A stretch of DNA of 64,000 nucleotides from an uncultured Candidatus Saccharibacteria bacterium. GTDB lineage: Bacteria; Patescibacteriota; Minisyncoccia; UBA6257; 2-01-FULL-56-20. This document shows, one piece after another, positions 1-64,000 of this stretch. The stretch lies in NCBI GenBank assembly GCA_965231155.1, contig OZ246418.1, positions 433,242-497,241 of the forward strand, read 5' to 3'. Under the pieces are notes generated by a model. That model made no database searches. It was given only the letters and a program-made list of their open reading frames with translations, and was not told the origin of the DNA. Made by a program: the position numbers and the translations under genes. Positions within the stretch are counted from its first letter, which is position 1. Each line of letters begins with the position of its first letter.

Positions 1-345
<345 letters not shown>

Positions 346-419
346 AATGCTGACTTAACTACAGACATTGCTTAATCATTTTTGAATTTTGAATAGAAAA
401 CCGCATAAAGTTTTTTATT

Positions 420-537
420 TGCTGGTGTTTTACTCTCGCGTGTCCCACCCCATTCCATTCCGAACTGGGAAGTGAAAGGGCGAGAGGCTGATGATACTTA
501 CTGGTTCGCCGGTTGGGAAAGTAGGCTATGCCAGCAT
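420..537 (+). rRNA. rrf: 5S rRNA
   Basis: About 118 nt; terminal helix TGCTGG...CCAGCA; conserved CCGAAC...GAAGTGAAA...AGTAGG blocks; lies directly downstream of the 23S end. Confidence 0.8.
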
Positions 538-592
538 ATAAAAGATTTGATGCGGTTTTTGCTTTTCAGGTCTCTTAAAATCCGCTACTATA

Positions 593-1360
593 GTGGGTAT
601 GGAGTATCGCACAGCCAAGCAGTTGGTTTACGGTGGGATCTACCTCGCCGTTTTTCTTTGGATAGCTTTTTGGTTTTATTTTTTGATTGTGAAGCCGGCA
701 CCATCCTGTTTTGATAAAAAACAGAATCAGAATGAAGAAGGAGTGGATTGTGGGGGAGTATGTGCTCGTTTTTGTGTACCAGAGAATCTTGGACCAGTGA
801 GCGTGGTTGATGAGATTAGTATTTTTTATCCGATCCCCGATAAGGCGACAGTTCTCACACGCATAAAGAATCCTAATGCTTCGCACGGTGCATCGGTTTC
901 CTATTTAATCACTTTGTACAACTCTCAGGATCAACCAATCATGAGCGTTCCTCAGGAAGCTATTCTCTATCCAAGTCAGGTGCGGTATGTGATTGTGCCG
1001 AGTGTTGATTTGTCAGAGATTTCATCACCGATTGCCAGAGCCCAACTTCATTTTCAGAAGATTGATTGGCAACCCGCGGAACTTTTCCACCAGCCGCAAG
1101 TTACTGTTCGTGATCAGGAAGTTTCTCGGGAGGGGAATTTTGTGCAGGTAAAAGGGAATATCACTAATGATGACTTAGTAGATGTACCAGAGGCAACCGC
1201 CGTTGCGGTGTTTTTCAATCAGTTTCGTATTCCTATTGGTGCAGCGAAAACAGATCTTTCCCAGCTTGGCTCAGGGGAGACTCGAGAGTTTACCATTGTG
1301 CATCCGATGCTTCCTGGTTTAATGCGTGAAAGGACTCAGGTTTTTGTAATGACTGATTAA
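593..1360 (+). CDS. hypothetical membrane-anchored protein (N-terminal TM helix)
   Basis: 255-aa ORF with a hydrophobic N-terminus; no recognisable motif. Confidence 0.4.
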   Translation: MGMEYRTAKQLVYGGIYLAVFLWIAFWFYFLIVKPAPSCFDKKQNQNEEGVDCGGVCARFCVPENLGPVSVVDEISIFYPIPDKATVLTRIKNPNASHGASVSYLITLYNSQDQPIMSVPQEAILYPSQVRYVIVPSVDLSEISSPIARAQLHFQKIDWQPAELFHQPQVTVRDQEVSREGNFVQVKGNITNDDLVDVPEATAVAVFFNQFRIPIGAAKTDLSQLGSGETREFTIVHPMLPGLMRERTQVFVMTD

Positions 1361-1364
1361 TACC

Positions 1365-2411
1365 GTGTTTTCTCGTCTCCTTATTCCCTCGGGGATACTT
1401 GTGCTTTCAAGCCTCCTTGTTTTGAGTAGTATTGCTTCTTCTTTGGTGTTATCTCAATTTCTTTGGGTGAGTCTTGGAGCAATAGGTGCGTTTTTCTTTT
1501 TCTTCTTTGACCCTCGGATCATCACGACCTCTCCGCGAATGTTATGGGGTTTCTATTTTTTTGTATTGTTCCTTTTACTTATTTCTCTTGTTAGTCCTGT
1601 GGTTCGACAAACACAGAGCTGGGTTCGATTCGGTGTTGTGAACTTCCAGCCAGTAGAACTGGCGAAAGTCGCCCTAATCCTTCTTTTTGCTTATTTTTTC
1701 AGTCGTCGCCATTTACAAATCGGAGTCTGGTCTACTGTCTTTTCCTCCTTTTTTATTTTGGCTTTGCCTATCATGCTGGTGGTCTTGCAGCCAGATTTTG
1801 GTTCAGCACTTATCCTGAGTGGTATTTGGTTTGGCTTTCTTCTTTTGAGCGGTTTGCCTTGGAAGCATCTTTTAACAATGATAGCAGTGCTTCTCGTTGG
1901 TCTTATCTTTATGTGGCATTTTGTTCTCAAGGGGTATCAGCGGGAAAGAATTATGAATGTCTTCTATCCCGAACAGAACGCATTAACGTATAATTACAAT
2001 GTTATTCAGTCGAAGATCGCTATTGGTTCGGCTGGATGGTGGGGGAAGGGATATGGTCAGGGATCGCAGGTTCAGGCCGGGTTTCTCCCAGAGGCGCAGA
2101 CCGATTTTATTTTCGCCGCTTTGATAGAGGAGTGGGGATGGTTGGCAGGAATATTTATTGTCAGTGTTTTTGGATGGTTACTTCTGGAGATCCTACGGGT
2201 TGGTCAGAATGCCGATCAGAATATTGGACGATTCATTTGTTTAGGGACAGTCCTCACGTTTCTCATTCAGTTTTTCCTTAATATTGGTTCGGTAATTGGT
2301 CTTTCGCCAGTAGTCGGTGTACCTTTCCCACTTTTAAGTTACGGAGGTTCAAGCCTGATTACTTCATTATTTCTTTTAGGCATTATTCATGGCATTTCTA
2401 TCCGATCTTAA
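1365..2411 (+). CDS. ftsW: SEDS-family peptidoglycan glycosyltransferase (FtsW/RodA)
   Basis: Polytopic; conserved SEDS block GKGYGQGSQVQAGFLPEAQTDFIFAALIEEWG. Confidence 0.8.
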   Translation: MFSRLLIPSGILVLSSLLVLSSIASSLVLSQFLWVSLGAIGAFFFFFFDPRIITTSPRMLWGFYFFVLFLLLISLVSPVVRQTQSWVRFGVVNFQPVELAKVALILLFAYFFSRRHLQIGVWSTVFSSFFILALPIMLVVLQPDFGSALILSGIWFGFLLLSGLPWKHLLTMIAVLLVGLIFMWHFVLKGYQRERIMNVFYPEQNALTYNYNVIQSKIAIGSAGWWGKGYGQGSQVQAGFLPEAQTDFIFAALIEEWGWLAGIFIVSVFGWLLLEILRVGQNADQNIGRFICLGTVLTFLIQFFLNIGSVIGLSPVVGVPFPLLSYGGSSLITSLFLLGIIHGISIRS

Positions 2412-3357
2412 ACTAAAATTCTTAGTTATTGGTGTACTACTGACATTAGCGGTACCCGTTTTTTCTTTACGACCAGTAGATATTCATGGCACAACTCAGG
2501 TTTTTGAAATAGCGCAAGGAGAGAGATTCTGGCAGATTATTGGTAAATTGCAGAAGGCTGGACTTATTCGTTCATCATCGGTGACTGGCCTTGTGGCTCT
2601 TGGGCGAGGACAGGCAGGCTCACTAAAGCCCGGCCGATATCAGTTAAGCCCCGCATTTTCTAGCGTGGAAATTATTGATCTACTAGAGAATGGTGCGCGT
2701 CATGAGGTAACAGTGGTGGTGCCGGATGGCGCCTCTCTTTATGAAGTCGATATGCTTCTTGCCAAGGCTGGAGTGTTGCTTCCGAATAGTCTTCTTCCGA
2801 AACACGATCAGTTAGAAGGTCGTCTCTTCCCTGACACCTACCGATTTTTTTCAGGCGCTTCTTCTTCTGAGGTAATAGATAAGCTGACACAAAATTTTGA
2901 AATAAAGATTGGCCCTCTTCTGCCCGCAGGAGATGAGGATCAACAGCGGGTGATTATTCTGGCTTCTCTCGTCGAGAAGGAGGTTCCTAATCTTTCCGAT
3001 GGTCAGGTGGTGGCTGGTATCCTAGAAAAACGTCTTCGAGTGGGAATGCCTTTGCAGGTTGATGCTACACTTTGCTATGCGAAATTAGAGCGGGCAGCAA
3101 AGAGGGGGCTACCCTATGAACCGTGTACTCCTCCTTCGGCGTCCGATAAGGCGATTAACTCTCCTTATAACACCTACCGAAACAAGGGTCTCCCTCCCGG
3201 ACCAATTGGTAATCCGAGTCGTTGGGCTTTTGAGGCTGTACTTGGGGCGAAGACCTCTCCTTACTGGTTTTATATTAGCGATCCAAAGACGGGAGCAACT
3301 ATTTTTGCAAAAACCCTCGAGGAGCATAATCGAAATATAGCTAAATACCTACGATAG
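2389..3357 (+). CDS. mltG: endolytic murein transglycosylase MltG (YceG family)
   Basis: N-terminal TM plus the YceG signature SPYNTYRNKGLPPGPIGNPS. Confidence 0.8.
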   Translation: MAFLSDLKLKFLVIGVLLTLAVPVFSLRPVDIHGTTQVFEIAQGERFWQIIGKLQKAGLIRSSSVTGLVALGRGQAGSLKPGRYQLSPAFSSVEIIDLLENGARHEVTVVVPDGASLYEVDMLLAKAGVLLPNSLLPKHDQLEGRLFPDTYRFFSGASSSEVIDKLTQNFEIKIGPLLPAGDEDQQRVIILASLVEKEVPNLSDGQVVAGILEKRLRVGMPLQVDATLCYAKLERAAKRGLPYEPCTPPSASDKAINSPYNTYRNKGLPPGPIGNPSRWAFEAVLGAKTSPYWFYISDPKTGATIFAKTLEEHNRNIAKYLR

Positions 3358-3408
3358 GGGTCTGACGGGCTGTCGTACACAGTTCATCCCCAGCCTACTC
3401 CTTAGTCC

Positions 3409-3437
3409 TTGACTCTCCCTGGAGTTCGGGTTAGAAT
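3409..3437 (+). promoter_or_regulatory. candidate sigma70-type promoter upstream of rpoBC (TTGACT-17-TAGAAT)
   Basis: TTGACT at 3409-3414, 17-nt spacer, TAGAAT at 3432-3437; a 7-bp hairpin CCTGCTT/AAGCAGG sits in the leader near 3560-3590. Confidence 0.3.
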
Positions 3438-3606
3438 CTTTGAACACTATAAAGAAAAGCCTACTTGAGGGGTTTGTTTTTCTTTTTTCAGGGGAGGGGG
3501 ATAGGAGTTTCATCATATGGGTCAGTAAATAAATTTAATAAATTAAAGGTCTTTTTTACCTGCTTCCAACAATAAGCAGGAAGTACTTTTTTCGCCACAA
3601 AAACGT

Positions 3607-6600
3607 ATGTCACTAAAAGTCTCTGAGGTAAAGGATTTTGGTAAGTTTAAGCCAGGGGTCGCGCAGCCACATCTGAACGATGTTCAGATCAATTCGTATG
3701 AGCATTTCTTGAGGAACGGACTGAAGGAGTTGCTCGCGGAGATTTCTCCGATTCGTGATCACACCGGCAAAGAGCTGGAACTTTATTTTGAAGACTATCG
3801 TTTTGATGAGCCAAAGTACGACGAGGTGACCTCTCGTCACAAGGAGGCGACTTTTGAAGCCGCCTTGCGCGTGAAACTCCGTTTAGAAAATAAAAAAACC
3901 GGACAAAGCACTTCTCAGGAAGTGTATCTTGGCGACTTCCCGATTATGACCAAGCGAGGCACGTTCATTATTAATGGCGTGGAACGTGTGGTTATCTCTC
4001 AGTTAATTCGTTCGGCCGGTGTCTATTTTGTGGCGACACCCTGGCATGGACGAAATTTATTTGGAGCAAAGATTATTCCAAACCGTGGCGCCTGGCTTGA
4101 GTTTGAGACTGATGTTGATGGCGTGATTGGTGTAAAGATTGATCGTCACAGAAAAGCGGCCGTTACCGACCTCCTCCGTATCTTTGGTAATACTGAAGAA
4201 ATCTCTCCCTCACTCTTTTCCGATGTGGATAAGGGCACAATTAAATATTTAGAAGCAACCCTCAAAAAAGATGGCGCGAAGGACTTAGCGGAGTCCTATT
4301 TAGAAATCTATCATCGTCTTCGCCCTGGTGATCCGGCGACGATTGAGACGGCTAAGAACTTGGTGGATAGTATGTTTAAGCGTTTTGATCGTTACGATCT
4401 TTCTCCGGTCGGACGTTTCAAGCTGAACCAGCGATTAGGATTTGCTCAGAAAAAAGATCAGCGCCTTTTGGATGTTGATGATCTTTCGGCCATCGTTCGG
4501 GAGATTATCCGTTTGAATAATGATCCACACGCGATGGAGGATGATATCGATCACTTGGGTAATCGTCGTCTTCGTACCGCTGGAGAACTTCTGGAATCTC
4601 GCTTGCGAATCGGTTTGGCTCGTTTGCGACGTATCGTCCAGGATCGAATGTCCACTTTGGAGCGGACTAGCCTTTTGCCAAGTCAGTTGGTGAACTTCCG
4701 TCCATTAGGTGCCGCGGTGAAGGAGTTTTTCTCTTCTTCACAGCTTTCGCAGTTTATGGACCAGGTCAATCCTTTGGCTGAGGTTGAACACAAGCGACGT
4801 CTCTCAGCTCTTGGGCCAGGTGGTCTCACTCGAGAACGTGCTGGCTTTGAAGTGCGCGACGTCCATCGTTCTCACTATGGTCGTATCTGTCCGATTCAGA
4901 CCCCAGAAGGTTCAAACATTGGTTTGATCAACTATTTGGCAAACTTTGCCCGAGTGAACGAACTTGGTTTCTTAGAGGCACCGTATGTGAAGGTGGAGAA
5001 GGGGAAGATTACCAAGGAAGTTATTTGGATGAATGGTTTGGAAGAGGAGCGATACAAGATTGGTCATGGTGGTATTCCTCGCGATGCGAGTGGGAAAATT
5101 ACCCTACCATTAGTAGAAGCTCGTATTAATGGTGAGCCAGGAGTCTGTAGTGCCGAAGATCTGGATTTTGTAGACGTGGCGCCGAATCAGTTTATTTCGG
5201 TGGCGACTTCTTTGATTCCGTTCTTACAGCACGATGACGCCAACCGTGCCTTGATGGGTTCGAACATGCAACGTCAGGCGGTTCCTTCGATTCGTCCACA
5301 GGCGCCGTATGTCGGTACTGGTATGGAAGGGAAGGTGGCTGAAGATTCTGGTTATGTGATTAAGGCTGAAGAGGATGGTGAGATTATTGATGCCGATGCC
5401 CAGCATCTTAAGGTTCGCTATGAAAAAGCCGGCGTGAAAGAGTATCGATTACAGAAGTTTGAACGATCCAACCAGTTTACGAGTCTTTCGCAGCGCCTTT
5501 TGGTCTCGGGTGGCAAGGTGAAGAAGGGACAGAACTTGATTGATGGTCCTTCGACCGATCAGGGGCTCTTGGCGCTTGGACAGAACCTCTTAGTCTCCTT
5601 CGTTTCTTGGGAGGGTGCGAACTTCGAAGACGCTATCATCTTGTCGGAGCGGGTGGTGAAGGATGATCGTTTCACCTCCATTCATATTGAAGATTTCTAC
5701 TGTGATGTCCGTGATACCAAACTTGGTCCTGAAATCACCACGCCAGATATTCCAAATGCCTCTGAAGAAAAACTCCGCAATCTTGATGAGGAGGGTATTA
5801 TTCGTATTGGTGCCGAAGTAAAAGCCGGCGATATTTTAGTTGGAAAAATTTCTCCGAAGGGTGAGGCAGAACTGACTTCCGAAGAACGACTTTTGCGAGC
5901 CATTTTCGGTGAGAAGGCGAGCGATGTGAAAGACACTTCGCTGACCTTGCCACACGGAAAGCGTGGCCGGGTTATTGGTATCAAAGTTTTCTCGCGCGAT
6001 CAGGGTGATAAGCTTGAACCAGGAATTATCCGTCGCATTCAGGTAGAGATTGCTACCTTAATGAAGGTACAGTCTGGTGACAAGCTCGCCGGTCGTCACG
6101 GAAACAAAGGTGTTATTTCCCAGGTTCGTCCAGTCGAAGATATGCCATACCTCGAGGATGGAACGCCAGTGGATATTATTTTGAATCCACTTGGTGTGGT
6201 TTCTCGTATGAACCTTGGACAGATTTTGGAAACGCATCTTGGCTGGGCGGCAGGAACGATGGGCTTCCGCGTGGTTGCTCCAGCTTTGGAGAAGTTTACC
6301 GAGGAGACGCTTCGCAACGAACTCAAGGAGGCTGGTCTTCCAGAAGATGGGAAGGCGGTCCTTTATGATGGACGTACCGGACAGGCATTTGATCACACCG
6401 TGACCGTGGGGCAGATCTATATGCTCAAGCTGAACCACTTGGTCGAAGACAAGATCCACATGCGTTCAATTGGGCCGTACTCTTTGATTACTCAGCAGCC
6501 ACTTGGTGGTAAGGCGCAGTTTGGTGGTCAGCGCTTTGGAGAAATGGAAGTCTGGGCCTTGGAAGGATATGGTGCACGACACGTCTTGCACGAAATGTTG

Positions 6601-9600
6601 ACGATTAAGTCTGACGACGTCTTAGGGCGATCGGCAGCCTATGAAGCGATTATCCGTGGTGAGCAGTTGCACACTTCGAACGTGCCAGCTTCCTTTAATG
6701 TGTTGGTCAATGAGTTGAAAGCGTTAAGTTTTAACATCAATCCATTGCACGAAGAGGTGGCCGGAGCGGATCGTCTGAAGTCTTTGCAGATTAGTATTGC
6801 ATCACCAGAAGATATTATGCGGTGGTCGCATGGTGAGGTACTGAAGCCAGAAACCATCAACTATCGAACACAGCGTCCAGAAAAAGATGGACTGTTTTCT
6901 GAGCGTATTTTCGGTCCAACGAAGGATTATGAGTGTTACTGTGGAAAGTATCGTCGACTACGATACAAGGGAGTGGTGTGTGATAAGTGTGGTGTTGAGG
7001 TGACTCGGGCCATCGTTCGTCGTGACCGACTTGGTCATATCTCTTTAGCGGCACCAGTCAGTCATATTTGGTTCCTGAAGACTGTACCCTCGCGTATGAG
7101 TTTGCTTTTGGACGTTCAGTCCAGCCGTCTCGATCGCGTGGTCTATTATATTGATTACATTATTACAGAAGTTTCCGAGGAGAATCGTCAGCGGGCCTTG
7201 ACCGATCTTGGACGTGAGCTGAAGAGTCGCGTGGGACTCCTGACTAAAAAGGATAAGGAGATGAAAGGCGACCTTGAGGATGCGGCTGAACGAATGGAGG
7301 AGCTTCTGACCGATCTTCGTGTAGGGAGCGTTTTGACTGAAGTTGAGTACTTCCACCTAGCTCGTCGTTTCGGTGATGTTTTCAAGGCGGGCAGTGGCGC
7401 AGAAGCTATTCGCAGTATCTTCGAGAAGATGGATTTGAAGGATGAGGTGCAGAAGGTGAATAAGGCATTGGAGAAGGCGAAGAGTCCACTTTTAGAGATC
7501 AAACTTTTACGTCGGTTGAAGATGCTGAAGTCGATGATCAAACACAACATGCGTCCTGAGTGGATGATCATGACCGTGCTTCCAGTTCTGCCACCAGATC
7601 TTCGTCCGATGGTTGCTTTGGATGGTGGTCGCTATGCCACTTCTGATTTGAACGATCTTTATCGTCGTGTCATCAACCGTAATAATCGATTGAAGAAGCT
7701 TTTAGAGATTAAGGCGCCGGAAGTGATTGTCCGCAACGAGAAGCGTATGCTTCAGGAAGCGGTCGACGCGTTGATTGATAACTCAATTCGTTTCGGCTCT
7801 CAGCAGCTTTCTGCTCAGCGTCGTCCACTACGCTCCTTGTCTGATATGTTGAAAGGAAAGCAGGGACGTTTTCGTCAGAACTTACTTGGAAAGCGCGTCG
7901 ACTACTCTGGCCGTTCGGTCATTGTGGTTGGTCCGAAGTTGGCGATCAACCAGTGTGGTCTGCCAAAGAAGATGGCCTTAGAACTTTTCCGTCCATTCGT
8001 AATTAGTGGCATTATCGCCAAAGGTTTGGCTCACAACATTAGAAATGCCAATCGCTTGATTGAGCAGGGTCCAGATGAGGTCTGGGCAATTCTTGAAGAG
8101 GTGATTAAGGATAAGCGCGTGCTTCTGAACCGTGCGCCAACCTTGCACCGTCTCTCCGTCCAGGCCTTCCGTCCATTCTTGGTTGAAGGTTCGGCTATTC
8201 AGATTCCACCGCTTGTCTGTGATGCCTTTAACGCTGACTTTGATGGTGACCAGATGGCCGTACACGTTCCTTTGTTCGATAAGGCTCAGGAGGAGGCAGC
8301 AAATATTATGGACTCCAGCCACAACTTGCTGAAGCCAGCAACTGGCGATTTGGTGGCCATGCCGAGCAAAGACATGGTCTTGGGTATGTATTATCTGAGT
8401 AGTCTTTTACCGAAGGGTGAGACACTGCGTTCGGTGAATGACATTAATGATGCGCAGTTAGCGTATGATCACAACATTATCTCATTGCGAGAACCAATCT
8501 TGATGCGTACTGCCGAGGGGATCGTCGAGACTTCTTTAGGCCGAGCGATGATTGATAGAATTTTTGAGGGGACTGGCGTGAAGGTGACCGAGAATCTTAC
8601 TAAGAAAAAATTACAGCGATTGATTGAACGGGTTTTTGATAACTGTGGTCCAGAGCGAACGGTGCAGGTCTTGGATGCCGTGAAGTTGCTCGGTTTTGAA
8701 ATGGCCATGCGTTCGGGTACGACCTGGAGCACTGCTGATCTTTTGATTCCGGCCGGTAAGCCAAAAGTTATCGACGAAGCCGAGGAGAAGGTGGCGGTGG
8801 TTCGCGAACAGTTTGAGCAGGGACTTTTGACTGAGTCGGAGCGACGGGTGCGAACTATTGCAGTCTGGGAAGATGCCAAGAAGGCGATTGCTCAGATGGT
8901 AACGAAAGCTTTGCCGATTGATAACTCAATCTACCGAATCATTGATTCTGGTGCGCGTGGTTCGTGGGCTCAGCCAATTCAGATGATGGGTATGAAAGGT
9001 TTGGTGGCCAACCCGAAAGGTGACACTATCGAACTGCCAATTCGATCTTCTCTGAAGGAAGGTTTCAGCGTATTGGAGTACTTCATTGCTACTCACGGTG
9101 CGCGTAAAGGTACTACTGATACCGCGTTGAAGACGGCTCAGGCTGGTTATCTGACACGTCGTTTGGTTGATGTGGCTCAGGATATTATGATCCGTGAAGC
9201 TGACTGTAAGACCAAGGAAGGAATCGAAATCTTCCGTGAAGACGGTGAGGATCTTGGGTACTCATTTGGAAATCGCTTGTTCTCTCGAACAGCGGCCGAG
9301 GAGGTGAAGCTTGGTAACAAGGTGGTGGTCAAAGTTGGTGAGATTATTACCAAAGAAGCGGCTCAGGAGATTGAGAAGTCGAATTTGGCCAGCCTCAAGC
9401 TTCGTTCACCAATTACTTGTAAAACACTCTATGGTATTTGTGGCACCTGTTATGGCTTGAACTTGGCTGACAATCGTCCGGTTGAGGAAGGTCTGGCGGT
9501 TGGTGTTATTGCGGCGCAGTCCATTGGTGAACCGGGAACTCAGCTCACCATGCGTACTTTCCACACTGGTGGTATCGCCGGACTCGACATTACTCACGGT

Positions 9601-10398
9601 TTGCCTCGTATCGAAGAGCTTTTCGAAGCACGGGCACCAAAAGGTAAGGCAATTCTTGCCATGGCCGATGGAGTGATTGAAAGTGTTGAGACGAAGGGAA
9701 ATCTGAAGATCTTGGCACTCAAGGAAACTGGTGGACGAGTAGGTAAAGTGGCCAAAGTCACGAAGACGGCTAAGAAGGATAAAATTATCGAATACAAGTT
9801 GCCAGCCCACGCCATGGTGTATGTGAAAGCTGGAGATATGGTTCAGCGGGGGACTCAGCTCTCTGAGGGTCACTTGGATCTTCGCGAGTTGCTCACATTG
9901 AAGGGTACGCAGGAAGTTATTCGGTATATTACTCGCGAGGTGCACAAGATTTACTTGGCAGAAGGTGCTTCGATTCACAACAAGCATATCGAGGTCATCA
10001 TTCGTCAGATGTTCTCTCGGGTGAAGATTTCCGAGTCTGGTGACGCACCAGATTTGATCTTGGGAGAGATTGTGGAGCGATCTCGTTTCCTTGAGGTTAA
10101 TCGTGAGTTGAAGAAGCAGGGTAGTGGTTTGGCTCAGGCCGAACAGTTACTCTTGGGTATCACTCGCGTCGCCCTTTCCACTGAGAGTTTCCTTTCGGCA
10201 GCTTCTTTCCAGGATACGCCACGGGCGTTGGTGAAGGCCGCAGTTGAGGGGAGAATCGATGCCCTTCGTGGTCTTAAGGAAAATGTTATTATCGGGCGCC
10301 TCATTCCTACGGGTTCCATTATCTCCGAGGAGCCGGTTTCTGATGAGGGAATTGCCGCTGCTACCTCTGTTTCCGAAGCCGTAGAAGATGAGTCCTAA
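3607..10398 (+). CDS. rpoBC: DNA-directed RNA polymerase beta-beta' fusion (RpoB fused in frame to RpoC)
   Basis: N-terminal 1050 aa carry RpoB motifs ([43 protein letters not shown]) and end with an E. coli-like RpoB C-terminus ([22 protein letters not shown]). After a short [11 protein letters not shown] linker comes the RpoC N-terminus ([51 protein letters not shown]) and [14 protein letters not shown]. There is no stop or frameshift at the junction (about nt 6760). Confidence 0.9.
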
Positions 10399-10454
10399 AT
10401 CAGCTCAATCGGTTTGACTTTATTGCCCTCTTCGATTACCCTCTACTCACACAT

Positions 10455-10907
10455 ATGACAGAACGAGAAGACAATCATAAAGACTACGAAATCGCCTTCC
10501 TTCTCTCGGAAGAGTCTGATTTAAAGGGTCTTTTGGACATCTTAAAACAGCATGAAGCGACCATTACATTTGAAGGTCCTTTGAAGAAGATTGCTCTGGC
10601 CTACGAGATCAAGAAGCAGTCTTCGGCTCACTTCGGTTTTATTCGTTTCACTGCTCCGCCTGCACAGATCCCTAGTCTTGAACAAGTTCTTGTTCTTCAC
10701 CAGCCCGTACTTCGCTCACTGATTGTGACCTATGTGCCAGGAAGAGCCACCGTGCCTCGAGACCCTTCCGCAGTACCAGTGATTGCCGCGGCCTCTTTGG
10801 CTGATGCGACACCGGTTGTCGTTGAACCAGCAGTGGTTACTCCTGGACATAGTCTTCCTCTCAGCAATGAAGATCTAGAAAAGAGGATTGAAGAGATCCT
10901 GAAGTAA
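10455..10907 (+). CDS. rpsF: 30S ribosomal protein S6 with C-terminal extension
   Basis: YEIAFLL...KKIALAYEIKK...FGFIRF pattern typical of S6; conserved rpsF-ssb-rpsR order. Confidence 0.75.
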   Translation: MTEREDNHKDYEIAFLLSEESDLKGLLDILKQHEATITFEGPLKKIALAYEIKKQSSAHFGFIRFTAPPAQIPSLEQVLVLHQPVLRSLIVTYVPGRATVPRDPSAVPVIAAASLADATPVVVEPAVVTPGHSLPLSNEDLEKRIEEILK

Positions 10908-10910
10908 TCT

Positions 10911-11384
10911 ATGAATCTAAACAAGGTTTTCATCCTAGGAAGACTGACTGCTGATCCTCAGCTCAAAAGCACACCGAGCGGACAGTCAGTTGGGAGTTTC
11001 TCGGTTGCAACCAGTCGTTACTGGAAAGATAAAGCAGGTGCTCGCCAGGAGAAGACTGATTATCACAATATTGTAGTGTGGGGTCGACAGGCGGAAATCG
11101 CCAGTCAGTTTCTCACGCGTGGGGCATTAGTTTTTGTGGAGGGTCGGATTGAGACTCGTTCCTGGCAGGATAAGCAGGGAGTAGAGAGGAAAACTACAGA
11201 GATTGTGTGTGATCGTATGCAACTTGGTCCACGAACAACAGGTGGAGAGGCGGGCGGTTTCCGTCCAAAGGCGGATAGCTCTTCTCAGTCCACTGCTCAG
11301 CCATTGGTCGAAGAGATTCCCATTGTGGACATCGAGGATGAGGCGAAAGACGAAACTAATAAAACAGACGATATTCCATTTTAA
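10911..11384 (+). CDS. ssb: single-stranded DNA-binding protein
   Basis: OB-fold N-terminus (NKVFILGRLTADPQLK...VVWGRQAEI) and acidic C-terminal tail ending DDIPF. Confidence 0.85.
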   Translation: MNLNKVFILGRLTADPQLKSTPSGQSVGSFSVATSRYWKDKAGARQEKTDYHNIVVWGRQAEIASQFLTRGALVFVEGRIETRSWQDKQGVERKTTEIVCDRMQLGPRTTGGEAGGFRPKADSSSQSTAQPLVEEIPIVDIEDEAKDETNKTDDIPF

Positions 11385-11389
11385 GAAAT

Positions 11390-11590
11390 ATGATTCAGTG
11401 CTACTTCTGTTCGCAAAACTTCAAAGAGATTGACTATAAGGATTCCGAACTTCTCAAGCGGTTTGTTTCTAGCCAGGCAAAAATTATTGACCCTCAGCAT
11501 AGTGCGGTGTGCGCGAAGCACCAGCGAGCACTGGCCATGGCTATCAAGCGAGCACGGTTTCTTGGACTACTCCCATACGTTCGTCAGTAA
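11390..11590 (+). CDS. rpsR: 30S ribosomal protein S18
   Basis: 66 aa; CYFC...IDYKD...LKRFVS...AIKRARFLGLLPY. Confidence 0.85.
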   Translation: MIQCYFCSQNFKEIDYKDSELLKRFVSSQAKIIDPQHSAVCAKHQRALAMAIKRARFLGLLPYVRQ

Positions 11591-11696
11591 TTCGTACACT
11601 GCATAGTCATCTGACATCATTAGGTTCTCCACTTCGCCTTTACTGTACTTCTCGTACAGCTCAGTTGCGATGTTTTTATTCTGGTATAATTGAAAG

Positions 11697-12251
11697 ATGA
11701 TGGATTTTAACTACCGAGTATTTCAGGCGATTTTTTCTTTTGCAGGAAAAAGCCCAGTCCTCGATGCATTTGGGATATTTTTGGCCGAGTACCTCCCTTA
11801 TTTCTTGGTAGCTGGGATATTTTTTTTCGTGTTTTCTTATGATGGATGGCGGAAGAGAGGAGCGCTTACCATCTTTTTTATTTTCTCGCTTATTCTTTCT
11901 CGAGGGGTTATCGGGTATTTGATTAGTTTTTTCTTCCCTATTGATCGTCCGTTTATTCCTCTGGATTTTGTACCTTTGGTTGGCAAAGTGGTATCTCCAG
12001 CGTTTCCTGCGGGATATGCTGTTGTCTTTTTTACTCTTGCCTTTGCACTCTTTTGTGTAAATCGCAGTTGGGGAGGGATATATTTTTTAGCCGCAAGCGT
12101 AGTAAGTTTCGGCCGGATTTTTGTTGGCGTACAATGGCCACTTGATATCTTGGGGGGTCTTCTCGTTGCTTTTCTTGGCACAGGGATTAGTTGGTTGCTT
12201 TTCCAGCCATATTTAAAGAAGCTACTCTTCTCCGAAAGGGGAGGGAGATAG
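11697..12251 (+). CDS. PAP2-like polytopic membrane protein (catalytic motifs degenerate)
   Basis: 6 TM; PAFPAGY and FGRIFVGVQWPLD resemble PAP2 motifs PSGH and SRx5Hx3D, but the catalytic His residues are replaced. Confidence 0.35.
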   Translation: MMDFNYRVFQAIFSFAGKSPVLDAFGIFLAEYLPYFLVAGIFFFVFSYDGWRKRGALTIFFIFSLILSRGVIGYLISFFFPIDRPFIPLDFVPLVGKVVSPAFPAGYAVVFFTLAFALFCVNRSWGGIYFLAASVVSFGRIFVGVQWPLDILGGLLVAFLGTGISWLLFQPYLKKLLFSERGGR

Positions 12252-12269
12252 ATTCTCGAAGAAGTACGA

Positions 12270-14156
12270 ATGTACTATAATGAAGGGTACATGACCTTCA
12301 TTCTTTTTATTGGGGGATTGTTTCTTTTAGTGCGTGTTTCTAATTTGAGTAGTAGGGTCCAGCGGCTAGAGCGTTTAATGGAGAAGGATATTGCTCAGCG
12401 CAAAGTTGAAGGAGATGTTCAGCCTAGTTTATCTGAGAAAGATTCAGCAAAGATAAAATCTGTTCCCGCATCTCTTCTGGACTACACCAGGCAACAGTTG
12501 AGGCGAGGGGAGTCGGTGCAGGGTATTACCCAAGCTCTTCAGTCGAAGGGGTGGTCGTTGGAAGACATTGACCAGGCTTTTGAAACTGTTGGTCGTTCAA
12601 GTCAGCCGGCTATTGAGTTATCTAAAATTGGTCCCTCGGAAGGTGATAAGTTTATTGCCTGGCTCAAGGAAGATTGGCTTCTCAAGCTTGGTGCGTTCCT
12701 CCTCCTCGTTGGATTCGGTTGGCTTACTACGTATGCCTTCCTCAATAACTGGATTGGTCCGATGGGACGAATTGTTCTAGGTATAGTCGCGGGGACACTT
12801 TTTCTTATCTTGGGGTCATGGAGGATTCAGAAGTATGTTCAGCAGGGAGGAGTTTTCCTCGTGCTTGGTTCAACAGTCATTCTCCTCACAGTCTTTGCTG
12901 CTCGGGCGGTGTATGGATTCTTTACTCCAATTTCCGCCCTGGCGCTGATGTTCCTTAGTACTGCCTTTGTGGCACTATCGAGCGTACGGTATCGCAGTCG
13001 GCCGTTAGCTTTAGTTAGTCTCATTTTGGCGGGCGTGGCACCACTACTTACCAGTTCGCCAACTGCTGATTACGTAGGATTATTTTCCTACCTCTTGATT
13101 GTTATCTTGGGAACGGTTTGGGTGGTTGCAGTGACAGAAATGAGAGAGCTGACTCTCGCCGGATTACTTTTAGTGGCGTTTCATAGCTTCTTGTCCGTAG
13201 GCTCATCTGAGGCGACGGACACGGTATTGCTGTTTGTTTATGCATTTGCAGCCATCTTTTCTATTACCAATACTCTGGGCATACTGAAAGCGAAAGGGAA
13301 AGAGATTACTTCTGATCTTTTTTGTGCTTCTGCCAACGGCCTCTTCCTCTTGTCTTGGATTATGATCGCGGCTCCTGAAGAGTGGAAGAGTCTTATTATC
13401 TGCGCCTGGATGGTAGTGTTTGCAGTCGGTGGGTTCTTGACTCTTCAGCTGACCAATCGCCGAGAACCGTTCTATGCCTATCTTGGAGTTAGTGTTGCCA
13501 TGTTAGCGGCAGCGACTTCGGTTCAGTTGGATGGAGCGTCTCTTACCATCGCCTATATTATCGAGAGTGGAATGATTTCGCTTATTGCGTATGCAATCCT
13601 AAAAGATTTGGCTATTGCCGAACGTCTTAGTCTTCTCCTTATCGGCCCGGTTGTTCTCAGTTTTGAGAGTATGAGCGCACTTTCTTGGGAGCTAGGTGTT
13701 TTTCACAAAGATTTCTTTGTGTTATTGACTCTTGGGACTGTTCTCTTTGGTCTTGGTCTTTTTTTCTTTAGTCGTATTCGTGAGGAGAAAGATGAGATAC
13801 GACAGCTTAACGCTTTCTTACTGAATGCCGGCTCTTTCTATTTGTACGTACTGCTCTGGCTCTCTCTAGGCGCTGGCTTCCAGAATGACAATTTGGCAGT
13901 TCTTGGTTCTTTGGTGGTCTATACCATTATCGGTTTGATTGCTTATTTTTATGGTTTAGCCAACGAAAAGAAAGGCATAAGACTTCATGGAGTGGCGCTC
14001 ATTGTGTTTGTTATCGGACGACTCTTTTTGATTGATGTGTGGTCGATGGAGTTGGCCGGAAGGATTGTGACATTTTTTGCAATAGGTGCCTTACTCGTAA
14101 GCACTGCATTTTTAGGGAGGGGGCGGAGAAAAAGTGATTCTTCAGTTATTCTTTAA
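12270..14156 (+). CDS. large polytopic membrane protein (DUF2339-like architecture)
   Basis: 628 aa; N-terminal TM, soluble linker, then more than 12 TM helices. Confidence 0.4.
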
Positions 14157-14163
14157 TAAGACT

Positions 14164-15327
14164 ATGAAATCAAAAAGTTTTTTATTCTTGTTCGTTCTCT
14201 TGTTGCCGATAGCAGATGTAAACGCTCAGGGGTTGTCTCAGATGACTTCTTCGGTTTTTAGTGCGTATCGAGAATATAAAGATGTTGATTTGCCGTCGAT
14301 TAAGGTGCCAACCGTGGTAGAAGTTCCTTTTGGAAATCAGATAGTTGATCGCTTAGAGTTTGCAGTTTTTGATAAGACTACTCAATCATTTGAACCATAC
14401 TTTTTTAAACAGGAGACTTTGACAAATGAGGTGCCAGTTTCTATCAACTTCAACTCGAATATAGGAGCAGAAGATGCTCAGCTGATGATAGATGGAAATT
14501 CTCGGACGTATGCCAATTTTCTCCTCCCTGAGGATCAGCAGGGGCGGGTTCAGATTTCTCTTGTAAGTTCTCAGCCAATCACTTCTTCATTGCTCACTGT
14601 GCTTTTGGATAACAATGTTGCCTTACCTACATCGGTGGAGATCCGAGCAGTCGTGAATGGTCAGAATAGAATCGTGGTGGCGAATCAAAGAATGCTAGAA
14701 GAACGTATTCATTTCCCACAGACGAGTTCACGTCAGTGGACTATTACTTTTCTTTTTAGTCAGCCACTACGTATTAATGAGTTGCGTCTACACCAGGATA
14801 ATCTTACTAGAAGCACCGTCCATGCCGTTCGTTTCCTAGCTCAGCCAACTCACGAGTATCGTATTTATCTTAATCCTGATAGATCGGTGGTTGCTCCTGT
14901 TGGGGAAGCTGGGGACTTGGCCTTTGCTCGAGATGTGAAGATCTTGCCATCTTCTTTACCCGAGAGGAATCTAAGCTACGTAATTGCCGATATAGACGAT
15001 GATGGATTACCTGATATTCGTGATAACTGTGTAATGACGCCGAATCCTGATCAGGAGGATCTCAATGGTAATGGGCGGGGAGATTTATGTGATGATTTTG
15101 ATCAGGATAGCGTAGGCAACCTGGAAGATAACTGTCCTAATAATCCAAATCGATACCAGGAGGATAGGGACGGTGATCGGATTGGTGATGTGTGCGATAC
15201 CGAAGAGAGTAGGCTAACCGAGCGATATACTTGGATACCTTGGGTTGGCATTGGTTTTGCCGCCTTAGTCCTTATTGTTCTTTTTGCACTAACCGTTCGA
15301 TCAAAGCCTATTCTAGAAGATAAGTAG
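14164..15327 (+). CDS. secreted/anchored protein with thrombospondin type-3 (calcium-binding Asp-rich) repeats and C-terminal TM anchor
   Basis: Signal peptide [23 protein letters not shown]; repeats [71 protein letters not shown]-terminal hydrophobic helix. The upstream ORF start at 14134 overlaps the preceding gene, so the ATG at 14164 was chosen. Confidence 0.6.
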
Positions 15328-15348
15328 AAGTTTTTTGGAGCAGTGTTT

Positions 15349-15389
15349 ATAAAGCATAAGACGGCACATAGTGCCGTCTTATGCTTTAT
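15349..15389. terminator. perfect 19-bp inverted repeat (bidirectional terminator between the TSP3-repeat gene and tRNA-Leu)
   Basis: ATAAAGCATAAGACGGCAC-ata-GTGCCGTCTTATGCTTTAT. Confidence 0.6.
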
Positions 15390-15391
15390 TG

Positions 15392-15477
15392 TGGTGCCCG
15401 GGGTGGGATTCGAACCCACAACCCCTTTCGAGGCAAGGATTTTAAGTCCTCTGCGTAAACCGTTCCGCCACCCGGGC
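15392..15477 (-). tRNA. tRNA-Leu (anticodon TAA), type II with long variable arm, CCA encoded
   Basis: Reverse complement reads GCCCGGGTGGCGGAACGG...GAGGA-CTTAAAA-TCCTT...GGGTTCGAATCCCACCCCGGGCACCA. 7-bp acceptor stem, TPsiC GTTCGAATC, long variable arm. Confidence 0.85.
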
Positions 15478-15540
15478 TTGGCTTCTACTTTAACAGCTTA
15501 TCAGGGAGTTTTTCAAGGACTATCTGTTATAATTCTTTGG

Positions 15541-16674
15541 ATGAATGAATCTATCGGTGAATTACTGTTGAAAGAGCAGAAAGGGCATCCTCGTATCGTC
15601 CAGGAGTTTAATAGAGCAGATTTTCCTCAACGAAAGTTAAACAAAACTGAGAGTCGTATCTCTGCTAGTCCAGAAGTAAAAGACAAAATGGATCGAGAGG
15701 TTGTTGCTTTTGCCAAGTTGATGGAGGGTGCAGATTTTTGGTGGCAGTTGGATGGATCTCTAAATATTTCTTTAAGGCAGATCGCGAGAGGTGGTGATTA
15801 TATTGGTGTCCATAAGGATATCGATTTCTCTGTTTTTGCTGAAGACTTGGAGGCTCTACGATCACATATCACAGCAAAGGGATATGGTCTTTTTTATATG
15901 TACGAGTATGAAGAAGGCGGAGAATCCAAATGGCGATTCGAAGAAGTGGAAGAGGGGAAGGCTGTCCCAAAGTTTGATGCAAAGTTTCGGGTTGTGGCGG
16001 TTGATCGTACTATTCAGAAAATTGATCTTCAGGCAGATATGGTTATGGCTGGGCCGATCATGCATTTCCGAGGGGGACAAGGGGAGTTTTTGCTATGGAA
16101 TGGGCGTCAGTATCCGGCTAGTTGGCTCAAAGGAGAGTCGGTTGATTTTAAAGAGACATCGATTATTCTCTCCCATCCAGCTCGTTTTGTTTTTAATAAA
16201 GTTTTTTATGGAGGAGGGGGAAATAAATATCATGATGAAGACCTGAGATATTTTGTTCTGAAGATGCGCGCAGTTTCCAAAAAAGATATGGCTGATGCCA
16301 TGAGTGTTATGGAAGACAGCTTGAAAGATTATGCCGAACGGCGTGCATATATTGAGGCATTAGCAAAAAGAATTGTTGATCGCGTGGAGCATGCTCAGTC
16401 TTATGACGAGGTCTACGAAATCGCAAAAGCAGAAATTCCCTCTGATTTTTCAGAAAAAATGTTTGGGCTTTTAGCGCGTTTTGATCAGGCTGGGAATGAA
16501 CAAGATAAGGAGCGAGTTACCCAGGAGATTATTCAACAGCCAGACATGAGCTATGCGAGTGTGCTTAGAGCAATTATGGAAGCCAGTTATTTTCCGCAAA
16601 ATGAAGAACGTGTGCATAAGGCAGCCACGCGCCTTCGAGGGTTGAAAGAAGAAAGAGATAGCTTATTAGATTAA
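15541..16674 (+). CDS. nucleotidyltransferase-fold protein (Lnu/ANT(2'')-like N-terminal domain plus about 250-aa C-terminal region of unknown function)
   Basis: W-QLDGSLNISLRQIARGGDYIGVHKDIDFSV resembles the LnuA motif WLDGGWGVDVL...HRDIDIDF (G[SG]...D-I-D). The ORF-track start at 15343 overlaps tRNA-Leu and the hairpin, so the first ATG downstream (15541) was used. Confidence 0.5.
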   Translation: MNESIGELLLKEQKGHPRIVQEFNRADFPQRKLNKTESRISASPEVKDKMDREVVAFAKLMEGADFWWQLDGSLNISLRQIARGGDYIGVHKDIDFSVFAEDLEALRSHITAKGYGLFYMYEYEEGGESKWRFEEVEEGKAVPKFDAKFRVVAVDRTIQKIDLQADMVMAGPIMHFRGGQGEFLLWNGRQYPASWLKGESVDFKETSIILSHPARFVFNKVFYGGGGNKYHDEDLRYFVLKMRAVSKKDMADAMSVMEDSLKDYAERRAYIEALAKRIVDRVEHAQSYDEVYEIAKAEIPSDFSEKMFGLLARFDQAGNEQDKERVTQEIIQQPDMSYASVLRAIMEASYFPQNEERVHKAATRLRGLKEERDSLLD

Positions 16675-16677
16675 TTG

Positions 16678-16749
16678 AGGCGCGGGGGAGAATCGAACTC
16701 CCGAATAGTTCTTTTGCAGAGAACTGCCTTACCACTTGGCCACCGCGCC
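16678..16749 (-). tRNA. tRNA-Cys (anticodon GCA), CCA not encoded
   Basis: Reverse complement: GGCGCGG-TG-GCCAAGTGGTAAGGC-A-GTTCT-CTGCAAA-AGAAC-TATTC-GGGAGTTCGATTCTCCC-CCGCGCC. Cloverleaf with GCA in the anticodon loop. Confidence 0.8.
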
Positions 16750-16784
16750 AGGCTCGCTTATTCTATGCTTCAGGAAGGTTTTTT

Positions 16785-17135
16785 TCAATCCTGAGTTGAC
16801 GAGTCAATTTTCTCCTCGATCAGAATTTTTTCTATGACCGCGGCATTTTCTGTGCCGAAATCAATTTCAAACTTGATACGAGGCATTGGTTTAATATTTA
16901 TTTTCTTCAGGAGAAGATGTTGTAGTCGTGGTGCTTCTTTATCGAGTAATTCCAAAACTTTAGACGACTTACTTTTGGGAATAACGCTTACTTTGACGAT
17001 TGCATTATCGAGTTTTTTATTAGCCTCGATGTCGGTGATAGTGACTAAGGCTCCTGGGAATTCCATTTCTCTCTGGAGAATCAGTCCGAGCTGTTCCTGT
17101 ATTAAGTTGCTCACTCGTTCCTCTCGGAAGTTCAT
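16785..17135 (-). CDS. rbfA: ribosome-binding factor A
   Basis: 116 aa; RVSNLIQEQLGLIL...ITDIEANKKLDNAIVKVSV...NIKPMPRIKFEID; lies downstream of infB as in most bacteria. Confidence 0.8.
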   Translation of the reverse strand: MNFREERVSNLIQEQLGLILQREMEFPGALVTITDIEANKKLDNAIVKVSVIPKSKSSKVLELLDKEAPRLQHLLLKKINIKPMPRIKFEIDFGTENAAVIEKILIEEKIDSSTQD

Positions 17136-17138
17136 AGG

Positions 17139-18605
17139 TTAACTTGGGCGAACTACGAGGTGATCACCTTTTTTGATCATCGTTTCTGAATTAATCATTA
17201 GACCACACTCCTTACCGACAGGGACTTCGTTGGCATCAGCTTTATTGTGTTGTAGGTTGGTAATCCTACCTTTCCCGATGACGGTTTCGCCTCGGACGAT
17301 CTCAAAGGCCCGTTTGTTTTTCAAAACGCCTTCAGTGACTTTACCTCCGACTACCTGTTTTTCTGGTTCCATCTGATTGAAGACGGCGAGGATTTCTAGA
17401 TCGCCTTCTGGTGGAGGAGTGGAGTCCTGACCAATTTTTTCCAACTCTTCGATGAGTTTATAGATGATGTCTGATTCAAGAATCTTTACTTTGTGAGTTT
17501 CCGCGAGTCGTTTGGCGGCGGTGTTCACTTTGACATGGAAGGCAATCACGATGCTGTGGGTGGAGACGGCCAACTGGATATCGCCATCATATACCTCACC
17601 AACCGAGGTGCTTTTTACGAAAAGGGGTTTATGTGTGGTCATCGCCTGAATCGTGGCAGTGAGTGCCTCGAGGGAACCACTATTTTCTGCCTTGAGGATG
17701 AGGGAGATGCCTTTTTCTTCTTCAGTGGCATAGGGAGAGAGGCCAGAGAGATTGGTGGAACGACTGGCCACGGCCTGAGAGGTCGAGTTTTCGAGTTCGA
17801 TACTGTCTCCGGCGATAAACTCTTCGCCGATAGCAGGCAGTTCTTCAAACCCCATAATCATTGCCGGAGAGGAGGGGACAAGCTCGTTTACGGTTTTGCC
17901 AAGGAAATTTTCGAGGATTTTTATTTTACCGCCAGTTTTTCCAACGGCGATTTTCTGGCCTCTTTTGAGGGTGCCATTTTTTACAATGACCACTACTTCC
18001 AGTCCACGATTTTTGTCTCTCTTGGCTTCGAGAACATAGCCAGAGGCTTGAGCTTTTGGATCATAAGTGAGACTTTCGAGTTCAGCAGCTAAGAGGAGGA
18101 GATCAAGAAGTTCATCAACGCCTTCGCCAGTTTTTGCGGAGATCGGTTGGTAGCTGATGTTCCCACCGTAGCCTTCAAGGAAGACGCCATTTGTGGTGAG
18201 GTCGTTTTTTACCTTATCGAGATCAGCGCCAGGACGATCAATTTTCGTGATACCAACTACGAACGGAGTTTTGCTTTCGGTTAAAATTTTGATTGCTTCG
18301 GCAGTCTGGGGTTTTACACCTTCATCAGCGGCCACGACAAGAATGGCAAGATCGGCTGTCGTAGCGCCTCGCGAACGCATTTTAGTAAAGGCTTCGTGGC
18401 CAGGAGTGTCGATGAAGGTAATCTTTTTTCCAGAGTGTTCAATCTCATAGGCACCAATCGATTGAGTAATACCACCGGCTTCTTTGGCGGCGAGGTTGGT
18501 TTTTCTGATATAGTCGATGAGCGTAGTTTTTCCATGATCGACGTGACCCATAACTACCACAATCGGTGGGCGGGGAAGTAGGTTTTGTGTGTCAGGAGTT
18601 GCCAT
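17139..18605 (-). CDS. infB: translation initiation factor IF-2 (short form lacking the N-terminal extension)
   Basis: G-domain VVVMGHVDHGKTTLID, DTPGHEAF, AADEGVKPQT, C-terminal beta-barrels. Start set at the ATG (MATPDTQ); the GTG at 18635 is also possible. Confidence 0.85.
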   Translation of the reverse strand: MATPDTQNLLPRPPIVVVMGHVDHGKTTLIDYIRKTNLAAKEAGGITQSIGAYEIEHSGKKITFIDTPGHEAFTKMRSRGATTADLAILVVAADEGVKPQTAEAIKILTESKTPFVVGITKIDRPGADLDKVKNDLTTNGVFLEGYGGNISYQPISAKTGEGVDELLDLLLLAAELESLTYDPKAQASGYVLEAKRDKNRGLEVVVIVKNGTLKRGQKIAVGKTGGKIKILENFLGKTVNELVPSSPAMIMGFEELPAIGEEFIAGDSIELENSTSQAVASRSTNLSGLSPYATEEEKGISLILKAENSGSLEALTATIQAMTTHKPLFVKSTSVGEVYDGDIQLAVSTHSIVIAFHVKVNTAAKRLAETHKVKILESDIIYKLIEELEKIGQDSTPPPEGDLEILAVFNQMEPEKQVVGGKVTEGVLKNKRAFEIVRGETVIGKGRITNLQHNKADANEVPVGKECGLMINSETMIKKGDHLVVRPS

Positions 18606-18678
18606 AATGTCTGTACAGAATAGCCGAAAAGACACACAAATACAAGCTTTTTAAAAAATCGTCCAGGGGGTGTTTATT

Positions 18679-19167
18679 TTAGTTGGAGAGTGCCTTGGTG
18701 ACTCCGGTAATAGTCCACTTTCCACCCTGATTCCTCACGACAAGGGCGATCGGATATTTGGAGACAACAACCCCATTCGTGGCTTCCGCACTGGCTAATT
18801 CCATCACTTCTCCTTGGACTTCGTAGGCTCCGTCATCACGTGCTTGCACTTCGAGGATTTCGATTCTTTCTGGCCAGTGACCAGAATTGAGGATGCCTGG
18901 TGCTCGTTCTGGACTTGAGAGCCAGCCTTCCATTAGACCTTCTGAGACAAAAGGTGAGTAGTAATCTTTGATGGCCTGTATGATTGTCTCTCTTGGAGTA
19001 GTGAGTGGCACGTTCCTAATTGCTTTCCCAAATTCAGTTACCACATTTCGTACTTGCTGTTCTGGGCTGTTCAGTGGAGTGTTTGGTGATGTTCCCGAAG
19101 AGAAGAAATAGACACCTACTCCAAGAAGGACGATAACGCCGATAATCAGAAATTTTTTGTTCTGCAT
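18679..19167 (-). CDS. hypothetical secreted/membrane-anchored protein
   Basis: N-terminal TM helix, no motif. Confidence 0.4.
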   Translation of the reverse strand: MQNKKFLIIGVIVLLGVGVYFFSSGTSPNTPLNSPEQQVRNVVTEFGKAIRNVPLTTPRETIIQAIKDYYSPFVSEGLMEGWLSSPERAPGILNSGHWPERIEILEVQARDDGAYEVQGEVMELASAEATNGVVVSKYPIALVVRNQGGKWTITGVTKALSN

Positions 19168-19184
19168 ATTCTTGTGAAAAGTTA

Positions 19185-19484
19185 TTATGACTGGGTTTCT
19201 TTTTCTGGCGCGGAGGTTTCTTTCGAAGGAAGTGAAAACAATTCAGAGAATTTCAGTTTGGCAACAAAGAAGAGATAGATGATCTCGAGGATGCCAATAG
19301 TGTTTATAACGAGAAGCGCCACAAACCACCAGGGTTCTTTGCGTTGTGAACTGTGCCACAAGGCCAACCCTTTCCAAACAACACTCCAAAGCACAAGAAG
19401 TGTAAGTCCGGCGCCAAAGAGGGGGAGAAGTCCTGATCCGCCACCCATCATGCCCTGTCCAAATCCATTAAAATTATTGTACAT
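19185..19484 (-). CDS. small membrane protein, hypothetical
   Basis: 99 aa, Gly-rich N-terminus then 2 TM helices. Confidence 0.35.
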   Translation of the reverse strand: MYNNFNGFGQGMMGGGSGLLPLFGAGLTLLVLWSVVWKGLALWHSSQRKEPWWFVALLVINTIGILEIIYLFFVAKLKFSELFSLPSKETSAPEKETQS

Positions 19485-19666
19485 CGTGGGAGTATTATAC
19501 CACTTTGGGTATCCAGTGCGGAGAGGGAGGCCTTTATGAGAAATGTTTCTTTATAAATGCATGACTAGGGCCAGTTTTAGGGTGTTTCTCAAGCCCGAAT
19601 ACTTTATGCCTGGTATCAATATATAATTAATGGGGCACTCGAAAAAATACTTATTTCTTGGGACCA

Positions 19667-19695
19667 TTGACAAATGGTCTCATTTGTTTTATAAA
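19667..19695 (+). promoter_or_regulatory. near-consensus sigma70 promoter TTGACA-17-TATAAA
   Basis: TTGACA at 19667-19672, 17-nt spacer, TATAAA at 19690-19695, about 25 nt upstream of an AGGAGG RBS and the ATG at 19721. Confidence 0.45.
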
Positions 19696-19720
19696 GCTGA
19701 TAGCTTATTAGGAGGGCAAA

Positions 19721-20011
19721 ATGCTCGAAGTATTGATTTCCATTGGGGACTATCTCGAGGCCGGATTGATCCATGCCTACCTGGGCGTCCTCTGGATCCT
19801 TCTGGCGGTTGTGGTGTTCTTATCGGGTTCTATGATGAACAACATGATCGCCTTTAAGGGGTGGAGGGGTAACGAATACCTGACTTGCGGATTCGCTCCT
19901 CCGCGGAGGAGCGAAGGAATGAGGTGGACCCGCCACACCTACTGGGGGCTGTGGGCTACTGAGGTGATTATCTTAGGACTGATCACCTTTCGACACTGCA
20001 TGACCTCCTAA
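19721..20011 (+). CDS. hypothetical small membrane protein (locally GC-enriched gene)
   Basis: 96 aa; AGGAGG RBS 7 nt upstream; strong promoter upstream and hairpin terminator downstream; 2 TM segments; no known motif. Confidence 0.45.
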   Translation: MLEVLISIGDYLEAGLIHAYLGVLWILLAVVVFLSGSMMNNMIAFKGWRGNEYLTCGFAPPRRSEGMRWTRHTYWGLWATEVIILGLITFRHCMTS

Positions 20012-20019
20012 GAACATTA

Positions 20020-20052
20020 GCCATGGAATGAATAATTCCATGGCTTTTTTAT
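20020..20052 (+). terminator. rho-independent terminator
   Basis: GCCATGGAAT-gaataa-TTCCATGGC followed by TTTTTTATTTTT. Confidence 0.65.
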
Positions 20053-20063
20053 TTTTATTAATG

Positions 20064-20150
20064 CGGAGAGGGAGGGATTCGAACCCTCGAGGGAGTTGCC
20101 CCCCTAACATCTTAGCAGGATGCTGCCTTCAGCCACTCGGCCACCTCTCC
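20064..20150 (-). tRNA. tRNA-Ser (anticodon GCT), type II, CCA not encoded
   Basis: Reverse complement GGAGAGG-TG-GCCGAGTGGCTGAAGGC-A-GCATC-CTGCTAA-GATGT-long variable arm GGGGGGCAACTCCCTC-GAGGGTTCGAATCCCTC-CCTCTCC-G. Confidence 0.8.
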
Positions 20151-20281
20151 TTGGTTTGATCCATAAGGATCTTTTTGATGTCTTAGACAGAATACGCAAA
20201 AGAGGCTTTCTACGCAACTTTGGTTTCCCCCCCTCGTTTTTAGGCTTGTTCTGAGCTCGTCGAAGCGGTAGGATTGGTTTA

Positions 20282-20614
20282 GTGAATAATACTGATTTAT
20301 CTCCTTCAATTTTTTCACTCTCGAGTTGGGGGTATGTGCTTTTTATTTTTGCAATCGCTTTTGTATTCGGGCTTAGTTATCGCTCTATTCTTTTACAAAT
20401 TGCACGAAGTAAACCGCGGAAGGCGAGTAAGAATATTGATGCCTCCGGAAGAGTCATTCGATTGATCATTGGTATTGGCCTACTCCTTCTCGCAATTTTT
20501 ACCGACTGGAGTCCTTGGGTTCTATTCTTCTCCGGCTTCGCGTTTTTTGAGGCGATCTTTAGCTGGTGTGGGTTCAACGCGGCGATTGGCCGGAACACCT
20601 GTCCGGTGGAGTAA
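20282..20614 (+). CDS. small membrane protein, hypothetical
   Basis: 110 aa, 3 TM helices, C-terminal NTCPVE; possibly DUF2892-like. Confidence 0.3.
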   Translation: MNNTDLSPSIFSLSSWGYVLFIFAIAFVFGLSYRSILLQIARSKPRKASKNIDASGRVIRLIIGIGLLLLAIFTDWSPWVLFFSGFAFFEAIFSWCGFNAAIGRNTCPVE

Positions 20615-20666
20615 TGCCGAGCGCTCGGCATTGGCTCTTATTACGGCATTTGTTACTATACCCCTT

Positions 20667-21257
20667 ATGAAAAAACTTATTATTTTTATAGTGGCAGTAG
20701 CTATCGTGGTCTCGGCTTATTTTGTTTTTACGGTTAAGAAAACAACGACTGATGGTTTAACCAAATACTCGAGCACAGAGCTTGGAGTTGAGTTCTCATA
20801 CCCGAGCGGACCAAAGGGATATGTTCTTGAGGAGAAGACTCCTACTAATGATTCAAACAAGGAGTTTGTTCGATCGCTCATCCTGTGGCGATCTGAGGAC
20901 AAGGCCAAGATAGCTCAGAAAAAAATTCCGGTAGGGGGTGAGGGTCCGGCAACCATTAACGTTCTAGTCTTCAAAAATTCAAAAAAACAGTTGCCGACTG
21001 CCTGGGCAATAGAGAATGCGTTGTACAGCAGTATTAATTTAAGAACGGCAGATCCAGTTGAGGACGTGGTTGGAGGAGCGAATGCGATTCATTATATTGC
21101 CGACGGGCTTTATCCATCTGATAACTTTATTGTGGCGTATGGTGAAAACATGTACGTGTTTACTGGCCAGTATCAAAATCCAGAGTCGCCACTAAAGAAG
21201 GACTTCTTGCCAATGGTTGTTTCGGTGCGTTTCATTCCTCAGGTAGGGCAGAAATAG
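20667..21257 (+). CDS. hypothetical secreted protein
   Basis: Signal/TM MKKLIIFIVAVAIVVSAYFVF; the ORF-track N-terminal extension (20469-20666) overlaps the previous gene in another frame and was trimmed to the ATG at 20667. Confidence 0.45.
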   Translation: MKKLIIFIVAVAIVVSAYFVFTVKKTTTDGLTKYSSTELGVEFSYPSGPKGYVLEEKTPTNDSNKEFVRSLILWRSEDKAKIAQKKIPVGGEGPATINVLVFKNSKKQLPTAWAIENALYSSINLRTADPVEDVVGGANAIHYIADGLYPSDNFIVAYGENMYVFTGQYQNPESPLKKDFLPMVVSVRFIPQVGQK

Positions 21258-21395
21258 GCTTACTCTAGGTACGGCTGGTTAAGGGGGTAATCCTGAAGAA
21301 TTTAGGTATACTATCTATAGAGAGTCTTATTGGTTCGGTTGGGCAAAAGGTCGACGTTATCGATAGGGCTTATCTGTTAACTTATTTCATTACAT

Positions 21396-21776
21396 ATGGA
21401 AACTACAATCTTTTTAGCTCAGTTTTGGGGATGGATGCTGATTGTTTTGTCGGGTATCTTTTTGGTCAGAGGGAAGACTCTCCTTGAGGAGATGTTGCAG
21501 TCTGTTGGCGATCGAGGGTTCACGTTGTCTTCAGGGTATATTGCCTTTCTTATTGGTCTTACGACTGTCATTCTTAATAATATCTGGACGGCCGACTGGG
21601 TGGGGGTGATAACGCTTTTTGGTTGGATCTCCCTTGTGAAGGGCGTGATAAGAATTGGTTTCCCAGAGACAGCCCAGAAGATGGTTCTTTCTTTTCGAGG
21701 CAGGTCAAACATGATTCAGGGGTTGCTGATCATTACCCTAGCTTTGGGAGTTGGCTTGATTCTATCGGTAAGTTAA
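21396..21776 (+). CDS. small polytopic membrane protein
   Basis: 126 aa, 4 TM. Confidence 0.4.
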   Translation: METTIFLAQFWGWMLIVLSGIFLVRGKTLLEEMLQSVGDRGFTLSSGYIAFLIGLTTVILNNIWTADWVGVITLFGWISLVKGVIRIGFPETAQKMVLSFRGRSNMIQGLLIITLALGVGLILSVS

Positions 21777-21805
21777 TTTCCCTCTAGCTGTGCTATAGTG
21801 ATTTC

Positions 21806-22309
21806 ATGAACCAGAAAAAACTTGTTCTCGCTGCGCTTGCCCTCGCTATTCTCGGAGGAGGGATTTATGTATTTTCTTCAAATCCTCCAGCCCAGGCTCC
21901 GGGAATGCTCATTCCATCGACTTCATCAGTGGAGTATCGAAACACTGAGTATGGTTTCAGTTTTCCACTTCCTGATAGCTGGAAAGAATATTCGATTGTG
22001 ACGAGCACCTGGAAAGGTTTGTATTCTACTCAGACCGTGGAAACTGGACCGATGATTTCTATTCGTCATCCATTGTGGACGAAAGAAAATCCACGACAGG
22101 ATATTCCGATTATGGTTTTCACGGTGCAACAGTGGTCTGACATTTTAGCAGATAAGTTTCATATCGGCGCGGCGCCGATTGGGCCGAGCGAACTGGGAAG
22201 AAATGCCAAGTATGTCTTTGCCTTGCCGGCCCGTTACAATTTCGTTTTTCCTACAGGATTTGAGGAGGTGGAGCAGATTCTTCTGACCAAGCCTTTGCAA
22301 ACTTTATAA
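21806..22309 (+). CDS. hypothetical secreted protein
   Basis: N-terminal TM/signal sequence. Confidence 0.4.
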   Translation: MNQKKLVLAALALAILGGGIYVFSSNPPAQAPGMLIPSTSSVEYRNTEYGFSFPLPDSWKEYSIVTSTWKGLYSTQTVETGPMISIRHPLWTKENPRQDIPIMVFTVQQWSDILADKFHIGAAPIGPSELGRNAKYVFALPARYNFVFPTGFEEVEQILLTKPLQTL

Positions 22310-22321
22310 ATTCAAATTATT

Positions 22322-22879
22322 TTGATTCCGGCGATTTTTCAGGGAAGCAAGTTTCAGTATACATTGAAGATTAGCCCACGCTTGCGACTATCTCGACTTC
22401 TTATCCAACCTGATGGGAGTGTGGTTGTGATGGTCCCTCCGATTTTTGATGTAAATCGAGTGGCGTATTTTGTGGAGAAGCACTCGACCTGGGTTGAGAG
22501 GAGGGTTCAGCAACTACAACAACGAGAGGTTATTTATGGAAACAAGAAGGAGATTCTTTTATATAAGAAGCAGGCACGAATATTTACTGAGGAGCGGTGT
22601 GCGTATTTTGGAAAATTGTATGGAGTGAAACCGAAGAAGATTACGATTCGGGCGCAGAAGTCTCGGTGGGGGAGTTGTTCGCGGAAAGGGAATCTTAATT
22701 TTAATTATCAGATTGTACTTTTGCCTGCGGAGCTGGCTGATCAGGTGATTGTCCACGAACTATGTCATCTCTTGGAGTTTAACCACTCGAAGAATTTTTG
22801 GAATTTGGTAGCAAAGACTATCCCTGATTACCGAGAGCGTCGGCAGAGATTGAAAAAGATTACAATCCAGTTGAGGTAA
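22322..22879 (+). CDS. YgjP-like (DUF45/SprT-like) zinc metallohydrolase
   Basis: C-terminal HEXXH block VIVHELCHLLEFNHSKNFWNLV typical of the DUF45 family. Confidence 0.65.
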   Translation: MIPAIFQGSKFQYTLKISPRLRLSRLLIQPDGSVVVMVPPIFDVNRVAYFVEKHSTWVERRVQQLQQREVIYGNKKEILLYKKQARIFTEERCAYFGKLYGVKPKKITIRAQKSRWGSCSRKGNLNFNYQIVLLPAELADQVIVHELCHLLEFNHSKNFWNLVAKTIPDYRERRQRLKKITIQLR

Positions 22880-23003
22880 TCTTTTGTTGCGAGGTTTTTT
22901 GGTCATAAGAATTAGAAAGTTGAGTCTTTTATGGGGGACTTGCGCTTTTAGAGGGGTAGGGTACCCTTAATGGAAAGTCTTAATAATCAATTAATACACG
23001 TAT

Positions 23004-23252
23004 ATGCCGAATGCTGCATTTATGAAGCCAATGACGCTCAGCCCAGAATTGGAGGCTGTCGTCGGAAAGGGACCGATGCCAAGGTCTGAGGTGGTGAAGG
23101 GGTTGTGGGTTTATATTAAAAAGCACGATCTCCAGGATCCAAAGAACAAGCGAAATATTAATGCTGATGAGAACCTCAAAAAGGTTTTCGGTGGCAAGGC
23201 GATGGTCAACATGTTTGAAATGACCAAGTTGGTTTCTAAGCATCTTTCCTAA
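23004..23252 (+). CDS. SWIB/MDM2-domain protein
   Basis: 82 aa; MTLSPELEAVVGKGPMPRSEVVKGLWVYIKKHDLQDPKNKRNINADENLKKVFG matches SWIB-domain consensus. Confidence 0.7.
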   Translation: MPNAAFMKPMTLSPELEAVVGKGPMPRSEVVKGLWVYIKKHDLQDPKNKRNINADENLKKVFGGKAMVNMFEMTKLVSKHLS

Positions 23253-23274
23253 GACTTTTACGTTTTTGTTGGAA

Positions 23275-23306
23275 AATACAACCCCCCTCAAGGGGTTGTA
23301 TTTTTT
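23275..23306 (+). terminator. rho-independent terminator
   Basis: AATACAACCCC-loop-GGGGTTGTATT followed by TTTTTT. Confidence 0.6.
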
Positions 23307-23354
23307 AGTTATTTAATTTGAATCCGGGATTTTTGCATGTGCTAAAATGGGAAT

Positions 23355-26033
23355 ATGGAGAGATTCATTTGGCCAACTCGTTCTTCGGAAGAGGTATTCC
23401 AGATATTGCAGTCCAATGAATCTGGTCTTAGTACTGCCGAAGCTAAAGATCGATTTTTGAAATATGGTCCCAACTCTTTACCCGAAGAGAAGTCACCGGG
23501 CTTATTTTCTATTTTTGTATCGCAGTTTCTTAGTCCGCTTATCTATGTCCTGATTGGTGCTGCGGGAATTGTGTTTTATATGGGTGAGGTAGCCGATGCG
23601 GTTATTATTCTTTTGGTGTTATTTTTTAATGCAATTGTGGGGACCATTCAGGAGGGTCGGGCCGAACGAACATTGGTTGCTCTTAAAAAATTCGTGGAGA
23701 CTTCCGCTTCGGTTTTTCGTGAGGGTGAGATCATGGTTTTACCAGATCGCGAAGTGGTTCCTGGCGATATTCTGATTCTTCAGGAAGGAGATAAGGTGCC
23801 GGCTGATGCGCGGTTGCTTTCCGTGCAGTCAATGAGGGTGGATGAATCGAGTCTTACCGGAGAATCAGTTCCCGTTTCTAAGACAGAAAAGGTACTTGAA
23901 GGTGATTCGTTTCCCATTCATATGCAGAAGAATATGGTTTTTAAGGGGACGAATATCTCTGGTGGTAATGGAAAGGCAATAGTGGTGACCACCGGGCCAG
24001 AGACAGAGATTGGGAAGATATCTCGAGCGGTAGCGGGCGTGGACACCGAAGTGCCATTAAAGAAGAACATAGAGTTTCTTTCTCGGATTATCATTGTTAC
24101 GGTATTCATTTTAAGTGGTGCATTGATGTTTTTTGGTTTGTTACTTGGAGAGGAGCCGAGGGAGATGTTTTCAACTGTTGTGTCGTTGGCAGTTTCGATT
24201 ATCCCCGAAGGCTTACCAGTCGTCATTACTCTTGTTCTGGCAACCGGTGTCTGGCGGATGACTAAGAAGAATGTGTTAGTGAAAAAGTTGCAGGCGGTTG
24301 AAGCACTTGGCCAGGCGAAAGTAATTGCAGTCGACAAGACGGGGACTCTGACTCGGAATGAGATGGTGTTGCAGAAAGTTTATACGAATGGGTGTTACTT
24401 CGATGTAAGTGGGCAGGGATATGATCCGAAGGGTGATTTTTCATTGGATGGTGAACCTATTGAGCCACTGAACCATCCAGAGCTGTTGTTGGCTGGTCGG
24501 GTAGCGTATTTTTGTTCGAACGCTCATGCAATGTATGTTGAGGAGAAAAAGTCCTGGAAGGTATCCGGCGATCCAACTGAAGCGGCCCTTGAGGTATTTG
24601 GTCGGAAAGTCGGGTTTAAGGACGGTGAGCAGGAGTCACCACGAATTTTCGAACTTCCTTTTGACTACCTGACAAAGTATCACGTGACTATTCACGATTT
24701 TCAGCAGTCACGACTTTTAACTGCGGTTGGTGCTCCAGAAAAGATACTATCTATTTCCGAAAATCTATGGCGTGATGGTCGAATTGAGAAACTCGAGCAG
24801 GGGGATCGAGAGAGGTTGGAGGCAGTTTTCTTAGAAATGTCACGTCAGGGATTGCGAACTCTGGCGTTTGCTGTCTATGAAAACGCACCAGAAGTGGTGG
24901 CTGGTGATATGTTGCCCCCGCTGACCTTCGGTGGATTTTTTGGCATGAGAGATCCTTTGCGCGAAGAAGCCAAGCAGGCGATTCAGGACGCCAAAAGAGC
25001 CGGCATCCGAGTAGTGATGATGACTGGCGATCATATGATCACGGCACACGCGATTGCCAAAGAAATAGGTTTAGCTGACGATCATGACGAAATCATCACT
25101 GGAGAAGATTTAGAACAGTTATCCGATGAACAGTTATTAAAACGTTTGGGTTTGTGTAGTATCTTTGCGCGAGTTGCTCCTGAACACAAACTCAGGATAA
25201 TTGAATTATTCAGAAGACGAGGAGAGGTGGTAGCAATGACTGGAGATGGGGTCAATGATGCGCCATCGTTAGCAGCAGCCGATCTAGGCGTAGCTATGGG
25301 TAGGGTAGGGACTGAGGTGGCAAAGGAAGCGGCTGACTTAATACTCCTTGATGATAACTTTGGGAATATCATTGCGGCAGTTGAAGAGGGAAGGGGGATA
25401 TATCAGTCGATTAAAAAGGTGATTCTTTATCTTTTTTCAACTAGCCTCGGCGAGGTTCTTACGATTACGGGCGCTTTATTTTTAGGATTGCCACTGCCCG
25501 TACTTCCGACTCAGATTATCTGGTTAAACTTTGTGACCGATGGTTTTTTAACTGTTGCGTTACCCCTGGAACCGAAAGAGATAGGCCTCCTTAATGGTCA
25601 GTTCAAGAAACCGTCTCGGTATATTCTTGATAACGATATGGTTTTGCGGATGATTTTTATGGGCTGTATTATCGCGTTAGGTTCTTTGTATGCATTCTCT
25701 CAGTATCTCGATCAGGGAATTGAAAAAGCGTTGACTATATCACTTACTACTTTGGCTATTTTCCAGTGGTTCAATGCCTGGAACTCTCGCAGTGAGACAA
25801 GGTCAGTTTTTTCGGACAGTCCCTTAAAAAATCCTTCACTCATTGGTGCCACGTTTTTGGTTATTTTCCTTCAGATTTTCGCTGTCTATAATCCGTTCAT
25901 GCAGACTTATCTCCATACGGTACCGCTGGTTCTCGGCGACTGGATCTTCGCGATAGTGATTGCTTCCTCGATTCTTGTTTTTGAGGAGGTAAGAAAGTTG
26001 GCGATTCGCTTAATCCGTCGTTTTGCAGCATAG
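23355..26033 (+). CDS. P-type cation-transporting ATPase (type IIA, Ca2+/Mg2+-like)
   Basis: DKTGTLT phosphorylation site, TGES (TGESVPV), MTGDHMITAHAIA, VAMTGDGVNDAPSLAAADLGVAMG; 10 TM helices. Confidence 0.9.
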   Translation: MERFIWPTRSSEEVFQILQSNESGLSTAEAKDRFLKYGPNSLPEEKSPGLFSIFVSQFLSPLIYVLIGAAGIVFYMGEVADAVIILLVLFFNAIVGTIQEGRAERTLVALKKFVETSASVFREGEIMVLPDREVVPGDILILQEGDKVPADARLLSVQSMRVDESSLTGESVPVSKTEKVLEGDSFPIHMQKNMVFKGTNISGGNGKAIVVTTGPETEIGKISRAVAGVDTEVPLKKNIEFLSRIIIVTVFILSGALMFFGLLLGEEPREMFSTVVSLAVSIIPEGLPVVITLVLATGVWRMTKKNVLVKKLQAVEALGQAKVIAVDKTGTLTRNEMVLQKVYTNGCYFDVSGQGYDPKGDFSLDGEPIEPLNHPELLLAGRVAYFCSNAHAMYVEEKKSWKVSGDPTEAALEVFGRKVGFKDGEQESPRIFELPFDYLTKYHVTIHDFQQSRLLTAVGAPEKILSISENLWRDGRIEKLEQGDRERLEAVFLEMSRQGLRTLAFAVYENAPEVVAGDMLPPLTFGGFFGMRDPLREEAKQAIQDAKRAGIRVVMMTGDHMITAHAIAKEIGLADDHDEIITGEDLEQLSDEQLLKRLGLCSIFARVAPEHKLRIIELFRRRGEVVAMTGDGVNDAPSLAAADLGVAMGRVGTEVAKEAADLILLDDNFGNIIAAVEEGRGIYQSIKKVILYLFSTSLGEVLTITGALFLGLPLPVLPTQIIWLNFVTDGFLTVALPLEPKEIGLLNGQFKKPSRYILDNDMVLRMIFMGCIIALGSLYAFSQYLDQGIEKALTISLTTLAIFQWFNAWNSRSETRSVFSDSPLKNPSLIGATFLVIFLQIFAVYNPFMQTYLHTVPLVLGDWIFAIVIASSILVFEEVRKLAIRLIRRFAA

Positions 26034-26101
26034 GATTTGGATGTGCTGGTTGGATATTTTCTATTGTCTAAAACCATCGTCATAAGGTAGAGTTAAATCT
26101 C

Positions 26102-27904
26102 ATGGAGAAAGATAAGGATATTATTACCTCGCAGGCAGTACGTCAGGTATTGCAAGTATATTTTAAGCAGTACCGGACATATCCTTGGGATGCATTTTTG
26201 GCTTTTTTTATGCCCGCGATTGGGTCAATTTTCATTTTCTTTATTCCACCACTCGTGGTGTCGCGACTTATCAATATTTTTGCTGCACAGCATACTATCT
26301 CGATCGAGACTATCTGGCCTTACATAGCGGCTTTCGGAGGGTTTTGGTTACTTGGTGAGATTTTCTGGCGTATCGGATTCCATTTTCTTGTGAAGATTGA
26401 AGCCCAGTCATTTTACGATCTTGGGCAGATGGCTTTTCGGCGACTGGCCGATCGGGATTACGATTTTTACGCGAATCATTTTGTTGGTTCGTTAACCAAG
26501 AAAGCATTGGCTTTTCCTAGGGGTTTTGAGACATTTACTGATACGCTGACCTTTAGCGTCATTAATAATATTCTTCCGATTAGTTTTGCAATGATTGTTT
26601 TGTGGCAGTACTCTTTTTGGCTACCACTTATTCTTCTTTTCTGGATTTCTCTGGCGATTCTCATTGGTTTGCCAATTATTCGTCGTCGCTCAGAACTGGT
26701 TGCGTTACGGCATGATGCGGGGAGTAAGCTATCTGGTCGTTTGTCCGACATACTGACTAATATGTTTGCAATCAAGTCTTTTGCTCGAGAGGGAATTGAG
26801 CTGAAATATTATGAGGATTATTTGGAGGATTTTTCTGATAAGTATAAGCGTGCGGCGAATTATCAAAACCAGAGATTTGATGCCATTATTTCTCCCATCT
26901 ATGTAGCAACAAATGTGTGTGGTCTTGTGGCGTCGATCTTTTTAGCTAGTCAGTTGGGCCTGGAGGTTGGAGTGATTATGGTGATTTTTGCCTATTACTC
27001 TCAGATTACTAGGGTTTTTTGGGAGATAAATAGAGTCTATCGTCAGCTTGAGTCTTCGGTGAGTGAGGCGGCTGAGTTTTTCCAGATGCTTCTTACTCCG
27101 CCACTCGTTGAGGATGTTTTTCAGGCGAAGAAAGTTTCCGTATCTGAGGCAGCGATCAAGTTTCATAAGGTTAGTTTTCGATATGGTGGCGGCGGCACAG
27201 AGGAGGAAGATCCGTTGTTCCTTAAAAATTTTAATTTAGACATTAAAGGCAGACAGAAAATTGGCTTAGTTGGTCCAAGCGGTGGAGGAAAGACAACCAT
27301 TACTAAGCTTTTACTGCGATTTGTTGACGTTCATTCTGGGAAGATTACTATCGATGACCAAGATATTCGTGAAGTTGCACAAACTTCACTTCGAGAAGCA
27401 ATTGGATATGTGCCACAGGAACCATTACTATTCCATCGTTCTCTTTCAGAGAACATTGCCTATGGAAATGATCGAGCGACCGAGCGGGACATCGTGAAAG
27501 CAGCAAAGTTGGCTCATGCTGATGAGTTTGTTCGTGAACTTCCACAAGGGTATAAGACAATGGTGGGAGAGCGAGGGGTGAAGCTCTCTGGTGGTCAGCG
27601 ACAGCGGGTGGCCATTGCCCGAGCGATTCTGAAGAATGCACCGATTCTTATTTTGGACGAGGCAACAAGTTCGTTGGATTCTGAGTCCGAGAAGTATATT
27701 CAGGAAGGTTTGTGGGAGTTAATGAAAAACAAGACGGCGCTGGTCATTGCTCATCGACTTTCCACCATTAAACACTTGGATAGAATCATTGTTCTCGACA
27801 AGGGAAGGATTGTGCAGGATGGGACACATGAAGAATTGATTAAGCAAAAAGGGATCTATGCCAAGCTGTGGGATCATCAGTCGGGTGGTTTTTTGGAAGA
27901 TTAG
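26102..27904 (+). CDS. ABC transporter, fused permease/ATP-binding (MsbA-like exporter)
   Basis: 6 TM, then Walker A GPSGGGKTT, signature LSGGQRQRVAIARAIL, Walker B ILILDEATSSLD. Confidence 0.9.
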   Translation: MEKDKDIITSQAVRQVLQVYFKQYRTYPWDAFLAFFMPAIGSIFIFFIPPLVVSRLINIFAAQHTISIETIWPYIAAFGGFWLLGEIFWRIGFHFLVKIEAQSFYDLGQMAFRRLADRDYDFYANHFVGSLTKKALAFPRGFETFTDTLTFSVINNILPISFAMIVLWQYSFWLPLILLFWISLAILIGLPIIRRRSELVALRHDAGSKLSGRLSDILTNMFAIKSFAREGIELKYYEDYLEDFSDKYKRAANYQNQRFDAIISPIYVATNVCGLVASIFLASQLGLEVGVIMVIFAYYSQITRVFWEINRVYRQLESSVSEAAEFFQMLLTPPLVEDVFQAKKVSVSEAAIKFHKVSFRYGGGGTEEEDPLFLKNFNLDIKGRQKIGLVGPSGGGKTTITKLLLRFVDVHSGKITIDDQDIREVAQTSLREAIGYVPQEPLLFHRSLSENIAYGNDRATERDIVKAAKLAHADEFVRELPQGYKTMVGERGVKLSGGQRQRVAIARAILKNAPILILDEATSSLDSESEKYIQEGLWELMKNKTALVIAHRLSTIKHLDRIIVLDKGRIVQDGTHEELIKQKGIYAKLWDHQSGGFLED

Positions 27905-27920
27905 GATTTTTCTGGGAATA

Positions 27921-27955
27921 AAAAAGACTCCGCATTTGGCGGAGTCTTTTTTATT
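27921..27955. terminator. bidirectional rho-independent terminator between convergent genes
   Basis: AAAAAGACTCCGC-atttg-GCGGAGTCTTTTTT (A-run before, T-run after). Confidence 0.65.
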
Positions 27956-27969
27956 TCTTGACGACCGAA

Positions 27970-29268
27970 CTATTTGTTCAGTGCTGCTCGAGTACCCGGT
28001 CCGACGTTGCCGAGAGGGGAAAGGCCATTCGCTTTCTGGAAGGCCTTCACGGCATTTTCTGTAGAGAGGCCAAAGTATCCGGTAATTTCACCGGAGAGAA
28101 AACCACCAGCAATTAATTTCTTCTGGAGCTCTCGTACTTCATTTCCGGAGTCACCGATCGAGAGGGGGAGATAAAACTTATAAGAAGTCGTTGTGCCATT
28201 TGTAGCGGTAGTGACTGTGGAGGGCATGACACTGCTTCCGCTAATCAGTGCTTGGACTGTGGCCTTGAGTTGAGCGAGTTGATTTAGCATAAGAGCTATC
28301 TGTCCCTCTAGCGTTTGGATCTGTGAGAGGAGAGAAGTAGGGAAGATAATTGAGTTTACGGGAGTCGTTGTATTGGTAGTTGGTGTTGTGGTCGTGGGGA
28401 CCGCTCCGGTAGCACCAAATGGAATTGAGAGAGTGCTACAGCTACCACCAGACTCACAAACGTTGATTGTTGCCGAACCGACGGTAAGTCTGTTTAAGGT
28501 GAGTGTATTACCACTCAGACTTGCATTCACAATGCTTGGGTTGGAAACGGATGAGAGGCTATATGTGCCACTTCCGCCGGAGACGGTAATGGTGATTGTC
28601 TGACCAACGGAGATTGAGGGGTTCGGTTGGCTAAAGCTAATACTTCCTCCAGTACTTCCTCCAGTACTATTTACAGTTACGGAGAGGTTTCCACAACCAC
28701 CTGAGTTTTGGCAGACAGTGATGGTCGTATTTCCCTGGGAGAGTGCATTGATGGTAAGTACGCTTCCATTCTGAGAATAGGAGGCGATAGCGGAATTTGA
28801 ATTGGCGGAGACAAAGTAACTGCCATTGCCGGAGATGTTTACGGACTGAGTGGCTCCAGGAGTCATGGTGAGACTTGAGGGATTTAGGGAGAGAGACGAG
28901 TTTGAAGTGGTGGCCCCACCCGTGTCACTGACTGTTGCGGTGGCCGTTCCACAATTTGTGGTGTCGAGAATAGAACAGATTGAAATGCTGGCTGTGCCAC
29001 TTTTTCCGGTGCTGGTGAGGGTCAGTGTCGAACCGTTCATATTGCCGAGCACTGAGGCCGGATTGGAGTTACTGGAGACATAGTAGTCGGTTCCTCCGCC
29101 CATGACGTTTATAGTTATGGCTTGGGTTCCGGAGAGCGTGACATTCGACTGGCTCAGACTAAGCGCTGCGAAGGCGCTTGCTCCAGGAATAATAAAAACT
29201 ACCGACGCAAGGGTTATGACGACTGCGCGTGAGCGCCAAGATGAGTGGTTCATAGATATATTGTACAA
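27970..29268 (-). CDS. secreted cell-wall-associated protein: three Ig-like (BIG_2-type) repeats, Thr-rich linker, C-terminal peptidoglycan-binding domain
   Basis: Signal peptide; three roughly 85-aa repeats each ending in a Cys pair (…CQNSGGCGNLSVTV / …CESGGSCSTLSIPF); C-terminal PG_binding_1-like GDSGNEVRELQKKLIAGGFLSGEITGYFGLSTENAVKAFQKANGLSPLGNVGPGT. Confidence 0.65.
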   Translation of the reverse strand: MYNISMNHSSWRSRAVVITLASVVFIIPGASAFAALSLSQSNVTLSGTQAITINVMGGGTDYYVSSNSNPASVLGNMNGSTLTLTSTGKSGTASISICSILDTTNCGTATATVSDTGGATTSNSSLSLNPSSLTMTPGATQSVNISGNGSYFVSANSNSAIASYSQNGSVLTINALSQGNTTITVCQNSGGCGNLSVTVNSTGGSTGGSISFSQPNPSISVGQTITITVSGGSGTYSLSSVSNPSIVNASLSGNTLTLNRLTVGSATINVCESGGSCSTLSIPFGATGAVPTTTTPTTNTTTPVNSIIFPTSLLSQIQTLEGQIALMLNQLAQLKATVQALISGSSVMPSTVTTATNGTTTSYKFYLPLSIGDSGNEVRELQKKLIAGGFLSGEITGYFGLSTENAVKAFQKANGLSPLGNVGPGTRAALNK

Positions 29269-29381
29269 CTTTTAAGAGTATATTCACCCCTTTCTTGCTC
29301 ATAGAAAAATTTTAGTGGACAAGTTGCGTTATTCTAAAAAAAATGTTCTAATTTATCGCACGTGAGTTTGAGACTATTTCT

Positions 29382-30149
29382 ATGCAAAAAGAATTTCAGA
29401 AGCTCTATATTTATGGCAAACACGCTCTTTGGGAGGCGTTGACTTATCAACCCCAAGTAGTGAGGAAGGTGTTTTTTTCGCCTCGGATTGACGATTTAGA
29501 GTTAAGGAATTTAATCCGTAAGCGAGGGGTGACTATCTCCGAACTGAAGGATAAGCAGGCTGATCAGATGGTTGGTTATGACACGGCCCATCAGGGAATT
29601 GTGGCCATTATCGACTCGGCCGATTTGATGATTGATTTTGGTGATTTTATTCGCGAATTTCCGGTTTCGAACGACTCGATGTTAGTGCTCCTTGATGAAC
29701 TGACCGATCCTCATAATGTCGGAGCGATTATTCGTTCAGCGGCGGCTTTCGGCGCAGCGGGGATTTTGATGCCATATCATAATCAAGCACCGATCACTGG
29801 AGCAGTGGTGAAGGCTTCGGCGGGGATGGTGTTCCGGGTACCGATTGTCTCGATTGGGAATGTAAATTACACCATTGGTCAACTTCAGGACTTAGGATTT
29901 CGATCATATGGCCTGATTATGGAAGGATCCAAGAGTTTGACCGAAGATACTTTTGAAGAGCCAACGTTATTTATCGTAGGCAATGAAGCCAAGGGAATTC
30001 GTCAGAAGACGCTGGAGCTATGTGATATTAAGTTGCGCATTCCGATGCATCCACGTTGTGAATCACTGAACGCTTCGGTTTCGGCGGCAGTGGTTTTGTA
30101 CGAGTGGAGCAAGAATCATCCAAAGTCGTTCAAGGAGAAAAAGAAGTAG
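29382..30149 (+). CDS. SpoU/TrmH-family RNA 2'-O-methyltransferase (RlmB-like)
   Basis: ELTDPHNVGAIIRSAAAFGAAGILMP; C-terminal SPOUT knot LNASVSAAVVLYE. Confidence 0.8.
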   Translation: MQKEFQKLYIYGKHALWEALTYQPQVVRKVFFSPRIDDLELRNLIRKRGVTISELKDKQADQMVGYDTAHQGIVAIIDSADLMIDFGDFIREFPVSNDSMLVLLDELTDPHNVGAIIRSAAAFGAAGILMPYHNQAPITGAVVKASAGMVFRVPIVSIGNVNYTIGQLQDLGFRSYGLIMEGSKSLTEDTFEEPTLFIVGNEAKGIRQKTLELCDIKLRIPMHPRCESLNASVSAAVVLYEWSKNHPKSFKEKKK

Positions 30150-31007
30150 ATGCACCATTCTGATCTTGTTTCGCGCCCCTGGGTAGATTATGAGTTAATC
30201 GATTCTGGTGATAATAGAAAGTTAGAACGATTTGGAAAATATATCGTTATTCGTCCTGAGACGCAGGCGATTTGGCAGCCACTCCATCCTGAAAAATGGA
30301 CTCGAGCTCAGGCGGAGTTTCGTTTCCGCGAGGGTAAGGGGAGTTGGATAAATAAAGGCGTGCCAGATAGTTGGGAGATGACTTGGGAGTATGCTCGTTT
30401 TTGGATGCGACTCACAAATTTTAAACATGTAGGAATTTTTCCTGAGCAGGCGCCAAACTGGGAGTGGTTAGGGGAGAAGGTGCAGAACTTGCGTGAGCCG
30501 AATGTTCTGAATTTATTTGGCTATACCGGAGTCGCCACGATTGCGGCCGCGATGCGTGGGGCGCATGTTACTCACGTGGATGCTTCGAAGCAGAGTAATG
30601 TCTGGGCCAAGGAGAATGCGGGGATGTCGGGTGTGCCAGAAAATGCAGTTCGTTATATTTTGGATGATGGTTTGAAGTTCGCGGAGAGAGAGGTGCGACG
30701 TGGTTTGGTCTATGAGGGAATTATTCTTGATCCACCAGCTTTCGGTCGGGGAGCAAAAGGTGAGGTTTGGAAAATCGAGGAGGGCTTGCTCAAACTTTTG
30801 AAAACTCTCTCCCTTTTGCTCAGTAAAAAACCTGGTGCATTTTTTCTGTTGAATGGATATGCTGCTGGATACTCACCACAGTCATTCGTGCAAGCTATCC
30901 AGAGTTTTTTCCCTGAAGGCAAGGGAGAGTTCGGTGAGCTTCATATTGCAGAGAGTGATTCAAAACGAGTAGTTCCTTCGGGGATCTACGTGCGGTTTAC
31001 GCGGTAG
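30150..31007 (+). CDS. class I SAM-dependent RNA methyltransferase (RlmI/RlmK-like, Methyltrans_SAM)
   Basis: LNLFGYTGVATIAAAMRGAHVTHVDAS...GIILDPPAFGRG. Confidence 0.6.
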   Translation: MHHSDLVSRPWVDYELIDSGDNRKLERFGKYIVIRPETQAIWQPLHPEKWTRAQAEFRFREGKGSWINKGVPDSWEMTWEYARFWMRLTNFKHVGIFPEQAPNWEWLGEKVQNLREPNVLNLFGYTGVATIAAAMRGAHVTHVDASKQSNVWAKENAGMSGVPENAVRYILDDGLKFAEREVRRGLVYEGIILDPPAFGRGAKGEVWKIEEGLLKLLKTLSLLLSKKPGAFFLLNGYAAGYSPQSFVQAIQSFFPEGKGEFGELHIAESDSKRVVPSGIYVRFTR

Positions 31008-31013
31008 CTTTTT

Positions 31014-31592
31014 ATGAATAAATTTTTTGATCATGTGGCGCCAGTGTATGAACGACTACACGGTGGTGCTGAGAAAACATTTGGGAGGATAAGTGTGTTA
31101 GCCGGATTTAAGTTAACTGATCGAGTACTCGATATCGGTGGGGGAACGGGGCGGATTAGCCAGTTTCTGGTTGGCAAGGTGTCAGAGATTATCGTTCTCG
31201 ATCCTTCGGAGAAGATGATTGCGGAGTGTAAAAAACACACTGGTCTGACGTGTGAGGTGGGGAGCGGAGAACAAATTCCTCTCGCCGATGAAAGTGTTGA
31301 TAAGGTGATTATGGTGGATGCGTTCCATCATGTGGGTGATCAAGAAAAAGTTTTGTCAGAGATTCGACGAGTTCTCAAGCCCGATGGTTTAGTGGTTTTT
31401 GAGGAGTTCGCTCCCGAGAGGCTGGGTGGTAAGCTAGTACTATTTTTCGAGAAAATTTTTAAGTTGGGGAGTATTTTTCATTCGCCGAAGAAGTTGGAGA
31501 GACTTTTTGAAAATGCTGGTTTTGCCGTGCGATTACTTGATCAAAATAGACGGGAGTATTACTTGCTAGCCAGGAAGACGGAGAGTCAGTGA
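31014..31592 (+). CDS. class I SAM-dependent methyltransferase (Methyltransf_11-like)
   Basis: VLDIGGGTGRIS...VLDPSEKMI...VLKPDGLVVFEEF. Confidence 0.7.
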   Translation: MNKFFDHVAPVYERLHGGAEKTFGRISVLAGFKLTDRVLDIGGGTGRISQFLVGKVSEIIVLDPSEKMIAECKKHTGLTCEVGSGEQIPLADESVDKVIMVDAFHHVGDQEKVLSEIRRVLKPDGLVVFEEFAPERLGGKLVLFFEKIFKLGSIFHSPKKLERLFENAGFAVRLLDQNRREYYLLARKTESQ

Positions 31593-31637
31593 CGCCTGGT
31601 CAGAAGAGCGTCTTTGTGGTAATCTAGGGGGGTACTT

Positions 31638-32132
31638 ATGAATAGAAATGGGTTTATTAATGTTGCGTTAGTCTTTTTGGTGGCTGCTTTCTCTGGCGGA
31701 GCGACTTATTATGTCATGACGAAGGAGGCTATAGCGCCAAAAGAGGAGGTCCAGGTACCTATACTTACTTCGGAGACTTCGAGTAAGACACCTTCTTGTG
31801 ATGGCGAGATGCCAGTGATCACTTCTATTTCAGCCACGTCCAGTAAGATAGGAGGGAAGATTGAGTTGGTCGGTTGTAATTTTTCTGGTTTCGAGGGGGA
31901 TAAGACAGCCTGGATAGAGAATGATAAAGGAGAAAAGGGGATTTTGTATGGCGATCTCGATTCGACAGAGACGTCTCTGAAACTTACTTTGCAACCGTCG
32001 GTATGTAAGGAGGATACTTCTTACAGTGGCCATGAGTGTCAGAATGAATTAGTGCTTATTCCCGGAGAGTATCAAGTATATGTCTATCCTTGGGGTAAGA
32101 TGAGTAATAAGATCTCATTAACTATAAAATAA
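31638..32132 (+). CDS. hypothetical secreted protein
   Basis: N-terminal TM/signal, Cys pairs; no motif. Confidence 0.4.
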   Translation: MNRNGFINVALVFLVAAFSGGATYYVMTKEAIAPKEEVQVPILTSETSSKTPSCDGEMPVITSISATSSKIGGKIELVGCNFSGFEGDKTAWIENDKGEKGILYGDLDSTETSLKLTLQPSVCKEDTSYSGHECQNELVLIPGEYQVYVYPWGKMSNKISLTIK

Positions 32133-32134
32133 AT

Positions 32135-32434
32135 ATGAAAGGATTTATTGATTTTGTGCGAGAGCAGGGCGTGGTGGGATTAGCTGTTGGTTTTATTCTT
32201 GGAGGTGCAGTGTCGAAAGTGGTGACTGCCTTGGTCACTGATATCATCAATCCGCTTTTAGGCTTAGTGTTAGGTGCGGTCGGCGGTTTAAAGACGGCAT
32301 CAATTCACTTGGGTAGTGCAGAAATCCTCTACGGTGATCTGATTAGTGTGGCGATTGATTTTCTCGTGGTTGCCCTAGTCGTCTATTATGGCGTGAAGAT
32401 GATTGGCTTGGAGAATCTAGATAAGAAGAAATAG
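32135..32434 (+). CDS. mscL: large-conductance mechanosensitive channel
   Basis: 99 aa; FIDFVREQGVVGLAVGFILGGAVSKVVTALVTDIINPLLG...FLVVALVVYYGVKMI closely parallels MscL. Confidence 0.8.
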   Translation: MKGFIDFVREQGVVGLAVGFILGGAVSKVVTALVTDIINPLLGLVLGAVGGLKTASIHLGSAEILYGDLISVAIDFLVVALVVYYGVKMIGLENLDKKK

Positions 32435-32446
32435 CTTTTAATTACT

Positions 32447-32866
32447 ATGACCGAAATAAATTATCTGGCGGTTTTCGTATGCGGAGTGTTTTCTATGGTT
32501 TTGGGATTTGTTTGGTATGGACCGTTATTTGGAAATAAGTGGCTAGAAATTGTCGGGGCTAGTAAGTTAGATATGGAAGCTCGTAAGGAGATGCAGAAAA
32601 AGGCGGGTCCTTTATATTTTGTTCAGTTCTTACTCACTCTTTTTCAGGTGTATGTTCTGGCTCATTATGTTAAGGGTTGGACAGAAGTTTCAGCAGTAGA
32701 AAATGCATTGTGGATTTGGGCGGCTTTCGTGATGCCAATTGTTGCGGGAGGTGCGATGTGGAATAATGATTCTCGCAAGATTGCCTGGGCTCGGTTTCTT
32801 ATCCAGGCGGGTTATCAGTTAATACTCTTCGTAACCTTCGGTTATATTCTTGGTGTTTGGGGATAG
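32447..32866 (+). CDS. DUF1761-like membrane protein
   Basis: N-terminus LAVFVCGVFSMVLGFVWYGPLFGNKW typical of DUF1761. Confidence 0.45.
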   Translation: MTEINYLAVFVCGVFSMVLGFVWYGPLFGNKWLEIVGASKLDMEARKEMQKKAGPLYFVQFLLTLFQVYVLAHYVKGWTEVSAVENALWIWAAFVMPIVAGGAMWNNDSRKIAWARFLIQAGYQLILFVTFGYILGVWG

Positions 32867-33591
32867 TGGTCTCGATGACTATTCTTGGAGATATAAAAAA
32901 GGAAATTAGTTTGCATAAGAATCCCGAGAAGGCAAAAGTACTCTCGGGATTTTTTAAGACGGGAAAGGGAGAGTATGGAGAGGGGGATTTATTTCTGGGA
33001 CTGACCGTACCGGAATCGCGACGGATTGCGAAACATTTTTCACAAGCTTCACGAAAGGATATTCTCATGCTTCTTGAGTCGCCCTTCCATGAAGAACGAC
33101 TGATTGCCCTCTTGATTCTGATGGAGCAGTATAAGAAAGGAGGGGAGAAAGAACGAAAGAATATATTTAACTTTTATCTTCAAAATACTCGATTTATTAA
33201 TAACTGGGACTTAGTTGATGTGAGTTGTCGGGATATTGTGGGGGCCTATCTTTTTGAACAAGATCGTTCTGTACTTTACGAACTCGCTCGATCGAAGAGT
33301 CTATGGGAGCGGAGAATTGCAATCGTTTCAACGTGGTATTTTATTTCTCGAAATCAGTTTGAGGATGCTTTAGCCATTGCCAAGATACTTCTGGGGGATT
33401 CTCATGATCTGATTCATAAAGCTACTGGCTGGATGTTGCGTGAGGTTGGTAAGCGATCCGAGGAAGTCGAGGAAGGGTTCCTTGAAAAGCATGCTTGGCA
33501 GATGCCGAGGACTATGTTGCGGTATGCGATTGAACGTTTTCCAGAGCAGAAGAGGCAGGGGTATCTCAATATTCGTTCGCGAATTCGGTAG
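32857..33591 (+). CDS. DNA alkylation repair protein (AlkD/AlkC HEAT-like family)
   Basis: KNPEKAKVLSGFFKTGKGEYGEGDLFLGLTVPESRRIAKHF and WDLVDVS blocks. Confidence 0.65.
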   Translation: MGIVVSMTILGDIKKEISLHKNPEKAKVLSGFFKTGKGEYGEGDLFLGLTVPESRRIAKHFSQASRKDILMLLESPFHEERLIALLILMEQYKKGGEKERKNIFNFYLQNTRFINNWDLVDVSCRDIVGAYLFEQDRSVLYELARSKSLWERRIAIVSTWYFISRNQFEDALAIAKILLGDSHDLIHKATGWMLREVGKRSEEVEEGFLEKHAWQMPRTMLRYAIERFPEQKRQGYLNIRSRIR

Positions 33592-33619
33592 TTGGGCGGA
33601 AGAGAGTTATAATAAGCGC

Positions 33620-34045
33620 ATGGAAAATTGGATTATATATGCAATCTCCTCAGCATTCTTTGCTTCCTTAGTGGCGATTTTTGGGAAGATTGGTATCCAA
33701 GGAGTTGATAGTAATCTTGCGGTAGCGATTCGTACGGCGATTATTGTTGTTTTTGCTTGGGGGATTGTGTGGATTCAGGGAAATGTTGGCGATCTCTGGA
33801 AGATTTCCGGATACTCCTATCTTTTCATTGTTCTTTCAGCTATTGCCACGGGTCTGTCCTGGCTCTTCTACTACAAAGCTCTTCAGCTCGGCGAGGCCTC
33901 AAAAGTTGCACCAATCGATAAGCTGAGTGTTGGCTTAACGATCGTTCTAGCGTTGCTTTTCTTGGGGGAGAAGCCAACAACAGGAAATCTTCTTGGCGGG
34001 GGGTTGGTGGTTGCAGGAGTTTTGATAACTGCGTTACTAAAATAA
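33620..34045 (+). CDS. EamA-domain (DMT superfamily) small transporter
   Basis: 141 aa, 4-5 TM; ...KVAPIDKLSVGLTIVLALLFLGEKPT; the ORF-track N-terminal extension overlaps the upstream gene, so the ATG at 33620 was used. Confidence 0.55.
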   Translation: MENWIIYAISSAFFASLVAIFGKIGIQGVDSNLAVAIRTAIIVVFAWGIVWIQGNVGDLWKISGYSYLFIVLSAIATGLSWLFYYKALQLGEASKVAPIDKLSVGLTIVLALLFLGEKPTTGNLLGGGLVVAGVLITALLK

Positions 34046-34057
34046 AATTTATAAAAT

Positions 34058-34456
34058 ATGAAAGGATATAAAAATAATATCGAGAAGCTTACGTTGGAAA
34101 ATAAAAATTTTCGCCAGGTTCTTTATACTGCAAAACACTGTCAGCTTGTATTGATGTGTCTTCAGCCAGGGGAGGAGATTGGATTAGAAATACATAAAGA
34201 TAATGATCAGTTCTTTCGTTTCGAGTCTGGTGTTGGCAAGGTTCTGATTGATGGATCGGAAAATATTGTTGGAGATGGTGATGCGGTAATCGTGCCTGCC
34301 GGAGCAGAACACAATGTTATAAACACTTCAGATTCTGAGTTGCTACAATTTTATACTATCTACTCTCCAGCACATCATAAAGACGGCATTCTGCGAACGA
34401 CCAAAGCTGAGGCTGAGGCCAATGATGCTGAGTTTGATGGTCAGACGACCGAATAG
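34058..34456 (+). CDS. cupin-domain protein
   Basis: GEEIGLEIHKDNDQFFRFESGVGKVLIDG...VIVPAGAEHNVINTSD (two-motif cupin). Confidence 0.6.
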   Translation: MKGYKNNIEKLTLENKNFRQVLYTAKHCQLVLMCLQPGEEIGLEIHKDNDQFFRFESGVGKVLIDGSENIVGDGDAVIVPAGAEHNVINTSDSELLQFYTIYSPAHHKDGILRTTKAEAEANDAEFDGQTTE

Positions 34457-34457
34457 G

Positions 34458-34928
34458 TTAGAATCTTTGGAGGAGATAGGAAACAAACACAAGAAGACTA
34501 CCCCACCAGCCGATGTCAGAAATAATGAGACTAACCATTATTTTTTCCTGCCATTCATTCGGGAGGAGATCGCCTGACTGGCCATTTTTTTCTCGTTCGA
34601 GCATATAGGGACTTACCCTAAAGGAAAGGAAGATGCCATTCAGCGTAAGAATGAGTACTAGACTCAGCTGGGTGAGAAAGAGTGTGCTGAGGAGATCGTG
34701 ACGAAAGAGAGTTACCTGACCGAGGGCGACAAGGAGAATTCCAATCCAGATCATTGGCTTGGTGACTTTATGAGTTCTTGTGGTGGCTTCTGTCCAGTAG
34801 GGGGAGTGACGACCAAGAAAGCCATGAATATCAATAACAGTCACCGCGCCAAGGCCGATAATAAAACCGGCGATGGTGGTGAATAAACCAAGACTATTCA
34901 ACCACTGTTCGGGAGAGAGGGGGATCAT
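34458..34928 (-). CDS. hypothetical polytopic membrane protein
   Basis: 156 aa, 4 TM. Confidence 0.4.
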   Translation of the reverse strand: MIPLSPEQWLNSLGLFTTIAGFIIGLGAVTVIDIHGFLGRHSPYWTEATTRTHKVTKPMIWIGILLVALGQVTLFRHDLLSTLFLTQLSLVLILTLNGIFLSFRVSPYMLEREKNGQSGDLLPNEWQEKIMVSLIISDIGWWGSLLVFVSYLLQRF

Positions 34929-35704
34929 ATTTTTGGTGGCAGAGGAAAGAAGATGCTTGTTTCACGTGTATACTTTTCGAATTCGGGATTTTTCCGCATA
35001 CTGGCTTCAAGCATTGGGATGCCGGAAACTTTGAGAATAAGAAAGGTGATAGTCAGTGGACCAATAATGCTGAGCCAGCCAAAGGGGAGAGAGAGTGCGA
35101 TAATCCAGAGTCCCCACCACTGTGTCACTTCGCCGAAGTAGTTTGGATGTCGGGTGTAACGCCATAATCCCTGGCGCATGAGCTTGCCCCGATTTTCTGG
35201 ATTTTTTATGAACTGGCCTAGTTGCCAGTCGCCAACAGCTTCAAAGAAAAAACCGAATCCCCAAATCCCAAGGCCAAGGAGATCGAGGATATTCCAGTTG
35301 GTCCCTCGAGACAGAGCTGAGAGCGTTGCTGGCGTAGACACTAAAAGAAGAAAAAATCCTTGAAGGAGGAACACCTGAAGATAGGTGCGGATATAGAACT
35401 GATCTCCCCATTCTTTTCGCCAGGCTTCGTAGCGATAATCTTCTTTTTTATTGCGATTTCTGAGGTAGATATGCGTGGAGAGTCTTATTGCCCAGATCGT
35501 TACTAGAAGCAGTGCGAGGAGTCCGCGGTCGAGAGCAAATCCTCCGGGAAGGTAGGCGCTTAAGACAATCACAAAAAAACCGATACCCCAGGCAATATCG
35601 GCGACATCATTTCTTTTTTTTATAATTGCGACGCAGAACCAGGCGGTCATGTAGGCTAGGATAATGACCGCTAGTTCGGTGTAGGCCAGGAAAATTTCTG
35701 ACAT
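34925..35704 (-). CDS. DUF1295 / steroid 5-alpha-reductase-like (ICMT/PEMT-type) membrane protein
   Basis: GLWRYTRHPNYFGEVTQWWGLW signature. Confidence 0.6.
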   Translation of the reverse strand: MSEIFLAYTELAVIILAYMTAWFCVAIIKKRNDVADIAWGIGFFVIVLSAYLPGGFALDRGLLALLLVTIWAIRLSTHIYLRNRNKKEDYRYEAWRKEWGDQFYIRTYLQVFLLQGFFLLLVSTPATLSALSRGTNWNILDLLGLGIWGFGFFFEAVGDWQLGQFIKNPENRGKLMRQGLWRYTRHPNYFGEVTQWWGLWIIALSLPFGWLSIIGPLTITFLILKVSGIPMLEASMRKNPEFEKYTRETSIFFPLPPKI

Positions 35705-35705
35705 G

Positions 35706-36110
35706 TTAGCCAGTAATCCTCACAATAAATACGGTGATCACAGAGACAACTCCCGTGAGGAGTGTTCCCCAGATGAGGTCGACGATTGTTACGAATACTG
35801 GCCAATCCTTGAGGGTGGCTTGATTGGTGAGGTCGTAGGTGCCATATGCGACAAGACCAAGGAGTCCACCAAGTAAAAATATTTTTACCAAAGAGTAGTT
35901 TCCCGAAAGTGCGGGGAGGATAACAAGAATGGTGAGGCCGAGGATATAAATAAAATAAAAGATACCGGCTGGCAGGAGGGAAGGGGCAGCACTCATAAGA
36001 TGTCCCAGATATTTACCGTAAAATGATTTAGCCATGGTCGTGAGCCAGACACCATCAATAAGGAGCATCACAACGAACGCAACTAGATAGGCGGTAATAT
36101 ATGTTTTCAT
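35706..36110 (-). CDS. small membrane protein (DUF2177-like), co-oriented with the DUF1295 gene
   Basis: 134 aa, 4 TM. Confidence 0.4.
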   Translation of the reverse strand: MKTYITAYLVAFVVMLLIDGVWLTTMAKSFYGKYLGHLMSAAPSLLPAGIFYFIYILGLTILVILPALSGNYSLVKIFLLGGLLGLVAYGTYDLTNQATLKDWPVFVTIVDLIWGTLLTGVVSVITVFIVRITG

Positions 36111-36146
36111 AGGTGTATTATAATTGATTCATTAGAGATTACTAAT

Positions 36147-36665
36147 ATGTCCCGTTTACGAAAGAAGATAGTAGTCGTGAATGACTTAATGCAAAAGAAC
36201 TATCGCTACGAACTCTCAGAGCCGGTAGGGAGGAATTTTGCTCCTGATTTTAAGCCACACCTTACTCCGCCAGAGATGTTGGCGCTCGGTGTATTTGGGG
36301 GAAGATATATGACGGACTGTCAGAAAGAGTTTCCTCTGAGTTGGTTTAAGAAGGCCAAATTTAGTCATCTCAAGCATGATCCGACACTTAATTGTTTTGG
36401 GGTGAATGCCAGTCAACCATTGGAAGAGTGGCGAAAAAAGAAGTGGATTTATAAAGACGATCCTCGGGGTTGGTTTCAGTGGTACTGCCGGTATTATATG
36501 GGACGGAGATTGCCAGTGGAGGACGAGCGACAGATTAAGCGGTGGCGAGCCATTGCTCGCCATATCGGTCAGATTAAAAAGCATTGCCGAATTGGCGATG
36601 TCTTGTGTCGTCCCCGACAACGACAGGCGCTACTACACTGGGCGTATGATAGTCGCCGAATGTGA
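36147..36665 (+). CDS. hypothetical basic Trp/Arg-rich protein
   Basis: 172 aa; no recognised motif. Confidence 0.4.
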   Translation: MSRLRKKIVVVNDLMQKNYRYELSEPVGRNFAPDFKPHLTPPEMLALGVFGGRYMTDCQKEFPLSWFKKAKFSHLKHDPTLNCFGVNASQPLEEWRKKKWIYKDDPRGWFQWYCRYYMGRRLPVEDERQIKRWRAIARHIGQIKKHCRIGDVLCRPRQRQALLHWAYDSRRM

Positions 36666-36720
36666 GAAAATAAGATAAAATCAATGCATCGTTAGTCGAC
36701 TATCGAAATAAACCTTACGT

Positions 36721-37521
36721 ATGATTATTGAAATTTTTAAAGCAGTTGTTTTGGGTGTGGTCGAGGGGGTGACTGAGTTTTTGCCAATTTCTTCAACTGG
36801 TCATCTGATTATTGTGAATCAGTGGCTTGCCTTTGATGAACTATTCACAAAGATGTTTGATGTGGTTATCCAGCTTGGGGCGATTCTCGCAGTAGTAGTT
36901 TATTTTCGTGATCGGTTGTGGCCTTTTGATAAAACACCAATCAGGAAAGAAGAGACTCTGGATATCTGGAAAAAGACGGTAGTTGGTGTACTGCCAGCAC
37001 TAGTCCTTGGATCTTTATTTGGGAGTGCTATACAGGATTATTTGTTCAATCCGACGGTAGTAGCAGTGATGCTTATAGTCGGTGGCTTCCTTTTGATTTT
37101 TGTGGAGTGGAAAGGCCTAAGCCATCGTATTTCTTCGATTAAAGAGATACCGTACTCTACGGTGTTTTTGATCGGTCTTGCTCAGTGCCTCGCAATGATT
37201 CCTGGAACCTCTCGTTCGGCGTCCACGATTATTGGAGGGATGTTTTTTGGACTTTCTCGAGTGACCGCCGCAGAGTTTTCTTTCTTCTTGGCTATTCCTA
37301 CGATGGCGGCAGCTTCAGCCTACTCACTACTAAAGATTGGTTTTTCGATGAGCTTCCAGGAAGCGATAGTTCTCTCGGTGGGATTCATTATTTCCTTCTT
37401 GGTCGCTATGGGAGTGATTCGAGTATTTCTTGAATATATACAGAAGAATAATTTCCGCGTATTTGGATACTACCGTATTATTCTTGGGGTAGTTGTTCTG
37501 CTCTATTTTGCGGGAATATAA
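36721..37521 (+). CDS. uppP: undecaprenyl-diphosphatase
   Basis: GVVEGVTEFLPISSTGHLII; 8 TM. Confidence 0.85.
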   Translation: MIIEIFKAVVLGVVEGVTEFLPISSTGHLIIVNQWLAFDELFTKMFDVVIQLGAILAVVVYFRDRLWPFDKTPIRKEETLDIWKKTVVGVLPALVLGSLFGSAIQDYLFNPTVVAVMLIVGGFLLIFVEWKGLSHRISSIKEIPYSTVFLIGLAQCLAMIPGTSRSASTIIGGMFFGLSRVTAAEFSFFLAIPTMAAASAYSLLKIGFSMSFQEAIVLSVGFIISFLVAMGVIRVFLEYIQKNNFRVFGYYRIILGVVVLLYFAGI

Positions 37522-38149
37522 GTTCTAAGTTTTTACAGGCTTCGTGATCAAACTGGCCGACTCGGGTGCGTACAAGAGCTATCAGATATCCTCCGGTGGT
37601 CAGTTCGTTTCCGATATCACGAGCCAAACTGCGGATATATACTCCTGGCCCGGTAGTTACTTTTATTTTTAAAAGTGGCCAGGAGTAGTTTATTATTTCG
37701 ATATTTTTTATAAGGACGGTACGAGAGGGGAGATTGAACTTTTTCCCCTGACGAGCAAGCTTATAGGATCGTTTCCCATTAATTTTCATAGCGCTATGAA
37801 TGGGAGGAATTTGTGCGATCTGGCCAATAAACCTCCTGATAATCGTAGTAATCTTTTCTTCTGTTGGGGGATTCTGATTTTCTGTTTTAGTAATAAGCCC
37901 TTCACCGTCATCGGTGGAGCTTTGATAGCCAAGCTTGATTGTTGCTTCGTATTCTTTTTCTTTAGCCACCATTTCTGACAACTGTTTTGTGCCAGCCCTT
38001 CCGAATCCAATGATCATCACTCCCTCGGCGAGAGGGTCGAGGGTACCGGCATGACCAATCTTTTCTTCGCCAGTCAGCTTTCTGATTGCGGCAATCACAC
38101 GGAAGGACGTAGGCCCTTTTGGTTTCCAGATAGCAAAGATTGATTCCAT
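37478..38149 (-). CDS. truB: tRNA pseudouridine(55) synthase
   Basis: IWKPKGPTSFRVIAAIRKL...GHAGTLDPLAEGVMIIGFGRAGTK. Confidence 0.85.
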   Translation of the reverse strand: MESIFAIWKPKGPTSFRVIAAIRKLTGEEKIGHAGTLDPLAEGVMIIGFGRAGTKQLSEMVAKEKEYEATIKLGYQSSTDDGEGLITKTENQNPPTEEKITTIIRRFIGQIAQIPPIHSAMKINGKRSYKLARQGKKFNLPSRTVLIKNIEIINYSWPLLKIKVTTGPGVYIRSLARDIGNELTTGGYLIALVRTRVGQFDHEACKNLELIFPQNRAEQLPQE

Positions 38150-38193
38150 AGAAATGGTCTAGGGTTTAGAGGGGGAATCTATTTGAGAGAAAA

Positions 38194-38799
38194 CTAGATA
38201 AGCGGTAATCCTCCGTGATCCTCTTTCCTGATTTCTTTGTAGAGACTATTTTTTTTGAGTGCTGGTTGACCATTGTTTTCAACGACGTAGTAGGCGAAGC
38301 CTCTCATTTGTTTTACTAGCTCGTAATTGGCATGTCCAGGTAGAGTGACTGGGTCTTTTTCTTCGAAATCAACTGGACTATTGTCGGCCGTCACTAGGTA
38401 GGTGTCCCCGGTGTTTACTAAGAGGTGGCCTTGTCTAGGTGCCATATAGATTTCGTCTCCTGGCTTTACGACAATGGCCTTGAATTCTTCAACCACATCA
38501 GGCAGAACCTCTCCAGCTTCGTTTGAGGCAAGTTTTTGGAGGAGGGCAATCCCTTCTCCTTGGAGTATCCAGTATGTCTCATCGAGATTGCCAATGTGAT
38601 AATGGCCATACGTTTTTATATATTCACCACCAACGGTGCCAGGTTCCCAGATGGTGATGTTTCTTTGGTCCTTACCTCCACGAACCATGTAGTAATGAAA
38701 AGCTGGACCAGGGGCGTTTGGATCCATGAGAACTTCTCGCATCTTTTCATCAGTTCTTGGAGCAAAGTGTTTTGGTACGTAGGTAAAGTCTTTTTTCAT
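38194..38799 (-). CDS. cupin-type (archaeal-type) glucose-6-phosphate isomerase
   Basis: Matches both cPGI signatures: TIWEPGTVGGEYIKTYGHYHIGNLDETY (T-x3-P-x3-G-x-E-x3-T-x-GH-x-H-x6-E-x-Y) and APRQGHLLVN (P-x3-H-x3-N). Confidence 0.75.
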   Translation of the reverse strand: MKKDFTYVPKHFAPRTDEKMREVLMDPNAPGPAFHYYMVRGGKDQRNITIWEPGTVGGEYIKTYGHYHIGNLDETYWILQGEGIALLQKLASNEAGEVLPDVVEEFKAIVVKPGDEIYMAPRQGHLLVNTGDTYLVTADNSPVDFEEKDPVTLPGHANYELVKQMRGFAYYVVENNGQPALKKNSLYKEIRKEDHGGLPLI

Positions 38800-38808
38800 A
38801 AAGTAGGT

Positions 38809-39291
38809 TTATTGATTTTTGTGTAATAATTTTCTAGCCTCTTCTGTTTCATCTGGTCTGCCATAATCGTCTTCGAGTCTTTCTGTAGTGCCCAGTTCCG
38901 GAGTGGAGACTTCGATAATATCGCAATCAGTTATGCCGACAAGTCGGTGTTTTTGTCTAATAGCGCACGTATATCCCTGATGGGGAATCATGACTGTTTC
39001 CGTTAGTTCCCCGTCTGTATTTTCCCAGATAATTTTTCCCTGGCCAGAAAGAAGAAACCAACTTTCTTGTTTCTGATCGTGTCGTTGCAGAGAAAGTCTT
39101 TTTCCAGCTTCTATATGAATAACCTTGCCCATATAGGGAAGGGTGTCTGGCACCCAATGAATTTCATATCCCCATGGTTTCTCAATCTTTTTAAAATAGG
39201 GATCCGTTGAAAAGATTTCCTGGGTGGGGATGGTCATATCCAGAGAAAGGTTAGTGGACGTCGCTTCTTTGCAATTTCTTTTCTTTCGCAA
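38809..39291 (-). CDS. cupin-domain protein (mannose-6-phosphate isomerase-like)
   Basis: KPWGYEIHW...IHIEAGKRLSLQRHDQKQESWFLLSGQGKI. Confidence 0.6.
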   Translation of the reverse strand: MRKKRNCKEATSTNLSLDMTIPTQEIFSTDPYFKKIEKPWGYEIHWVPDTLPYMGKVIHIEAGKRLSLQRHDQKQESWFLLSGQGKIIWENTDGELTETVMIPHQGYTCAIRQKHRLVGITDCDIIEVSTPELGTTERLEDDYGRPDETEEARKLLHKNQ

Positions 39292-39988
39292 GTTTTTGGA
39301 TTAGTTCCCAGGCCTGATCGGCATTATCAACAAGGTAGTAGATTTTCATATCATTTTTGTCGATGCCTTTATATTTCTCGTAGACTGTCTTTTCTATCCA
39401 TTCGAGAAGTGGTCCCCAGTAGTTTTTATCAACAAGGATGATTGGTACGGGATTGATTTTCTTTGTTTGGATAAGCGTTGCGATTTCAGAGAATTCATCG
39501 AGCGTACCGAAGCCACCAGGAAAGAATACGTATATCTCCGAGGCGAAGGCAAGCATTACTTTACGGACAAAGAAGTAATAGAATGGCTGTGATTCGGTAA
39601 TGTACTTATTTTTTCGTTGCTCATTTGGAAGCTGGATAGTGAAGCCAAGTGATTGTCCGCCAGCTTTGAAAGCGCCTTTATTCGCTGCTTCCATAACGCC
39701 TGGCCCACCACCGGTGATAACAGCGAAACCTGCCTTGGCTAATTTTCCCGCTAATTTTTCAGTCTCTTTATAGTCTTTCGTTTGCGGTTTGAACCGAGCA
39801 GAACCGAAGAAGGTAACTGCTTTTCCATAGCGTTGAAGGAAGTCGAAGCCAGCGACGAACTCGGTCATGATTTTAAATACACGCCAAGGAGAGGCTTCTT
39901 CAGCGTGGAGTTCGAGTATCTTTTTTAACTCTTCGGTTGAGAGTTGGGGGGTTGTCTTCTTTTTTGGAGTCGTTTTTTTGGGAGGCAT
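39251..39988 (-). CDS. LOG-family protein (TIGR00730; cytokinin riboside 5'-monophosphate phosphoribohydrolase-like)
   Basis: VTFFGSARF...VITGGGPGVMEAANKGA...FPGGFGTLDEFSE (PGGxGTxxE motif). Confidence 0.8.
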   Translation of the reverse strand: MPPKKTTPKKKTTPQLSTEELKKILELHAEEASPWRVFKIMTEFVAGFDFLQRYGKAVTFFGSARFKPQTKDYKETEKLAGKLAKAGFAVITGGGPGVMEAANKGAFKAGGQSLGFTIQLPNEQRKNKYITESQPFYYFFVRKVMLAFASEIYVFFPGGFGTLDEFSEIATLIQTKKINPVPIILVDKNYWGPLLEWIEKTVYEKYKGIDKNDMKIYYLVDNADQAWELIQKLAKEKKLQRSDVH

Positions 39989-40052
39989 TTTTTAGAGGAT
40001 TTCTTAAACTCCACTAATCATAATTGATTTGAGGAGGTTTGGCACCTAGCTA

Positions 40053-40979
40053 CTATTTCTTTTTTCGCAGGGCATCGTGACCGCCAAACTGATTTCGCAT
40101 GACCGAGAGAAGCTGGCCAGCGTAGCTTGGATTTTTCTTGGACTGAACACGAAATTGGTAGGCACCTTCGATGATGGGCACCGGAATATTCATTTTTTTG
40201 GCAGTTTTTACCGTCCACTCGCCCTCGCCAGTAGCCCCGACCGTGCCGGAGATTGCCTTGAGTTCTTCTCCGTATTCGTCGAAGCCATCTTTGAGCCAGC
40301 CGACGAGACGCGACTCAACCACGCTTCGGCGGTTATAGAGTTGGGCAATAGTTTCCATGTTGAGGTGAAAAGGGGATTTCTTCATGAGACTGAAGCCTTC
40401 AGCGATAGCCTGCATCATGCCATACTCAATACCGTTGTGTACCATTTTTACGAAATGACCACTGCCTGAGGGACCGAAGTAGGCATAGGCATCTGGTGAA
40501 GCTAAGTCCTTATAAAGAGGTTCGAGTTCCTTGGAGAGTTTTTTGTCACCACCGATCATTAGGCAAGCTCCTTCTCGTGCGCCACGAGGGCCACCGGAGG
40601 TGCCAATGTCCATGAAACGAATTTTCTTGTTTTTTAGTTTACTGGCACGACGAACAGTGTCTTCATAAAAAGAATTTCCTCCATCGATGATAATGTCATT
40701 TTTCTCGAGTATAGTTGTGAGGCCTTCCTTGCCGAAGATAACTTCATCAACTGGTTCGCCGGCAGGCACCATAACCCAGACCAGACGAGGCGTGGAAAGT
40801 TGTGTTTTTATGTGAGCAAGTGAAGTGAGGGGAGTCGCACCTGCCTTGACCACCTCGGCAATCGTTTTTTTATCCGTATCATACGCGTGCACTTTCCAGC
40901 CGTGCTCCAAAAGTCGGAGAACCATATTTTTCCCCATCTTCCCCAAACCAACATAAGCGATTTCTTTTTTTATTTTCAT
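40053..40979 (-). CDS. gnd: 6-phosphogluconate dehydrogenase (decarboxylating), short form
   Basis: NAD(P)-binding VGLGKMGKNMVLRL; catalytic-domain blocks (GTSGG, KMVHNGIEYG). Confidence 0.8.
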   Translation of the reverse strand: MKIKKEIAYVGLGKMGKNMVLRLLEHGWKVHAYDTDKKTIAEVVKAGATPLTSLAHIKTQLSTPRLVWVMVPAGEPVDEVIFGKEGLTTILEKNDIIIDGGNSFYEDTVRRASKLKNKKIRFMDIGTSGGPRGAREGACLMIGGDKKLSKELEPLYKDLASPDAYAYFGPSGSGHFVKMVHNGIEYGMMQAIAEGFSLMKKSPFHLNMETIAQLYNRRSVVESRLVGWLKDGFDEYGEELKAISGTVGATGEGEWTVKTAKKMNIPVPIIEGAYQFRVQSKKNPSYAGQLLSVMRNQFGGHDALRKKK

Positions 40980-40984
40980 AGTTA

Positions 40985-42406
40985 TTATTTTATTTCTTTT
41001 TCTCCTGATTTATAAATAACCAACGGCGAAGCATTTTTTTTCCAGGCGCCAATGATTGGATCAATAAACTGCCAACTTGCTTTGATTTCTTCGGTGCTCA
41101 CAAAGAGCATTTGATTTCCATCAATGACATCCTGAAGGAGTTTATCATAAGCATCGATAAAGGGAAGATGAGGGTAGGCTTGTTGATAATCAAAGAAGAA
41201 ATCTTTTTCTTCAACTATCATTTCTGTGCCAGGTTTTTTTACCCAAAAGGAGAGAGTGATTTTCTCACCGGGCTGAATCCGATAGCGAAGTGTATTTTGA
41301 TAGTGAAGGGATGAACCAAGACCAGGACAAAGACAGGGGGATGGTGGTTTGAAAGTAATGATAACCTCGACTTCTGATCGGTTCATTTTTTTACCCCCTT
41401 CGAGGAAGATGTCTACTCCTTTCCAGCGAGGCGTATCTATGGAAGTCTGGAGGCGGAAGTAGGTTTCCGTGAGCGACTTCCGATCGATCATTTTTTCTGT
41501 CTTGTAGTCATCATACTGTCCACGAATTGTTTTCTGGGAGACATCTTTTGGCTTGAAAGGAGTGAGTTTTTGAATGACTTTCGCTCGCTCCCGATGGATC
41601 TTTTTTGCTTCTAGGGTGCCTGGATTTTCCATGGTGAAAAGAGAAAGGAGTTGGAGAAGGTGATTCTGTCCAACATCGCGCAATGCACCGGTTGCATCAT
41701 AAAACTCACCTCGTGATCCAACACCTTCTTTTTCCCAGAACTTTATGTGGATACTTTGGATATTTTTCTTGTTCCAAGATGGTTCAAAAATAGCATTTGA
41801 GAAACGGAAGGCCATAATGTTCTGGACAGTTTCTTTACCAAGATAGTGATCGATGCGGTATATTTGTTCTTCTCGAAATAGTTTCCCAAGAAGTAGATCA
41901 AGGTTTTCAGCAGTTTTTGCGTCCTTTCCAAATGGTTTCTCCACAACTACTCGTGTCCAACCCTCTTCTGGACTACAGGGTATGGTCAGTCCGGAGTTCT
42001 TTAGATTTTTGAAAATAGTGGTGTAATGGTCTGGTGCAGTGGAAAGATAGAAAAGTTTATTAGCACAAGTTTTCCATTGTTTGTCTTGAGCGCCAAGGAG
42101 TGTGGCTAGAGTAGCGTAGCCTTCTTTTTGATCAAATAGCCCTTGCGTGTAGGTGATCAGTTTCAAAAAGGATTCAAGATCTTTATCTTTTTGGTGATTT
42201 CTGAAGGCTTTTAAGTTTTTGAGTGTTTTCCTGAATTCCTCCGTACTCATCTCTCGTCTCGAAAACCCCACTATCTGAAAGAGGGGAGGGAGAAGTTTCT
42301 TTTGATGGAGTCGGAAGAGGGCGGGGATTATTTTTTGACTTGCCAGGTCTCCGGTTGCTCCAAAGATGACGAAGATGGTGGGAAGATAGCTGGGCTGAGT
42401 TGCCAT
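40985..42406 (-). CDS. zwf: glucose-6-phosphate 1-dehydrogenase
   Basis: IFGATGDLASQKIIPALF; RIDHYLGKE active-site motif. Confidence 0.9.
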   Translation of the reverse strand: MATQPSYLPTIFVIFGATGDLASQKIIPALFRLHQKKLLPPLFQIVGFSRREMSTEEFRKTLKNLKAFRNHQKDKDLESFLKLITYTQGLFDQKEGYATLATLLGAQDKQWKTCANKLFYLSTAPDHYTTIFKNLKNSGLTIPCSPEEGWTRVVVEKPFGKDAKTAENLDLLLGKLFREEQIYRIDHYLGKETVQNIMAFRFSNAIFEPSWNKKNIQSIHIKFWEKEGVGSRGEFYDATGALRDVGQNHLLQLLSLFTMENPGTLEAKKIHRERAKVIQKLTPFKPKDVSQKTIRGQYDDYKTEKMIDRKSLTETYFRLQTSIDTPRWKGVDIFLEGGKKMNRSEVEVIITFKPPSPCLCPGLGSSLHYQNTLRYRIQPGEKITLSFWVKKPGTEMIVEEKDFFFDYQQAYPHLPFIDAYDKLLQDVIDGNQMLFVSTEEIKASWQFIDPIIGAWKKNASPLVIYKSGEKEIK

Positions 42407-42449
42407 ATGGGGGTATTGTAGCAGACCTCTCTCCGAACAGAAAATCTTC

Positions 42450-44027
42450 CTATTTTTTGTTCGTCACACCAACAATAGTGTCTCCTTCGTTTAATCCAGA
42501 AAGGATCTCTGCGAACCCATTCTGACCCCTAAGGCCAATAGTAATTGAGGTAGTGACGTTCTCGGTCCCGACTTGCTTTATCACAAATGCTCCGTCTTTG
42601 TTTTCAGTGATGGCATACTGAGGGACAACGAGAATATTATCTTTTTGGACAGTTTTGATGGTTAAGTTTGCAGTGAGACCACTCTTCATTCGTGAGTCAT
42701 TCTTATCGAACACTACTTTTATTTTGAAGTTAGTCACACCATCAACAATGGTTTCGGCAGGATCAATATAGGTAAGTTTGGCCAGGAAGCTTTCCTGAGG
42801 AAAGGCGTCGATAGTCACGACGATCTGGTTACCAACCAGCACCTTCCCGATATCAGCTTCTGGTACATTTGCTTCGATTTCTAATTTGCCCTCGGAGATG
42901 AGTGAAATGACAGGGGTGTTTGGAGAAGCAATCTCCCCAGCCTTGGCATCCTGTTTGGTGATTACGCCAGAGAACGGCGCTCGGATAATACCTTTCTGCA
43001 TTTGTGCTTCAGTGGCTTGCACACGAGCTTCTGCTTGTTTTACTTGGGCAACCTGAGAGGCGATGCTTTCTGGAGTATTGCCAGCCAGTGTTCGATTCAG
43101 ATCAGCTTCCGCTTGTTTCACTGCGAGCTTATCGGTTCGAATGGTTTGGATGGTCGTATTGATACTGACGAGTGCTGCTGCAATATTGGTGCGCGCAGTA
43201 TTGATATTCGTTTTATAAGTAGCAAGATCTGTAGATGAAAGAGAGTGGTTGCTGTTGGTAGCAGTCATCAAGTCAGAAAGAAAGTCTCTAAAAAAAGCAA
43301 GATTATTAGCACCTTTTGTGAGGGTGCTATCCAAGATTGTTCTGTCTGTGGTCCCTGAAATTGTGGCCAGGTCTTTTTTCCAGTTGTTTAATCGACCAGA
43401 AGACTCCTGCCGTTCATTCTCTAGATCGCTTTGGAGTTGTGAATTGTTAATGGAGAAGCTTAACTGGACATTTGATTCCTCGTCATTTTGGAAAAGAGCA
43501 TCCAACTGTTTTCGGATGGCATCATCAGCTTTAATGTAGGCATCATTTAAGACATCGACAACACCTTGATATTGGTTTTCTAGCTCTTGATTCTTGGTAG
43601 CGAGAGCAGCCTGTTTAATTTGGATATCCTCAGGGCGTGAACCTTTCTGCATCTCTTGGAGTAGGGCGCGCTGACTTTCTACGCTTGCTTGTTGTTCTGC
43701 TCGTTGGGCGAGGAGTTGTCCCTGGTCAAGGTAGGCGAGGATTTGTCCGGCGCTGACTCGACTGCCCACTCGTACATTGGCTTGGGCTATTTTGCCACTT
43801 TGTTCGAAGGCGAGGCTAACCTCTTCGAAGGGTTTGGTGACGCCGGTGACCCTTACTTCTTGATAGAGACTGCCCCGTTGTACGGTGATGGTTTCCTTGG
43901 TGGCTTCTTGGGGTTTGAGGAAGGTGAAATAGATAACTAGAAAGCCGAGAAGGAGACCAGCGATGATTCGTTGTTTTCGTGAGGTATTTTTTAGGCGAAC
44001 AATTAAGTGATGAATCTTTTGTTTCAT
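42450..44027 (-). CDS. HlyD-family membrane-fusion/periplasmic adaptor protein
   Basis: N-terminal TM, long coiled-coil, beta-barrel C-terminus (VGTENVTTSITIGLRGQNGFAEILSGLNEGDTIV). Confidence 0.7.
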   Translation of the reverse strand: MKQKIHHLIVRLKNTSRKQRIIAGLLLGFLVIYFTFLKPQEATKETITVQRGSLYQEVRVTGVTKPFEEVSLAFEQSGKIAQANVRVGSRVSAGQILAYLDQGQLLAQRAEQQASVESQRALLQEMQKGSRPEDIQIKQAALATKNQELENQYQGVVDVLNDAYIKADDAIRKQLDALFQNDEESNVQLSFSINNSQLQSDLENERQESSGRLNNWKKDLATISGTTDRTILDSTLTKGANNLAFFRDFLSDLMTATNSNHSLSSTDLATYKTNINTARTNIAAALVSINTTIQTIRTDKLAVKQAEADLNRTLAGNTPESIASQVAQVKQAEARVQATEAQMQKGIIRAPFSGVITKQDAKAGEIASPNTPVISLISEGKLEIEANVPEADIGKVLVGNQIVVTIDAFPQESFLAKLTYIDPAETIVDGVTNFKIKVVFDKNDSRMKSGLTANLTIKTVQKDNILVVPQYAITENKDGAFVIKQVGTENVTTSITIGLRGQNGFAEILSGLNEGDTIVGVTNKK

Positions 44028-44060
44028 TTTTGAGGAAAAGTCTATATTCTTCAGTTTACT

Positions 44061-44411
44061 TTAAAATAGTCGAGGGAGGAAGATCATGAGGCCGATGGCC
44101 AGAGCAGCGGAGCTGTTGAGGAGTACTAGAGCGGCCATCATATCCTTGGCTTTTCCTATGACAGGATGGTGATTTGGCTCTAGCTCATCACAGATATCCT
44201 CGAGGATAGTGTTAAGAATTTCAGAACCGAGGACGAGTATTATAGAAAGGATCACGAAAAACCATTCTGTATGACTAATACCAAAATACCAGCCAGCGGT
44301 AATCACAAGTAGGCTGGCTATGCTTTGGAGGGAGAAGTTTAACTCTTCCCTGAAGACATAGCGGAGCCCTTTAAAGGCATAAGAGAAACTTTTCAAGAAA
44401 TGAATGAGCAT
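44061..44411 (-). CDS. dgkA: diacylglycerol kinase / undecaprenol kinase (DgkA family)
   Basis: 116 aa, 3 TM; SEILNTILEDICDELEPNHHPVIGKAKDMMAALV. Confidence 0.75.
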   Translation of the reverse strand: MLIHFLKSFSYAFKGLRYVFREELNFSLQSIASLLVITAGWYFGISHTEWFFVILSIILVLGSEILNTILEDICDELEPNHHPVIGKAKDMMAALVLLNSSAALAIGLMIFLPRLF

Positions 44412-44506
44412 AAGGCTGTGGATAGAATTTTATTTTTCTTCAGTGTATACTAAAAAATGTTAGGTTAGAATAGGAGGTATAAAAATATTAATAATCCTGA
44501 TTTTTC

Positions 44507-44665
44507 TGATGAAGACTGATTACTTCTGCAATAAGTGCAATGTCAGCTTTTCCGAATCGAAGCTTCCCAATATCAATCGAACTCATTTTTGTGGTGATCT
44601 TGCCCGAGTAACCGAGTTCTCTGATGAAGGTGAGTCGGCAACGCAGGAAGAGTCACACGGTCACT
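44507..44665 (+). CDS. possible small zinc-finger-like protein (52 aa), weak RBS
   Basis: MKTDYFCNKCNVSFSESKLPNINRTHFCGDL... (C-x2-C…H-x-C); the ORF ends right at a hairpin terminator, but no good SD is visible. Confidence 0.25.
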
Positions 44666-44692
44666 AACCCCCTTCACGGGGGATTTTGCCTT
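44666..44692 (+). terminator. plus-strand rho-independent terminator with no annotated upstream gene
   Basis: CCCCC-ttcac-GGGGG followed by ATTTTGCCTTTT. Confidence 0.45.
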
Positions 44693-44718
44693 TTAGAGCC
44701 AACTCTCACAACGAGAGT

Positions 44719-45897
44719 TTATTTTTCTTTTTCAAACTGAGAGATCTCGGAGGTCTTAATAGGATACTGCTTGTTGCGATAGACTTCTGAAACGATACGA
44801 TTAATGAGCCAGGTTGCGCCAAGAAGGAAGACGAAATAGACCAGACCGATTGGTGTAAACTGGGGCCAGGTGTCTTTGCCGAGATAACCCAAGATACCAG
44901 CCACTACGCCAATAGTAGTGATTAGCTGGAGAGAGGAGATAGTGTTTTTCGTACTCTTACCCTGAAGTTCGTTCATCAGCTCGACGGTACCATGAAGATA
45001 ATTGGCAGTCATTTTCCAGAGATTTTTAATGTAACTTAAAGTATCAGCAAGGGTTTCAAATTTGAACTGAAAGAGAGGGTGAAGGTTTTGATCTATGAGG
45101 GAGAGGTCGGTGAGTTTTTGACGAGTTTTTAAATAGGCATCCATCTGATCAATGCGGGCACCAATGAGATTCACTGTTTTCTCATAATCAGCCAACTGAT
45201 TACGAAGTTTATCGATATCAACACCCTTAATCTGGTGCTGCTCTTTAATGGTTGCAATCTTTTCCCAGATGGTTCGATGGATCGCAAGATAGCGATGAAG
45301 TTGGGTTTTGAACTCGCGGAAAAATATCTGAGATTCAATGATGGAGCGTAGGAGTTCTTCGTTCGTCAGATTATGTATGACGATGAGGCCTGAGCCACGA
45401 TAGACAGCAACACGTTTCGCTTTAGTGGTTGAGTAAATTGCTTCTTCAAGGCTCGTGAATAATTTTTTAATCTGAGTTTCATTGCCACCGGTTACTGTAA
45501 GGATGAAGGGGAGAATGGTTCTAATATTGGCCAGCTCTTTGGGGACGGGAGCCCCCTTACTAAAGATGAGTGAAAGCGATAGAGAGAGCTTATTGTCGTA
45601 ATAAGATTTTATTGTTGCCAGATCTTTTTTTAGGTCGTCACTTTCTTTTTCTAGAGTAATGAGGCCATCTTCGTAGATGCGACAGGAGATGCCTTGCTGT
45701 GTGATGAGCTCGAGATATTCAAGAGGTCCACTTTTTCTTTCGAGGCTTTTGATTTCTAATCGGTTGATGGCTTTTCGTATTTCATTTTTTGAAAATCCTA
45801 GTGGCGAACTTTCGTATTTTAGAAAGTCCCACACCTCAGTGAGGTGGAGTGTAGTACGCTGAAACCAACCACCAATGGCGATGTTTTTTATTTTCAT
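44719..45897 (-). CDS. hypothetical coiled-coil protein with C-terminal 2-TM anchor
   Basis: 392 aa; CorA-like topology but no GMN motif. Confidence 0.4.
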   Translation of the reverse strand: MKIKNIAIGGWFQRTTLHLTEVWDFLKYESSPLGFSKNEIRKAINRLEIKSLERKSGPLEYLELITQQGISCRIYEDGLITLEKESDDLKKDLATIKSYYDNKLSLSLSLIFSKGAPVPKELANIRTILPFILTVTGGNETQIKKLFTSLEEAIYSTTKAKRVAVYRGSGLIVIHNLTNEELLRSIIESQIFFREFKTQLHRYLAIHRTIWEKIATIKEQHQIKGVDIDKLRNQLADYEKTVNLIGARIDQMDAYLKTRQKLTDLSLIDQNLHPLFQFKFETLADTLSYIKNLWKMTANYLHGTVELMNELQGKSTKNTISSLQLITTIGVVAGILGYLGKDTWPQFTPIGLVYFVFLLGATWLINRIVSEVYRNKQYPIKTSEISQFEKEK

Positions 45898-45950
45898 CTC
45901 ACGTGTAATTATATTCTGAGATTGATGTTCGCGAAACTCCAGCTGGAGGT

Positions 45951-46400
45951 TTAGAGGGCAAGATGTTTTTTTAGGATGCCCCGGAAAATATGATCGCGAG
46001 TGACGATACCGACCAGAACATCGTTTTGGACAACTGGTAAACGATGCAAGCCGTGAGAAAGCATGAGGGAGCCAGCTCGTAATACAGGTGCGTCCGGATG
46101 GATTGTATACACCTGATGATTAACAATCTCTGCGATTGGTCGTTGCTTCAACTCCTCAATTTTTTCTTCGCGGAGTTCGTAATCCAGATAGGCTTCCGGA
46201 TGCTTGTAAAAATCTCGATAGCTCGGATAGAGGAGTCTGAAGAGATCTTTCTCGGAGATAACGCCGATTAGTTTTCCTGTTCGGTCAACCACTGGCGCAC
46301 CACTGATTTTCTTCTCATATAGTTCTCGGGCAACTTCCTCATATGTCAGGTCGGCTGGGATAATAATAATCTCAGTTTCCATAATCTCTTTCACTTTCAT
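45951..46400 (-). CDS. CBS-domain pair protein
   Basis: Two CBS repeats (GKLIGVISEKDLFRLL; VLVGIVTRDHIFRGIL). Confidence 0.75.
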   Translation of the reverse strand: MKVKEIMETEIIIIPADLTYEEVARELYEKKISGAPVVDRTGKLIGVISEKDLFRLLYPSYRDFYKHPEAYLDYELREEKIEELKQRPIAEIVNHQVYTIHPDAPVLRAGSLMLSHGLHRLPVVQNDVLVGIVTRDHIFRGILKKHLAL

Positions 46401-46459
46401 GTGAGTAGTGATTGATGATTAGTATTCGACCTTTTTGTTCGGGGAGGTAGTTGTGTGTT

Positions 46460-47320
46460 TTATTTAAAATCCCTGACGAAATGCAATGGATCGACCGAAG
46501 TGTCACCGACTTTTATGCTGAGGTGAAGGTGGGGTCCGGTGGCATAGCCAGTCTGACCGACGGTGCCGATAATTTGTCCTTGTTTTACTGTTTCGCCAGC
46601 TTGCACGTTCATTTTTTGAAGATGAAGATACATAGTGAATAGATATCCGCCGTGGTCGATAATAATTGAATTGCCGTTGACTGTGTCGACGTAGGCCTTG
46701 ACTACTCGGCCATCGTTCATAGCGGCTACTGGTTTGCCTTCCGGTGAGCCAAGATCAATACCGAAATGATTGATTAACGAGTTTCCTGTTTGGTGAACAG
46801 TGCCATAAAAGTTGGTAACTCTATTTTTGTAGAGAGGCAGGCCGAAGGCGTTCGTGAAAAAGACGGTTTCGCTGGAACTTGTGAACGTACTGGTGAGATC
46901 AGTTTTATTTGTGGCCAGCTTTTCTTTGAGTTTCTTAGGAGTGAGATCGAGTTTCTCAGGAATACCAAGAACGATTTTTTTAAAAACGATTTTCTTTACG
47001 GTCACCACTTCTTCCTGTGTCTGTCCGTTGGCCAGAGTGAACTTCAATACATAGTTCCCGGGGGTCTGATTATAGGGCACTGCGAAGACGAGGCGAGTTT
47101 TATTCTTGTAGGTATAACTATAGGCTGGTTTGCCGTCGAAGGAGGCGATGGAAACTGGCTGATCGGTGTTAAGTGTTACAAAGACCGCATCACCTGGCTG
47201 AGGGACGGTCGGGGAGAGGCTGACGTTTGTTTCGGCCTGAGTGACTTGAAGCCCAAGGAGTATAAAGACGCTAAAGATAGCTATAAAGATTCGTCTGGTC
47301 ATTTGTTGATAGTATACCAC
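46460..47320 (-). CDS. M23-family metallopeptidase (LytM-like)
   Basis: Signal peptide; HxxxD...GIDLG...GQTGYATGPHLHLSI block. Confidence 0.8.
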   Translation of the reverse strand: MVYYQQMTRRIFIAIFSVFILLGLQVTQAETNVSLSPTVPQPGDAVFVTLNTDQPVSIASFDGKPAYSYTYKNKTRLVFAVPYNQTPGNYVLKFTLANGQTQEEVVTVKKIVFKKIVLGIPEKLDLTPKKLKEKLATNKTDLTSTFTSSSETVFFTNAFGLPLYKNRVTNFYGTVHQTGNSLINHFGIDLGSPEGKPVAAMNDGRVVKAYVDTVNGNSIIIDHGGYLFTMYLHLQKMNVQAGETVKQGQIIGTVGQTGYATGPHLHLSIKVGDTSVDPLHFVRDFK

Positions 47321-47396
47321 TATATATCTATGAAGTTTCTTGGCCCTCTTTACAGCATTTCCTTATTTGGGCAATCCGTGTCTATAATGGTCATAT

Positions 47397-48362
47397 ATGC
47401 TGATTGATGATATTACAATTCACGTTACGGCTGGCCATGGAGGTAAGGGAGCAGTGGCGTTTAATAAAAACTTAATGAGCTTGGGTCCGGCTGGTGGCAG
47501 TGGGGGAAATGGGGCCAGTATCTATGCGGTGGGTGTGTCTGACTTGGCGGCGTTACGTCAGTTTCGGTTTACTAAAAAAATTAAGGCCGAAGATGGCAAG
47601 GATGGTCGAGGTCAGTTTGTGGATGGTCGTCGTGGCGAGGAGTTGGTGCTGAAGTTGCCGGTAGGTACCGTGGTGCACTTTCCTCAGGGGAGTCCACGGG
47701 AGATTACGAAAGTGGGAGAGCGGCTACTCCTGGCTCGTGGCGGAAAAGGTGGTCGGGGAAATTTCCATTTTCGATCTTCAACAAATACTAGTCCTAAACA
47801 GTTTGAGTATGGGACGCCAGCTGAGGAAAAAGATCTCCGTCTTGAACTGAAGTTGATTGCTGATATTGGTTTTGTGGGGTTGCCGAATGTGGGAAAGTCG
47901 AGTCTTTTAAATATCATCACTAAGGCCCAGGCTCGAGTAGCGAACTATCCGTTCACAACGCTTGAACCTAACTTAGGCGTGTACGAGGATTTAATTTTGG
48001 CGGATATTCCGGGATTGATCGAAGGTGCTTCTGAAGGTAAGGGTTTGGGAGTGCGTTTTTTGCGACACGTGGAACGAACGAGAGTGTTGTTCCATTTTGT
48101 TGCTGCCGACTCCGAGGATCCTATGAAAGATTACAAGATTATTCGTGGCGAACTAAAGGCCTATAATCCTGCGCTTCTGGAGAAGCCAGAGTATATTTTT
48201 GTGAGTCGTTCGGATATGGCTTCCGAGAAAGAGATTCTAGCGGTGGTGAAAAAATTTGAGAAGTTAAAAAAGCCTTGTCAGGCAATGTCTATTTTGGATG
48301 ACAAGAGTATTGAGCGCGTTCGCATCCTACTGAACGATCTGAACGTTGCCAAGCACGCTTGA
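47397..48362 (+). CDS. obg: GTPase Obg
   Basis: Gly-rich Obg fold HVTAGHGGKGAVAF...GGSGGNGASIY...KDGRGQFVDGRRGEELVLKLPVGTVV, then G-domain GFVGLPNVGKSSLLN...DIPGLIEGASEGKG. Confidence 0.9.
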   Translation: MLIDDITIHVTAGHGGKGAVAFNKNLMSLGPAGGSGGNGASIYAVGVSDLAALRQFRFTKKIKAEDGKDGRGQFVDGRRGEELVLKLPVGTVVHFPQGSPREITKVGERLLLARGGKGGRGNFHFRSSTNTSPKQFEYGTPAEEKDLRLELKLIADIGFVGLPNVGKSSLLNIITKAQARVANYPFTTLEPNLGVYEDLILADIPGLIEGASEGKGLGVRFLRHVERTRVLFHFVAADSEDPMKDYKIIRGELKAYNPALLEKPEYIFVSRSDMASEKEILAVVKKFEKLKKPCQAMSILDDKSIERVRILLNDLNVAKHA

Positions 48363-48424
48363 TATTCAAGTAGAAAGTAAGAAAGCGGGGCTTAGCAGTA
48401 ATTGTGCTTAGAATGAACAGTTGA

Positions 48425-48811
48425 CTAGTTCAGAGTTGGTTTTTTATCTTTGTTTTTCTCTTGACGTCGGATGAGTTCTTCAAGAATTTCTTGTTGTTTC
48501 TTAGGATCGTTTGTAACTTCTCCAATAATTTTTTCGATCTCCTTTCTTATAGGATCTTTTGGAAGGGGGTTAGGCGTAATCTCTACTTCCTGAATATCTG
48601 GACTGATTGGTAGGGGCATTTCTGGAGATTCGTGGTTAGGGATATCATCTTCCTCGCCCATTTCCGGGACTATTTTTCGTTGACCAATTTCTGGTTGATC
48701 GTGAGGATTGCCCATCTCTGGTTTCGGTTCGTCGTGATGGCCGGGAATAATAATATCCGGACCATCTTCGCTGTAATCGATTTCTCGCGGTCCCATACTT
48801 TCTTTGTTCAT
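48425..48811 (-). CDS. hypothetical acidic/Pro-Glu-rich low-complexity protein
   Basis: 128 aa, no TM, no motif. Confidence 0.35.
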   Translation of the reverse strand: MNKESMGPREIDYSEDGPDIIIPGHHDEPKPEMGNPHDQPEIGQRKIVPEMGEEDDIPNHESPEMPLPISPDIQEVEITPNPLPKDPIRKEIEKIIGEVTNDPKKQQEILEELIRRQEKNKDKKPTLN

Positions 48812-48898
48812 GTTTTTATTCTACCAGATGAGTTGAGACTTGACTAAGTTATGGAGAGTGGTTGAATGACAGTAGTTTACCATGAAAGGAGAAAAAAC

Positions 48899-49042
48899 AT
48901 GGCGCGAAGAAAGAGCGTGAAGGAGCTAACCTGGGCGGAGTACCTGGAGGCGGTGGTGGTTGCTTTGGCATTTCTTATCCTGAGGCCCACGCTGGGTCGT
49001 GTTGCAGCGCCGTTCGGTCCTCCGACGGAGTTTGATGAATAA
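48899..49042 (+). CDS. possible 47-aa single-TM small protein (not in the ORF track because under 60 aa)
   Basis: AAAGGAGAAAAAAC-ATG RBS; MARRKSVKELTWAEYLEAVVVALAFLILRPTLGRVAAPFGPPTEFDE; locally GC-enriched. Confidence 0.3.
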   Translation: MARRKSVKELTWAEYLEAVVVALAFLILRPTLGRVAAPFGPPTEFDE

Positions 49043-49109
49043 ACGACTTCTTCGATTTCACATCGAACCAGCCGTTTTTTTATTTACTGCCTGCGAAGAT
49101 AAGGAGTCC

Positions 49110-49688
49110 TCAGCCGAGGATTTTTTTCTTGAGTTCGGTCATTTTCTGAGGATCGAGTTTGGCTTCTGTGATAATCATTTTCAATCCTAAGTCATAGAAT
49201 TTCTCATCGGTAACTAAGTCCAGGAGCTCATCAAAGGTTACTGTTTTGAGGGCGATCTTTTCTCCGGCGTCGAGTTTTTGTTCGCTGGTTTTCATGCAAT
49301 TTTTGGCAATGAAGGTATAGATTGCCCAGTCCATTTTTATTACGGGTTCTTCGGCTGAAAGAAGACTCCATTCATTACTAGTGTAGCCGGATTCTTCCCG
49401 GAGTTCTCTCTTGGCTGCTTCGAGTATTCCTTCTCTTTCGTCAACACGACCACCGAGAAGCCCGATGTCTGATGGTCTACCGGGTTGTTCCTGCTCGGAG
49501 ATAAGGATCTTTCCATCGGGGAGTACCGGAATGGTGAGTGCTGTGTCTGGCCGTTTTAGTTTTTCAAAAGTGGCCGTAGTGCCGTCGTACATTTTTTGTT
49601 CCCACTGGTAGACATCAAAAACAACACCTTTGAAGACTCGTTTCGCTTCGGGTGGGATGCCATTCTTTTTTTGCGGGATGATATTCAT
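49110..49688 (-). CDS. NUDIX hydrolase
   Basis: NUDIX box GGRVDEREGILEAAKRELREESG; start trimmed to MNIIPQ (ATG at 49688) to avoid overlapping the upstream gene. Confidence 0.7.
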   Translation of the reverse strand: MNIIPQKKNGIPPEAKRVFKGVVFDVYQWEQKMYDGTTATFEKLKRPDTALTIPVLPDGKILISEQEQPGRPSDIGLLGGRVDEREGILEAAKRELREESGYTSNEWSLLSAEEPVIKMDWAIYTFIAKNCMKTSEQKLDAGEKIALKTVTFDELLDLVTDEKFYDLGLKMIITEAKLDPQKMTELKKKILG

Positions 49689-49704
49689 CTTTTGGTTATA
49701 TCCC

Positions 49705-50283
49705 TTAGTCACCCATTTGCCAAGCTTTAATGGCGGGAATGGGGGAGATAAGCATGATGATATTAAGAAGTAGGCTGTCACGAATCCAGAGGGCAAGGAT
49801 GATTTCTATAACGATCATAAGGAGAATGGTTGCCCAGGATGGGAGTTTGTAAGCCATAAGGAAACCGATAATGCAGCCAAATATATCGCCCATGGTATTG
49901 AGAATGCTATCGCCATAATAATCGAGAGAGATGGTGGCTTCACGATAGCGATTGATAACAAAATCGGTGTTTTCAAAAATCTCCCAACCAGCCTCCAGCC
50001 CAACTGCGAGAACAAGTCTCTGGCCTACTGTCAGTCTTTTTCTGAAAAAGAGCCAAAGAAAAAAATATAAAAGAATACCGTGAATAATGTGCGTAAAGGT
50101 ATAGGGATCAAACAGTTGCTGAGAGTTTTGGTCGCTTTGTACATTTCCTGACCACAATCCTGGTGGGCCATACTTGTACCAAGGTGTCTGCCCCATTGAG
50201 AGAAGAACAGCTCCTGCGAGAAGAAGCACCCCGCCGATAAGGAGCCAGTGTTTTTGAGAGACGTCTAAGAACATTCTTTTCAT
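49705..50283 (-). CDS. polytopic membrane protein (DUF2585/UPF0314-like)
   Basis: 192 aa, 5 TM; FDPYTFTHIIHG block. Confidence 0.4.
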   Translation of the reverse strand: MKRMFLDVSQKHWLLIGGVLLLAGAVLLSMGQTPWYKYGPPGLWSGNVQSDQNSQQLFDPYTFTHIIHGILLYFFLWLFFRKRLTVGQRLVLAVGLEAGWEIFENTDFVINRYREATISLDYYGDSILNTMGDIFGCIIGFLMAYKLPSWATILLMIVIEIILALWIRDSLLLNIIMLISPIPAIKAWQMGD

Positions 50284-50390
50284 TATATCGGTTTCGGAGG
50301 AATTTGGGTAAAAAAAACCGGCACATGAAGTGTCGGTACCTGTGGGTTGCCTACAGGCGGAGGGCTAGGGGTGAAGGTTCGCGTTGGCGA

Positions 50391-50717
50391 TCAGGCCTTG
50401 GCCGTGGTCTGGGTGTTGAAGCCGTCGATGAAAGCCTGGATCTCCTCCGGCGTTGCCTGGACGAAACCGCCGCCACGGGTGTTGCCGAGCAGGTAGCTTC
50501 CGTCGGCGAGCTTCGCCGCCTTGATGCAGTTCGGGGCGCCCGCGCCGCTGAACTTCCGCCAGTTGAGGTGTCCGGGATTGATCGGACTTCTGGAGACGCG
50601 ACCGCCGTGGTTGAGCGACACCATGATCTCGGCGCTCCTGTTCTTGCGGCCCATGCGGCGACCGTCGCTCTGACGGGGTTGGCGGCTATTACGGCCATGA
50701 CGCTTCTGGCTACTCAT
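50391..50717 (-). CDS. hypothetical small basic protein encoded in a GC-rich (about 62% GC, GC3 above 80%) island
   Basis: 108 aa; AGGAGGT Shine-Dalgarno 5 nt upstream of the ATG; Arg/Lys-rich N-terminus (SSQKRHGRNSRQPRQSDGRRMGRKNRSAE) and Gly-rich C-terminal half; codon usage unlike the flanking genes. Confidence 0.5.
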   Translation of the reverse strand: MSSQKRHGRNSRQPRQSDGRRMGRKNRSAEIMVSLNHGGRVSRSPINPGHLNWRKFSGAGAPNCIKAAKLADGSYLLGNTRGGGFVQATPEEIQAFIDGFNTQTTAKA

Positions 50718-50892
50718 ACGTACCTCCTGTACGTTCGAGGCTTGCAGCCTCTGTTTGGAGCCTTGCGACTCCGGGTTGATGGAATCCCCACCGGATCTCC
50801 GCTCACGAAGACCTGGGGGGCGCTAGGGACAGATAGTATCAGAAATAGATAATCCGTCAAGTCGTGGGCTGTGGATTCTTTATCAGGGCCAG

Positions 50893-51291
50893 TTAACTGT
50901 TTCTGCTTCGATTTTTTCTGGCGAGACACCATTTATCTTCGCCAGAGAGGGCGACTGAGAGTGTGGCGAAAGCTAAACCAAAATCGCGCACGCCAGTGGG
51001 GCTTAGTCCAAATCCTGAGGCAATAACAAAGAGATGGATGGCCAGTAAGCCGGCGACATAGCGAACGAGAATTCCGATGATCAGAAGAATGCTGGCGAGG
51101 ACTTCGAAAATGCCATTCATTTTTACGATCAATGAGGCGTCTAATCCGGATAGATTTGTGGCCCAACTTGGCACAATGCCAGCCCATGTCTGCGGATCGG
51201 TTAACTGAGAGATTCCAAACCAGAGAAAGACAGCGGAGAGAGAAAAACGGAGAAGAAGGGGTGCGTAGAGGGGGAGTTTTTCTAAGTTCAT
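50893..51291 (-). CDS. DoxX-family membrane protein
   Basis: 132 aa, 4 TM; LLRFSLSAVFLWFGISQL typical DoxX N-terminus. Confidence 0.7.
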   Translation of the reverse strand: MNLEKLPLYAPLLLRFSLSAVFLWFGISQLTDPQTWAGIVPSWATNLSGLDASLIVKMNGIFEVLASILLIIGILVRYVAGLLAIHLFVIASGFGLSPTGVRDFGLAFATLSVALSGEDKWCLARKNRSRNS

Positions 51292-51299
51292 AGAGCTAG

Positions 51300-51743
51300 T
51301 TATTTCGCTAGCTCGCCAATTTTGAAGGTGGCAAGGAGGGAGATTTGTTTCTGCATACCACCATGTTGGCTATTAAAGGCACTCGAACCATCTTTTCCGC
51401 AGATGCCAAGGATGGCTTTATCTCCGCCGGGATGTTTGCCAATCCAGGAGGTAAGGTCATAAACTCCGCCGTTTACGATGCTCCAACAACTTGCGGCGTC
51501 TTTGTGTCCGGCGACATCAGCGAGGGCATACGTTTTTATGGCTGTTGATGCCGATGAAGAAGTAGTAGTCCCTTGTGACGTCGAGGTGACGTTGAGCATT
51601 TCGGTGGTTGTGGCGGTTGTGGTCGCAGTTCCATTTTCGATTACGACAGGAGGAGTGGTTGATCCGCCCATACTAGCCAAAACAGCGACGATACCAATAA
51701 CTACCAATCCGACGATGACGTACATTATTTTATTTTTTTGCAT
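51300..51743 (-). CDS. membrane-anchored cytochrome b5-like heme/steroid-binding domain protein
   Basis: N-terminal TM, Thr-rich linker, then WSIVNGGVYDLTSWIGKHPGGDKAILGICGKDGSSAF (HPGG motif). Confidence 0.6.
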   Translation of the reverse strand: MQKNKIMYVIVGLVVIGIVAVLASMGGSTTPPVVIENGTATTTATTTEMLNVTSTSQGTTTSSSASTAIKTYALADVAGHKDAASCWSIVNGGVYDLTSWIGKHPGGDKAILGICGKDGSSAFNSQHGGMQKQISLLATFKIGELAK

Positions 51744-51807
51744 AGTTTCTATTATACAGTATTACTTTTTAACTTCTAACTTTGTTGCAGGAGGGGTATG
51801 CAGGGTC

Positions 51808-52290
51808 TTAGGTCGCGGATTCATTGATCAGGTGTTTTTCGATTCTTCCCTGGTCGTCGGAAAAATGAAACTCACCCTTTATTTTCTTTCCCGCAAGGAC
51901 AAGCGGAAGCCACAAGGGATCGTCGCTCCACATACTTTGAAAGGGAAGCTGATCAATGGGGAACCATTCCGGTCGCATTTCTTCTGATTCTCGGGGTTCT
52001 CCTTGCCATGCTTCTGCGAGGAAAAGGTGGACATCTCTATTCCAGCCTGGGTGGTTAGTAAAATAGAATGTTAATACTCCGACCGCTTTCAGATCGTGAG
52101 GGTGGATAGTAAGTCCGACTTCTTCTTCGACTTCACGGAGGGCGGCTGCTTCGAGAGTTTCTTCTGGGTTCACTTTTCCACCGAAACCGTTCCATTTGCC
52201 CATGGCGAATCCGCGTTTTTTGTAACCAAGGAGGAGTCTTTCTCCTTGAATAATTAAACAAAGAGTCTCTTGTCTCATAAGATGAAGCAT
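51808..52290 (-). CDS. NUDIX hydrolase (MutT-like)
   Basis: GKWNGFGGKVNPEETLEAAALREVEEEVGL NUDIX box. Confidence 0.75.
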   Translation of the reverse strand: MLHLMRQETLCLIIQGERLLLGYKKRGFAMGKWNGFGGKVNPEETLEAAALREVEEEVGLTIHPHDLKAVGVLTFYFTNHPGWNRDVHLFLAEAWQGEPRESEEMRPEWFPIDQLPFQSMWSDDPLWLPLVLAGKKIKGEFHFSDDQGRIEKHLINESAT

Positions 52291-52341
52291 ATCGACTGAG
52301 GGATAAATGTCAAAAAGGAATAAAAAAGCCGCGCTGATGAG

Positions 52342-52659
52342 TCAGGCGGCTTGTGAGTTAGAGAGATGTCTGGCGATTCGAACAAGAATTGCTGCCCGAA
52401 CCTTGGACAGGTATTCTTCTTCACATCGCTTATGGGCGAGGAGCAGACTTTTTCCATCCATTCGTTCGAGCGGCCCTTTCTCTAGAGGAGAAAGTGTTTC
52501 CCAGAAAGAGACTACCTCCGGATCGGGTTGATCGTCTTCGAGAAGAAACTCTGGTTTTCCGTCCATACGATACTGAAGGACGGTGGCGATCGTGTTGTCC
52601 GTAGATATTCGGTGCATGTTCAGTAGGTGAACACTAAACTGAATGATTAGTTCTCTCAT
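52342..52659 (-). CDS. hypothetical protein
   Basis: 105-aa ORF, no motif. Confidence 0.3.
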   Translation of the reverse strand: MRELIIQFSVHLLNMHRISTDNTIATVLQYRMDGKPEFLLEDDQPDPEVVSFWETLSPLEKGPLERMDGKSLLLAHKRCEEEYLSKVRAAILVRIARHLSNSQAA

Positions 52660-52811
52660 TTCCTTCCTTTCGAAAATAACTGCGTCCCATAATAAGTAGA
52701 AAATAATAATTTGGCAAGTGATTTGAGTGATTCTGGTTTTCGAAGATGAAAGTGGTTTCGGTGGATATTTCGGTCTGAATCAGTCGTGGGTCCGTGGTAC
52801 AATAAAAATAA

Positions 52812-55160
52812 ATGAAGAAGGATATCGAAAATATCCAGAAATATGTGCGGGCAACAAATTATATTGTGGCAGCACAGTTGTATCTTCAGGATAATTTTTT
52901 ACTGGAAAGGAAACTGACTCAGGCGGATATCAAACCCCGTCTTTTGGGTCACTGGGGGACTTGTCCGGGAATCAACTTTGTCTATGCACAACTGAATTAT
53001 CTGATTAAGAAGCATGACCTGGAGATGCTTTTCGTGCTTGGCCCGGGGCATGGCTTTCCAGCCTTACAGGCCAATCTCTTTTTAGAAGGAACGTTAGAAA
53101 AATTCTACCCTCAAGCTACTCGAGACGAGGCCGGTCTGGCGTATATCGCGAAAAACTTCAGCTGGCCATATGGATTTCCGAGTCACTCTAATCCTGGTAC
53201 GCCGGGTGTTATTTTGGAAGGAGGGGAGTTGGGGTATTCGCTTTCAACAGCCTATGGTGCGGTGCTTGATAATCCGAATCTTATCGCGGCTTGTTTGATT
53301 GGTGATGGCGAGGCGGAGACTGGGCCGTTAGCGACTGCCTGGCATTTAAATAAATTTGTCAGTCCACGGACGAGCGGTACGGTTTTGCCAATTTTACATC
53401 TCAACGGATATAAGATCTCCGGTCCGACCGTTTTTGGCAGAATGAGCGACAAGGAACTCCTTTCTCTTTTCTATGGATATGGCTACGATCCGGTTATTGT
53501 GGAGGGCGAAACTACTGCCGTATACGAAAAAATGGCTACGACCCTTGAGGCGTCATACCGCAAGATTGTTACTTTGCGAAAGAAAGCGCGGAAGGGCAAA
53601 GGTGTTGTTTCGCCTCGCTGGCCGATGATCATTCTTCGCACACCAAAAGGTTGGACTGGCATAAAAACATTGAAGGGCAAAAAAATTGAAGGTAACTGTC
53701 TGGCCCATCAAATTGTGGGCACTGAAGCAAAGACTGACAAGGAGGAGTTTGTGGCGGTGGAGTCGTGGATGCGTTCGTATAAAATCGCACAACTTTTTTC
53801 TAAAGAAGCAGGATTTTCTAAGGAAGTGCTCAGTCTTGTGCCGCGGGAAGAACTGCGTATGGGGATGAGTCCTCATGCCCTGGCTAAAAATAGTAAGAGT
53901 TTAGTTTTACCAAAGACGGATAAGTTTTTGAAAAAGACTGGTGCGCCGGGCAGTGTGACGGCCAGCAGTATGATTCAGGCAGGGGCATTTTTAAGGGAGG
54001 TGATTCGTCTTAATGATAAAGAAAAAAACTTTCGATTTTTCTCGCCGGACGAGACCTACTCCAATAAACTTGATGTAATTTTTGAGGTGACGAAGCGGTC
54101 TTTTGTCTGGCCACGGAAACCCTGGGATAAGGATCTGGCTGATGATGGCCGAGTGATTGAGATGCTCAGTGAGCATTCCTTGCAGGGCTTGAATCAGGGG
54201 TATGTCCTGACCGGTCGTCATGCGGTGTTCGCATCGTATGAGGCGTTTGTGGAGATTGTTTCGAGTATGGTTGATCAGTATGCCAAGTTTTTGCGCGTGT
54301 CGCGCGAGGAGATCCCTTGGCGCAATGAAGTTCCTTCGCTGAACTACATTTTAACCTCTTCTGGATGGCGACAGGAGCATAATGGTTTTTCTCATCAGAA
54401 TCCGTCGTTTATTAGTGCCATGCTTGAGAAGCAGGGATGTTTTGTGAAGGTTTATTTTCCTCCAGATGCGAATAGTACTCTTGAAGTACTGAAGGCCTGC
54501 CTCGAAATGAAAAACGAAATTCATGTCATTGTGGCCGGGAAGACTCCTGAGCCTTTATGGCTCACGCCTGAACTGGCGAGAAAAGAACTGAGTCGTGGCT
54601 TGATGGTCTGGGATTTTGCCAGCGATGATAATCCCGACATTGTCTTTGCCGGTATCGGCGACTATCTCACCAAAGAAGCCTTAGCTGCGGTGGATGTACT
54701 GAAAGACAAGCTTCCTCGTCTACGGATCCGGTTTGTAAATATCATGGAACTGACCGCTCTGGGTATTGGCGATGAGAGTTGCCGTGTGTCCTTGCTTGAT
54801 TCAGATGAGTTTTTCACTCATGATAAGCCGGTTATTATGAATTTTTATGGCCATCCAGAAGCGCTTCAGCCAATGGTGGTAGCTCAGAAACATCCTGGTC
54901 GTTTTCGGGTGCATGGCTATATCGAACATGGTTCCACAACCACGCCGTTTGATATGCAGGTGAGAAATAAGACTAGTCGGTATCATTTGGCCATCGAGGC
55001 GGTCCAGTTGATGGCTGAGAAGTGCGTCATTATGAAGAGTCAGGCAGATGAGTTGCAGGCGGAGTGGGAGGAAATTTTAAAGAATCATCGTGCGTATATC
55101 GAGGAGTATGGTATCGATCCTCCGGAAATAGAAAACTGGAAATGGAAAAGAAATATTTAA
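52812..55160 (+). CDS. xfp: xylulose-5-phosphate/fructose-6-phosphate phosphoketolase
   Basis: 782 aa; LGHWGTCPGINFVYAQLN, EGGELGYSLSTAYGAVLDNPNLIAACLIGDGEAETG (ThDP motifs), characteristic length. Confidence 0.9.
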   Translation: MKKDIENIQKYVRATNYIVAAQLYLQDNFLLERKLTQADIKPRLLGHWGTCPGINFVYAQLNYLIKKHDLEMLFVLGPGHGFPALQANLFLEGTLEKFYPQATRDEAGLAYIAKNFSWPYGFPSHSNPGTPGVILEGGELGYSLSTAYGAVLDNPNLIAACLIGDGEAETGPLATAWHLNKFVSPRTSGTVLPILHLNGYKISGPTVFGRMSDKELLSLFYGYGYDPVIVEGETTAVYEKMATTLEASYRKIVTLRKKARKGKGVVSPRWPMIILRTPKGWTGIKTLKGKKIEGNCLAHQIVGTEAKTDKEEFVAVESWMRSYKIAQLFSKEAGFSKEVLSLVPREELRMGMSPHALAKNSKSLVLPKTDKFLKKTGAPGSVTASSMIQAGAFLREVIRLNDKEKNFRFFSPDETYSNKLDVIFEVTKRSFVWPRKPWDKDLADDGRVIEMLSEHSLQGLNQGYVLTGRHAVFASYEAFVEIVSSMVDQYAKFLRVSREEIPWRNEVPSLNYILTSSGWRQEHNGFSHQNPSFISAMLEKQGCFVKVYFPPDANSTLEVLKACLEMKNEIHVIVAGKTPEPLWLTPELARKELSRGLMVWDFASDDNPDIVFAGIGDYLTKEALAAVDVLKDKLPRLRIRFVNIMELTALGIGDESCRVSLLDSDEFFTHDKPVIMNFYGHPEALQPMVVAQKHPGRFRVHGYIEHGSTTTPFDMQVRNKTSRYHLAIEAVQLMAEKCVIMKSQADELQAEWEEILKNHRAYIEEYGIDPPEIENWKWKRNI

Positions 55161-56308
55161 TTGTTAATCTTGGTAGTGCCTCGAAGAAGTATGCTCTGTA
55201 CGGCGAGCATAAGGAGATTGCGCGTATTCATTTTGAGAAGGAGGGGAGGGGGTTTGTGGCTACTCTGAAGGATGGTCGAGTCAGTACCTTGCCGGCGACA
55301 AAACAGCAGTACAACTCTGGTGTCGATTTTTTCCTGAAGAAATTATTAGCCAAGCATATTATTGACGATGTGCGAGAGATCACCTTGGCTGGTATCAGAA
55401 TTGTGGCGCCGGGAGATTTTTTTATGGAGGTCAGACCAGTTGATGCGTTGTATATCAAGAATCTAAAGTCGGTGATGAGCCTTGTTCCGTTGCATGCTTC
55501 GATGGTCTTTGACGAACTGAGAGAACTGCGACGAGTGCTCCCTCGTACCAGAATATTTGGAATTTCTGACAGCGCCTTCCATAAAGACTTACCCGAAGTT
55601 GCTCAGGCGTATGCAATTCCTAAGATTTCTAGCGAGGTGCCAATTCGTCGGTATGGGTATCATGGCATCTCTTTGTTTTCAGCAATGCGGACGATTCGTC
55701 AGCAGTTCCATCGGACTCCGAAGAGAATCATCATCTGCCACCTTGGAAGCGGCGCGAGTGTGACTGCGATTAAGGACGGAAAGAGTATCGATACTTCGAT
55801 GGGCTTCACGCCACTCGAAGGAGTGCCGATGGGGACTCGGCCTGGTGATCTTGATCCAGGAGTGGTGATGTATATCAGTAAGACTTTAAAATTATCCTTG
55901 GCGGAACTTGATGTGTTTTTAAATACTAAATCGGGTTTGTTGGGAGTGAGTGGCGAAACAAACGATGTCAGAGATCTTTTGGCCTACGAACGAAAGGGTG
56001 ATAAGAAGTCTGCCTTAGCCTTATCGCTTTTCGCGTATCGAATTAAGAAATATATTGGTGCCTTCCAGGCGGTATTAGGAGGGTTGGATCTGTTAGTTTT
56101 CACGGGTACGATTGGCGAACGTTCTTGGGCGATGCGCGAGCGAATTTGCGAGGGACTAGCCCATGTTGGTGTAAAAATTGATGTAAAGAAAAACAGACAG
56201 ATAAATGGTTTCGGGCGAGTTGAGAAGCGGGGTGCGAAAACGACTATTGCCGTAGTGCCCACGGATGAGATGATCGAGCTTTTTGAGGAGTTGAGGACTC
56301 AGAAGTAG
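55142..56308 (+). CDS. ackA: acetate kinase
   Basis: KYLIVNLGSASKKYALY N-terminus, RYGYHGISL, ICHLGSGASVTAI, FTGTIGERS; start overlaps xfp stop by 19 nt. Confidence 0.9.
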   Translation: MEKKYLIVNLGSASKKYALYGEHKEIARIHFEKEGRGFVATLKDGRVSTLPATKQQYNSGVDFFLKKLLAKHIIDDVREITLAGIRIVAPGDFFMEVRPVDALYIKNLKSVMSLVPLHASMVFDELRELRRVLPRTRIFGISDSAFHKDLPEVAQAYAIPKISSEVPIRRYGYHGISLFSAMRTIRQQFHRTPKRIIICHLGSGASVTAIKDGKSIDTSMGFTPLEGVPMGTRPGDLDPGVVMYISKTLKLSLAELDVFLNTKSGLLGVSGETNDVRDLLAYERKGDKKSALALSLFAYRIKKYIGAFQAVLGGLDLLVFTGTIGERSWAMRERICEGLAHVGVKIDVKKNRQINGFGRVEKRGAKTTIAVVPTDEMIELFEELRTQK

Positions 56309-56396
56309 GTAGTTTTCTTCTAAGTAATGGAAAGTGGAGTCGGTTTGGTTTTATTGATATAGTATAGGTAGCTAATTATTCTTAAGCGGAGGTGTT

Positions 56397-56564
56397 ATGA
56401 CCCTTCGATTGGACATCTATTACTACTGCAAGCGCGGTAAAGGTCCGAGCATAGAGAAGTTGCGGCGATTCTGTAGCGAAGTGAGATGTCCGCACTTAGG
56501 ACAGAGACCCAGGAAGAATCTGATCAAGAAGAGAAGGAAGAGGATAGAAGAACCAGAAGATTGA
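56397..56564 (+). CDS. possible 55-aa basic Cys-containing small protein
   Basis: GGAGGT RBS 5 nt upstream; MTLRLDIYYYCKRGKG...FCSEVRCPH...; followed by a hairpin terminator. Confidence 0.3.
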   Translation: MTLRLDIYYYCKRGKGPSIEKLRRFCSEVRCPHLGQRPRKNLIKKRRKRIEEPED

Positions 56565-56573
56565 CTAGTTAGC

Positions 56574-56603
56574 AGACGCGTCCTAAACAATGCGTCTTTT
56601 TTA
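56574..56603 (+). terminator. rho-independent terminator
   Basis: AGACGC-loop-GCGTCT then TTTTTTAT. Confidence 0.5.
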
Positions 56604-56649
56604 TCTGTTTTTGAAAATAAAAAAACCGCTTACGATGTATCGTTGCGGT

Positions 56650-57006
56650 TCATTGGGGCGAGTTATTAATTTTTACGCAGTGAGAAACATAAACCGCGTA
56701 GGGTTCTATTTCGGCTACCAGCCCATTGCAATCGTTCTCGTCTTTGTAGATTCCGAGTCCGACTGGAATGTTTGGTCCGATACCCCCTTTGCCAACAGCG
56801 ATAAAACTCCAACCGGTTGTAATGTCTGTCTCGACGCAGCCAGTAACATAGGCGTATTTTCCAGTTTCGATACTTAACCGCTCACAATCAGCGCGGTTTT
56901 CGTAACCTCCCATAGGTACTGGAATTTTCGGTCCACTAACGCCTCCTTTACTGATTGCGATGAAACCCCACCCCAAGAGGGCTACCCAATGAGTTGTCCG
57001 TCTCAT
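56650..57006 (-). CDS. small secreted protein made of two tandem roughly 48-aa Cys-containing repeats
   Basis: Signal/TM; repeat 1 GWGFIAISKGGVSGPKIPVPMGGYENRADCERLSIETGKYAYVTGCVE; repeat 2 GWSFIAVGKGGIGPNIPVGLGIYKDENDCNGLVAEIEPYAVYVSHCVK. A hairpin (ACCGC..ACGAT..ATCGT..GCGGT) with T-run overlaps the stop. Confidence 0.5.
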   Translation of the reverse strand: MRRTTHWVALLGWGFIAISKGGVSGPKIPVPMGGYENRADCERLSIETGKYAYVTGCVETDITTGWSFIAVGKGGIGPNIPVGLGIYKDENDCNGLVAEIEPYAVYVSHCVKINNSPQ

Positions 57007-57209
57007 AAATACCTCCCCTCTATTGCTGTTTATTATTATACAACTTGATGGCCATATTTCTTATTCTCATCGACAAAGAAGATGGGGCGTGTTAAAAATA
57101 CTCAGTAAGTTTCTTTAAATCCTCCTTTCCTTACACGAGTAGAGTGTGGCGGGCCTGAGAGAGAACTGGAACTAGGTCGGCTTACTTACTTAAATTACTA
57201 TAAGGAAAT

Positions 57210-57548
57210 ATGGAAAAGAAATTGTATGTTGGTGGCTTGTCGTATGAGACAACCGAGGCGACTCTTAAGGAAACTTTTGGAGCAGCCGGTGTAGTCGAAT
57301 CAGCGAGCATCATTATTGATCGTATGACCAATCGCTCGAAGGGTTTTGGCTTTGTCGAAATGTCTTCAGAGGCGGAAGCAAAAAAAGCCATTGAGATGTT
57401 TGATGGCAAAGAGCTCGAGGGTCGAAGCCTGACTGTAAATATTGCTCGTCCAAAAGAAGATCGACCAGCTGGTGGTGGTTTCGGCGGAGGAGGAAACAGT
57501 CGAGGAGGTTTTGGCGGGGGAAATAACAACCGTCGGAACTCTTGGTAG
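57210..57548 (+). CDS. RRM-type RNA-binding protein with Gly-rich C-terminal tail
   Basis: RNP-2 LYVGGL, RNP-1 KGFGFVEM, C-terminal GGGFGGGGNSRGGFGGG. Confidence 0.8.
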   Translation: MEKKLYVGGLSYETTEATLKETFGAAGVVESASIIIDRMTNRSKGFGFVEMSSEAEAKKAIEMFDGKELEGRSLTVNIARPKEDRPAGGGFGGGGNSRGGFGGGNNNRRNSW

Positions 57549-57577
57549 ACTTGTCTGTAATAAGTGTTTACTACTAT

Positions 57578-57600
57578 AAAACTCCCATTGAGGGAGTTTT
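57578..57600. terminator. bidirectional terminator hairpin between convergent genes
   Basis: AAAACTCCC-attga-GGGAGTTTT. Confidence 0.5.
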
Positions 57601-57623
57601 ATAGTGCTTATTTTCTTTATTAA

Positions 57624-57872
57624 CTATTTATCAGTAAAACGTTTTTCGTATGCGAATCTTAGGTTGTCGTTTTCGTTGAGACGGAAGGCTAGTTCTATCT
57701 TTGTTTTATCTTTTTTTTCGAAGACCATGGTCGAATTTCCTGCGAGGTTGGCTTTTTTACTCACATACTTATTGATGCCATCCTCTTTCTCTCGGACCAG
57801 CCGTTTCGCCTCTTCGTCGAGTTTTCGATTGAGCTGGAGGAGGGTAATAGGGGGAGTTTGTGGCTGTTTCAT
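57624..57872 (-). CDS. hypothetical small protein
   Basis: 82 aa, charged, no motif. Confidence 0.35.
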   Translation of the reverse strand: MKQPQTPPITLLQLNRKLDEEAKRLVREKEDGINKYVSKKANLAGNSTMVFEKKDKTKIELAFRLNENDNLRFAYEKRFTDK

Positions 57873-57985
57873 AGAGGTCTGAACTATACCTTATCCTGGG
57901 AAATTTAGCGAATGGTCTATTTGCCTTCTCTGAGACTTCCAGTTAAGCTACGGCCAGCGTGATTCTGTGAAAAAGAGAGGGAAGT

Positions 57986-58576
57986 ATGGTCTTGAATGAC
58001 CGAGTTCGAAAGTGGTTTTTTGGGAAGCTTCGACTGCTTGAGGATCTGTGCGTTTTTTTAGGCATCCGACCGGCGCATCTGTCTTACGCGCAGTTGGTGG
58101 GTAGCGTTTTTGTGGGATACGAATACGCCATGGGAAACTTTCTTTTTGGTGGACTTCTTCTCCTTGCAACTGGCGTCCTTGACGTTCTCGACGGCCGAGT
58201 GGCACGGAAGACTGGGACTGCCAGTCTTCAGGGTGCGTTTCTTGACTCCATGATCGATCGCTACGCCGACGCGTCTGCATTCCTTGGATTGATCTACTTC
58301 TTCCAAGGAAGCTGGGTCATCTGGCCGACGCTACTGGCGTTAGTTGGCTCGTTGAACGTCAGCTATGCGAGAGCGCGGGCCGAAGGACTGGGAGTGGATT
58401 GCAAAATTGGCTTGATGCAACGCGCTGAACGATTCCTACTCCTTGGTTTCGGAACCGTCCTTATGGAGTTTTATTCTTTGCCGGCTGTGGCGATAATTGT
58501 CTTGCTGGCTGTGCTAGTGAACTTCACGGCTGGTCAGAGAGCTATCTATGTGTGGCGGAAGCTCGAAGGTGATTGA
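57986..58576 (+). CDS. CDP-alcohol phosphatidyltransferase family protein
   Basis: D-x2-DG-x2-AR…G-x3-D-x3-D motif (LDVLDGRVARKTGTASLQGAFLDSMIDRYAD). Confidence 0.75.
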   Translation: MVLNDRVRKWFFGKLRLLEDLCVFLGIRPAHLSYAQLVGSVFVGYEYAMGNFLFGGLLLLATGVLDVLDGRVARKTGTASLQGAFLDSMIDRYADASAFLGLIYFFQGSWVIWPTLLALVGSLNVSYARARAEGLGVDCKIGLMQRAERFLLLGFGTVLMEFYSLPAVAIIVLLAVLVNFTAGQRAIYVWRKLEGD

Positions 58577-58590
58577 GGTATCCTCATCTA

Positions 58591-58620
58591 AGACTTAGTT
58601 TTTGACTAAGTCTTTTTATT
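58591..58620 (+). terminator. rho-independent terminator
   Basis: AGACTTAGT-ttttg-ACTAAGTCT followed by TTTTTATTTTTT. Confidence 0.55.
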
Positions 58621-58643
58621 TTTTGAGGTATAATTCTCTCGAT

Positions 58644-59264
58644 ATGTTTTTTTCAATTAGTTTTGTTCACTGGTTAGTTATTATCAGTGCTTTTGTTAGC
58701 CTATTTGGTTCATGGGCCTATATTCGGGACACAATTTCTGGAAAGACCAGACCAAACCGTCTTTCTTGGACGATGTGGGCAATTGCTCCTCTTATTGGTA
58801 CTGGCGCTGCTCTCTATGCTCAGGCTGATCCTTGGACAACGGTGCGAATATTTCTGGCTGGTTTTATTCCTCTCCTTATAGTTTTATTTTCTTTTTTCAA
58901 TAGGAAGAGCTACTGGAAACTTGGCGTTTTTGATTTTATCTGCGGAGCATTTTCTTTAGTGGCTCTTGTTGCGTGGTTGCTTGCTGATTCTCCTCGATTT
59001 GCCATTCTTCTTGCGGCGATAGGGGATGGTTTTGCAGCTTTGCCGACGATTAGGAAGGCTTGGATTAACCCAGAAACAGAGACCGGACTAACGTATATTA
59101 CAAGCCTTATTAGCGTCGTTTTGGTTCTACCCTCGATTCCTGTTTGGAACGTAGAAAACGCTAGTTTTCAAGTTTATCTGCTGATAGTGAATACAGTTTT
59201 GATCTTGGCCGTTTACAGAAAACAGATTTTCTGGTTTAAAAAACTCAACAAAACCAATATCTAG
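58644..59264 (+). CDS. hypothetical polytopic membrane protein
   Basis: 6 TM; TATAAT box 10 nt upstream of the ATG at 58644; the ORF-track extension runs into the upstream terminator. Confidence 0.4.
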   Translation: MFFSISFVHWLVIISAFVSLFGSWAYIRDTISGKTRPNRLSWTMWAIAPLIGTGAALYAQADPWTTVRIFLAGFIPLLIVLFSFFNRKSYWKLGVFDFICGAFSLVALVAWLLADSPRFAILLAAIGDGFAALPTIRKAWINPETETGLTYITSLISVVLVLPSIPVWNVENASFQVYLLIVNTVLILAVYRKQIFWFKKLNKTNI

Positions 59265-59505
59265 CTAAGTTTCGAAAGGGCACTGTACAATAAATGCTTT
59301 TCGCTTAATAGACGTTGATTGCCGGAAAAATAGCTAGAATCGTGAAAAACGAATTCGAGATACTGGCTTTATTGAGTTTTTAAATAAGGCTTGGCCGAAG
59401 GAGTAACTTATTTGAGTTCATTCTAGCACGGATTGTATTGAATGTCAAGAGGAGGGGCTTTTGGGGCCACATTGACTCGCTTGGCATTCTTGTGTTTTTA
59501 TCTCT

Positions 59506-59808
59506 TTGGTTTCTTCGGTACGTTTGAAAGTGAGGTTGGAAGTGGAAGAAAAATTTAATGAGCGTCTTGGGAAGGTTGCGGGTGTCTTGACCACGGTATC
59601 TTTTCTCCCGCAGGTATGGTTGGTTTGGGGGCACTTTCCAGAACCAGCGACGGATATCTCGCTGGGGATGTTCTCCATTTTGTGTTTCGGTATCTCGCTC
59701 TGGCTCGTCTATGGATTCAGGATTCGAGATCGACCGCTCATTATCTCCAATTCGATTACTTTTTTCCTCGCCGCATCCATACTTCTCTACAAGTTGGTGT
59801 ACGGCTAG
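59506..59808 (+). CDS. SemiSWEET (PQ-loop) sugar transporter
   Basis: 3-TM unit; VLTTVSFLPQVW…TDISLGMFSILCFGISLWLVYGFRIRDRPLIISNSITFFLAASILLYKL closely parallels bacterial SemiSWEETs. Start codon uncertain (alternative start near 59536). Confidence 0.7.
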   Translation: MVSSVRLKVRLEVEEKFNERLGKVAGVLTTVSFLPQVWLVWGHFPEPATDISLGMFSILCFGISLWLVYGFRIRDRPLIISNSITFFLAASILLYKLVYG

Positions 59809-59864
59809 GATGAGTCATATCTATGGTCCGTGAATCGCAGAAGCGAACACGGACTTTTTATTTA

Positions 59865-60401
59865 TTACTTGAAAACCACTGGAATTTCTAACGCATCGTC
59901 GTGTTCAGGAAGACCAGAAGGATTGTCTTTCTTAAGGATGAGTGTTCCTTTACTACTGTACGAGTTTTTATCAGCGGTGAACTGAAGCGTTGCTTCGAAG
60001 GGTACAAACTCCTCTGTCATCCAGTCACTTTTTGCAGTGGCGATTCCTTGGGCAATAATCAGTCCATCCCAGTTTGTGAGGAAGACGGGGAAACTGGCCT
60101 CAAAAAACCAAGTGCCTCGTGCCTGCCCTTTAATGAGAAGCGGACTAGTGATGGTTTCGTTTGGTCGAGGAGATTCGATCTGGATCAGATCTTTTTTCTC
60201 GAGTTCATTTCCGATATTTTCAGTAAATGTCTGGTTGTTATGTCGACACTGTCGAGGGTAAGATTCCATGACGGGGCTACCGGTAGATACACACTCTTCG
60301 AAGTTGGTGACTATGGATCCTGGACGATTCCTCAGTTGCCACCATAGGCCAAGACCTATGATTATTACTATAAAGACGATTGCGAGGGATATTTTTTTCA
60401 T
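59865..60401 (-). CDS. secreted protein with bacterial Ig-like (Gmad2-like) domain
   Basis: Signal/TM; beta-rich C-terminus GTWFFEASFPVFLTNWDGLIIAQG…FVPFEATLQF. Confidence 0.4.
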   Translation of the reverse strand: MKKISLAIVFIVIIIGLGLWWQLRNRPGSIVTNFEECVSTGSPVMESYPRQCRHNNQTFTENIGNELEKKDLIQIESPRPNETITSPLLIKGQARGTWFFEASFPVFLTNWDGLIIAQGIATAKSDWMTEEFVPFEATLQFTADKNSYSSKGTLILKKDNPSGLPEHDDALEIPVVFK

Positions 60402-60453
60402 ACTTGCCTTCTTGGTTCGTATCTTACAACTTTTTTAAAGATTAGCCCACTTG

Positions 60454-61203
60454 CTATTTGAGTGCAAAAAACCAGCTTATTTTTTTCCAAATTTTTGGCG
60501 TGATGATAGTTGAAAAAGAAAGATGCCCTCCTGATTTTAGATAGAGAGATTTACATTCGATGAGTTTAATAAACTGGCTTGTTGATTCTGGTGGTACCAC
60601 GGCATCATCTTTTGTGTATATTACAAAAACTTTCTTTGGATCGATTTTCTTGAGTAACTTCGTTGGGTTGTAAAAATTTGAAGTTTTGAGTTTTTTCCAG
60701 TTTTTGTGACTGAAACGATATCCATTACCAAATGCATTTCTAGTAAATAGCTCAAGCCAATTCAGCGGTTCAATTTTGCTTTCTTTGGACCAGTCAGTCA
60801 CAGGGGATAAGACCACTACCTTTTTCACTGATGAATGTTTTGAGGCAAGTAGGGCGGCGGGGCCACCAAAACTTGAACCGATTAAATAAACTTCCGGGTT
60901 TTTTATCGTTATCTTTCGCTTATTCCAAAGATCCAAAAAGCCGGATGGCAATACCTCGATTAGATCAATGATATCTTTTTGAGGTGGGTATTTAAGAAAG
61001 CTACCTCCTGATTCCCAGGTTCCTCGATAGCGAGGTGAGAATGTCCAGTACCCTTTTTTGGATAAGGCAATTATGAGTTCTTTGTGATCTGGATATCCTG
61101 GCATGCCACCGCAGAGAATGATCACCTTTTTGGATGGTTTGGCGGGTGGAAGAAATTCAACGATAATCTCTTTTTTTATCCTGGTGCGTAGGGTGTGTGC
61201 CAT
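60454..61203 (-). CDS. alpha/beta-hydrolase fold protein
   Basis: Nucleophile elbow GSSFGG; overall 250-aa esterase/dienelactone-hydrolase-like. Confidence 0.65.
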   Translation of the reverse strand: MAHTLRTRIKKEIIVEFLPPAKPSKKVIILCGGMPGYPDHKELIIALSKKGYWTFSPRYRGTWESGGSFLKYPPQKDIIDLIEVLPSGFLDLWNKRKITIKNPEVYLIGSSFGGPAALLASKHSSVKKVVVLSPVTDWSKESKIEPLNWLELFTRNAFGNGYRFSHKNWKKLKTSNFYNPTKLLKKIDPKKVFVIYTKDDAVVPPESTSQFIKLIECKSLYLKSGGHLSFSTIITPKIWKKISWFFALK

Positions 61204-61266
61204 GTGTCTATGGTACGTCTAATAAAAAACTCCCGCAATATGATCGAGAGTTTTGAGAAAGTTTAT

Positions 61267-62394
61267 TCAGACTAATACTCCTCGGAGAACCAATTTCTCT
61301 AGGGTGGTAAGTCTTTGAAATTGCTTCCGCCTTAGTTTGGCTAGAAGATTATTCATTGACTCCCTTGAGAAAGCTCTCCAGATTTCTTCCGGAGGATATG
61401 ACGGATTTGTGGTCCGTATGTCGTTTTGTATATCTAGGGGCATTCTTAGTGAGTGTTCGATCCAGTATATTGTTTCACTAGGAAGAACGAGCTCTTTGCT
61501 TTTGCTTCCCAGAACAAAAGAGAGGAGACAACGAAGGGTTTCACCACTGTGATGATCGAGAAGTCTTTCCATGTCTACCGTTGCTTTTTGTCCGTGTAGT
61601 TTGACATATGGCAATGCAACGATAAGACGTGGGAGTATTCCTGTGACTTGTTGAGAAACTAGACTTCCCAGAAGCGCATGTTTGAGTGTCTTGTGTCCGA
61701 CAACTAACGCTTCAATAGAACAGGAAAGCTCAGAGTTAACAAGCGCAAGAAACAGCATCCAGGTTACGTCGGGGTCTAGATGATATCTGTTCCTTCCGCG
61801 AACGAGGGATAGTCCCGTTTCTCGTTCTCGGCTTATAGAAATTTCTCTTCTAGAAAACCGAATTTGAAGATTATTGATTTCTATCGCTGCGTAGTGAGGT
61901 TGGACTGGAATAGCTTCTGCTACCTCTGGAAGCTGCAAAAGAAGGTGTTGTGACGTTTTCAGAGAGGCCGATGTCCCACACAGTTTGCAATGAGGCCTCT
62001 CGTTCACCAGTTCGTACGTGGTGGGCGCGAAGTCATCGAAGAGTAGGCCTTCCGCTTGTTGCAGGATTTCTGTTTTTCCGCAAGCGCACACCCAACTGGT
62101 CGCTTCTTTTTCGTTGACCCAACCATTTCGGCATCCCTCAAGAATCAGTTCGGGTATTCCGAGATGTTCTGAGTCTAGCCATATGAGATCGGTGCTGAGG
62201 AGAAGCCGATCGAGGATTTTTCGATAAAGCCCCAACGCCTTCGCTCCGTTCGGTTTATCTCCGAATAGATTGATAGCTTGAATCGCTTGATATCCACTGC
62301 TTTTCGCAAGGACATCTACAACGACTGGAATGGTGAAGAATCCTGGCAGAGGATCGAGGCGTGGTGAGATTGGTAAAGTAGTTACCACTTTCAT
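61267..62394 (-). CDS. 375-aa protein of unknown function with a Cys4 zinc-knuckle; possibly a degenerate class I aminoacyl-tRNA-synthetase-like catalytic domain. Translationally coupled to the upstream nucleotidyltransferase
   Basis: WVCACGKTEILQQAEGLLFDDFAPTTYELVNERPHCKLCG (C-x-C…C-x2-C, reminiscent of the MetRS CP knuckle) and a KMSKS-like VLGSKSKELVLP; no canonical HIGH motif. The start ATG overlaps the NTase TGA (ATGA). Confidence 0.45.
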   Translation of the reverse strand: MKVVTTLPISPRLDPLPGFFTIPVVVDVLAKSSGYQAIQAINLFGDKPNGAKALGLYRKILDRLLLSTDLIWLDSEHLGIPELILEGCRNGWVNEKEATSWVCACGKTEILQQAEGLLFDDFAPTTYELVNERPHCKLCGTSASLKTSQHLLLQLPEVAEAIPVQPHYAAIEINNLQIRFSRREISISRERETGLSLVRGRNRYHLDPDVTWMLFLALVNSELSCSIEALVVGHKTLKHALLGSLVSQQVTGILPRLIVALPYVKLHGQKATVDMERLLDHHSGETLRCLLSFVLGSKSKELVLPSETIYWIEHSLRMPLDIQNDIRTTNPSYPPEEIWRAFSRESMNNLLAKLRRKQFQRLTTLEKLVLRGVLV

Positions 62395-63065
62395 GACGCC
62401 AGCCTTTCAAGTCCGAAGGTGTACAGCTTCTCGTAGATTGGATGCGCTTCCCGTATGGAGAGCGGTTTCTTCCCCATACTTAAAGCGCGAATCTCCTGAC
62501 TGGTAAGGTACCCCGGATAGTTCGCTTCGAAGTCTTCTAGCGGGGACTCGGGCAGCTTCAGTGATCTGCACAGTAGAATGCCAGTAAGTCCCATGAGGAT
62601 CTTCTTGCGATGAAAATCCCGATTCTTGTCTTTGATTTGGTAGGTCTCGCCGATCAGCATCTGGCGGGCACGAAAGACGTAGTATTGTAGTTTTCTTACT
62701 ACGCTTTCTCGCAAGGCTTCCAGATCGGGAGTGACATCAAGAAAGGGATTTTCTCCCCACAACACGGCAGCTTCCTTGAACACGTACACGAAAAAGCAAC
62801 CGTGGCTATCATGCGAGAAATTATTGGCTGTGGTAATTTCCTCGCAGTACGTTATAGAGAGATCGAAGATGATTTCAGGAAATTGCGAGGCTATCCTCCG
62901 TAGCTCATACAGATCTTTTGACGGTGCTATCTTCTTCTTTAAGATGATCGCAATATCAACGTCAGTATGGCTATTCTGCAATACACTTGAGCCGTAGTAC
63001 AGGATAGCTTGCAGATTTTCCTTGAAACAATGAACGATAGCGTCCCTAAACCCTTCTAGTTCCAT
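62391..63065 (-). CDS. minimal (Pol-beta-type) nucleotidyltransferase with C-terminal helical domain (KNTase-like architecture)
   Basis: YYGSSVLQNSHTDVDIAIIL, i.e. the GS-x9-13-D-x-D NTase motif; 224 aa. Confidence 0.7.
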   Translation of the reverse strand: MELEGFRDAIVHCFKENLQAILYYGSSVLQNSHTDVDIAIILKKKIAPSKDLYELRRIASQFPEIIFDLSITYCEEITTANNFSHDSHGCFFVYVFKEAAVLWGENPFLDVTPDLEALRESVVRKLQYYVFRARQMLIGETYQIKDKNRDFHRKKILMGLTGILLCRSLKLPESPLEDFEANYPGYLTSQEIRALSMGKKPLSIREAHPIYEKLYTFGLERLAS

Positions 63066-63129
63066 TTTGTTGCCCTCCTTTCTTAGAGCTGGACGTAATA
63101 TAGTTTATTTAAATTACTTTGTAAATTGA

Positions 63130-63159
63130 GTAAAACGATACGTAGATATATCGTTTTAC
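63130..63159 (-). terminator. 11-bp perfect hairpin between the upstream small-membrane-protein gene and the NTase operon
   Basis: GTAAAACGATA-cgtagata-TATCGTTTTAC; the downstream run on the minus strand is only moderately U-rich. Confidence 0.35.
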
Positions 63160-63178
63160 AACTCATTTTTGACTAAGT

Positions 63179-63484
63179 CTAAATTAGACCAGCAAAAAGG
63201 AGGATGAGAATAGCAGTAGTGATTACTGCGAAAATACCTACAGTTTTCACAAATAGATTTACTGCTTCCTTCTTTTTTCCTTCAATAAATAACAGGAGAG
63301 GTTGGTAGAAAAAGAGAAATGCCATTACCGCTACAGAAAGGGTGAGTACTGATAAAAATGTGATTGGGGCAAAGAAAGTGTCGGGCTTATCCTTGAGGGG
63401 TTGTGTCACAAAGGTCATAACGGCGACGATAAGGATTATGTATGCTGAAGTACATAAGGCATTAATAAGGGGATTTTTAGACAT
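63179..63484 (-). CDS. small 3-TM membrane protein
   Basis: 101 aa hydrophobic. Confidence 0.4.
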   Translation of the reverse strand: MSKNPLINALCTSAYIILIVAVMTFVTQPLKDKPDTFFAPITFLSVLTLSVAVMAFLFFYQPLLLFIEGKKKEAVNLFVKTVGIFAVITTAILILLFAGLI

Positions 63485-63565
63485 CTGTTTATTATATCAA
63501 AATCTGCTTTGATTGTGGGACGAAGTTGGAATAATTCTAGTGTTGTAATATGACAGAAGTCTTTT

Positions 63566-64000
63566 TCAAATCAGCTTTCCATATTCTTGTTTTGCCTTCT
63601 CAATGATGCCTAGAATAAAACCGCTTTTCCGTTCTGTATATTCATCTCGGTTATCGGCATACTTTTCGGCTAGTTTTGTTTTTAGGTCAGCATACTCCTT
63701 TCTTGTTTCGGGATGCTTGATCATATAATCACGGAAGAGAAGTTGACTTTTCCAGCCTGTTTCGCTGGTTATTTCGACGAGGTTCAAATGATGCGTTCTG
63801 TTTTCCCGAGAGCCCTTAGGAAAAAACTGTCTATCAGAGAATCGACGTTCGGAAATGTATTCATACCCTAGCTCAGGAAGTTTCTTAATAAACACATCAA
63901 TATCATCCAATGATGACACAGCCACATTCATATCGATGATTGGCTTGGCCGGAAGATCGGGTATGGCGGTGCTACCGATGTGTTCTATGGCAATAATCTT
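63566..64000 (-). CDS. GrpB-family (UPF0157) nucleotidyltransferase-fold protein, 5' end beyond window
   Basis: C-terminal GrpB block HHLNLVEITSETGWKSQLLFRDYMIKHPETRKEYADLK; the in-frame upstream sequence to the window end encodes IEHIGSTAIPDLPAKPIIDM (GrpB HIGSTA motif), so the true start lies past nt 64000. Confidence 0.7.
   Translation of the reverse strand, partial: KIIAIEHIGSTAIPDLPAKPIIDMNVAVSSLDDIDVFIKKLPELGYEYISERRFSDRQFFPKGSRENRTHHLNLVEITSETGWKSQLLFRDYMIKHPETRKEYADLKTKLAEKYADNRDEYTERKSGFILGIIEKAKQEYGKLI

Follow-up and report, generated by a model that had tools for sequence, protein, structure and literature searches.

[quoted passage not shown] In the window (the entire 64,000-nt stretch of DNA analysed here), nucleotides 3607..10398 of the plus strand form a single ORF of 2263 aa with an ATG start and a TAA stop, and the ORF list and the translation contain zero internal stops. 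This bears out the proposal in the initial annotation that rpoB and rpoC share one 2263-aa ORF; an open frame of 2263 codons cannot occur by chance. The features of the fused gene are as follows:

3607..10398, plus strand: fused rpoB-rpoC ORF, 2263 codons plus TAA, encoding a single beta-beta' polypeptide
3607..6756, plus strand: RpoB (beta) part, aa 1-1050 (NF001616, TIGR02013)
4750-4776, plus strand: rifampicin-cluster-like QFMDQVNPL in the RpoB part (motif search)
6538-6558, plus strand: GEMEVWA in the RpoB part (motif search)
6757..6771, plus strand: tether VAGAD, aa 1051-1055, which aligns to neither beta nor beta' chains
6772..10395, plus strand: RpoC (beta') part, aa 1056-2263 (TIGR02386)
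6934..6990, plus strand: beta' N-terminal zinc-binding motif CYCGKY...CDKC, aa 1110-1128 (regular expression)
8230..8250, plus strand: catalytic Mg2+-binding motif NADFDGD, aa 1542-1548 (motif search)
9205..9450, plus strand: second beta' zinc site C...C...C..C, aa 1867-1948 (motif search)

Both halves are complete. The ORF scores 1470 bits against the RpoB model NF001616 (cutoff 896), with model positions 3-1093 of 1096 covered at aa 8-1045, and 1464 bits against TIGR02013 (RpoB; cutoff 801). The RpoC model TIGR02386 matches at 1505 bits (cutoff 963.5), with positions 2-1141 of 1147 covered at aa 1060-2238. Eleven Pfam Rpb2 and Rpb1 domains lie across the ORF in canonical order. A regular-expression search of the translation found NADFDGD and the two Cys4 zinc sites of RpoC intact, and the N-terminal zinc motif of beta' is invariant in a 12-sequence alignment. 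Both halves had been described as unusually compact. At 1050 aa the RpoB part does lie at the short end, but it is not unusual for its lineage: the nearest non-fused Patescibacteria have an RpoB of 1050-1090 aa and an RpoC of 1188-1201 aa. Since these separate subunits are similarly short, the compactness is lineage-typical and unrelated to the fusion.

The junction was mapped by a PDB search with the fragment aa 901-1200. In the resulting alignments the beta chains end at fragment positions 150-153 (aa ~1050-1053) and the beta' chains begin at positions 156-159; the beta' alignment starts at aa 1056, the equivalent of residue 16 in E. coli beta'. Because beta' chains align from aa 1056, RLKSLQ belongs to the beta' N-terminus and lies outside the linker. 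The 11-residue linker proposed in the initial annotation therefore shrinks to about five residues (VAGAD) that align to neither subunit in the PDB chains; its quotation of the junction omitted three residues (ISI) between SLQ and ASP. Among relatives the tether is the most variable spot and carries in-frame indels, and the flanking motifs keep a constant distance, 35 aa in 95 of 111 fused proteins. The linkers read EEVAGADRL, ETQVSAADRL or NPSGPKRL in the window lineage (P0001-P0005) and YESETDRKDDF in the main clade of fused proteins, where the junction is partly conserved (Y, R-K-D-D-F) and the junction-spanning tryptic peptide would be of the type SLGFNIQPLYESETDR. For aa 922-1351, which span the junction, an AlphaFold2 model built from a 12-sequence alignment has a mean pLDDT of 50.8, with the junction below 50, too low to reveal the position of the tether.

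Both subunits occur in one frame in independent genomes as well (L001, L006 and P0525). At least 120 protein clusters, drawn from NCBI, JGI, ENA and Logan and 68-89% identical, have the fused architecture; all 120 clusters retrieved contain both domain sets, at lengths of 2240-2322 aa. Among the 150 nearest RpoB representatives, the fused proteins fall into at least nine separate 50%-identity clusters. In a genome scan, the Patescibacteria loci among the matches listed include at least one fused (L006) and at least seven non-fused; the other loci among these matches come from other phyla and serve as a control set only. Two non-fused genomes, L087 and L088, carry separate rpoB and rpoC genes between the same flanks at ~71% RpoB identity, and they form a sister clade.

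The relationships of the fused proteins were examined with simple neighbor-joining (NJ) distance trees, on sequences sampled by a homologue search that favours hits of query-like length; the bias is such that a query with the RpoB half missed even the 100%-identical P0001. We dropped on these grounds an early statement that the neighbours of the window are all fused and those of Spechtbacteria all non-fused, and the RpoB trees were rebuilt with 120 close non-fused RpoB proteins. In the RpoB part, the fused proteins form one clade in 100 of 100 NJ bootstraps against 41 close non-fused RpoBs, with the RpoB of contig L086 nested inside; in the RpoC part they are strictly monophyletic, again in 100 of 100. 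Within the limits of NJ trees and length-biased sampling, the fused state is thus monophyletic on both halves relative to the closest non-fused homologs. The clade is nested among non-fused Parcubacteria, and its basal split separates five tips from 119. The question whether the fusion is lineage-wide can be answered for one Parcubacteria/Paceibacteria sub-clade, where it is; it does not extend to all Patescibacteria. No clean reversal to split genes was seen in the sample. In the mosaic contig L086, a fused-clade-like rpoB (85% identity) ends in a stop, and the rpoC behind it is divergent (~62% identity); we rejected the contig as a clean secondary re-split since its rpoC is foreign, and it represents either a chimeric assembly or a replaced rpoC.

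Could the fusion instead be a sequencing or assembly artefact, in which an indel or a miscalled base erased the stop between two genes in one assembly? The spacers in sister genomes are only 1-27 nt long, and in L086 the two genes are in the same frame, so that one error could imitate a fusion. An artefact would not, however, account for P0525, an independent Logan assembly that is 99.6% identical to the window in the RpoB part and 98.5% in the RpoC part and is also fused; the two differ by a 1-aa in-frame indel plus substitutions confined to the linker. It also fails to explain an architecture found in four sources and at least 120 clusters, a conserved linker length, and a fused state that characterizes the clade in both halves. 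The initial annotation had named an error at the junction, and relatives in which the genes are separate and the flanks identical, as signs of an artefact. The former is excluded by P0525 and the clusters. The latter do exist (L087 and L088), but as a sister clade without interspersion among the fused genomes, so they represent the ancestral state and give no sign of an artefact. There is virtually no chance that this explanation is correct, and we regard it as effectively refuted. A different challenge concerns a single origin: the window lineage (P0001-P0005) and the main clade might each have fused the genes from a non-fused common ancestor. The unlike linkers of the two groups, the basal split of five tips versus 119 and the recurrence of beta-beta' fusion elsewhere would fit such a history. 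We nevertheless consider it unlikely on grounds of parsimony, as zero non-fused lineages branch between the two groups, the combined clade is recovered in every bootstrap on both halves, and the join position is identical in both.

Natural beta-beta' fusions occur in Helicobacteraceae and Wolbachia, according to PMC7483510 (citing Lane & Darst 2010; Zakharova et al. 1999), in agreement with what the initial annotation had said of Helicobacter and Wolbachia; sporadic fusions are found in other lineages too. Its interpretation of the locus as an in-frame fusion in a Patescibacteria-like host, comparable to these two cases, is supported. The Helicobacter/Wolinella-type RpoBC (NF007172, PRK09603) likewise has beta followed by beta' in one ORF, with the natural termini joined and both halves complete, but it is ~2890 aa long with lineage-specific insertions, versus 2263 aa in the window. 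Against NF007172 it is the window protein that falls short, with 2164 bits (cutoff 5372) in six separate stretches. The Wolbachia-type protein (NF011417, PRK14844) shares the architecture of the window protein; its model has 2839 positions and comes from a different phylum, and the score is 2024 bits (cutoff 4632). Because the window protein falls outside the curated families of both types, its origin is independent of the Helicobacter and Wolbachia fusions; the position of the fused clade among non-fused Parcubacteria likewise sets it apart from the Helicobacter/Wolinella type. In the searchable literature we found no report of a beta-beta' fusion in Patescibacteria, only of those in Helicobacter and Wolbachia and of engineered constructs. 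The latter comprise a synthetic E. coli beta-beta' fusion, cited in bioRxiv 10.1101/2021.11.05.467461, and a fused M. tuberculosis rpoBC expression construct (bioRxiv 10.64898/2026.04.06.716786). They show that the enzyme can assemble and be active when the beta C-terminus is tethered to the beta' N-terminus, as in the mechanism proposed below; their linkers are artificial and designed, whereas the join in the window is natural, ~5 aa long and clade-inherited. Cyanobacterial and plastid rpoC1 + rpoC2 and archaeal B'/B'' + A'/A'' illustrate evolutionary flexibility in the number of polypeptides that carry the conserved beta and beta' modules, through the opposite change, i.e. fission within a subunit rather than fusion between subunits; the RpoC part of the window gives partial, below-cutoff matches to the split-subunit models.

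The non-fused sister arrangement is likely to be the precursor state. The gene order hyp-RodA-MltG-rpoB-rpoC-S6-SSB is common to the sister genomes, and rpoB and rpoC are separated by 17-27 nt in these genomes and by 1 nt in Spechtbacteria. The sister Parcubacteria (L087, L088 and Spechtbacteria L002) resemble the window in the RodA-MltG-rpoB-rpoC-S6-SSB order and the compact subunits, at 63-74% RpoB identity. They differ from it in having a stop, a 1-27 nt spacer and an rpoC start of their own, and their beta subunit ends in a K/E-rich C-terminal tail that the fused proteins lack. The most probable course of events begins with a Parcubacteria/Paceibacteria ancestor in which rpoB and rpoC were adjacent, 1-27 nt apart. 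Once the rpoB stop codon had disappeared together with the spacer and a few initial codons of rpoC, the frame would have run from the beta C-terminus through a ~5-residue tether into beta' from the equivalent of E. coli residue ~16. In the assembled enzyme the two termini are neighbours in any case, and normal folding of the catalytic core is expected for that reason: a single polypeptide of ~250 kDa should form a normal core together with alpha2 and, where present, omega. Fusion would also do away with the separate translation initiation of rpoC and fix beta:beta' synthesis at 1:1 in cis. Overall, a clade-inherited fusion by loss of stop and spacer, probably yielding a functional and nearly neutral single polypeptide, is the best explanation, and we hold it with high confidence.

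Two further readings accept the fused gene and dispute its product or its cause. The ORF could be fused and still give rise to two proteins, by internal initiation near the junction or proteolysis of the tether. V1051 is an in-frame GTG (nt 6757-6759) with GAAGAG immediately 5' of it, and the linker is the most variable segment of the protein; the purine-rich GAAGAG, however, abuts the GTG with zero spacing, and the linkers lack a conserved start-capable residue: 3 of the 95 linker cores contain Met, and the residues are freely variable. An internal start at V1051 was rejected since the GTG is not conserved and has no spacing to the purine-rich stretch. The conserved junction residues of the main clade are more in keeping with a structured join than with a site of cleavage, and the Helicobacter fusion protein is said to remain intact. 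Production of two proteins is consequently very improbable, and we infer that one polypeptide would be made, stay uncleaved and be active. As to cause, the fusion may be adaptive and maintained by selection, with the tether offsetting a missing assembly aid (e.g., omega/RpoZ or a chaperone) or weak translational coupling in these reduced genomes. Retention of a constant geometry in at least 120 clusters and the lack of any clean reversal in the sample speak for this. On the other hand, a literature search on the rpoZ content of these genomes found nothing, sister lineages whose biology is similar and whose locus has the same gene order cope without the fusion, fusions are sporadic in other lineages as well, and experimental splitting of the H. 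pylori fusion was reportedly tolerated. An adaptive origin thus appears quite unlikely, and the fusion is probably close to neutral rather than adaptive.

Two elements were noted upstream of the fused gene:

3409..3437, plus strand: promoter-like TTGACT-17-TAGAAT, a consensus match only, between mltG and rpoBC in a gap of 249 nt
3559..3580, plus strand: hairpin with T-run, 27 nt upstream of the ATG in the rpoBC leader

One promoter-like site is present in that gap versus 0.5 expected, which is weak taken alone, and one hairpin with a T-run versus 0.4 expected. The hairpin and T-run may speculatively be regarded as a candidate leader or attenuator element.

The clade described here constitutes a third large, independently evolved lineage of natural beta-beta' fusions, located in a major uncultivated radiation. 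Because the 1-27 nt precursor spacer is still visible in sister genomes, it offers a clean natural experiment on subunit tethering. Being discrete and easy to score, the fusion could serve as a character for resolving relationships within Paceibacteria. In public annotation the fused proteins are called only "subunit beta'" or "hypothetical"; with beta' alone named, rpoB appears to be absent from these genomes. Completeness and phylogenomic pipelines can be disturbed when one protein is hit by two universal markers. One fused-gene MAG is labelled Anaplasmataceae, and its locus is nevertheless syntenic with Patescibacteria. At 2263 aa, the window protein is the most compact beta-beta' module seen here, ~600 aa below the Helicobacter and Wolbachia fusions, and it may appeal for structural or synthetic work. 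A bolder and rather doubtful proposition is that the fusion is a clade-defining rare change in a large Paceibacteria sub-clade, kept by selection as a replacement for a missing assembly aid such as omega in these minimal cells, and that such fusions arose far more often than the two classical examples suggest. If this were true, subunit tethering would be a recurrent response to genome reduction.

The ORF at 3607..10398 (+) of the window is a single frame of 2263 aa with an ATG start in the ORF list, and its translation is free of internal stops. Pfam finds six Rpb2 (beta) domains followed by five Rpb1 (beta') domains in canonical order. The NCBIfam model NF001616 (RpoB) matches aa 8-1045 over model positions 3-1093 of 1096 (1470 bits; cutoff 896) and TIGR02386 (RpoC) matches aa 1060-2238 over positions 2-1141 of 1147 (1505 bits; cutoff 963.5). 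Judged by these profiles, the RpoB and RpoC halves are both shown to be complete; the NADFDGD catalytic motif is intact at aa 1542-1548, as are the two zinc sites of beta'. The coordinates and the fusion reported in the initial annotation are thus correct. The junction DNA reads ...AAC CCA TTG CAC GAA GAG GTG GCC GGA GCG GAT CGT CTG AAG..., and the junction peptide quoted in that annotation misses the residues ISI. Its 11-residue linker is also too long: in the PDB comparison, solved beta chains align through aa ~1050-1053 and solved beta' chains start aligning at aa 1056 (E. coli beta' residue 16), which leaves only about five residues (VAGAD) outside both subunits. None of the 60 best PDB matches to the window protein is a fused chain. 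The AlphaFold2 model of the junction fragment is of too low quality for interpretation (mean pLDDT 50.8).

An assembly or sequencing artefact was considered and rejected on several observations. P0525, the second member of the window protein's 90%-identity cluster, comes from an independent Logan assembly and is likewise fused (99.6% identity in the RpoB part, 98.5% in the RpoC part). The two linkers differ by an in-frame one-residue indel and substitutions (EE-VAGAD in the window vs. EEALGGAD), and such a frame-preserving change in length, at the point under least constraint, is the signature expected of a translated junction. Clusters sharing the fused architecture, at least 120 in number, were drawn from NCBI, JGI, ENA, and Logan; with the full-length query, 120/120 clusters among the matches listed are 2240-2322 aa long and carry both domain sets. 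The conserved flanking motifs lie 35 aa apart in 95 of the 111 scorable proteins, and the fusion is seen at the DNA level in two further loci, L001 (78% identity) and L006.

A sharp boundary between fused and non-fused proteins, first read from neighbor lists, was dropped. Among the matches listed, the neighbors of the full-length query are all fused, and those of P0121 (Spechtbacteria, the nearest non-fused RpoB) are all non-fused (120/120). When the RpoB half was the sole query, the best 120 matches were all ~1030-1100 aa at 69-75% identity, and the 2263-aa P0001, 100% identical to that half, was missing from the list. Because the homologue search favors matches of query length, such lists are unusable for placing the boundary or for judging the domain architecture of neighbors. 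In the 50%-identity library the sole representative above 63% identity is the fused P0104; its cluster has presumably taken in the close non-fused RpoBs, which would explain their absence from this library.

Alongside 120 fused proteins, the rebuilt RpoB tree (neighbor joining, 1023 aligned columns) included 120 closely related short RpoBs, 18 Parcubacteria RpoBs at greater distance, and 5 outgroup sequences. The fused proteins fall together in a single clade with just four short sequences inside: P0407 and P0415 end abruptly, as if truncated (P0415 is partial per NCBI), P0405 (1360 aa) is a truncated fusion that carries an Rpb1_1 domain, and P0406 is the fourth. With P0406 inside, the clade was recovered in 100/100 bootstraps of a reduced RpoB set. 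Its sister clade comprises 102 non-fused RpoB tips with K/E-rich tails (for example LIKEEEGKKKK before the stop), and 14 further non-fused tips lie next outside. In the tree of the RpoC part (35 fused proteins, the rpoC of loci L086, L087, L002, and L004, and seven other Patescibacteria loci) the fused proteins are strictly monophyletic, again in 100/100 bootstraps. Within the fused clade, the window's lineage (P0001-P0005) splits off first (5 tips vs. 119). Non-fused RpoBs reach at most 75% identity to the window, and fused relatives 83-92% on the RpoB half.

The other Patescibacteria among the species-representative genome matches listed are non-fused and include two Saccharibacteria-labelled loci and one each from Zambryskiibacteriota, Nomurabacteria, the "Parcubacteria group," and Paceibacterota. 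Since these are non-fused, the fusion is clade-wide and not phylum-wide; the lineage-wide fusion to be checked in relatives holds across one clade, in the trees of both halves, and fails across the phylum. Names on fused members include Liptonbacteria, Ryanbacteria, Paceibacterota, and Minisyncoccia, and because P0510, an RpoB labelled "Liptonbacteria," is non-fused, NCBI MAG labels are too loose for naming the clade. The fused protein of L001 (GCA_018333595.1, JAGXTG010000013.1), P0004, shares 78% identity with the window protein and carries the NCBI label 'Anaplasmataceae bacterium'; its locus shares the window's Patescibacteria synteny. The label is probably a taxonomic mislabel, possibly due to the resemblance of fused RpoBC to the Wolbachia architecture.

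The rpoBC of the window lies outside the usual rplKAJL-rpoBC-rpsLG-fusA setting. The surrounding features are:

1-346: 23S rRNA 3' end
420-537: 5S rRNA
11390-11590: 66-aa ORF, putative S18 by position and size

After the rRNAs, 593-12251 holds a 255-aa hypothetical protein, RodA, MltG, rpoBC, S6, SSB, the 66-aa ORF, and a PAP2/UppP-like protein, and relatives with and without the fusion (L001, L086, L087, L088) have the same order around rpoBC. The 249-nt rpoBC leader contains a promoter-like TTGACT-17-TAGAAT (3409-3437) and a hairpin with a T-run (3559-3580, 27 nt upstream of the ATG), both consensus matches only; the hairpin region is a possible leader or attenuator element. No clear Shine-Dalgarno sequence precedes the rpoBC start. 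Other genes in the window include:

12270-15327: DUF2339 membrane protein (628 aa), then a 397-aa protein
17139-18635 (-): short IF-2 (498 aa)
40985-42406 (-): glucose-6-phosphate dehydrogenase
52812-55160 (+): phosphoketolase (XFP)

The 397-aa protein has a thrombospondin type-3 repeat and weak NCBIfam matches to MYXO-CTERM MtsC and Omp28-related models, and possibly acts at the cell surface or in adhesion. The dehydrogenase and phosphoketolase give this otherwise reduced genome some central-carbon functions.

Relatives with separate genes and the same flanks, a possibility raised in the initial annotation, were found and show the likely precursor state: sister genomes and the window share the order hypothetical, RodA, MltG, rpoB, rpoC, S6, SSB, then S18 or PAP2. 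The non-fused rpoB-rpoC spacer is 17 nt in L087 (a sister Parcubacteria locus) and 27 nt in L086, and a single nt in Spechtbacteria L002 (EETKED, stop, A, ATG). The junctions compare as follows:

Non-fused: ...NVELLSDGKDDKPKKKK, stop, spacer, MENLKAIKLKIASPDD...
Fused, main clade (without the window's lineage): ...NIQPLYESETDRKDDFSALKISVASPED...

In the fused form, the natural end of beta runs on into a beta' without its initiator and two to five N-terminal residues; losing the stop and spacer while restoring the frame would suffice to yield this arrangement. The main-clade join is partly conserved (Y 87/95, R 87/95, K/R, D/E, then an invariant F). This F corresponds to E. coli beta' F17, and most of the apparent linker is therefore structured beta' N-terminus.

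Two loci are irregular. L086 (ENA ERZ28563803, ANAN16-1 scaffold_1110, 4985-11800) is a mosaic: its rpoB, 85% identical to fused-clade members, ends at an in-frame TAA and is followed by an AT-rich 27-nt spacer and an rpoC that shares only 57-62% identity with any fused-clade RpoC and falls outside the clade. Either the contig is chimeric or its rpoC has genuinely been replaced. Upstream, at 223-669, is a LAGLIDADG ORF. In L088 (GCA_016182095.1, 'Liptonbacteria') no rpoC is annotated after rpoB; at 8186-8330 its frame, KLKLKLASPEEV..., begins directly behind a pair of stop codons and has none of ATG, GTG, or TTG near the opening; either an unusual start or a local sequence error accounts for this.

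In the bacterial RNAP clamp, the beta C-terminal region packs with the beta' N-terminal zinc-binding region, so a short tether need not distort the enzyme. Fusion would make 1:1 beta:beta' synthesis obligatory in cis and would eliminate separate rpoC initiation. It is probably close to neutral, since sister lineages that share the synteny and lifestyle are non-fused and fusions are sporadic elsewhere. Natural beta-beta' fusions in Helicobacteraceae and Wolbachia are described in PMC7483510 (citing Lane & Darst 2010, Zakharova et al. 1999), and a fused rpoBC construct is routinely used in M. tuberculosis RNAP production (bioRxiv 10.64898/2026.04.06.716786); the construct and the natural fusions argue that such a tether is tolerated.

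The window protein scores below the cutoffs of both curated families (Helicobacter-type NF007172, 2164 bits vs. 5372; Wolbachia-type NF011417, 2024 vs. 4632) and is placed inside non-fused Parcubacteria in the trees. On these profile and tree comparisons, the fusion, likened to Helicobacter and Wolbachia in the initial annotation, would work like theirs; it belongs to neither family and, given both failed cutoffs and the nesting, is of independent origin. Eight further proteins (P0133, P0217, P0229, P0235, P0242, P0244, P0249, P0257; 2309-2812 aa) contain both halves, and in the tree none belongs to the Patescibacteria fused clade; the seven scanned (all but P0257) are below both cutoffs. Error could account for most of them, which are singletons; the P0242 cluster has six near-identical members (2451-2456 aa). 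Such sequences suggest that beta-beta' fusion recurs more often than the two textbook cases indicate.

The open-access literature searched makes no reference to fused rpoB and rpoC in Patescibacteria or CPR bacteria, and the fusion appears to be previously undescribed; public sequences of the fused proteins are years old and go by names such as "hypothetical protein" or "subunit beta'." We concluded that the beta-beta' fusion marks a sub-clade of Paceibacteria-like Patescibacteria and that the in-frame fusion first annotated here is real, inherited, and independently evolved. Its mechanism is familiar. The fusion affects annotation and marker-gene pipelines and offers a discrete character for phylogeny, and its precursor state is visible.

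Follow-up and report, generated by a model that had tools for sequence, protein, structure and literature searches.

The GC-rich stretch at positions 50285-50892 of the window (the whole 64-kb stretch of DNA that was analysed) was found to be one predicted monocistronic transcription unit in which a promoter and a terminator enclose a CDS with structured UTRs on its 5' and 3' sides. The 108-aa protein that it encodes is, on profile comparison, a divergent DUF397/BldB homologue with an added basic tail. The unit is read here as an old actinobacterium-derived cassette which was inherited mostly vertically and whose GC content has been actively maintained, with a probability of approximately 0.55.

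Base composition and anatomy of the transcription unit

The GC content was 60.0% for region 50285-50892 and 64.5% for the ORF at 50391-50717 (minus strand) compared to 45.2% for the 64-kb window, which agrees with the GC island in an approximately 45% GC genome claimed by the sequence-only reading. The island was the top GC outlier over all 327-nt and 608-nt segments, with runners-up at 56% and 52.5%. The GC1, GC2 and GC3 of the ORF were 0.57, 0.54 and 0.83, while the 51 long ORFs of the window had a mean GC3 of 0.455 (sd 0.053, maximum 0.58); the 108-aa ORF was approximately 7 SD higher than the other genes of the window, as expected from the earlier claim of a GC3 above 80% unlike that of the neighbouring genes. 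Third codon positions carried approximately 55% C and 30% G in this gene and in all members of its family, and the codon usage of the 108-aa ORF was actinobacterial in type. The genes for S6, SSB, RpoBC and IF-2 in the same genome had a GC3 of 0.43-0.50 and codon choices sharply unlike those of the 108-aa ORF. Ordinary translational selection as the cause of the high GC3 was rejected since these genes did not have the same codon bias. The ORF at 19721-20008, which has the second-highest GC3 in the window, was considered as a similar cassette and rejected. Overall, the 108-aa gene is compositionally foreign.

The GC-rich core was narrowed to 50310-50825, which is the predicted transcript. The features of the unit and its two neighbours are as follows.

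50833..50860, minus strand: predicted sigma-70-type promoter (consensus scan: -35 TTGACG, 16-nt spacer, extended -10 TG-A-TACTAT)
50718..50825, minus strand: predicted 5'UTR of approximately 108 nt with predicted start site, 61% GC (fold z -3.1 to -4.2)
about 50786-50820, minus strand: long 5'-proximal hairpin of the 5'UTR (fold prediction)
50757-50772, minus strand: hairpin of the 5'UTR with a GNRA loop (fold prediction)
50737-50751, minus strand: third hairpin of the 5'UTR (fold prediction)
50719-50733, minus strand: short hairpin presenting the SD AGGAGG at 50723-50728 (fold prediction)
50391..50717, minus strand: CDS, 108 aa, pI 11.6 (frame-specific GC3 of 0.83; dN/dS 0.18-0.46)
50310..50390, minus strand: 3'UTR (conserved hairpin and intrinsic terminator)
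50338-50358, minus strand: conserved 3'UTR hairpin (pairing kept compared to contig L001)
50317-50337, minus strand: intrinsic terminator hairpin, followed by a run of eight T at 50310-50317 (from the sequence)
49705..50283, minus strand: gene for a DUF2585 membrane protein, downstream neighbour (Pfam E 5.6e-63)
50893..51291, minus strand: DoxX gene, the upstream neighbour, which borders the insertion site on the left (Pfam E 1e-9)

The identity of the flanking genes as DUF2585 and DoxX was confirmed with Pfam (E 6e-63 and E 1e-9), and the canonical SD was found as described earlier, with AGGAGG 5 nt ahead of the ATG and the 108-aa translation as quoted. A structured GC-rich leader of approximately 175 nt had also been suggested; its structure held up (z of approximately -3 to -4) but the untranslated leader was shortened to approximately 108 nt because the sigma-70-type promoter occupies 50860-50833. 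Further neighbours in the window were Cyt-b5 and two NUDIX genes, and the neighbours are housekeeping genes. DUF2585 has its own TATAAT (50282-50287), 7 nt ahead of its second ATG, and is probably leaderless in the window.

The GC borders were sharp, located at the predicted start site and terminator, with no gradient, and the adjoining DUF2585 and DoxX genes showed no GC elevation. Across the loci at which the gene was found, the GC content was 54-61% in the 5'UTR, 60-65% in the CDS and 56-60% in the 3'UTR, and 24-47% in the 100 nt beyond either transcript end. The cassette is self-contained and probably strongly expressed.

Coding status of the 108-aa ORF

The pattern of high-GC genes, GC3 far above GC1 and GC1 above GC2, was found in the 108-aa frame only. 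Comparison of the window with its closest relative (protein P0001 on contig L001) showed that the SD, start and stop were conserved and that both CDS lengths were multiples of three, as were all CDS lengths in the family. The dN/dS ratio of the window compared to L001 was 0.46, and that of L003/L005, which are the closest pair, was 0.18. These comparisons indicate that the 108-aa ORF is a true protein-coding gene under purifying selection. An antisense ORF of 182 aa was present at 50304-50852 and antisense frame 0 was open in all six loci; however, an antisense or alternative-frame gene was rejected since its codon-position GC was not coding-like. A sense gene which avoids TTA, CTA and TCA codons is expected to leave such an open frame on the opposite strand.

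Protein family

The Pfam DUF397 profile (PF04149) matched the window protein along positions 2-53 of its 55 positions; the score of 16.2 bits (E 0.012) fell short of the gathering threshold of 24 bits. The relative P0005 scored 18.9 bits and the classical member P0009 scored 60 bits, and no Pfam DUF397 match was found for P0001, P0007 and P0008. Alignment of the family with eight classical DUF397 proteins by hhalign gave a probability of 96.7% with an E value of 3.4e-10 over 58 aligned columns, so that the earlier statement that no family could be assigned no longer stands. In addition, a phmmer search with the window protein retrieved the classical P0009 at E 9e-5. In the PDB, the sequence search produced a sole resemblance to ribosomal protein bL35 over 33 residues ahead of the domain, and this identity was rejected as the E value of 0.38-0.49 was not significant. 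No solved structure or viral predicted structure matched, and PHROGs, PADLOC and NCBIfam held no family model for the Patescibacteria branch.

DUF397 is described as four conserved beta-strands followed by a terminal alpha-helix and is known in Actinobacteria only (PMC7159879; also reported solely from Actinobacteria in PMC2701414). The AF2 model of the window protein (mean pLDDT 70, core 74-86) predicted a disordered Arg/Lys-rich tail (aa 1-30) with a pI of 12, two extra beta-strands (aa 31-37 and 40-46) and a DUF397-like domain (aa about 51-104) with strands at 53-56, 65-69, 75-79 and 85-88 and a helix at 90-104. The family therefore has in common with DUF397/BldB proteins a homologous domain of 55-60 aa, the same predicted topology and a small size. 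The C-terminal 'E-x-x-A-F' helix was conserved between the family and classical DUF397, and a Trp at the domain start and a Cys in strand 2 (C64) were invariant.

Several features set the family apart. The segment ahead of the domain was strongly basic (pI 10-12) in every member while it is short and acidic in the classical protein; the tail is predicted to be disordered and is joined by the two extra strands. The Glu of the CxE motif was replaced by Lys in the window and L001 (CIK, CLK) and by Gln in the other members (CLQ, CIQ, CVQ), whereas all classical members had CVE. At the RDS position, the window and L001 had G-N-T, L002 had R-N-T and L003-L005 had T-S-N (GNT, RNT or SNR in the family list) compared to R-D-S, R-D-T or R-N-S in classical members. 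The usual adjacent Xre-family HTH (WhiJ-like) partner, of which DUF397-bearing genomes often have several copies, did not flank the ORF in the window or in L001-L006, nor was an AbaA partner adjacent. The gene is single-copy within the window, sits in low-GC genomes of Patescibacteria type and has its own strong predicted promoter and terminator, unlike DUF397/BldB genes. Among classical members, P0014 had an HTH_31/DUF5753 neighbour, and the nearest one was located on phage-like DNA of 55-65% GC with an HNH endonuclease. This fast-evolving protein scores below the Pfam threshold and departs from the family in the CxE Glu, the RDS motif, the Xre partner and the restriction to Actinobacteria. 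It is therefore best placed in a new, divergent branch within the DUF397/BldB superfamily, apart from the typical members.

BldB oligomerises with its paralogues and with WhiJ-type partners and its own biochemical function is unknown; it has an N-terminal extension and is itself a poor match to the Pfam model (PMC10294661). Pairs of Xre and DUF397 genes were predicted as type II toxin-antitoxin systems with DUF397 as the proposed toxin (Makarova et al. 2009, PMC2701414), while experimental work in Streptomyces treats them as regulators and not as toxin-antitoxin pairs (PMC10364602). The proposed toxin domain is present here, but no HTH antitoxin gene was found in any of the six loci, and there was no operon pair, multicopy occurrence or plasmid location. 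The cassette is not a toxin-antitoxin pair, a known RNA family or a recognisable mobile element.

Relatives and the shared GC anomaly

Only five other members were found among approximately 15 billion proteins. An exhaustive phmmer search over 1.84 billion cluster representatives produced four relatives of the same type together with the classical P0009, and a profile search added one further relative. The five relatives were located on six contigs (L001-L006) from independent Logan, ENA and JGI assemblies, with L005 and L006 identical across their overlap. None was present among 185,579 GTDB species representatives. None of the collections searched contained a donor sequence with the basic tail, tblastn against phage and plasmid collections gave no match, and viral collections gave none either.

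The family proteins were mutually 25-58% identical. At every locus the small gene of the relatives had 60-65% GC and a GC3 of 0.81-0.92, while the genes around it had a GC3 of 0.33-0.66 and the contigs 40-52% GC. The sequence-only reading had named a ubiquitous conserved protein with similar GC in relatives as a finding that would speak against it: the similar GC was found, and the protein is rare, not ubiquitous. In every copy, the promoter was close to consensus, the 5'UTR was GC-rich, 49-110 nt long and headed by a stable hairpin, the SD was of the AGGAGG or AAGGAG type, and the 3'UTR, likewise GC-rich, was closed by a strong intrinsic terminator. The window, L001, L003/L005 and L004 had the -35, the TCTGnTACTAT block and the start-site motif in common. 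This promoter and start-site motif (TTGACG, N10, TTCTGATACTAT, NNGTNCCNAGC) was shared by subclades whose proteins are approximately 36% identical. Scans with the promoter pattern gave no match in viral contigs; in metagenome contigs they gave three, all attributed to chance.

RNA structure and conservation of the leader

The fold z was -1.9 to -4.2 for the 5'UTR across loci, and for the 3'UTR it was -2.2 in the window and -1.4 to -9.5 across loci. The CDS had a z of approximately 0 compared to dinucleotide shuffles; since it folded no better than these, no specific structure explains its GC3, and a specific RNA structure inside the CDS was rejected. The leader of the window and L001 was predicted to form four hairpins, one of them with a GNRA loop, and in the window, L001, L003 and L004 the SD was predicted to lie within a short hairpin. 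Between the leaders of the window and L001 there was one compensatory pair (G-C to C-G, in the SD hairpin) with five one-sided substitutions that preserve pairing. In both alignable pairs, one of them with L001, pairing in the 3'UTR hairpins was kept by compensatory changes from U-A to C-G. With five independent lineages only, the inference of covariation, as of gain and loss, is low-powered.

The intergenic region and leader were 86% identical between the window and L001, with a peak of 92-98% over 50767-50846, compared to 68-70% for the neighbouring genes and 61% for the CDS. Because the elevated identity was limited to approximately 250 nt, constraint on the leader is favoured, although an old conversion tract could inflate the identity. 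L003 and L005 were 98-100% identical over the 1.4 kb ahead of the start codon, while beyond it the CDS was 77%, the 3'UTR 90% and DUF2585 82% identical. This is the pattern of a recombination breakpoint at the cassette and not of a constraint specific to the leader. Hypermutation specific to the CDS in this pair was rejected since DUF2585 had diverged equally.

Rfam 15 gave no match at gathering score anywhere in the window, and relaxing the limit to E≤10 did not produce one in 50250-50950 either. Leaders from different subclades were not alignable to one another, and together with the Rfam result this indicates that the leader is not a conserved riboswitch class.

Synteny and empty sites

In the window and in L001, the cassette had DoxX on one side. 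The gene on its other side is DUF2585 in the window, while the L001 contig ends too early for this gene to be identified. In L003, L005/L006 and L004 the cassette was directly upstream of DUF2585 with other upstream neighbours than in the window. In L002 its surroundings were different and DUF2585 was lacking. When GTDB species representatives were scanned with DUF2585, 80 loci were obtained, the closest of them in Patescibacteria MAGs, and neither the gene nor a GC island was found next to DUF2585 in any of these 80 loci of named genomes.

An empty site was found in L007, a Candidatus Saccharibacteria MAG that is syntenic with the window (Cyt-b5, DoxX, DUF2585, NUDIX and Obg with 61-78% aa identity), and in L058. 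In both, the cassette was absent and the stop codon of DoxX overlapped the start of DUF2585. The synteny with L007, as the one named MAG, is also the basis on which the analysis placed the window taxonomically. DoxX was syntenic in L001, L007 and L058. No terminal repeats, target duplications or recombinase were found at the cassette borders.

Between cassette lineages, the flanking genes were 52-72% identical at the protein level and the dS of DUF2585 was 1.6 to over 3, which is synonymous saturation. The small proteins grouped as the window with L001 and L003/L005 with L004, with L002 as an outlier, parallel to the flanking genes. By DUF2585, the window was nearer to L007, which lacks the cassette, than to L004 and L005, which carry it, so that a single gain needs later losses or some lateral movement. 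Overall, the comparison points to one old acquisition followed by mostly vertical descent with some losses. The acquisition had earlier been called recent. This does not agree with the presence of the same cassette and GC anomaly in five other assemblies, with proteins 25-58% identical and synonymously saturated neighbours.

The strong terminator separates the cassette from DUF2585, which is predicted as a lipid head-group-modifying "Lipocone" enzyme (bioRxiv 10.1101/2025.01.14.632903). The adjacency may be functional or, because of this terminator, merely positional.

Origin and maintenance of the cassette

Of the high-GC donors proposed earlier, Actinobacteria are plausible given the DUF397 homology (PMC7159879), while no support was found for Proteobacteria. 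An actinobacterial origin is also plausible because the hosts of cultured Saccharibacteria are Actinobacteria, which they parasitise (bioRxiv 10.1101/2025.01.22.634366). In the preferred reading, the DUF397-type domain would have come from Actinobacteria or their phages as the most likely source, and the cassette would have entered the ancestor of a narrow Saccharibacteria-like clade and settled immediately upstream of DUF2585. Mostly vertical inheritance with loss in some relatives would have followed. The GC-richness appears to be actively maintained because synonymous sites are saturated and a relic of transfer should have decayed to a GC3 of approximately 0.45-0.5, which none of the copies has.

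The cassette resembles un-ameliorated transferred genes (GC islands) in its foreign composition and codon usage, its patchy distribution and its absence in a syntenic relative. However, its composition has not drifted to that of the host in five lineages despite saturated flanks, and the anomaly is confined exactly to one predicted transcript, UTRs included.

As for what maintains the GC content, selection at the mRNA level is our leading guess and a tentative one: the upkeep would reflect selection for a compact, nuclease-resistant, long-lived and well-translated mRNA, which fits the stable 5' and 3' hairpins, the consensus promoter and the perfect SD. The 5'UTR of E. coli ompA is an example of an mRNA stabilised by a 5'-terminal stem-loop. 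The cassette is similar to such mRNAs in having a predicted stable hairpin within a few nt of its predicted 5' end and strong 3' hairpins and SD; unlike them, its whole coding region is compositionally shifted. The analogy with BldB makes a small regulator that oligomerises the probable role of the protein. Its basic tail would bind nucleic acid and so replace the absent Xre partner, and a feedback of the protein on its own conserved leader is possible.

A mobile or repeatedly exchanged cassette that prefers the site upstream of DUF2585, either moving among Patescibacteria or brought in again and again from high-GC donors, with its GC content due to continuing influx and not to selection, was judged unlikely. 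Syntenic genomes are polymorphic for its presence, the breakpoint in L003/L005 falls at the cassette, the context of L002 differs, cassette-bearing genomes are not united by DUF2585 similarity and a classical DUF397 gene lies on phage-like DNA. However, the relationships of the small proteins parallel those of the flanking genes, terminal repeats, target duplications and a recombinase were lacking at the borders, and neither a match in phage, plasmid and viral collections nor a member with the family-specific tail in a high-GC genome was found.

GC-biased gene conversion at a local recombination hotspot, whatever the function of the gene, would account for a GC enrichment that affects coding and non-coding parts alike, for the recombination breakpoint and for a CDS without excess structure. 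It was judged distinctly unlikely, since the GC borders are sharp and ungraded at the predicted start site and terminator, the adjacent DUF2585 and DoxX show no GC elevation and there is no second copy within the window to convert against.

It is improbable, although conceivable, that the protein is an epibiont-made mimic of host BldB/DUF397 regulators which acts in or on the actinobacterial host, with the tail as a translocation or nucleic-acid-binding module and the domain hetero-oligomerising with host BldB paralogues. In an extreme version, host-like codon usage, promoter type (TTGAC-N17-TAnnnT) and SD would have been kept by selection since the nucleic acid itself would be expressed in the host. 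All that speaks directly for this idea is the affiliation of the family with Actinobacteria, a host-like composition that has been maintained and the known Saccharibacteria-Actinobacteria lifestyle.

A recent, un-ameliorated horizontal acquisition from a high-GC donor would explain the actinobacterial-type codon usage, the otherwise actinobacterial family and the absence of the cassette in a syntenic relative. It was considered very improbable because the same position and composition were found in lineages with saturated flanks of 52-72% identity, an AT-rich promoter is common to the subclades and no close donor was present among approximately 15 billion proteins.

That the unit is a structured non-coding RNA with an accidental ORF, or that the antisense 182-aa ORF is the real gene, is hardly credible. 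GC-rich islands in AT-richer genomes are often structured RNAs, and here the UTRs are structured and several frames are open, including antisense frame 0 at all six loci. However, the sense GC3 lies far above GC1 and GC2, the dN/dS reaches 0.18, the SD, start and stop are conserved with CDS lengths in multiples of three, DUF397 homology was found, the CDS has a fold z of approximately 0 and Rfam gave no match; the antisense frame is a shadow of the avoidance of TTA, CTA and TCA with codon-position GC that is not coding-like.

Finally, an assembly chimera of high-GC foreign reads joined into a low-GC contig, raised earlier on account of the abrupt composition shift, can be dismissed as five other assemblies, made independently and taken from Logan, ENA and JGI, have the same architecture and the borders coincide with the predicted promoter and terminator.

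Significance

A GC island alone is no evidence of recent transfer. The transcription unit has kept approximately 63% GC and a GC3 above 0.8 in genomes of 40-52% GC through saturating divergence, which makes it a clean natural test case for what keeps a base composition, be it selection that acts on properties of the mRNA, biased gene conversion or the influx of genes. A transcript that resists amelioration is unusual and testable, and the family is very rare. According to the literature, DUF397/BldB proteins are confined to Actinobacteria, whose development and antibiotic production they control by an unknown biochemical mechanism. The divergent relative with a tail that stands alone in Saccharibacteria-like epibionts is a candidate for a host-derived gene co-opted by a parasite and, because cultured Saccharibacteria parasitise Actinobacteria, a lead into the molecular interplay between epibiont and host.

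Gene content of the window

The window begins inside a 23S rRNA gene and carries the following RNA genes:
1-346, 23S rRNA, 3' end
420-537, 5S rRNA
15392-15477, tRNA-Leu(taa)
16677-16749, tRNA-Cys(gca)
20063-20150, tRNA-Ser(gct)

Beside tRNA-Ser(gct), at about 19540-20060, the GC content rises to 55% in a gap of about 450 nt in which no credible ORF was found and for which Rfam gave no meaningful match. A 96-aa ORF inside the gap (19721-20008) had a GC3 of 0.71 and could not be placed in any family. The gap may be an unrecognised RNA, or nothing.

Among the protein-coding genes of the window are:
3607-10398 (+), rpoB-rpoC fusion, one 2,263-aa ORF
40985-42406 (-), glucose-6-phosphate dehydrogenase
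52812-56308 (+), phosphoketolase (XFP), then acetate kinase

The 2,263-aa ORF showed Rpb2 domains (beta) to aa 1045 and Rpb1 domains (beta') from aa 1056, and is a gene fusion joining the RNA polymerase beta subunit to beta'. With glucose-6-phosphate dehydrogenase, phosphoketolase and acetate kinase, this reduced genome has a compact module for sugar catabolism of the phosphoketolase type.

The DUF2585 start beside the cassette

The promoter and start region of the DUF2585 gene, the downstream neighbour of the GC-rich cassette, was located in the window and in two contigs with related cassettes (L004 and L005):
window 50272-50287 (-)
L004, about 3075-3100
L005, about 2435-2458

At all three, TATAAT or TATACT stood 6-7 nt before the ATG, immediately preceded by the cassette terminator, and no SD was present before the ATG; DUF2585 seems to be a leaderless gene. 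In L007 and L058, two relatives that lack the cassette, the DUF2585 start was instead overlapped by the DoxX stop.

Recombination at the small gene and DUF397 on phage-like DNA

Comparison of L003 (1-2243), another contig with a related cassette, with L005 showed an abrupt change of identity close to the small gene's start codon, from 98-100% over 1.4 kb upstream to 77% in the CDS, 90% in the 3'UTR and 82% in DUF2585. This step is a sharp recombination breakpoint.

In the small protein itself, the pre-domain strands (aa about 28-57; window 50547-50636 (-)) showed a faint likeness to the ribosomal protein bL35, such as 'KRHLNWQKS' of Thermus, which was not significant (E 0.38-0.49).

The closest classical DUF397 protein (P0009) matched phrog_10815 and is encoded on contig L090 (1-3583), which has 55-65% GC and small ORFs all on one strand, with an HNH endonuclease. 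DUF397 genes therefore travel on actinophage-like DNA too.
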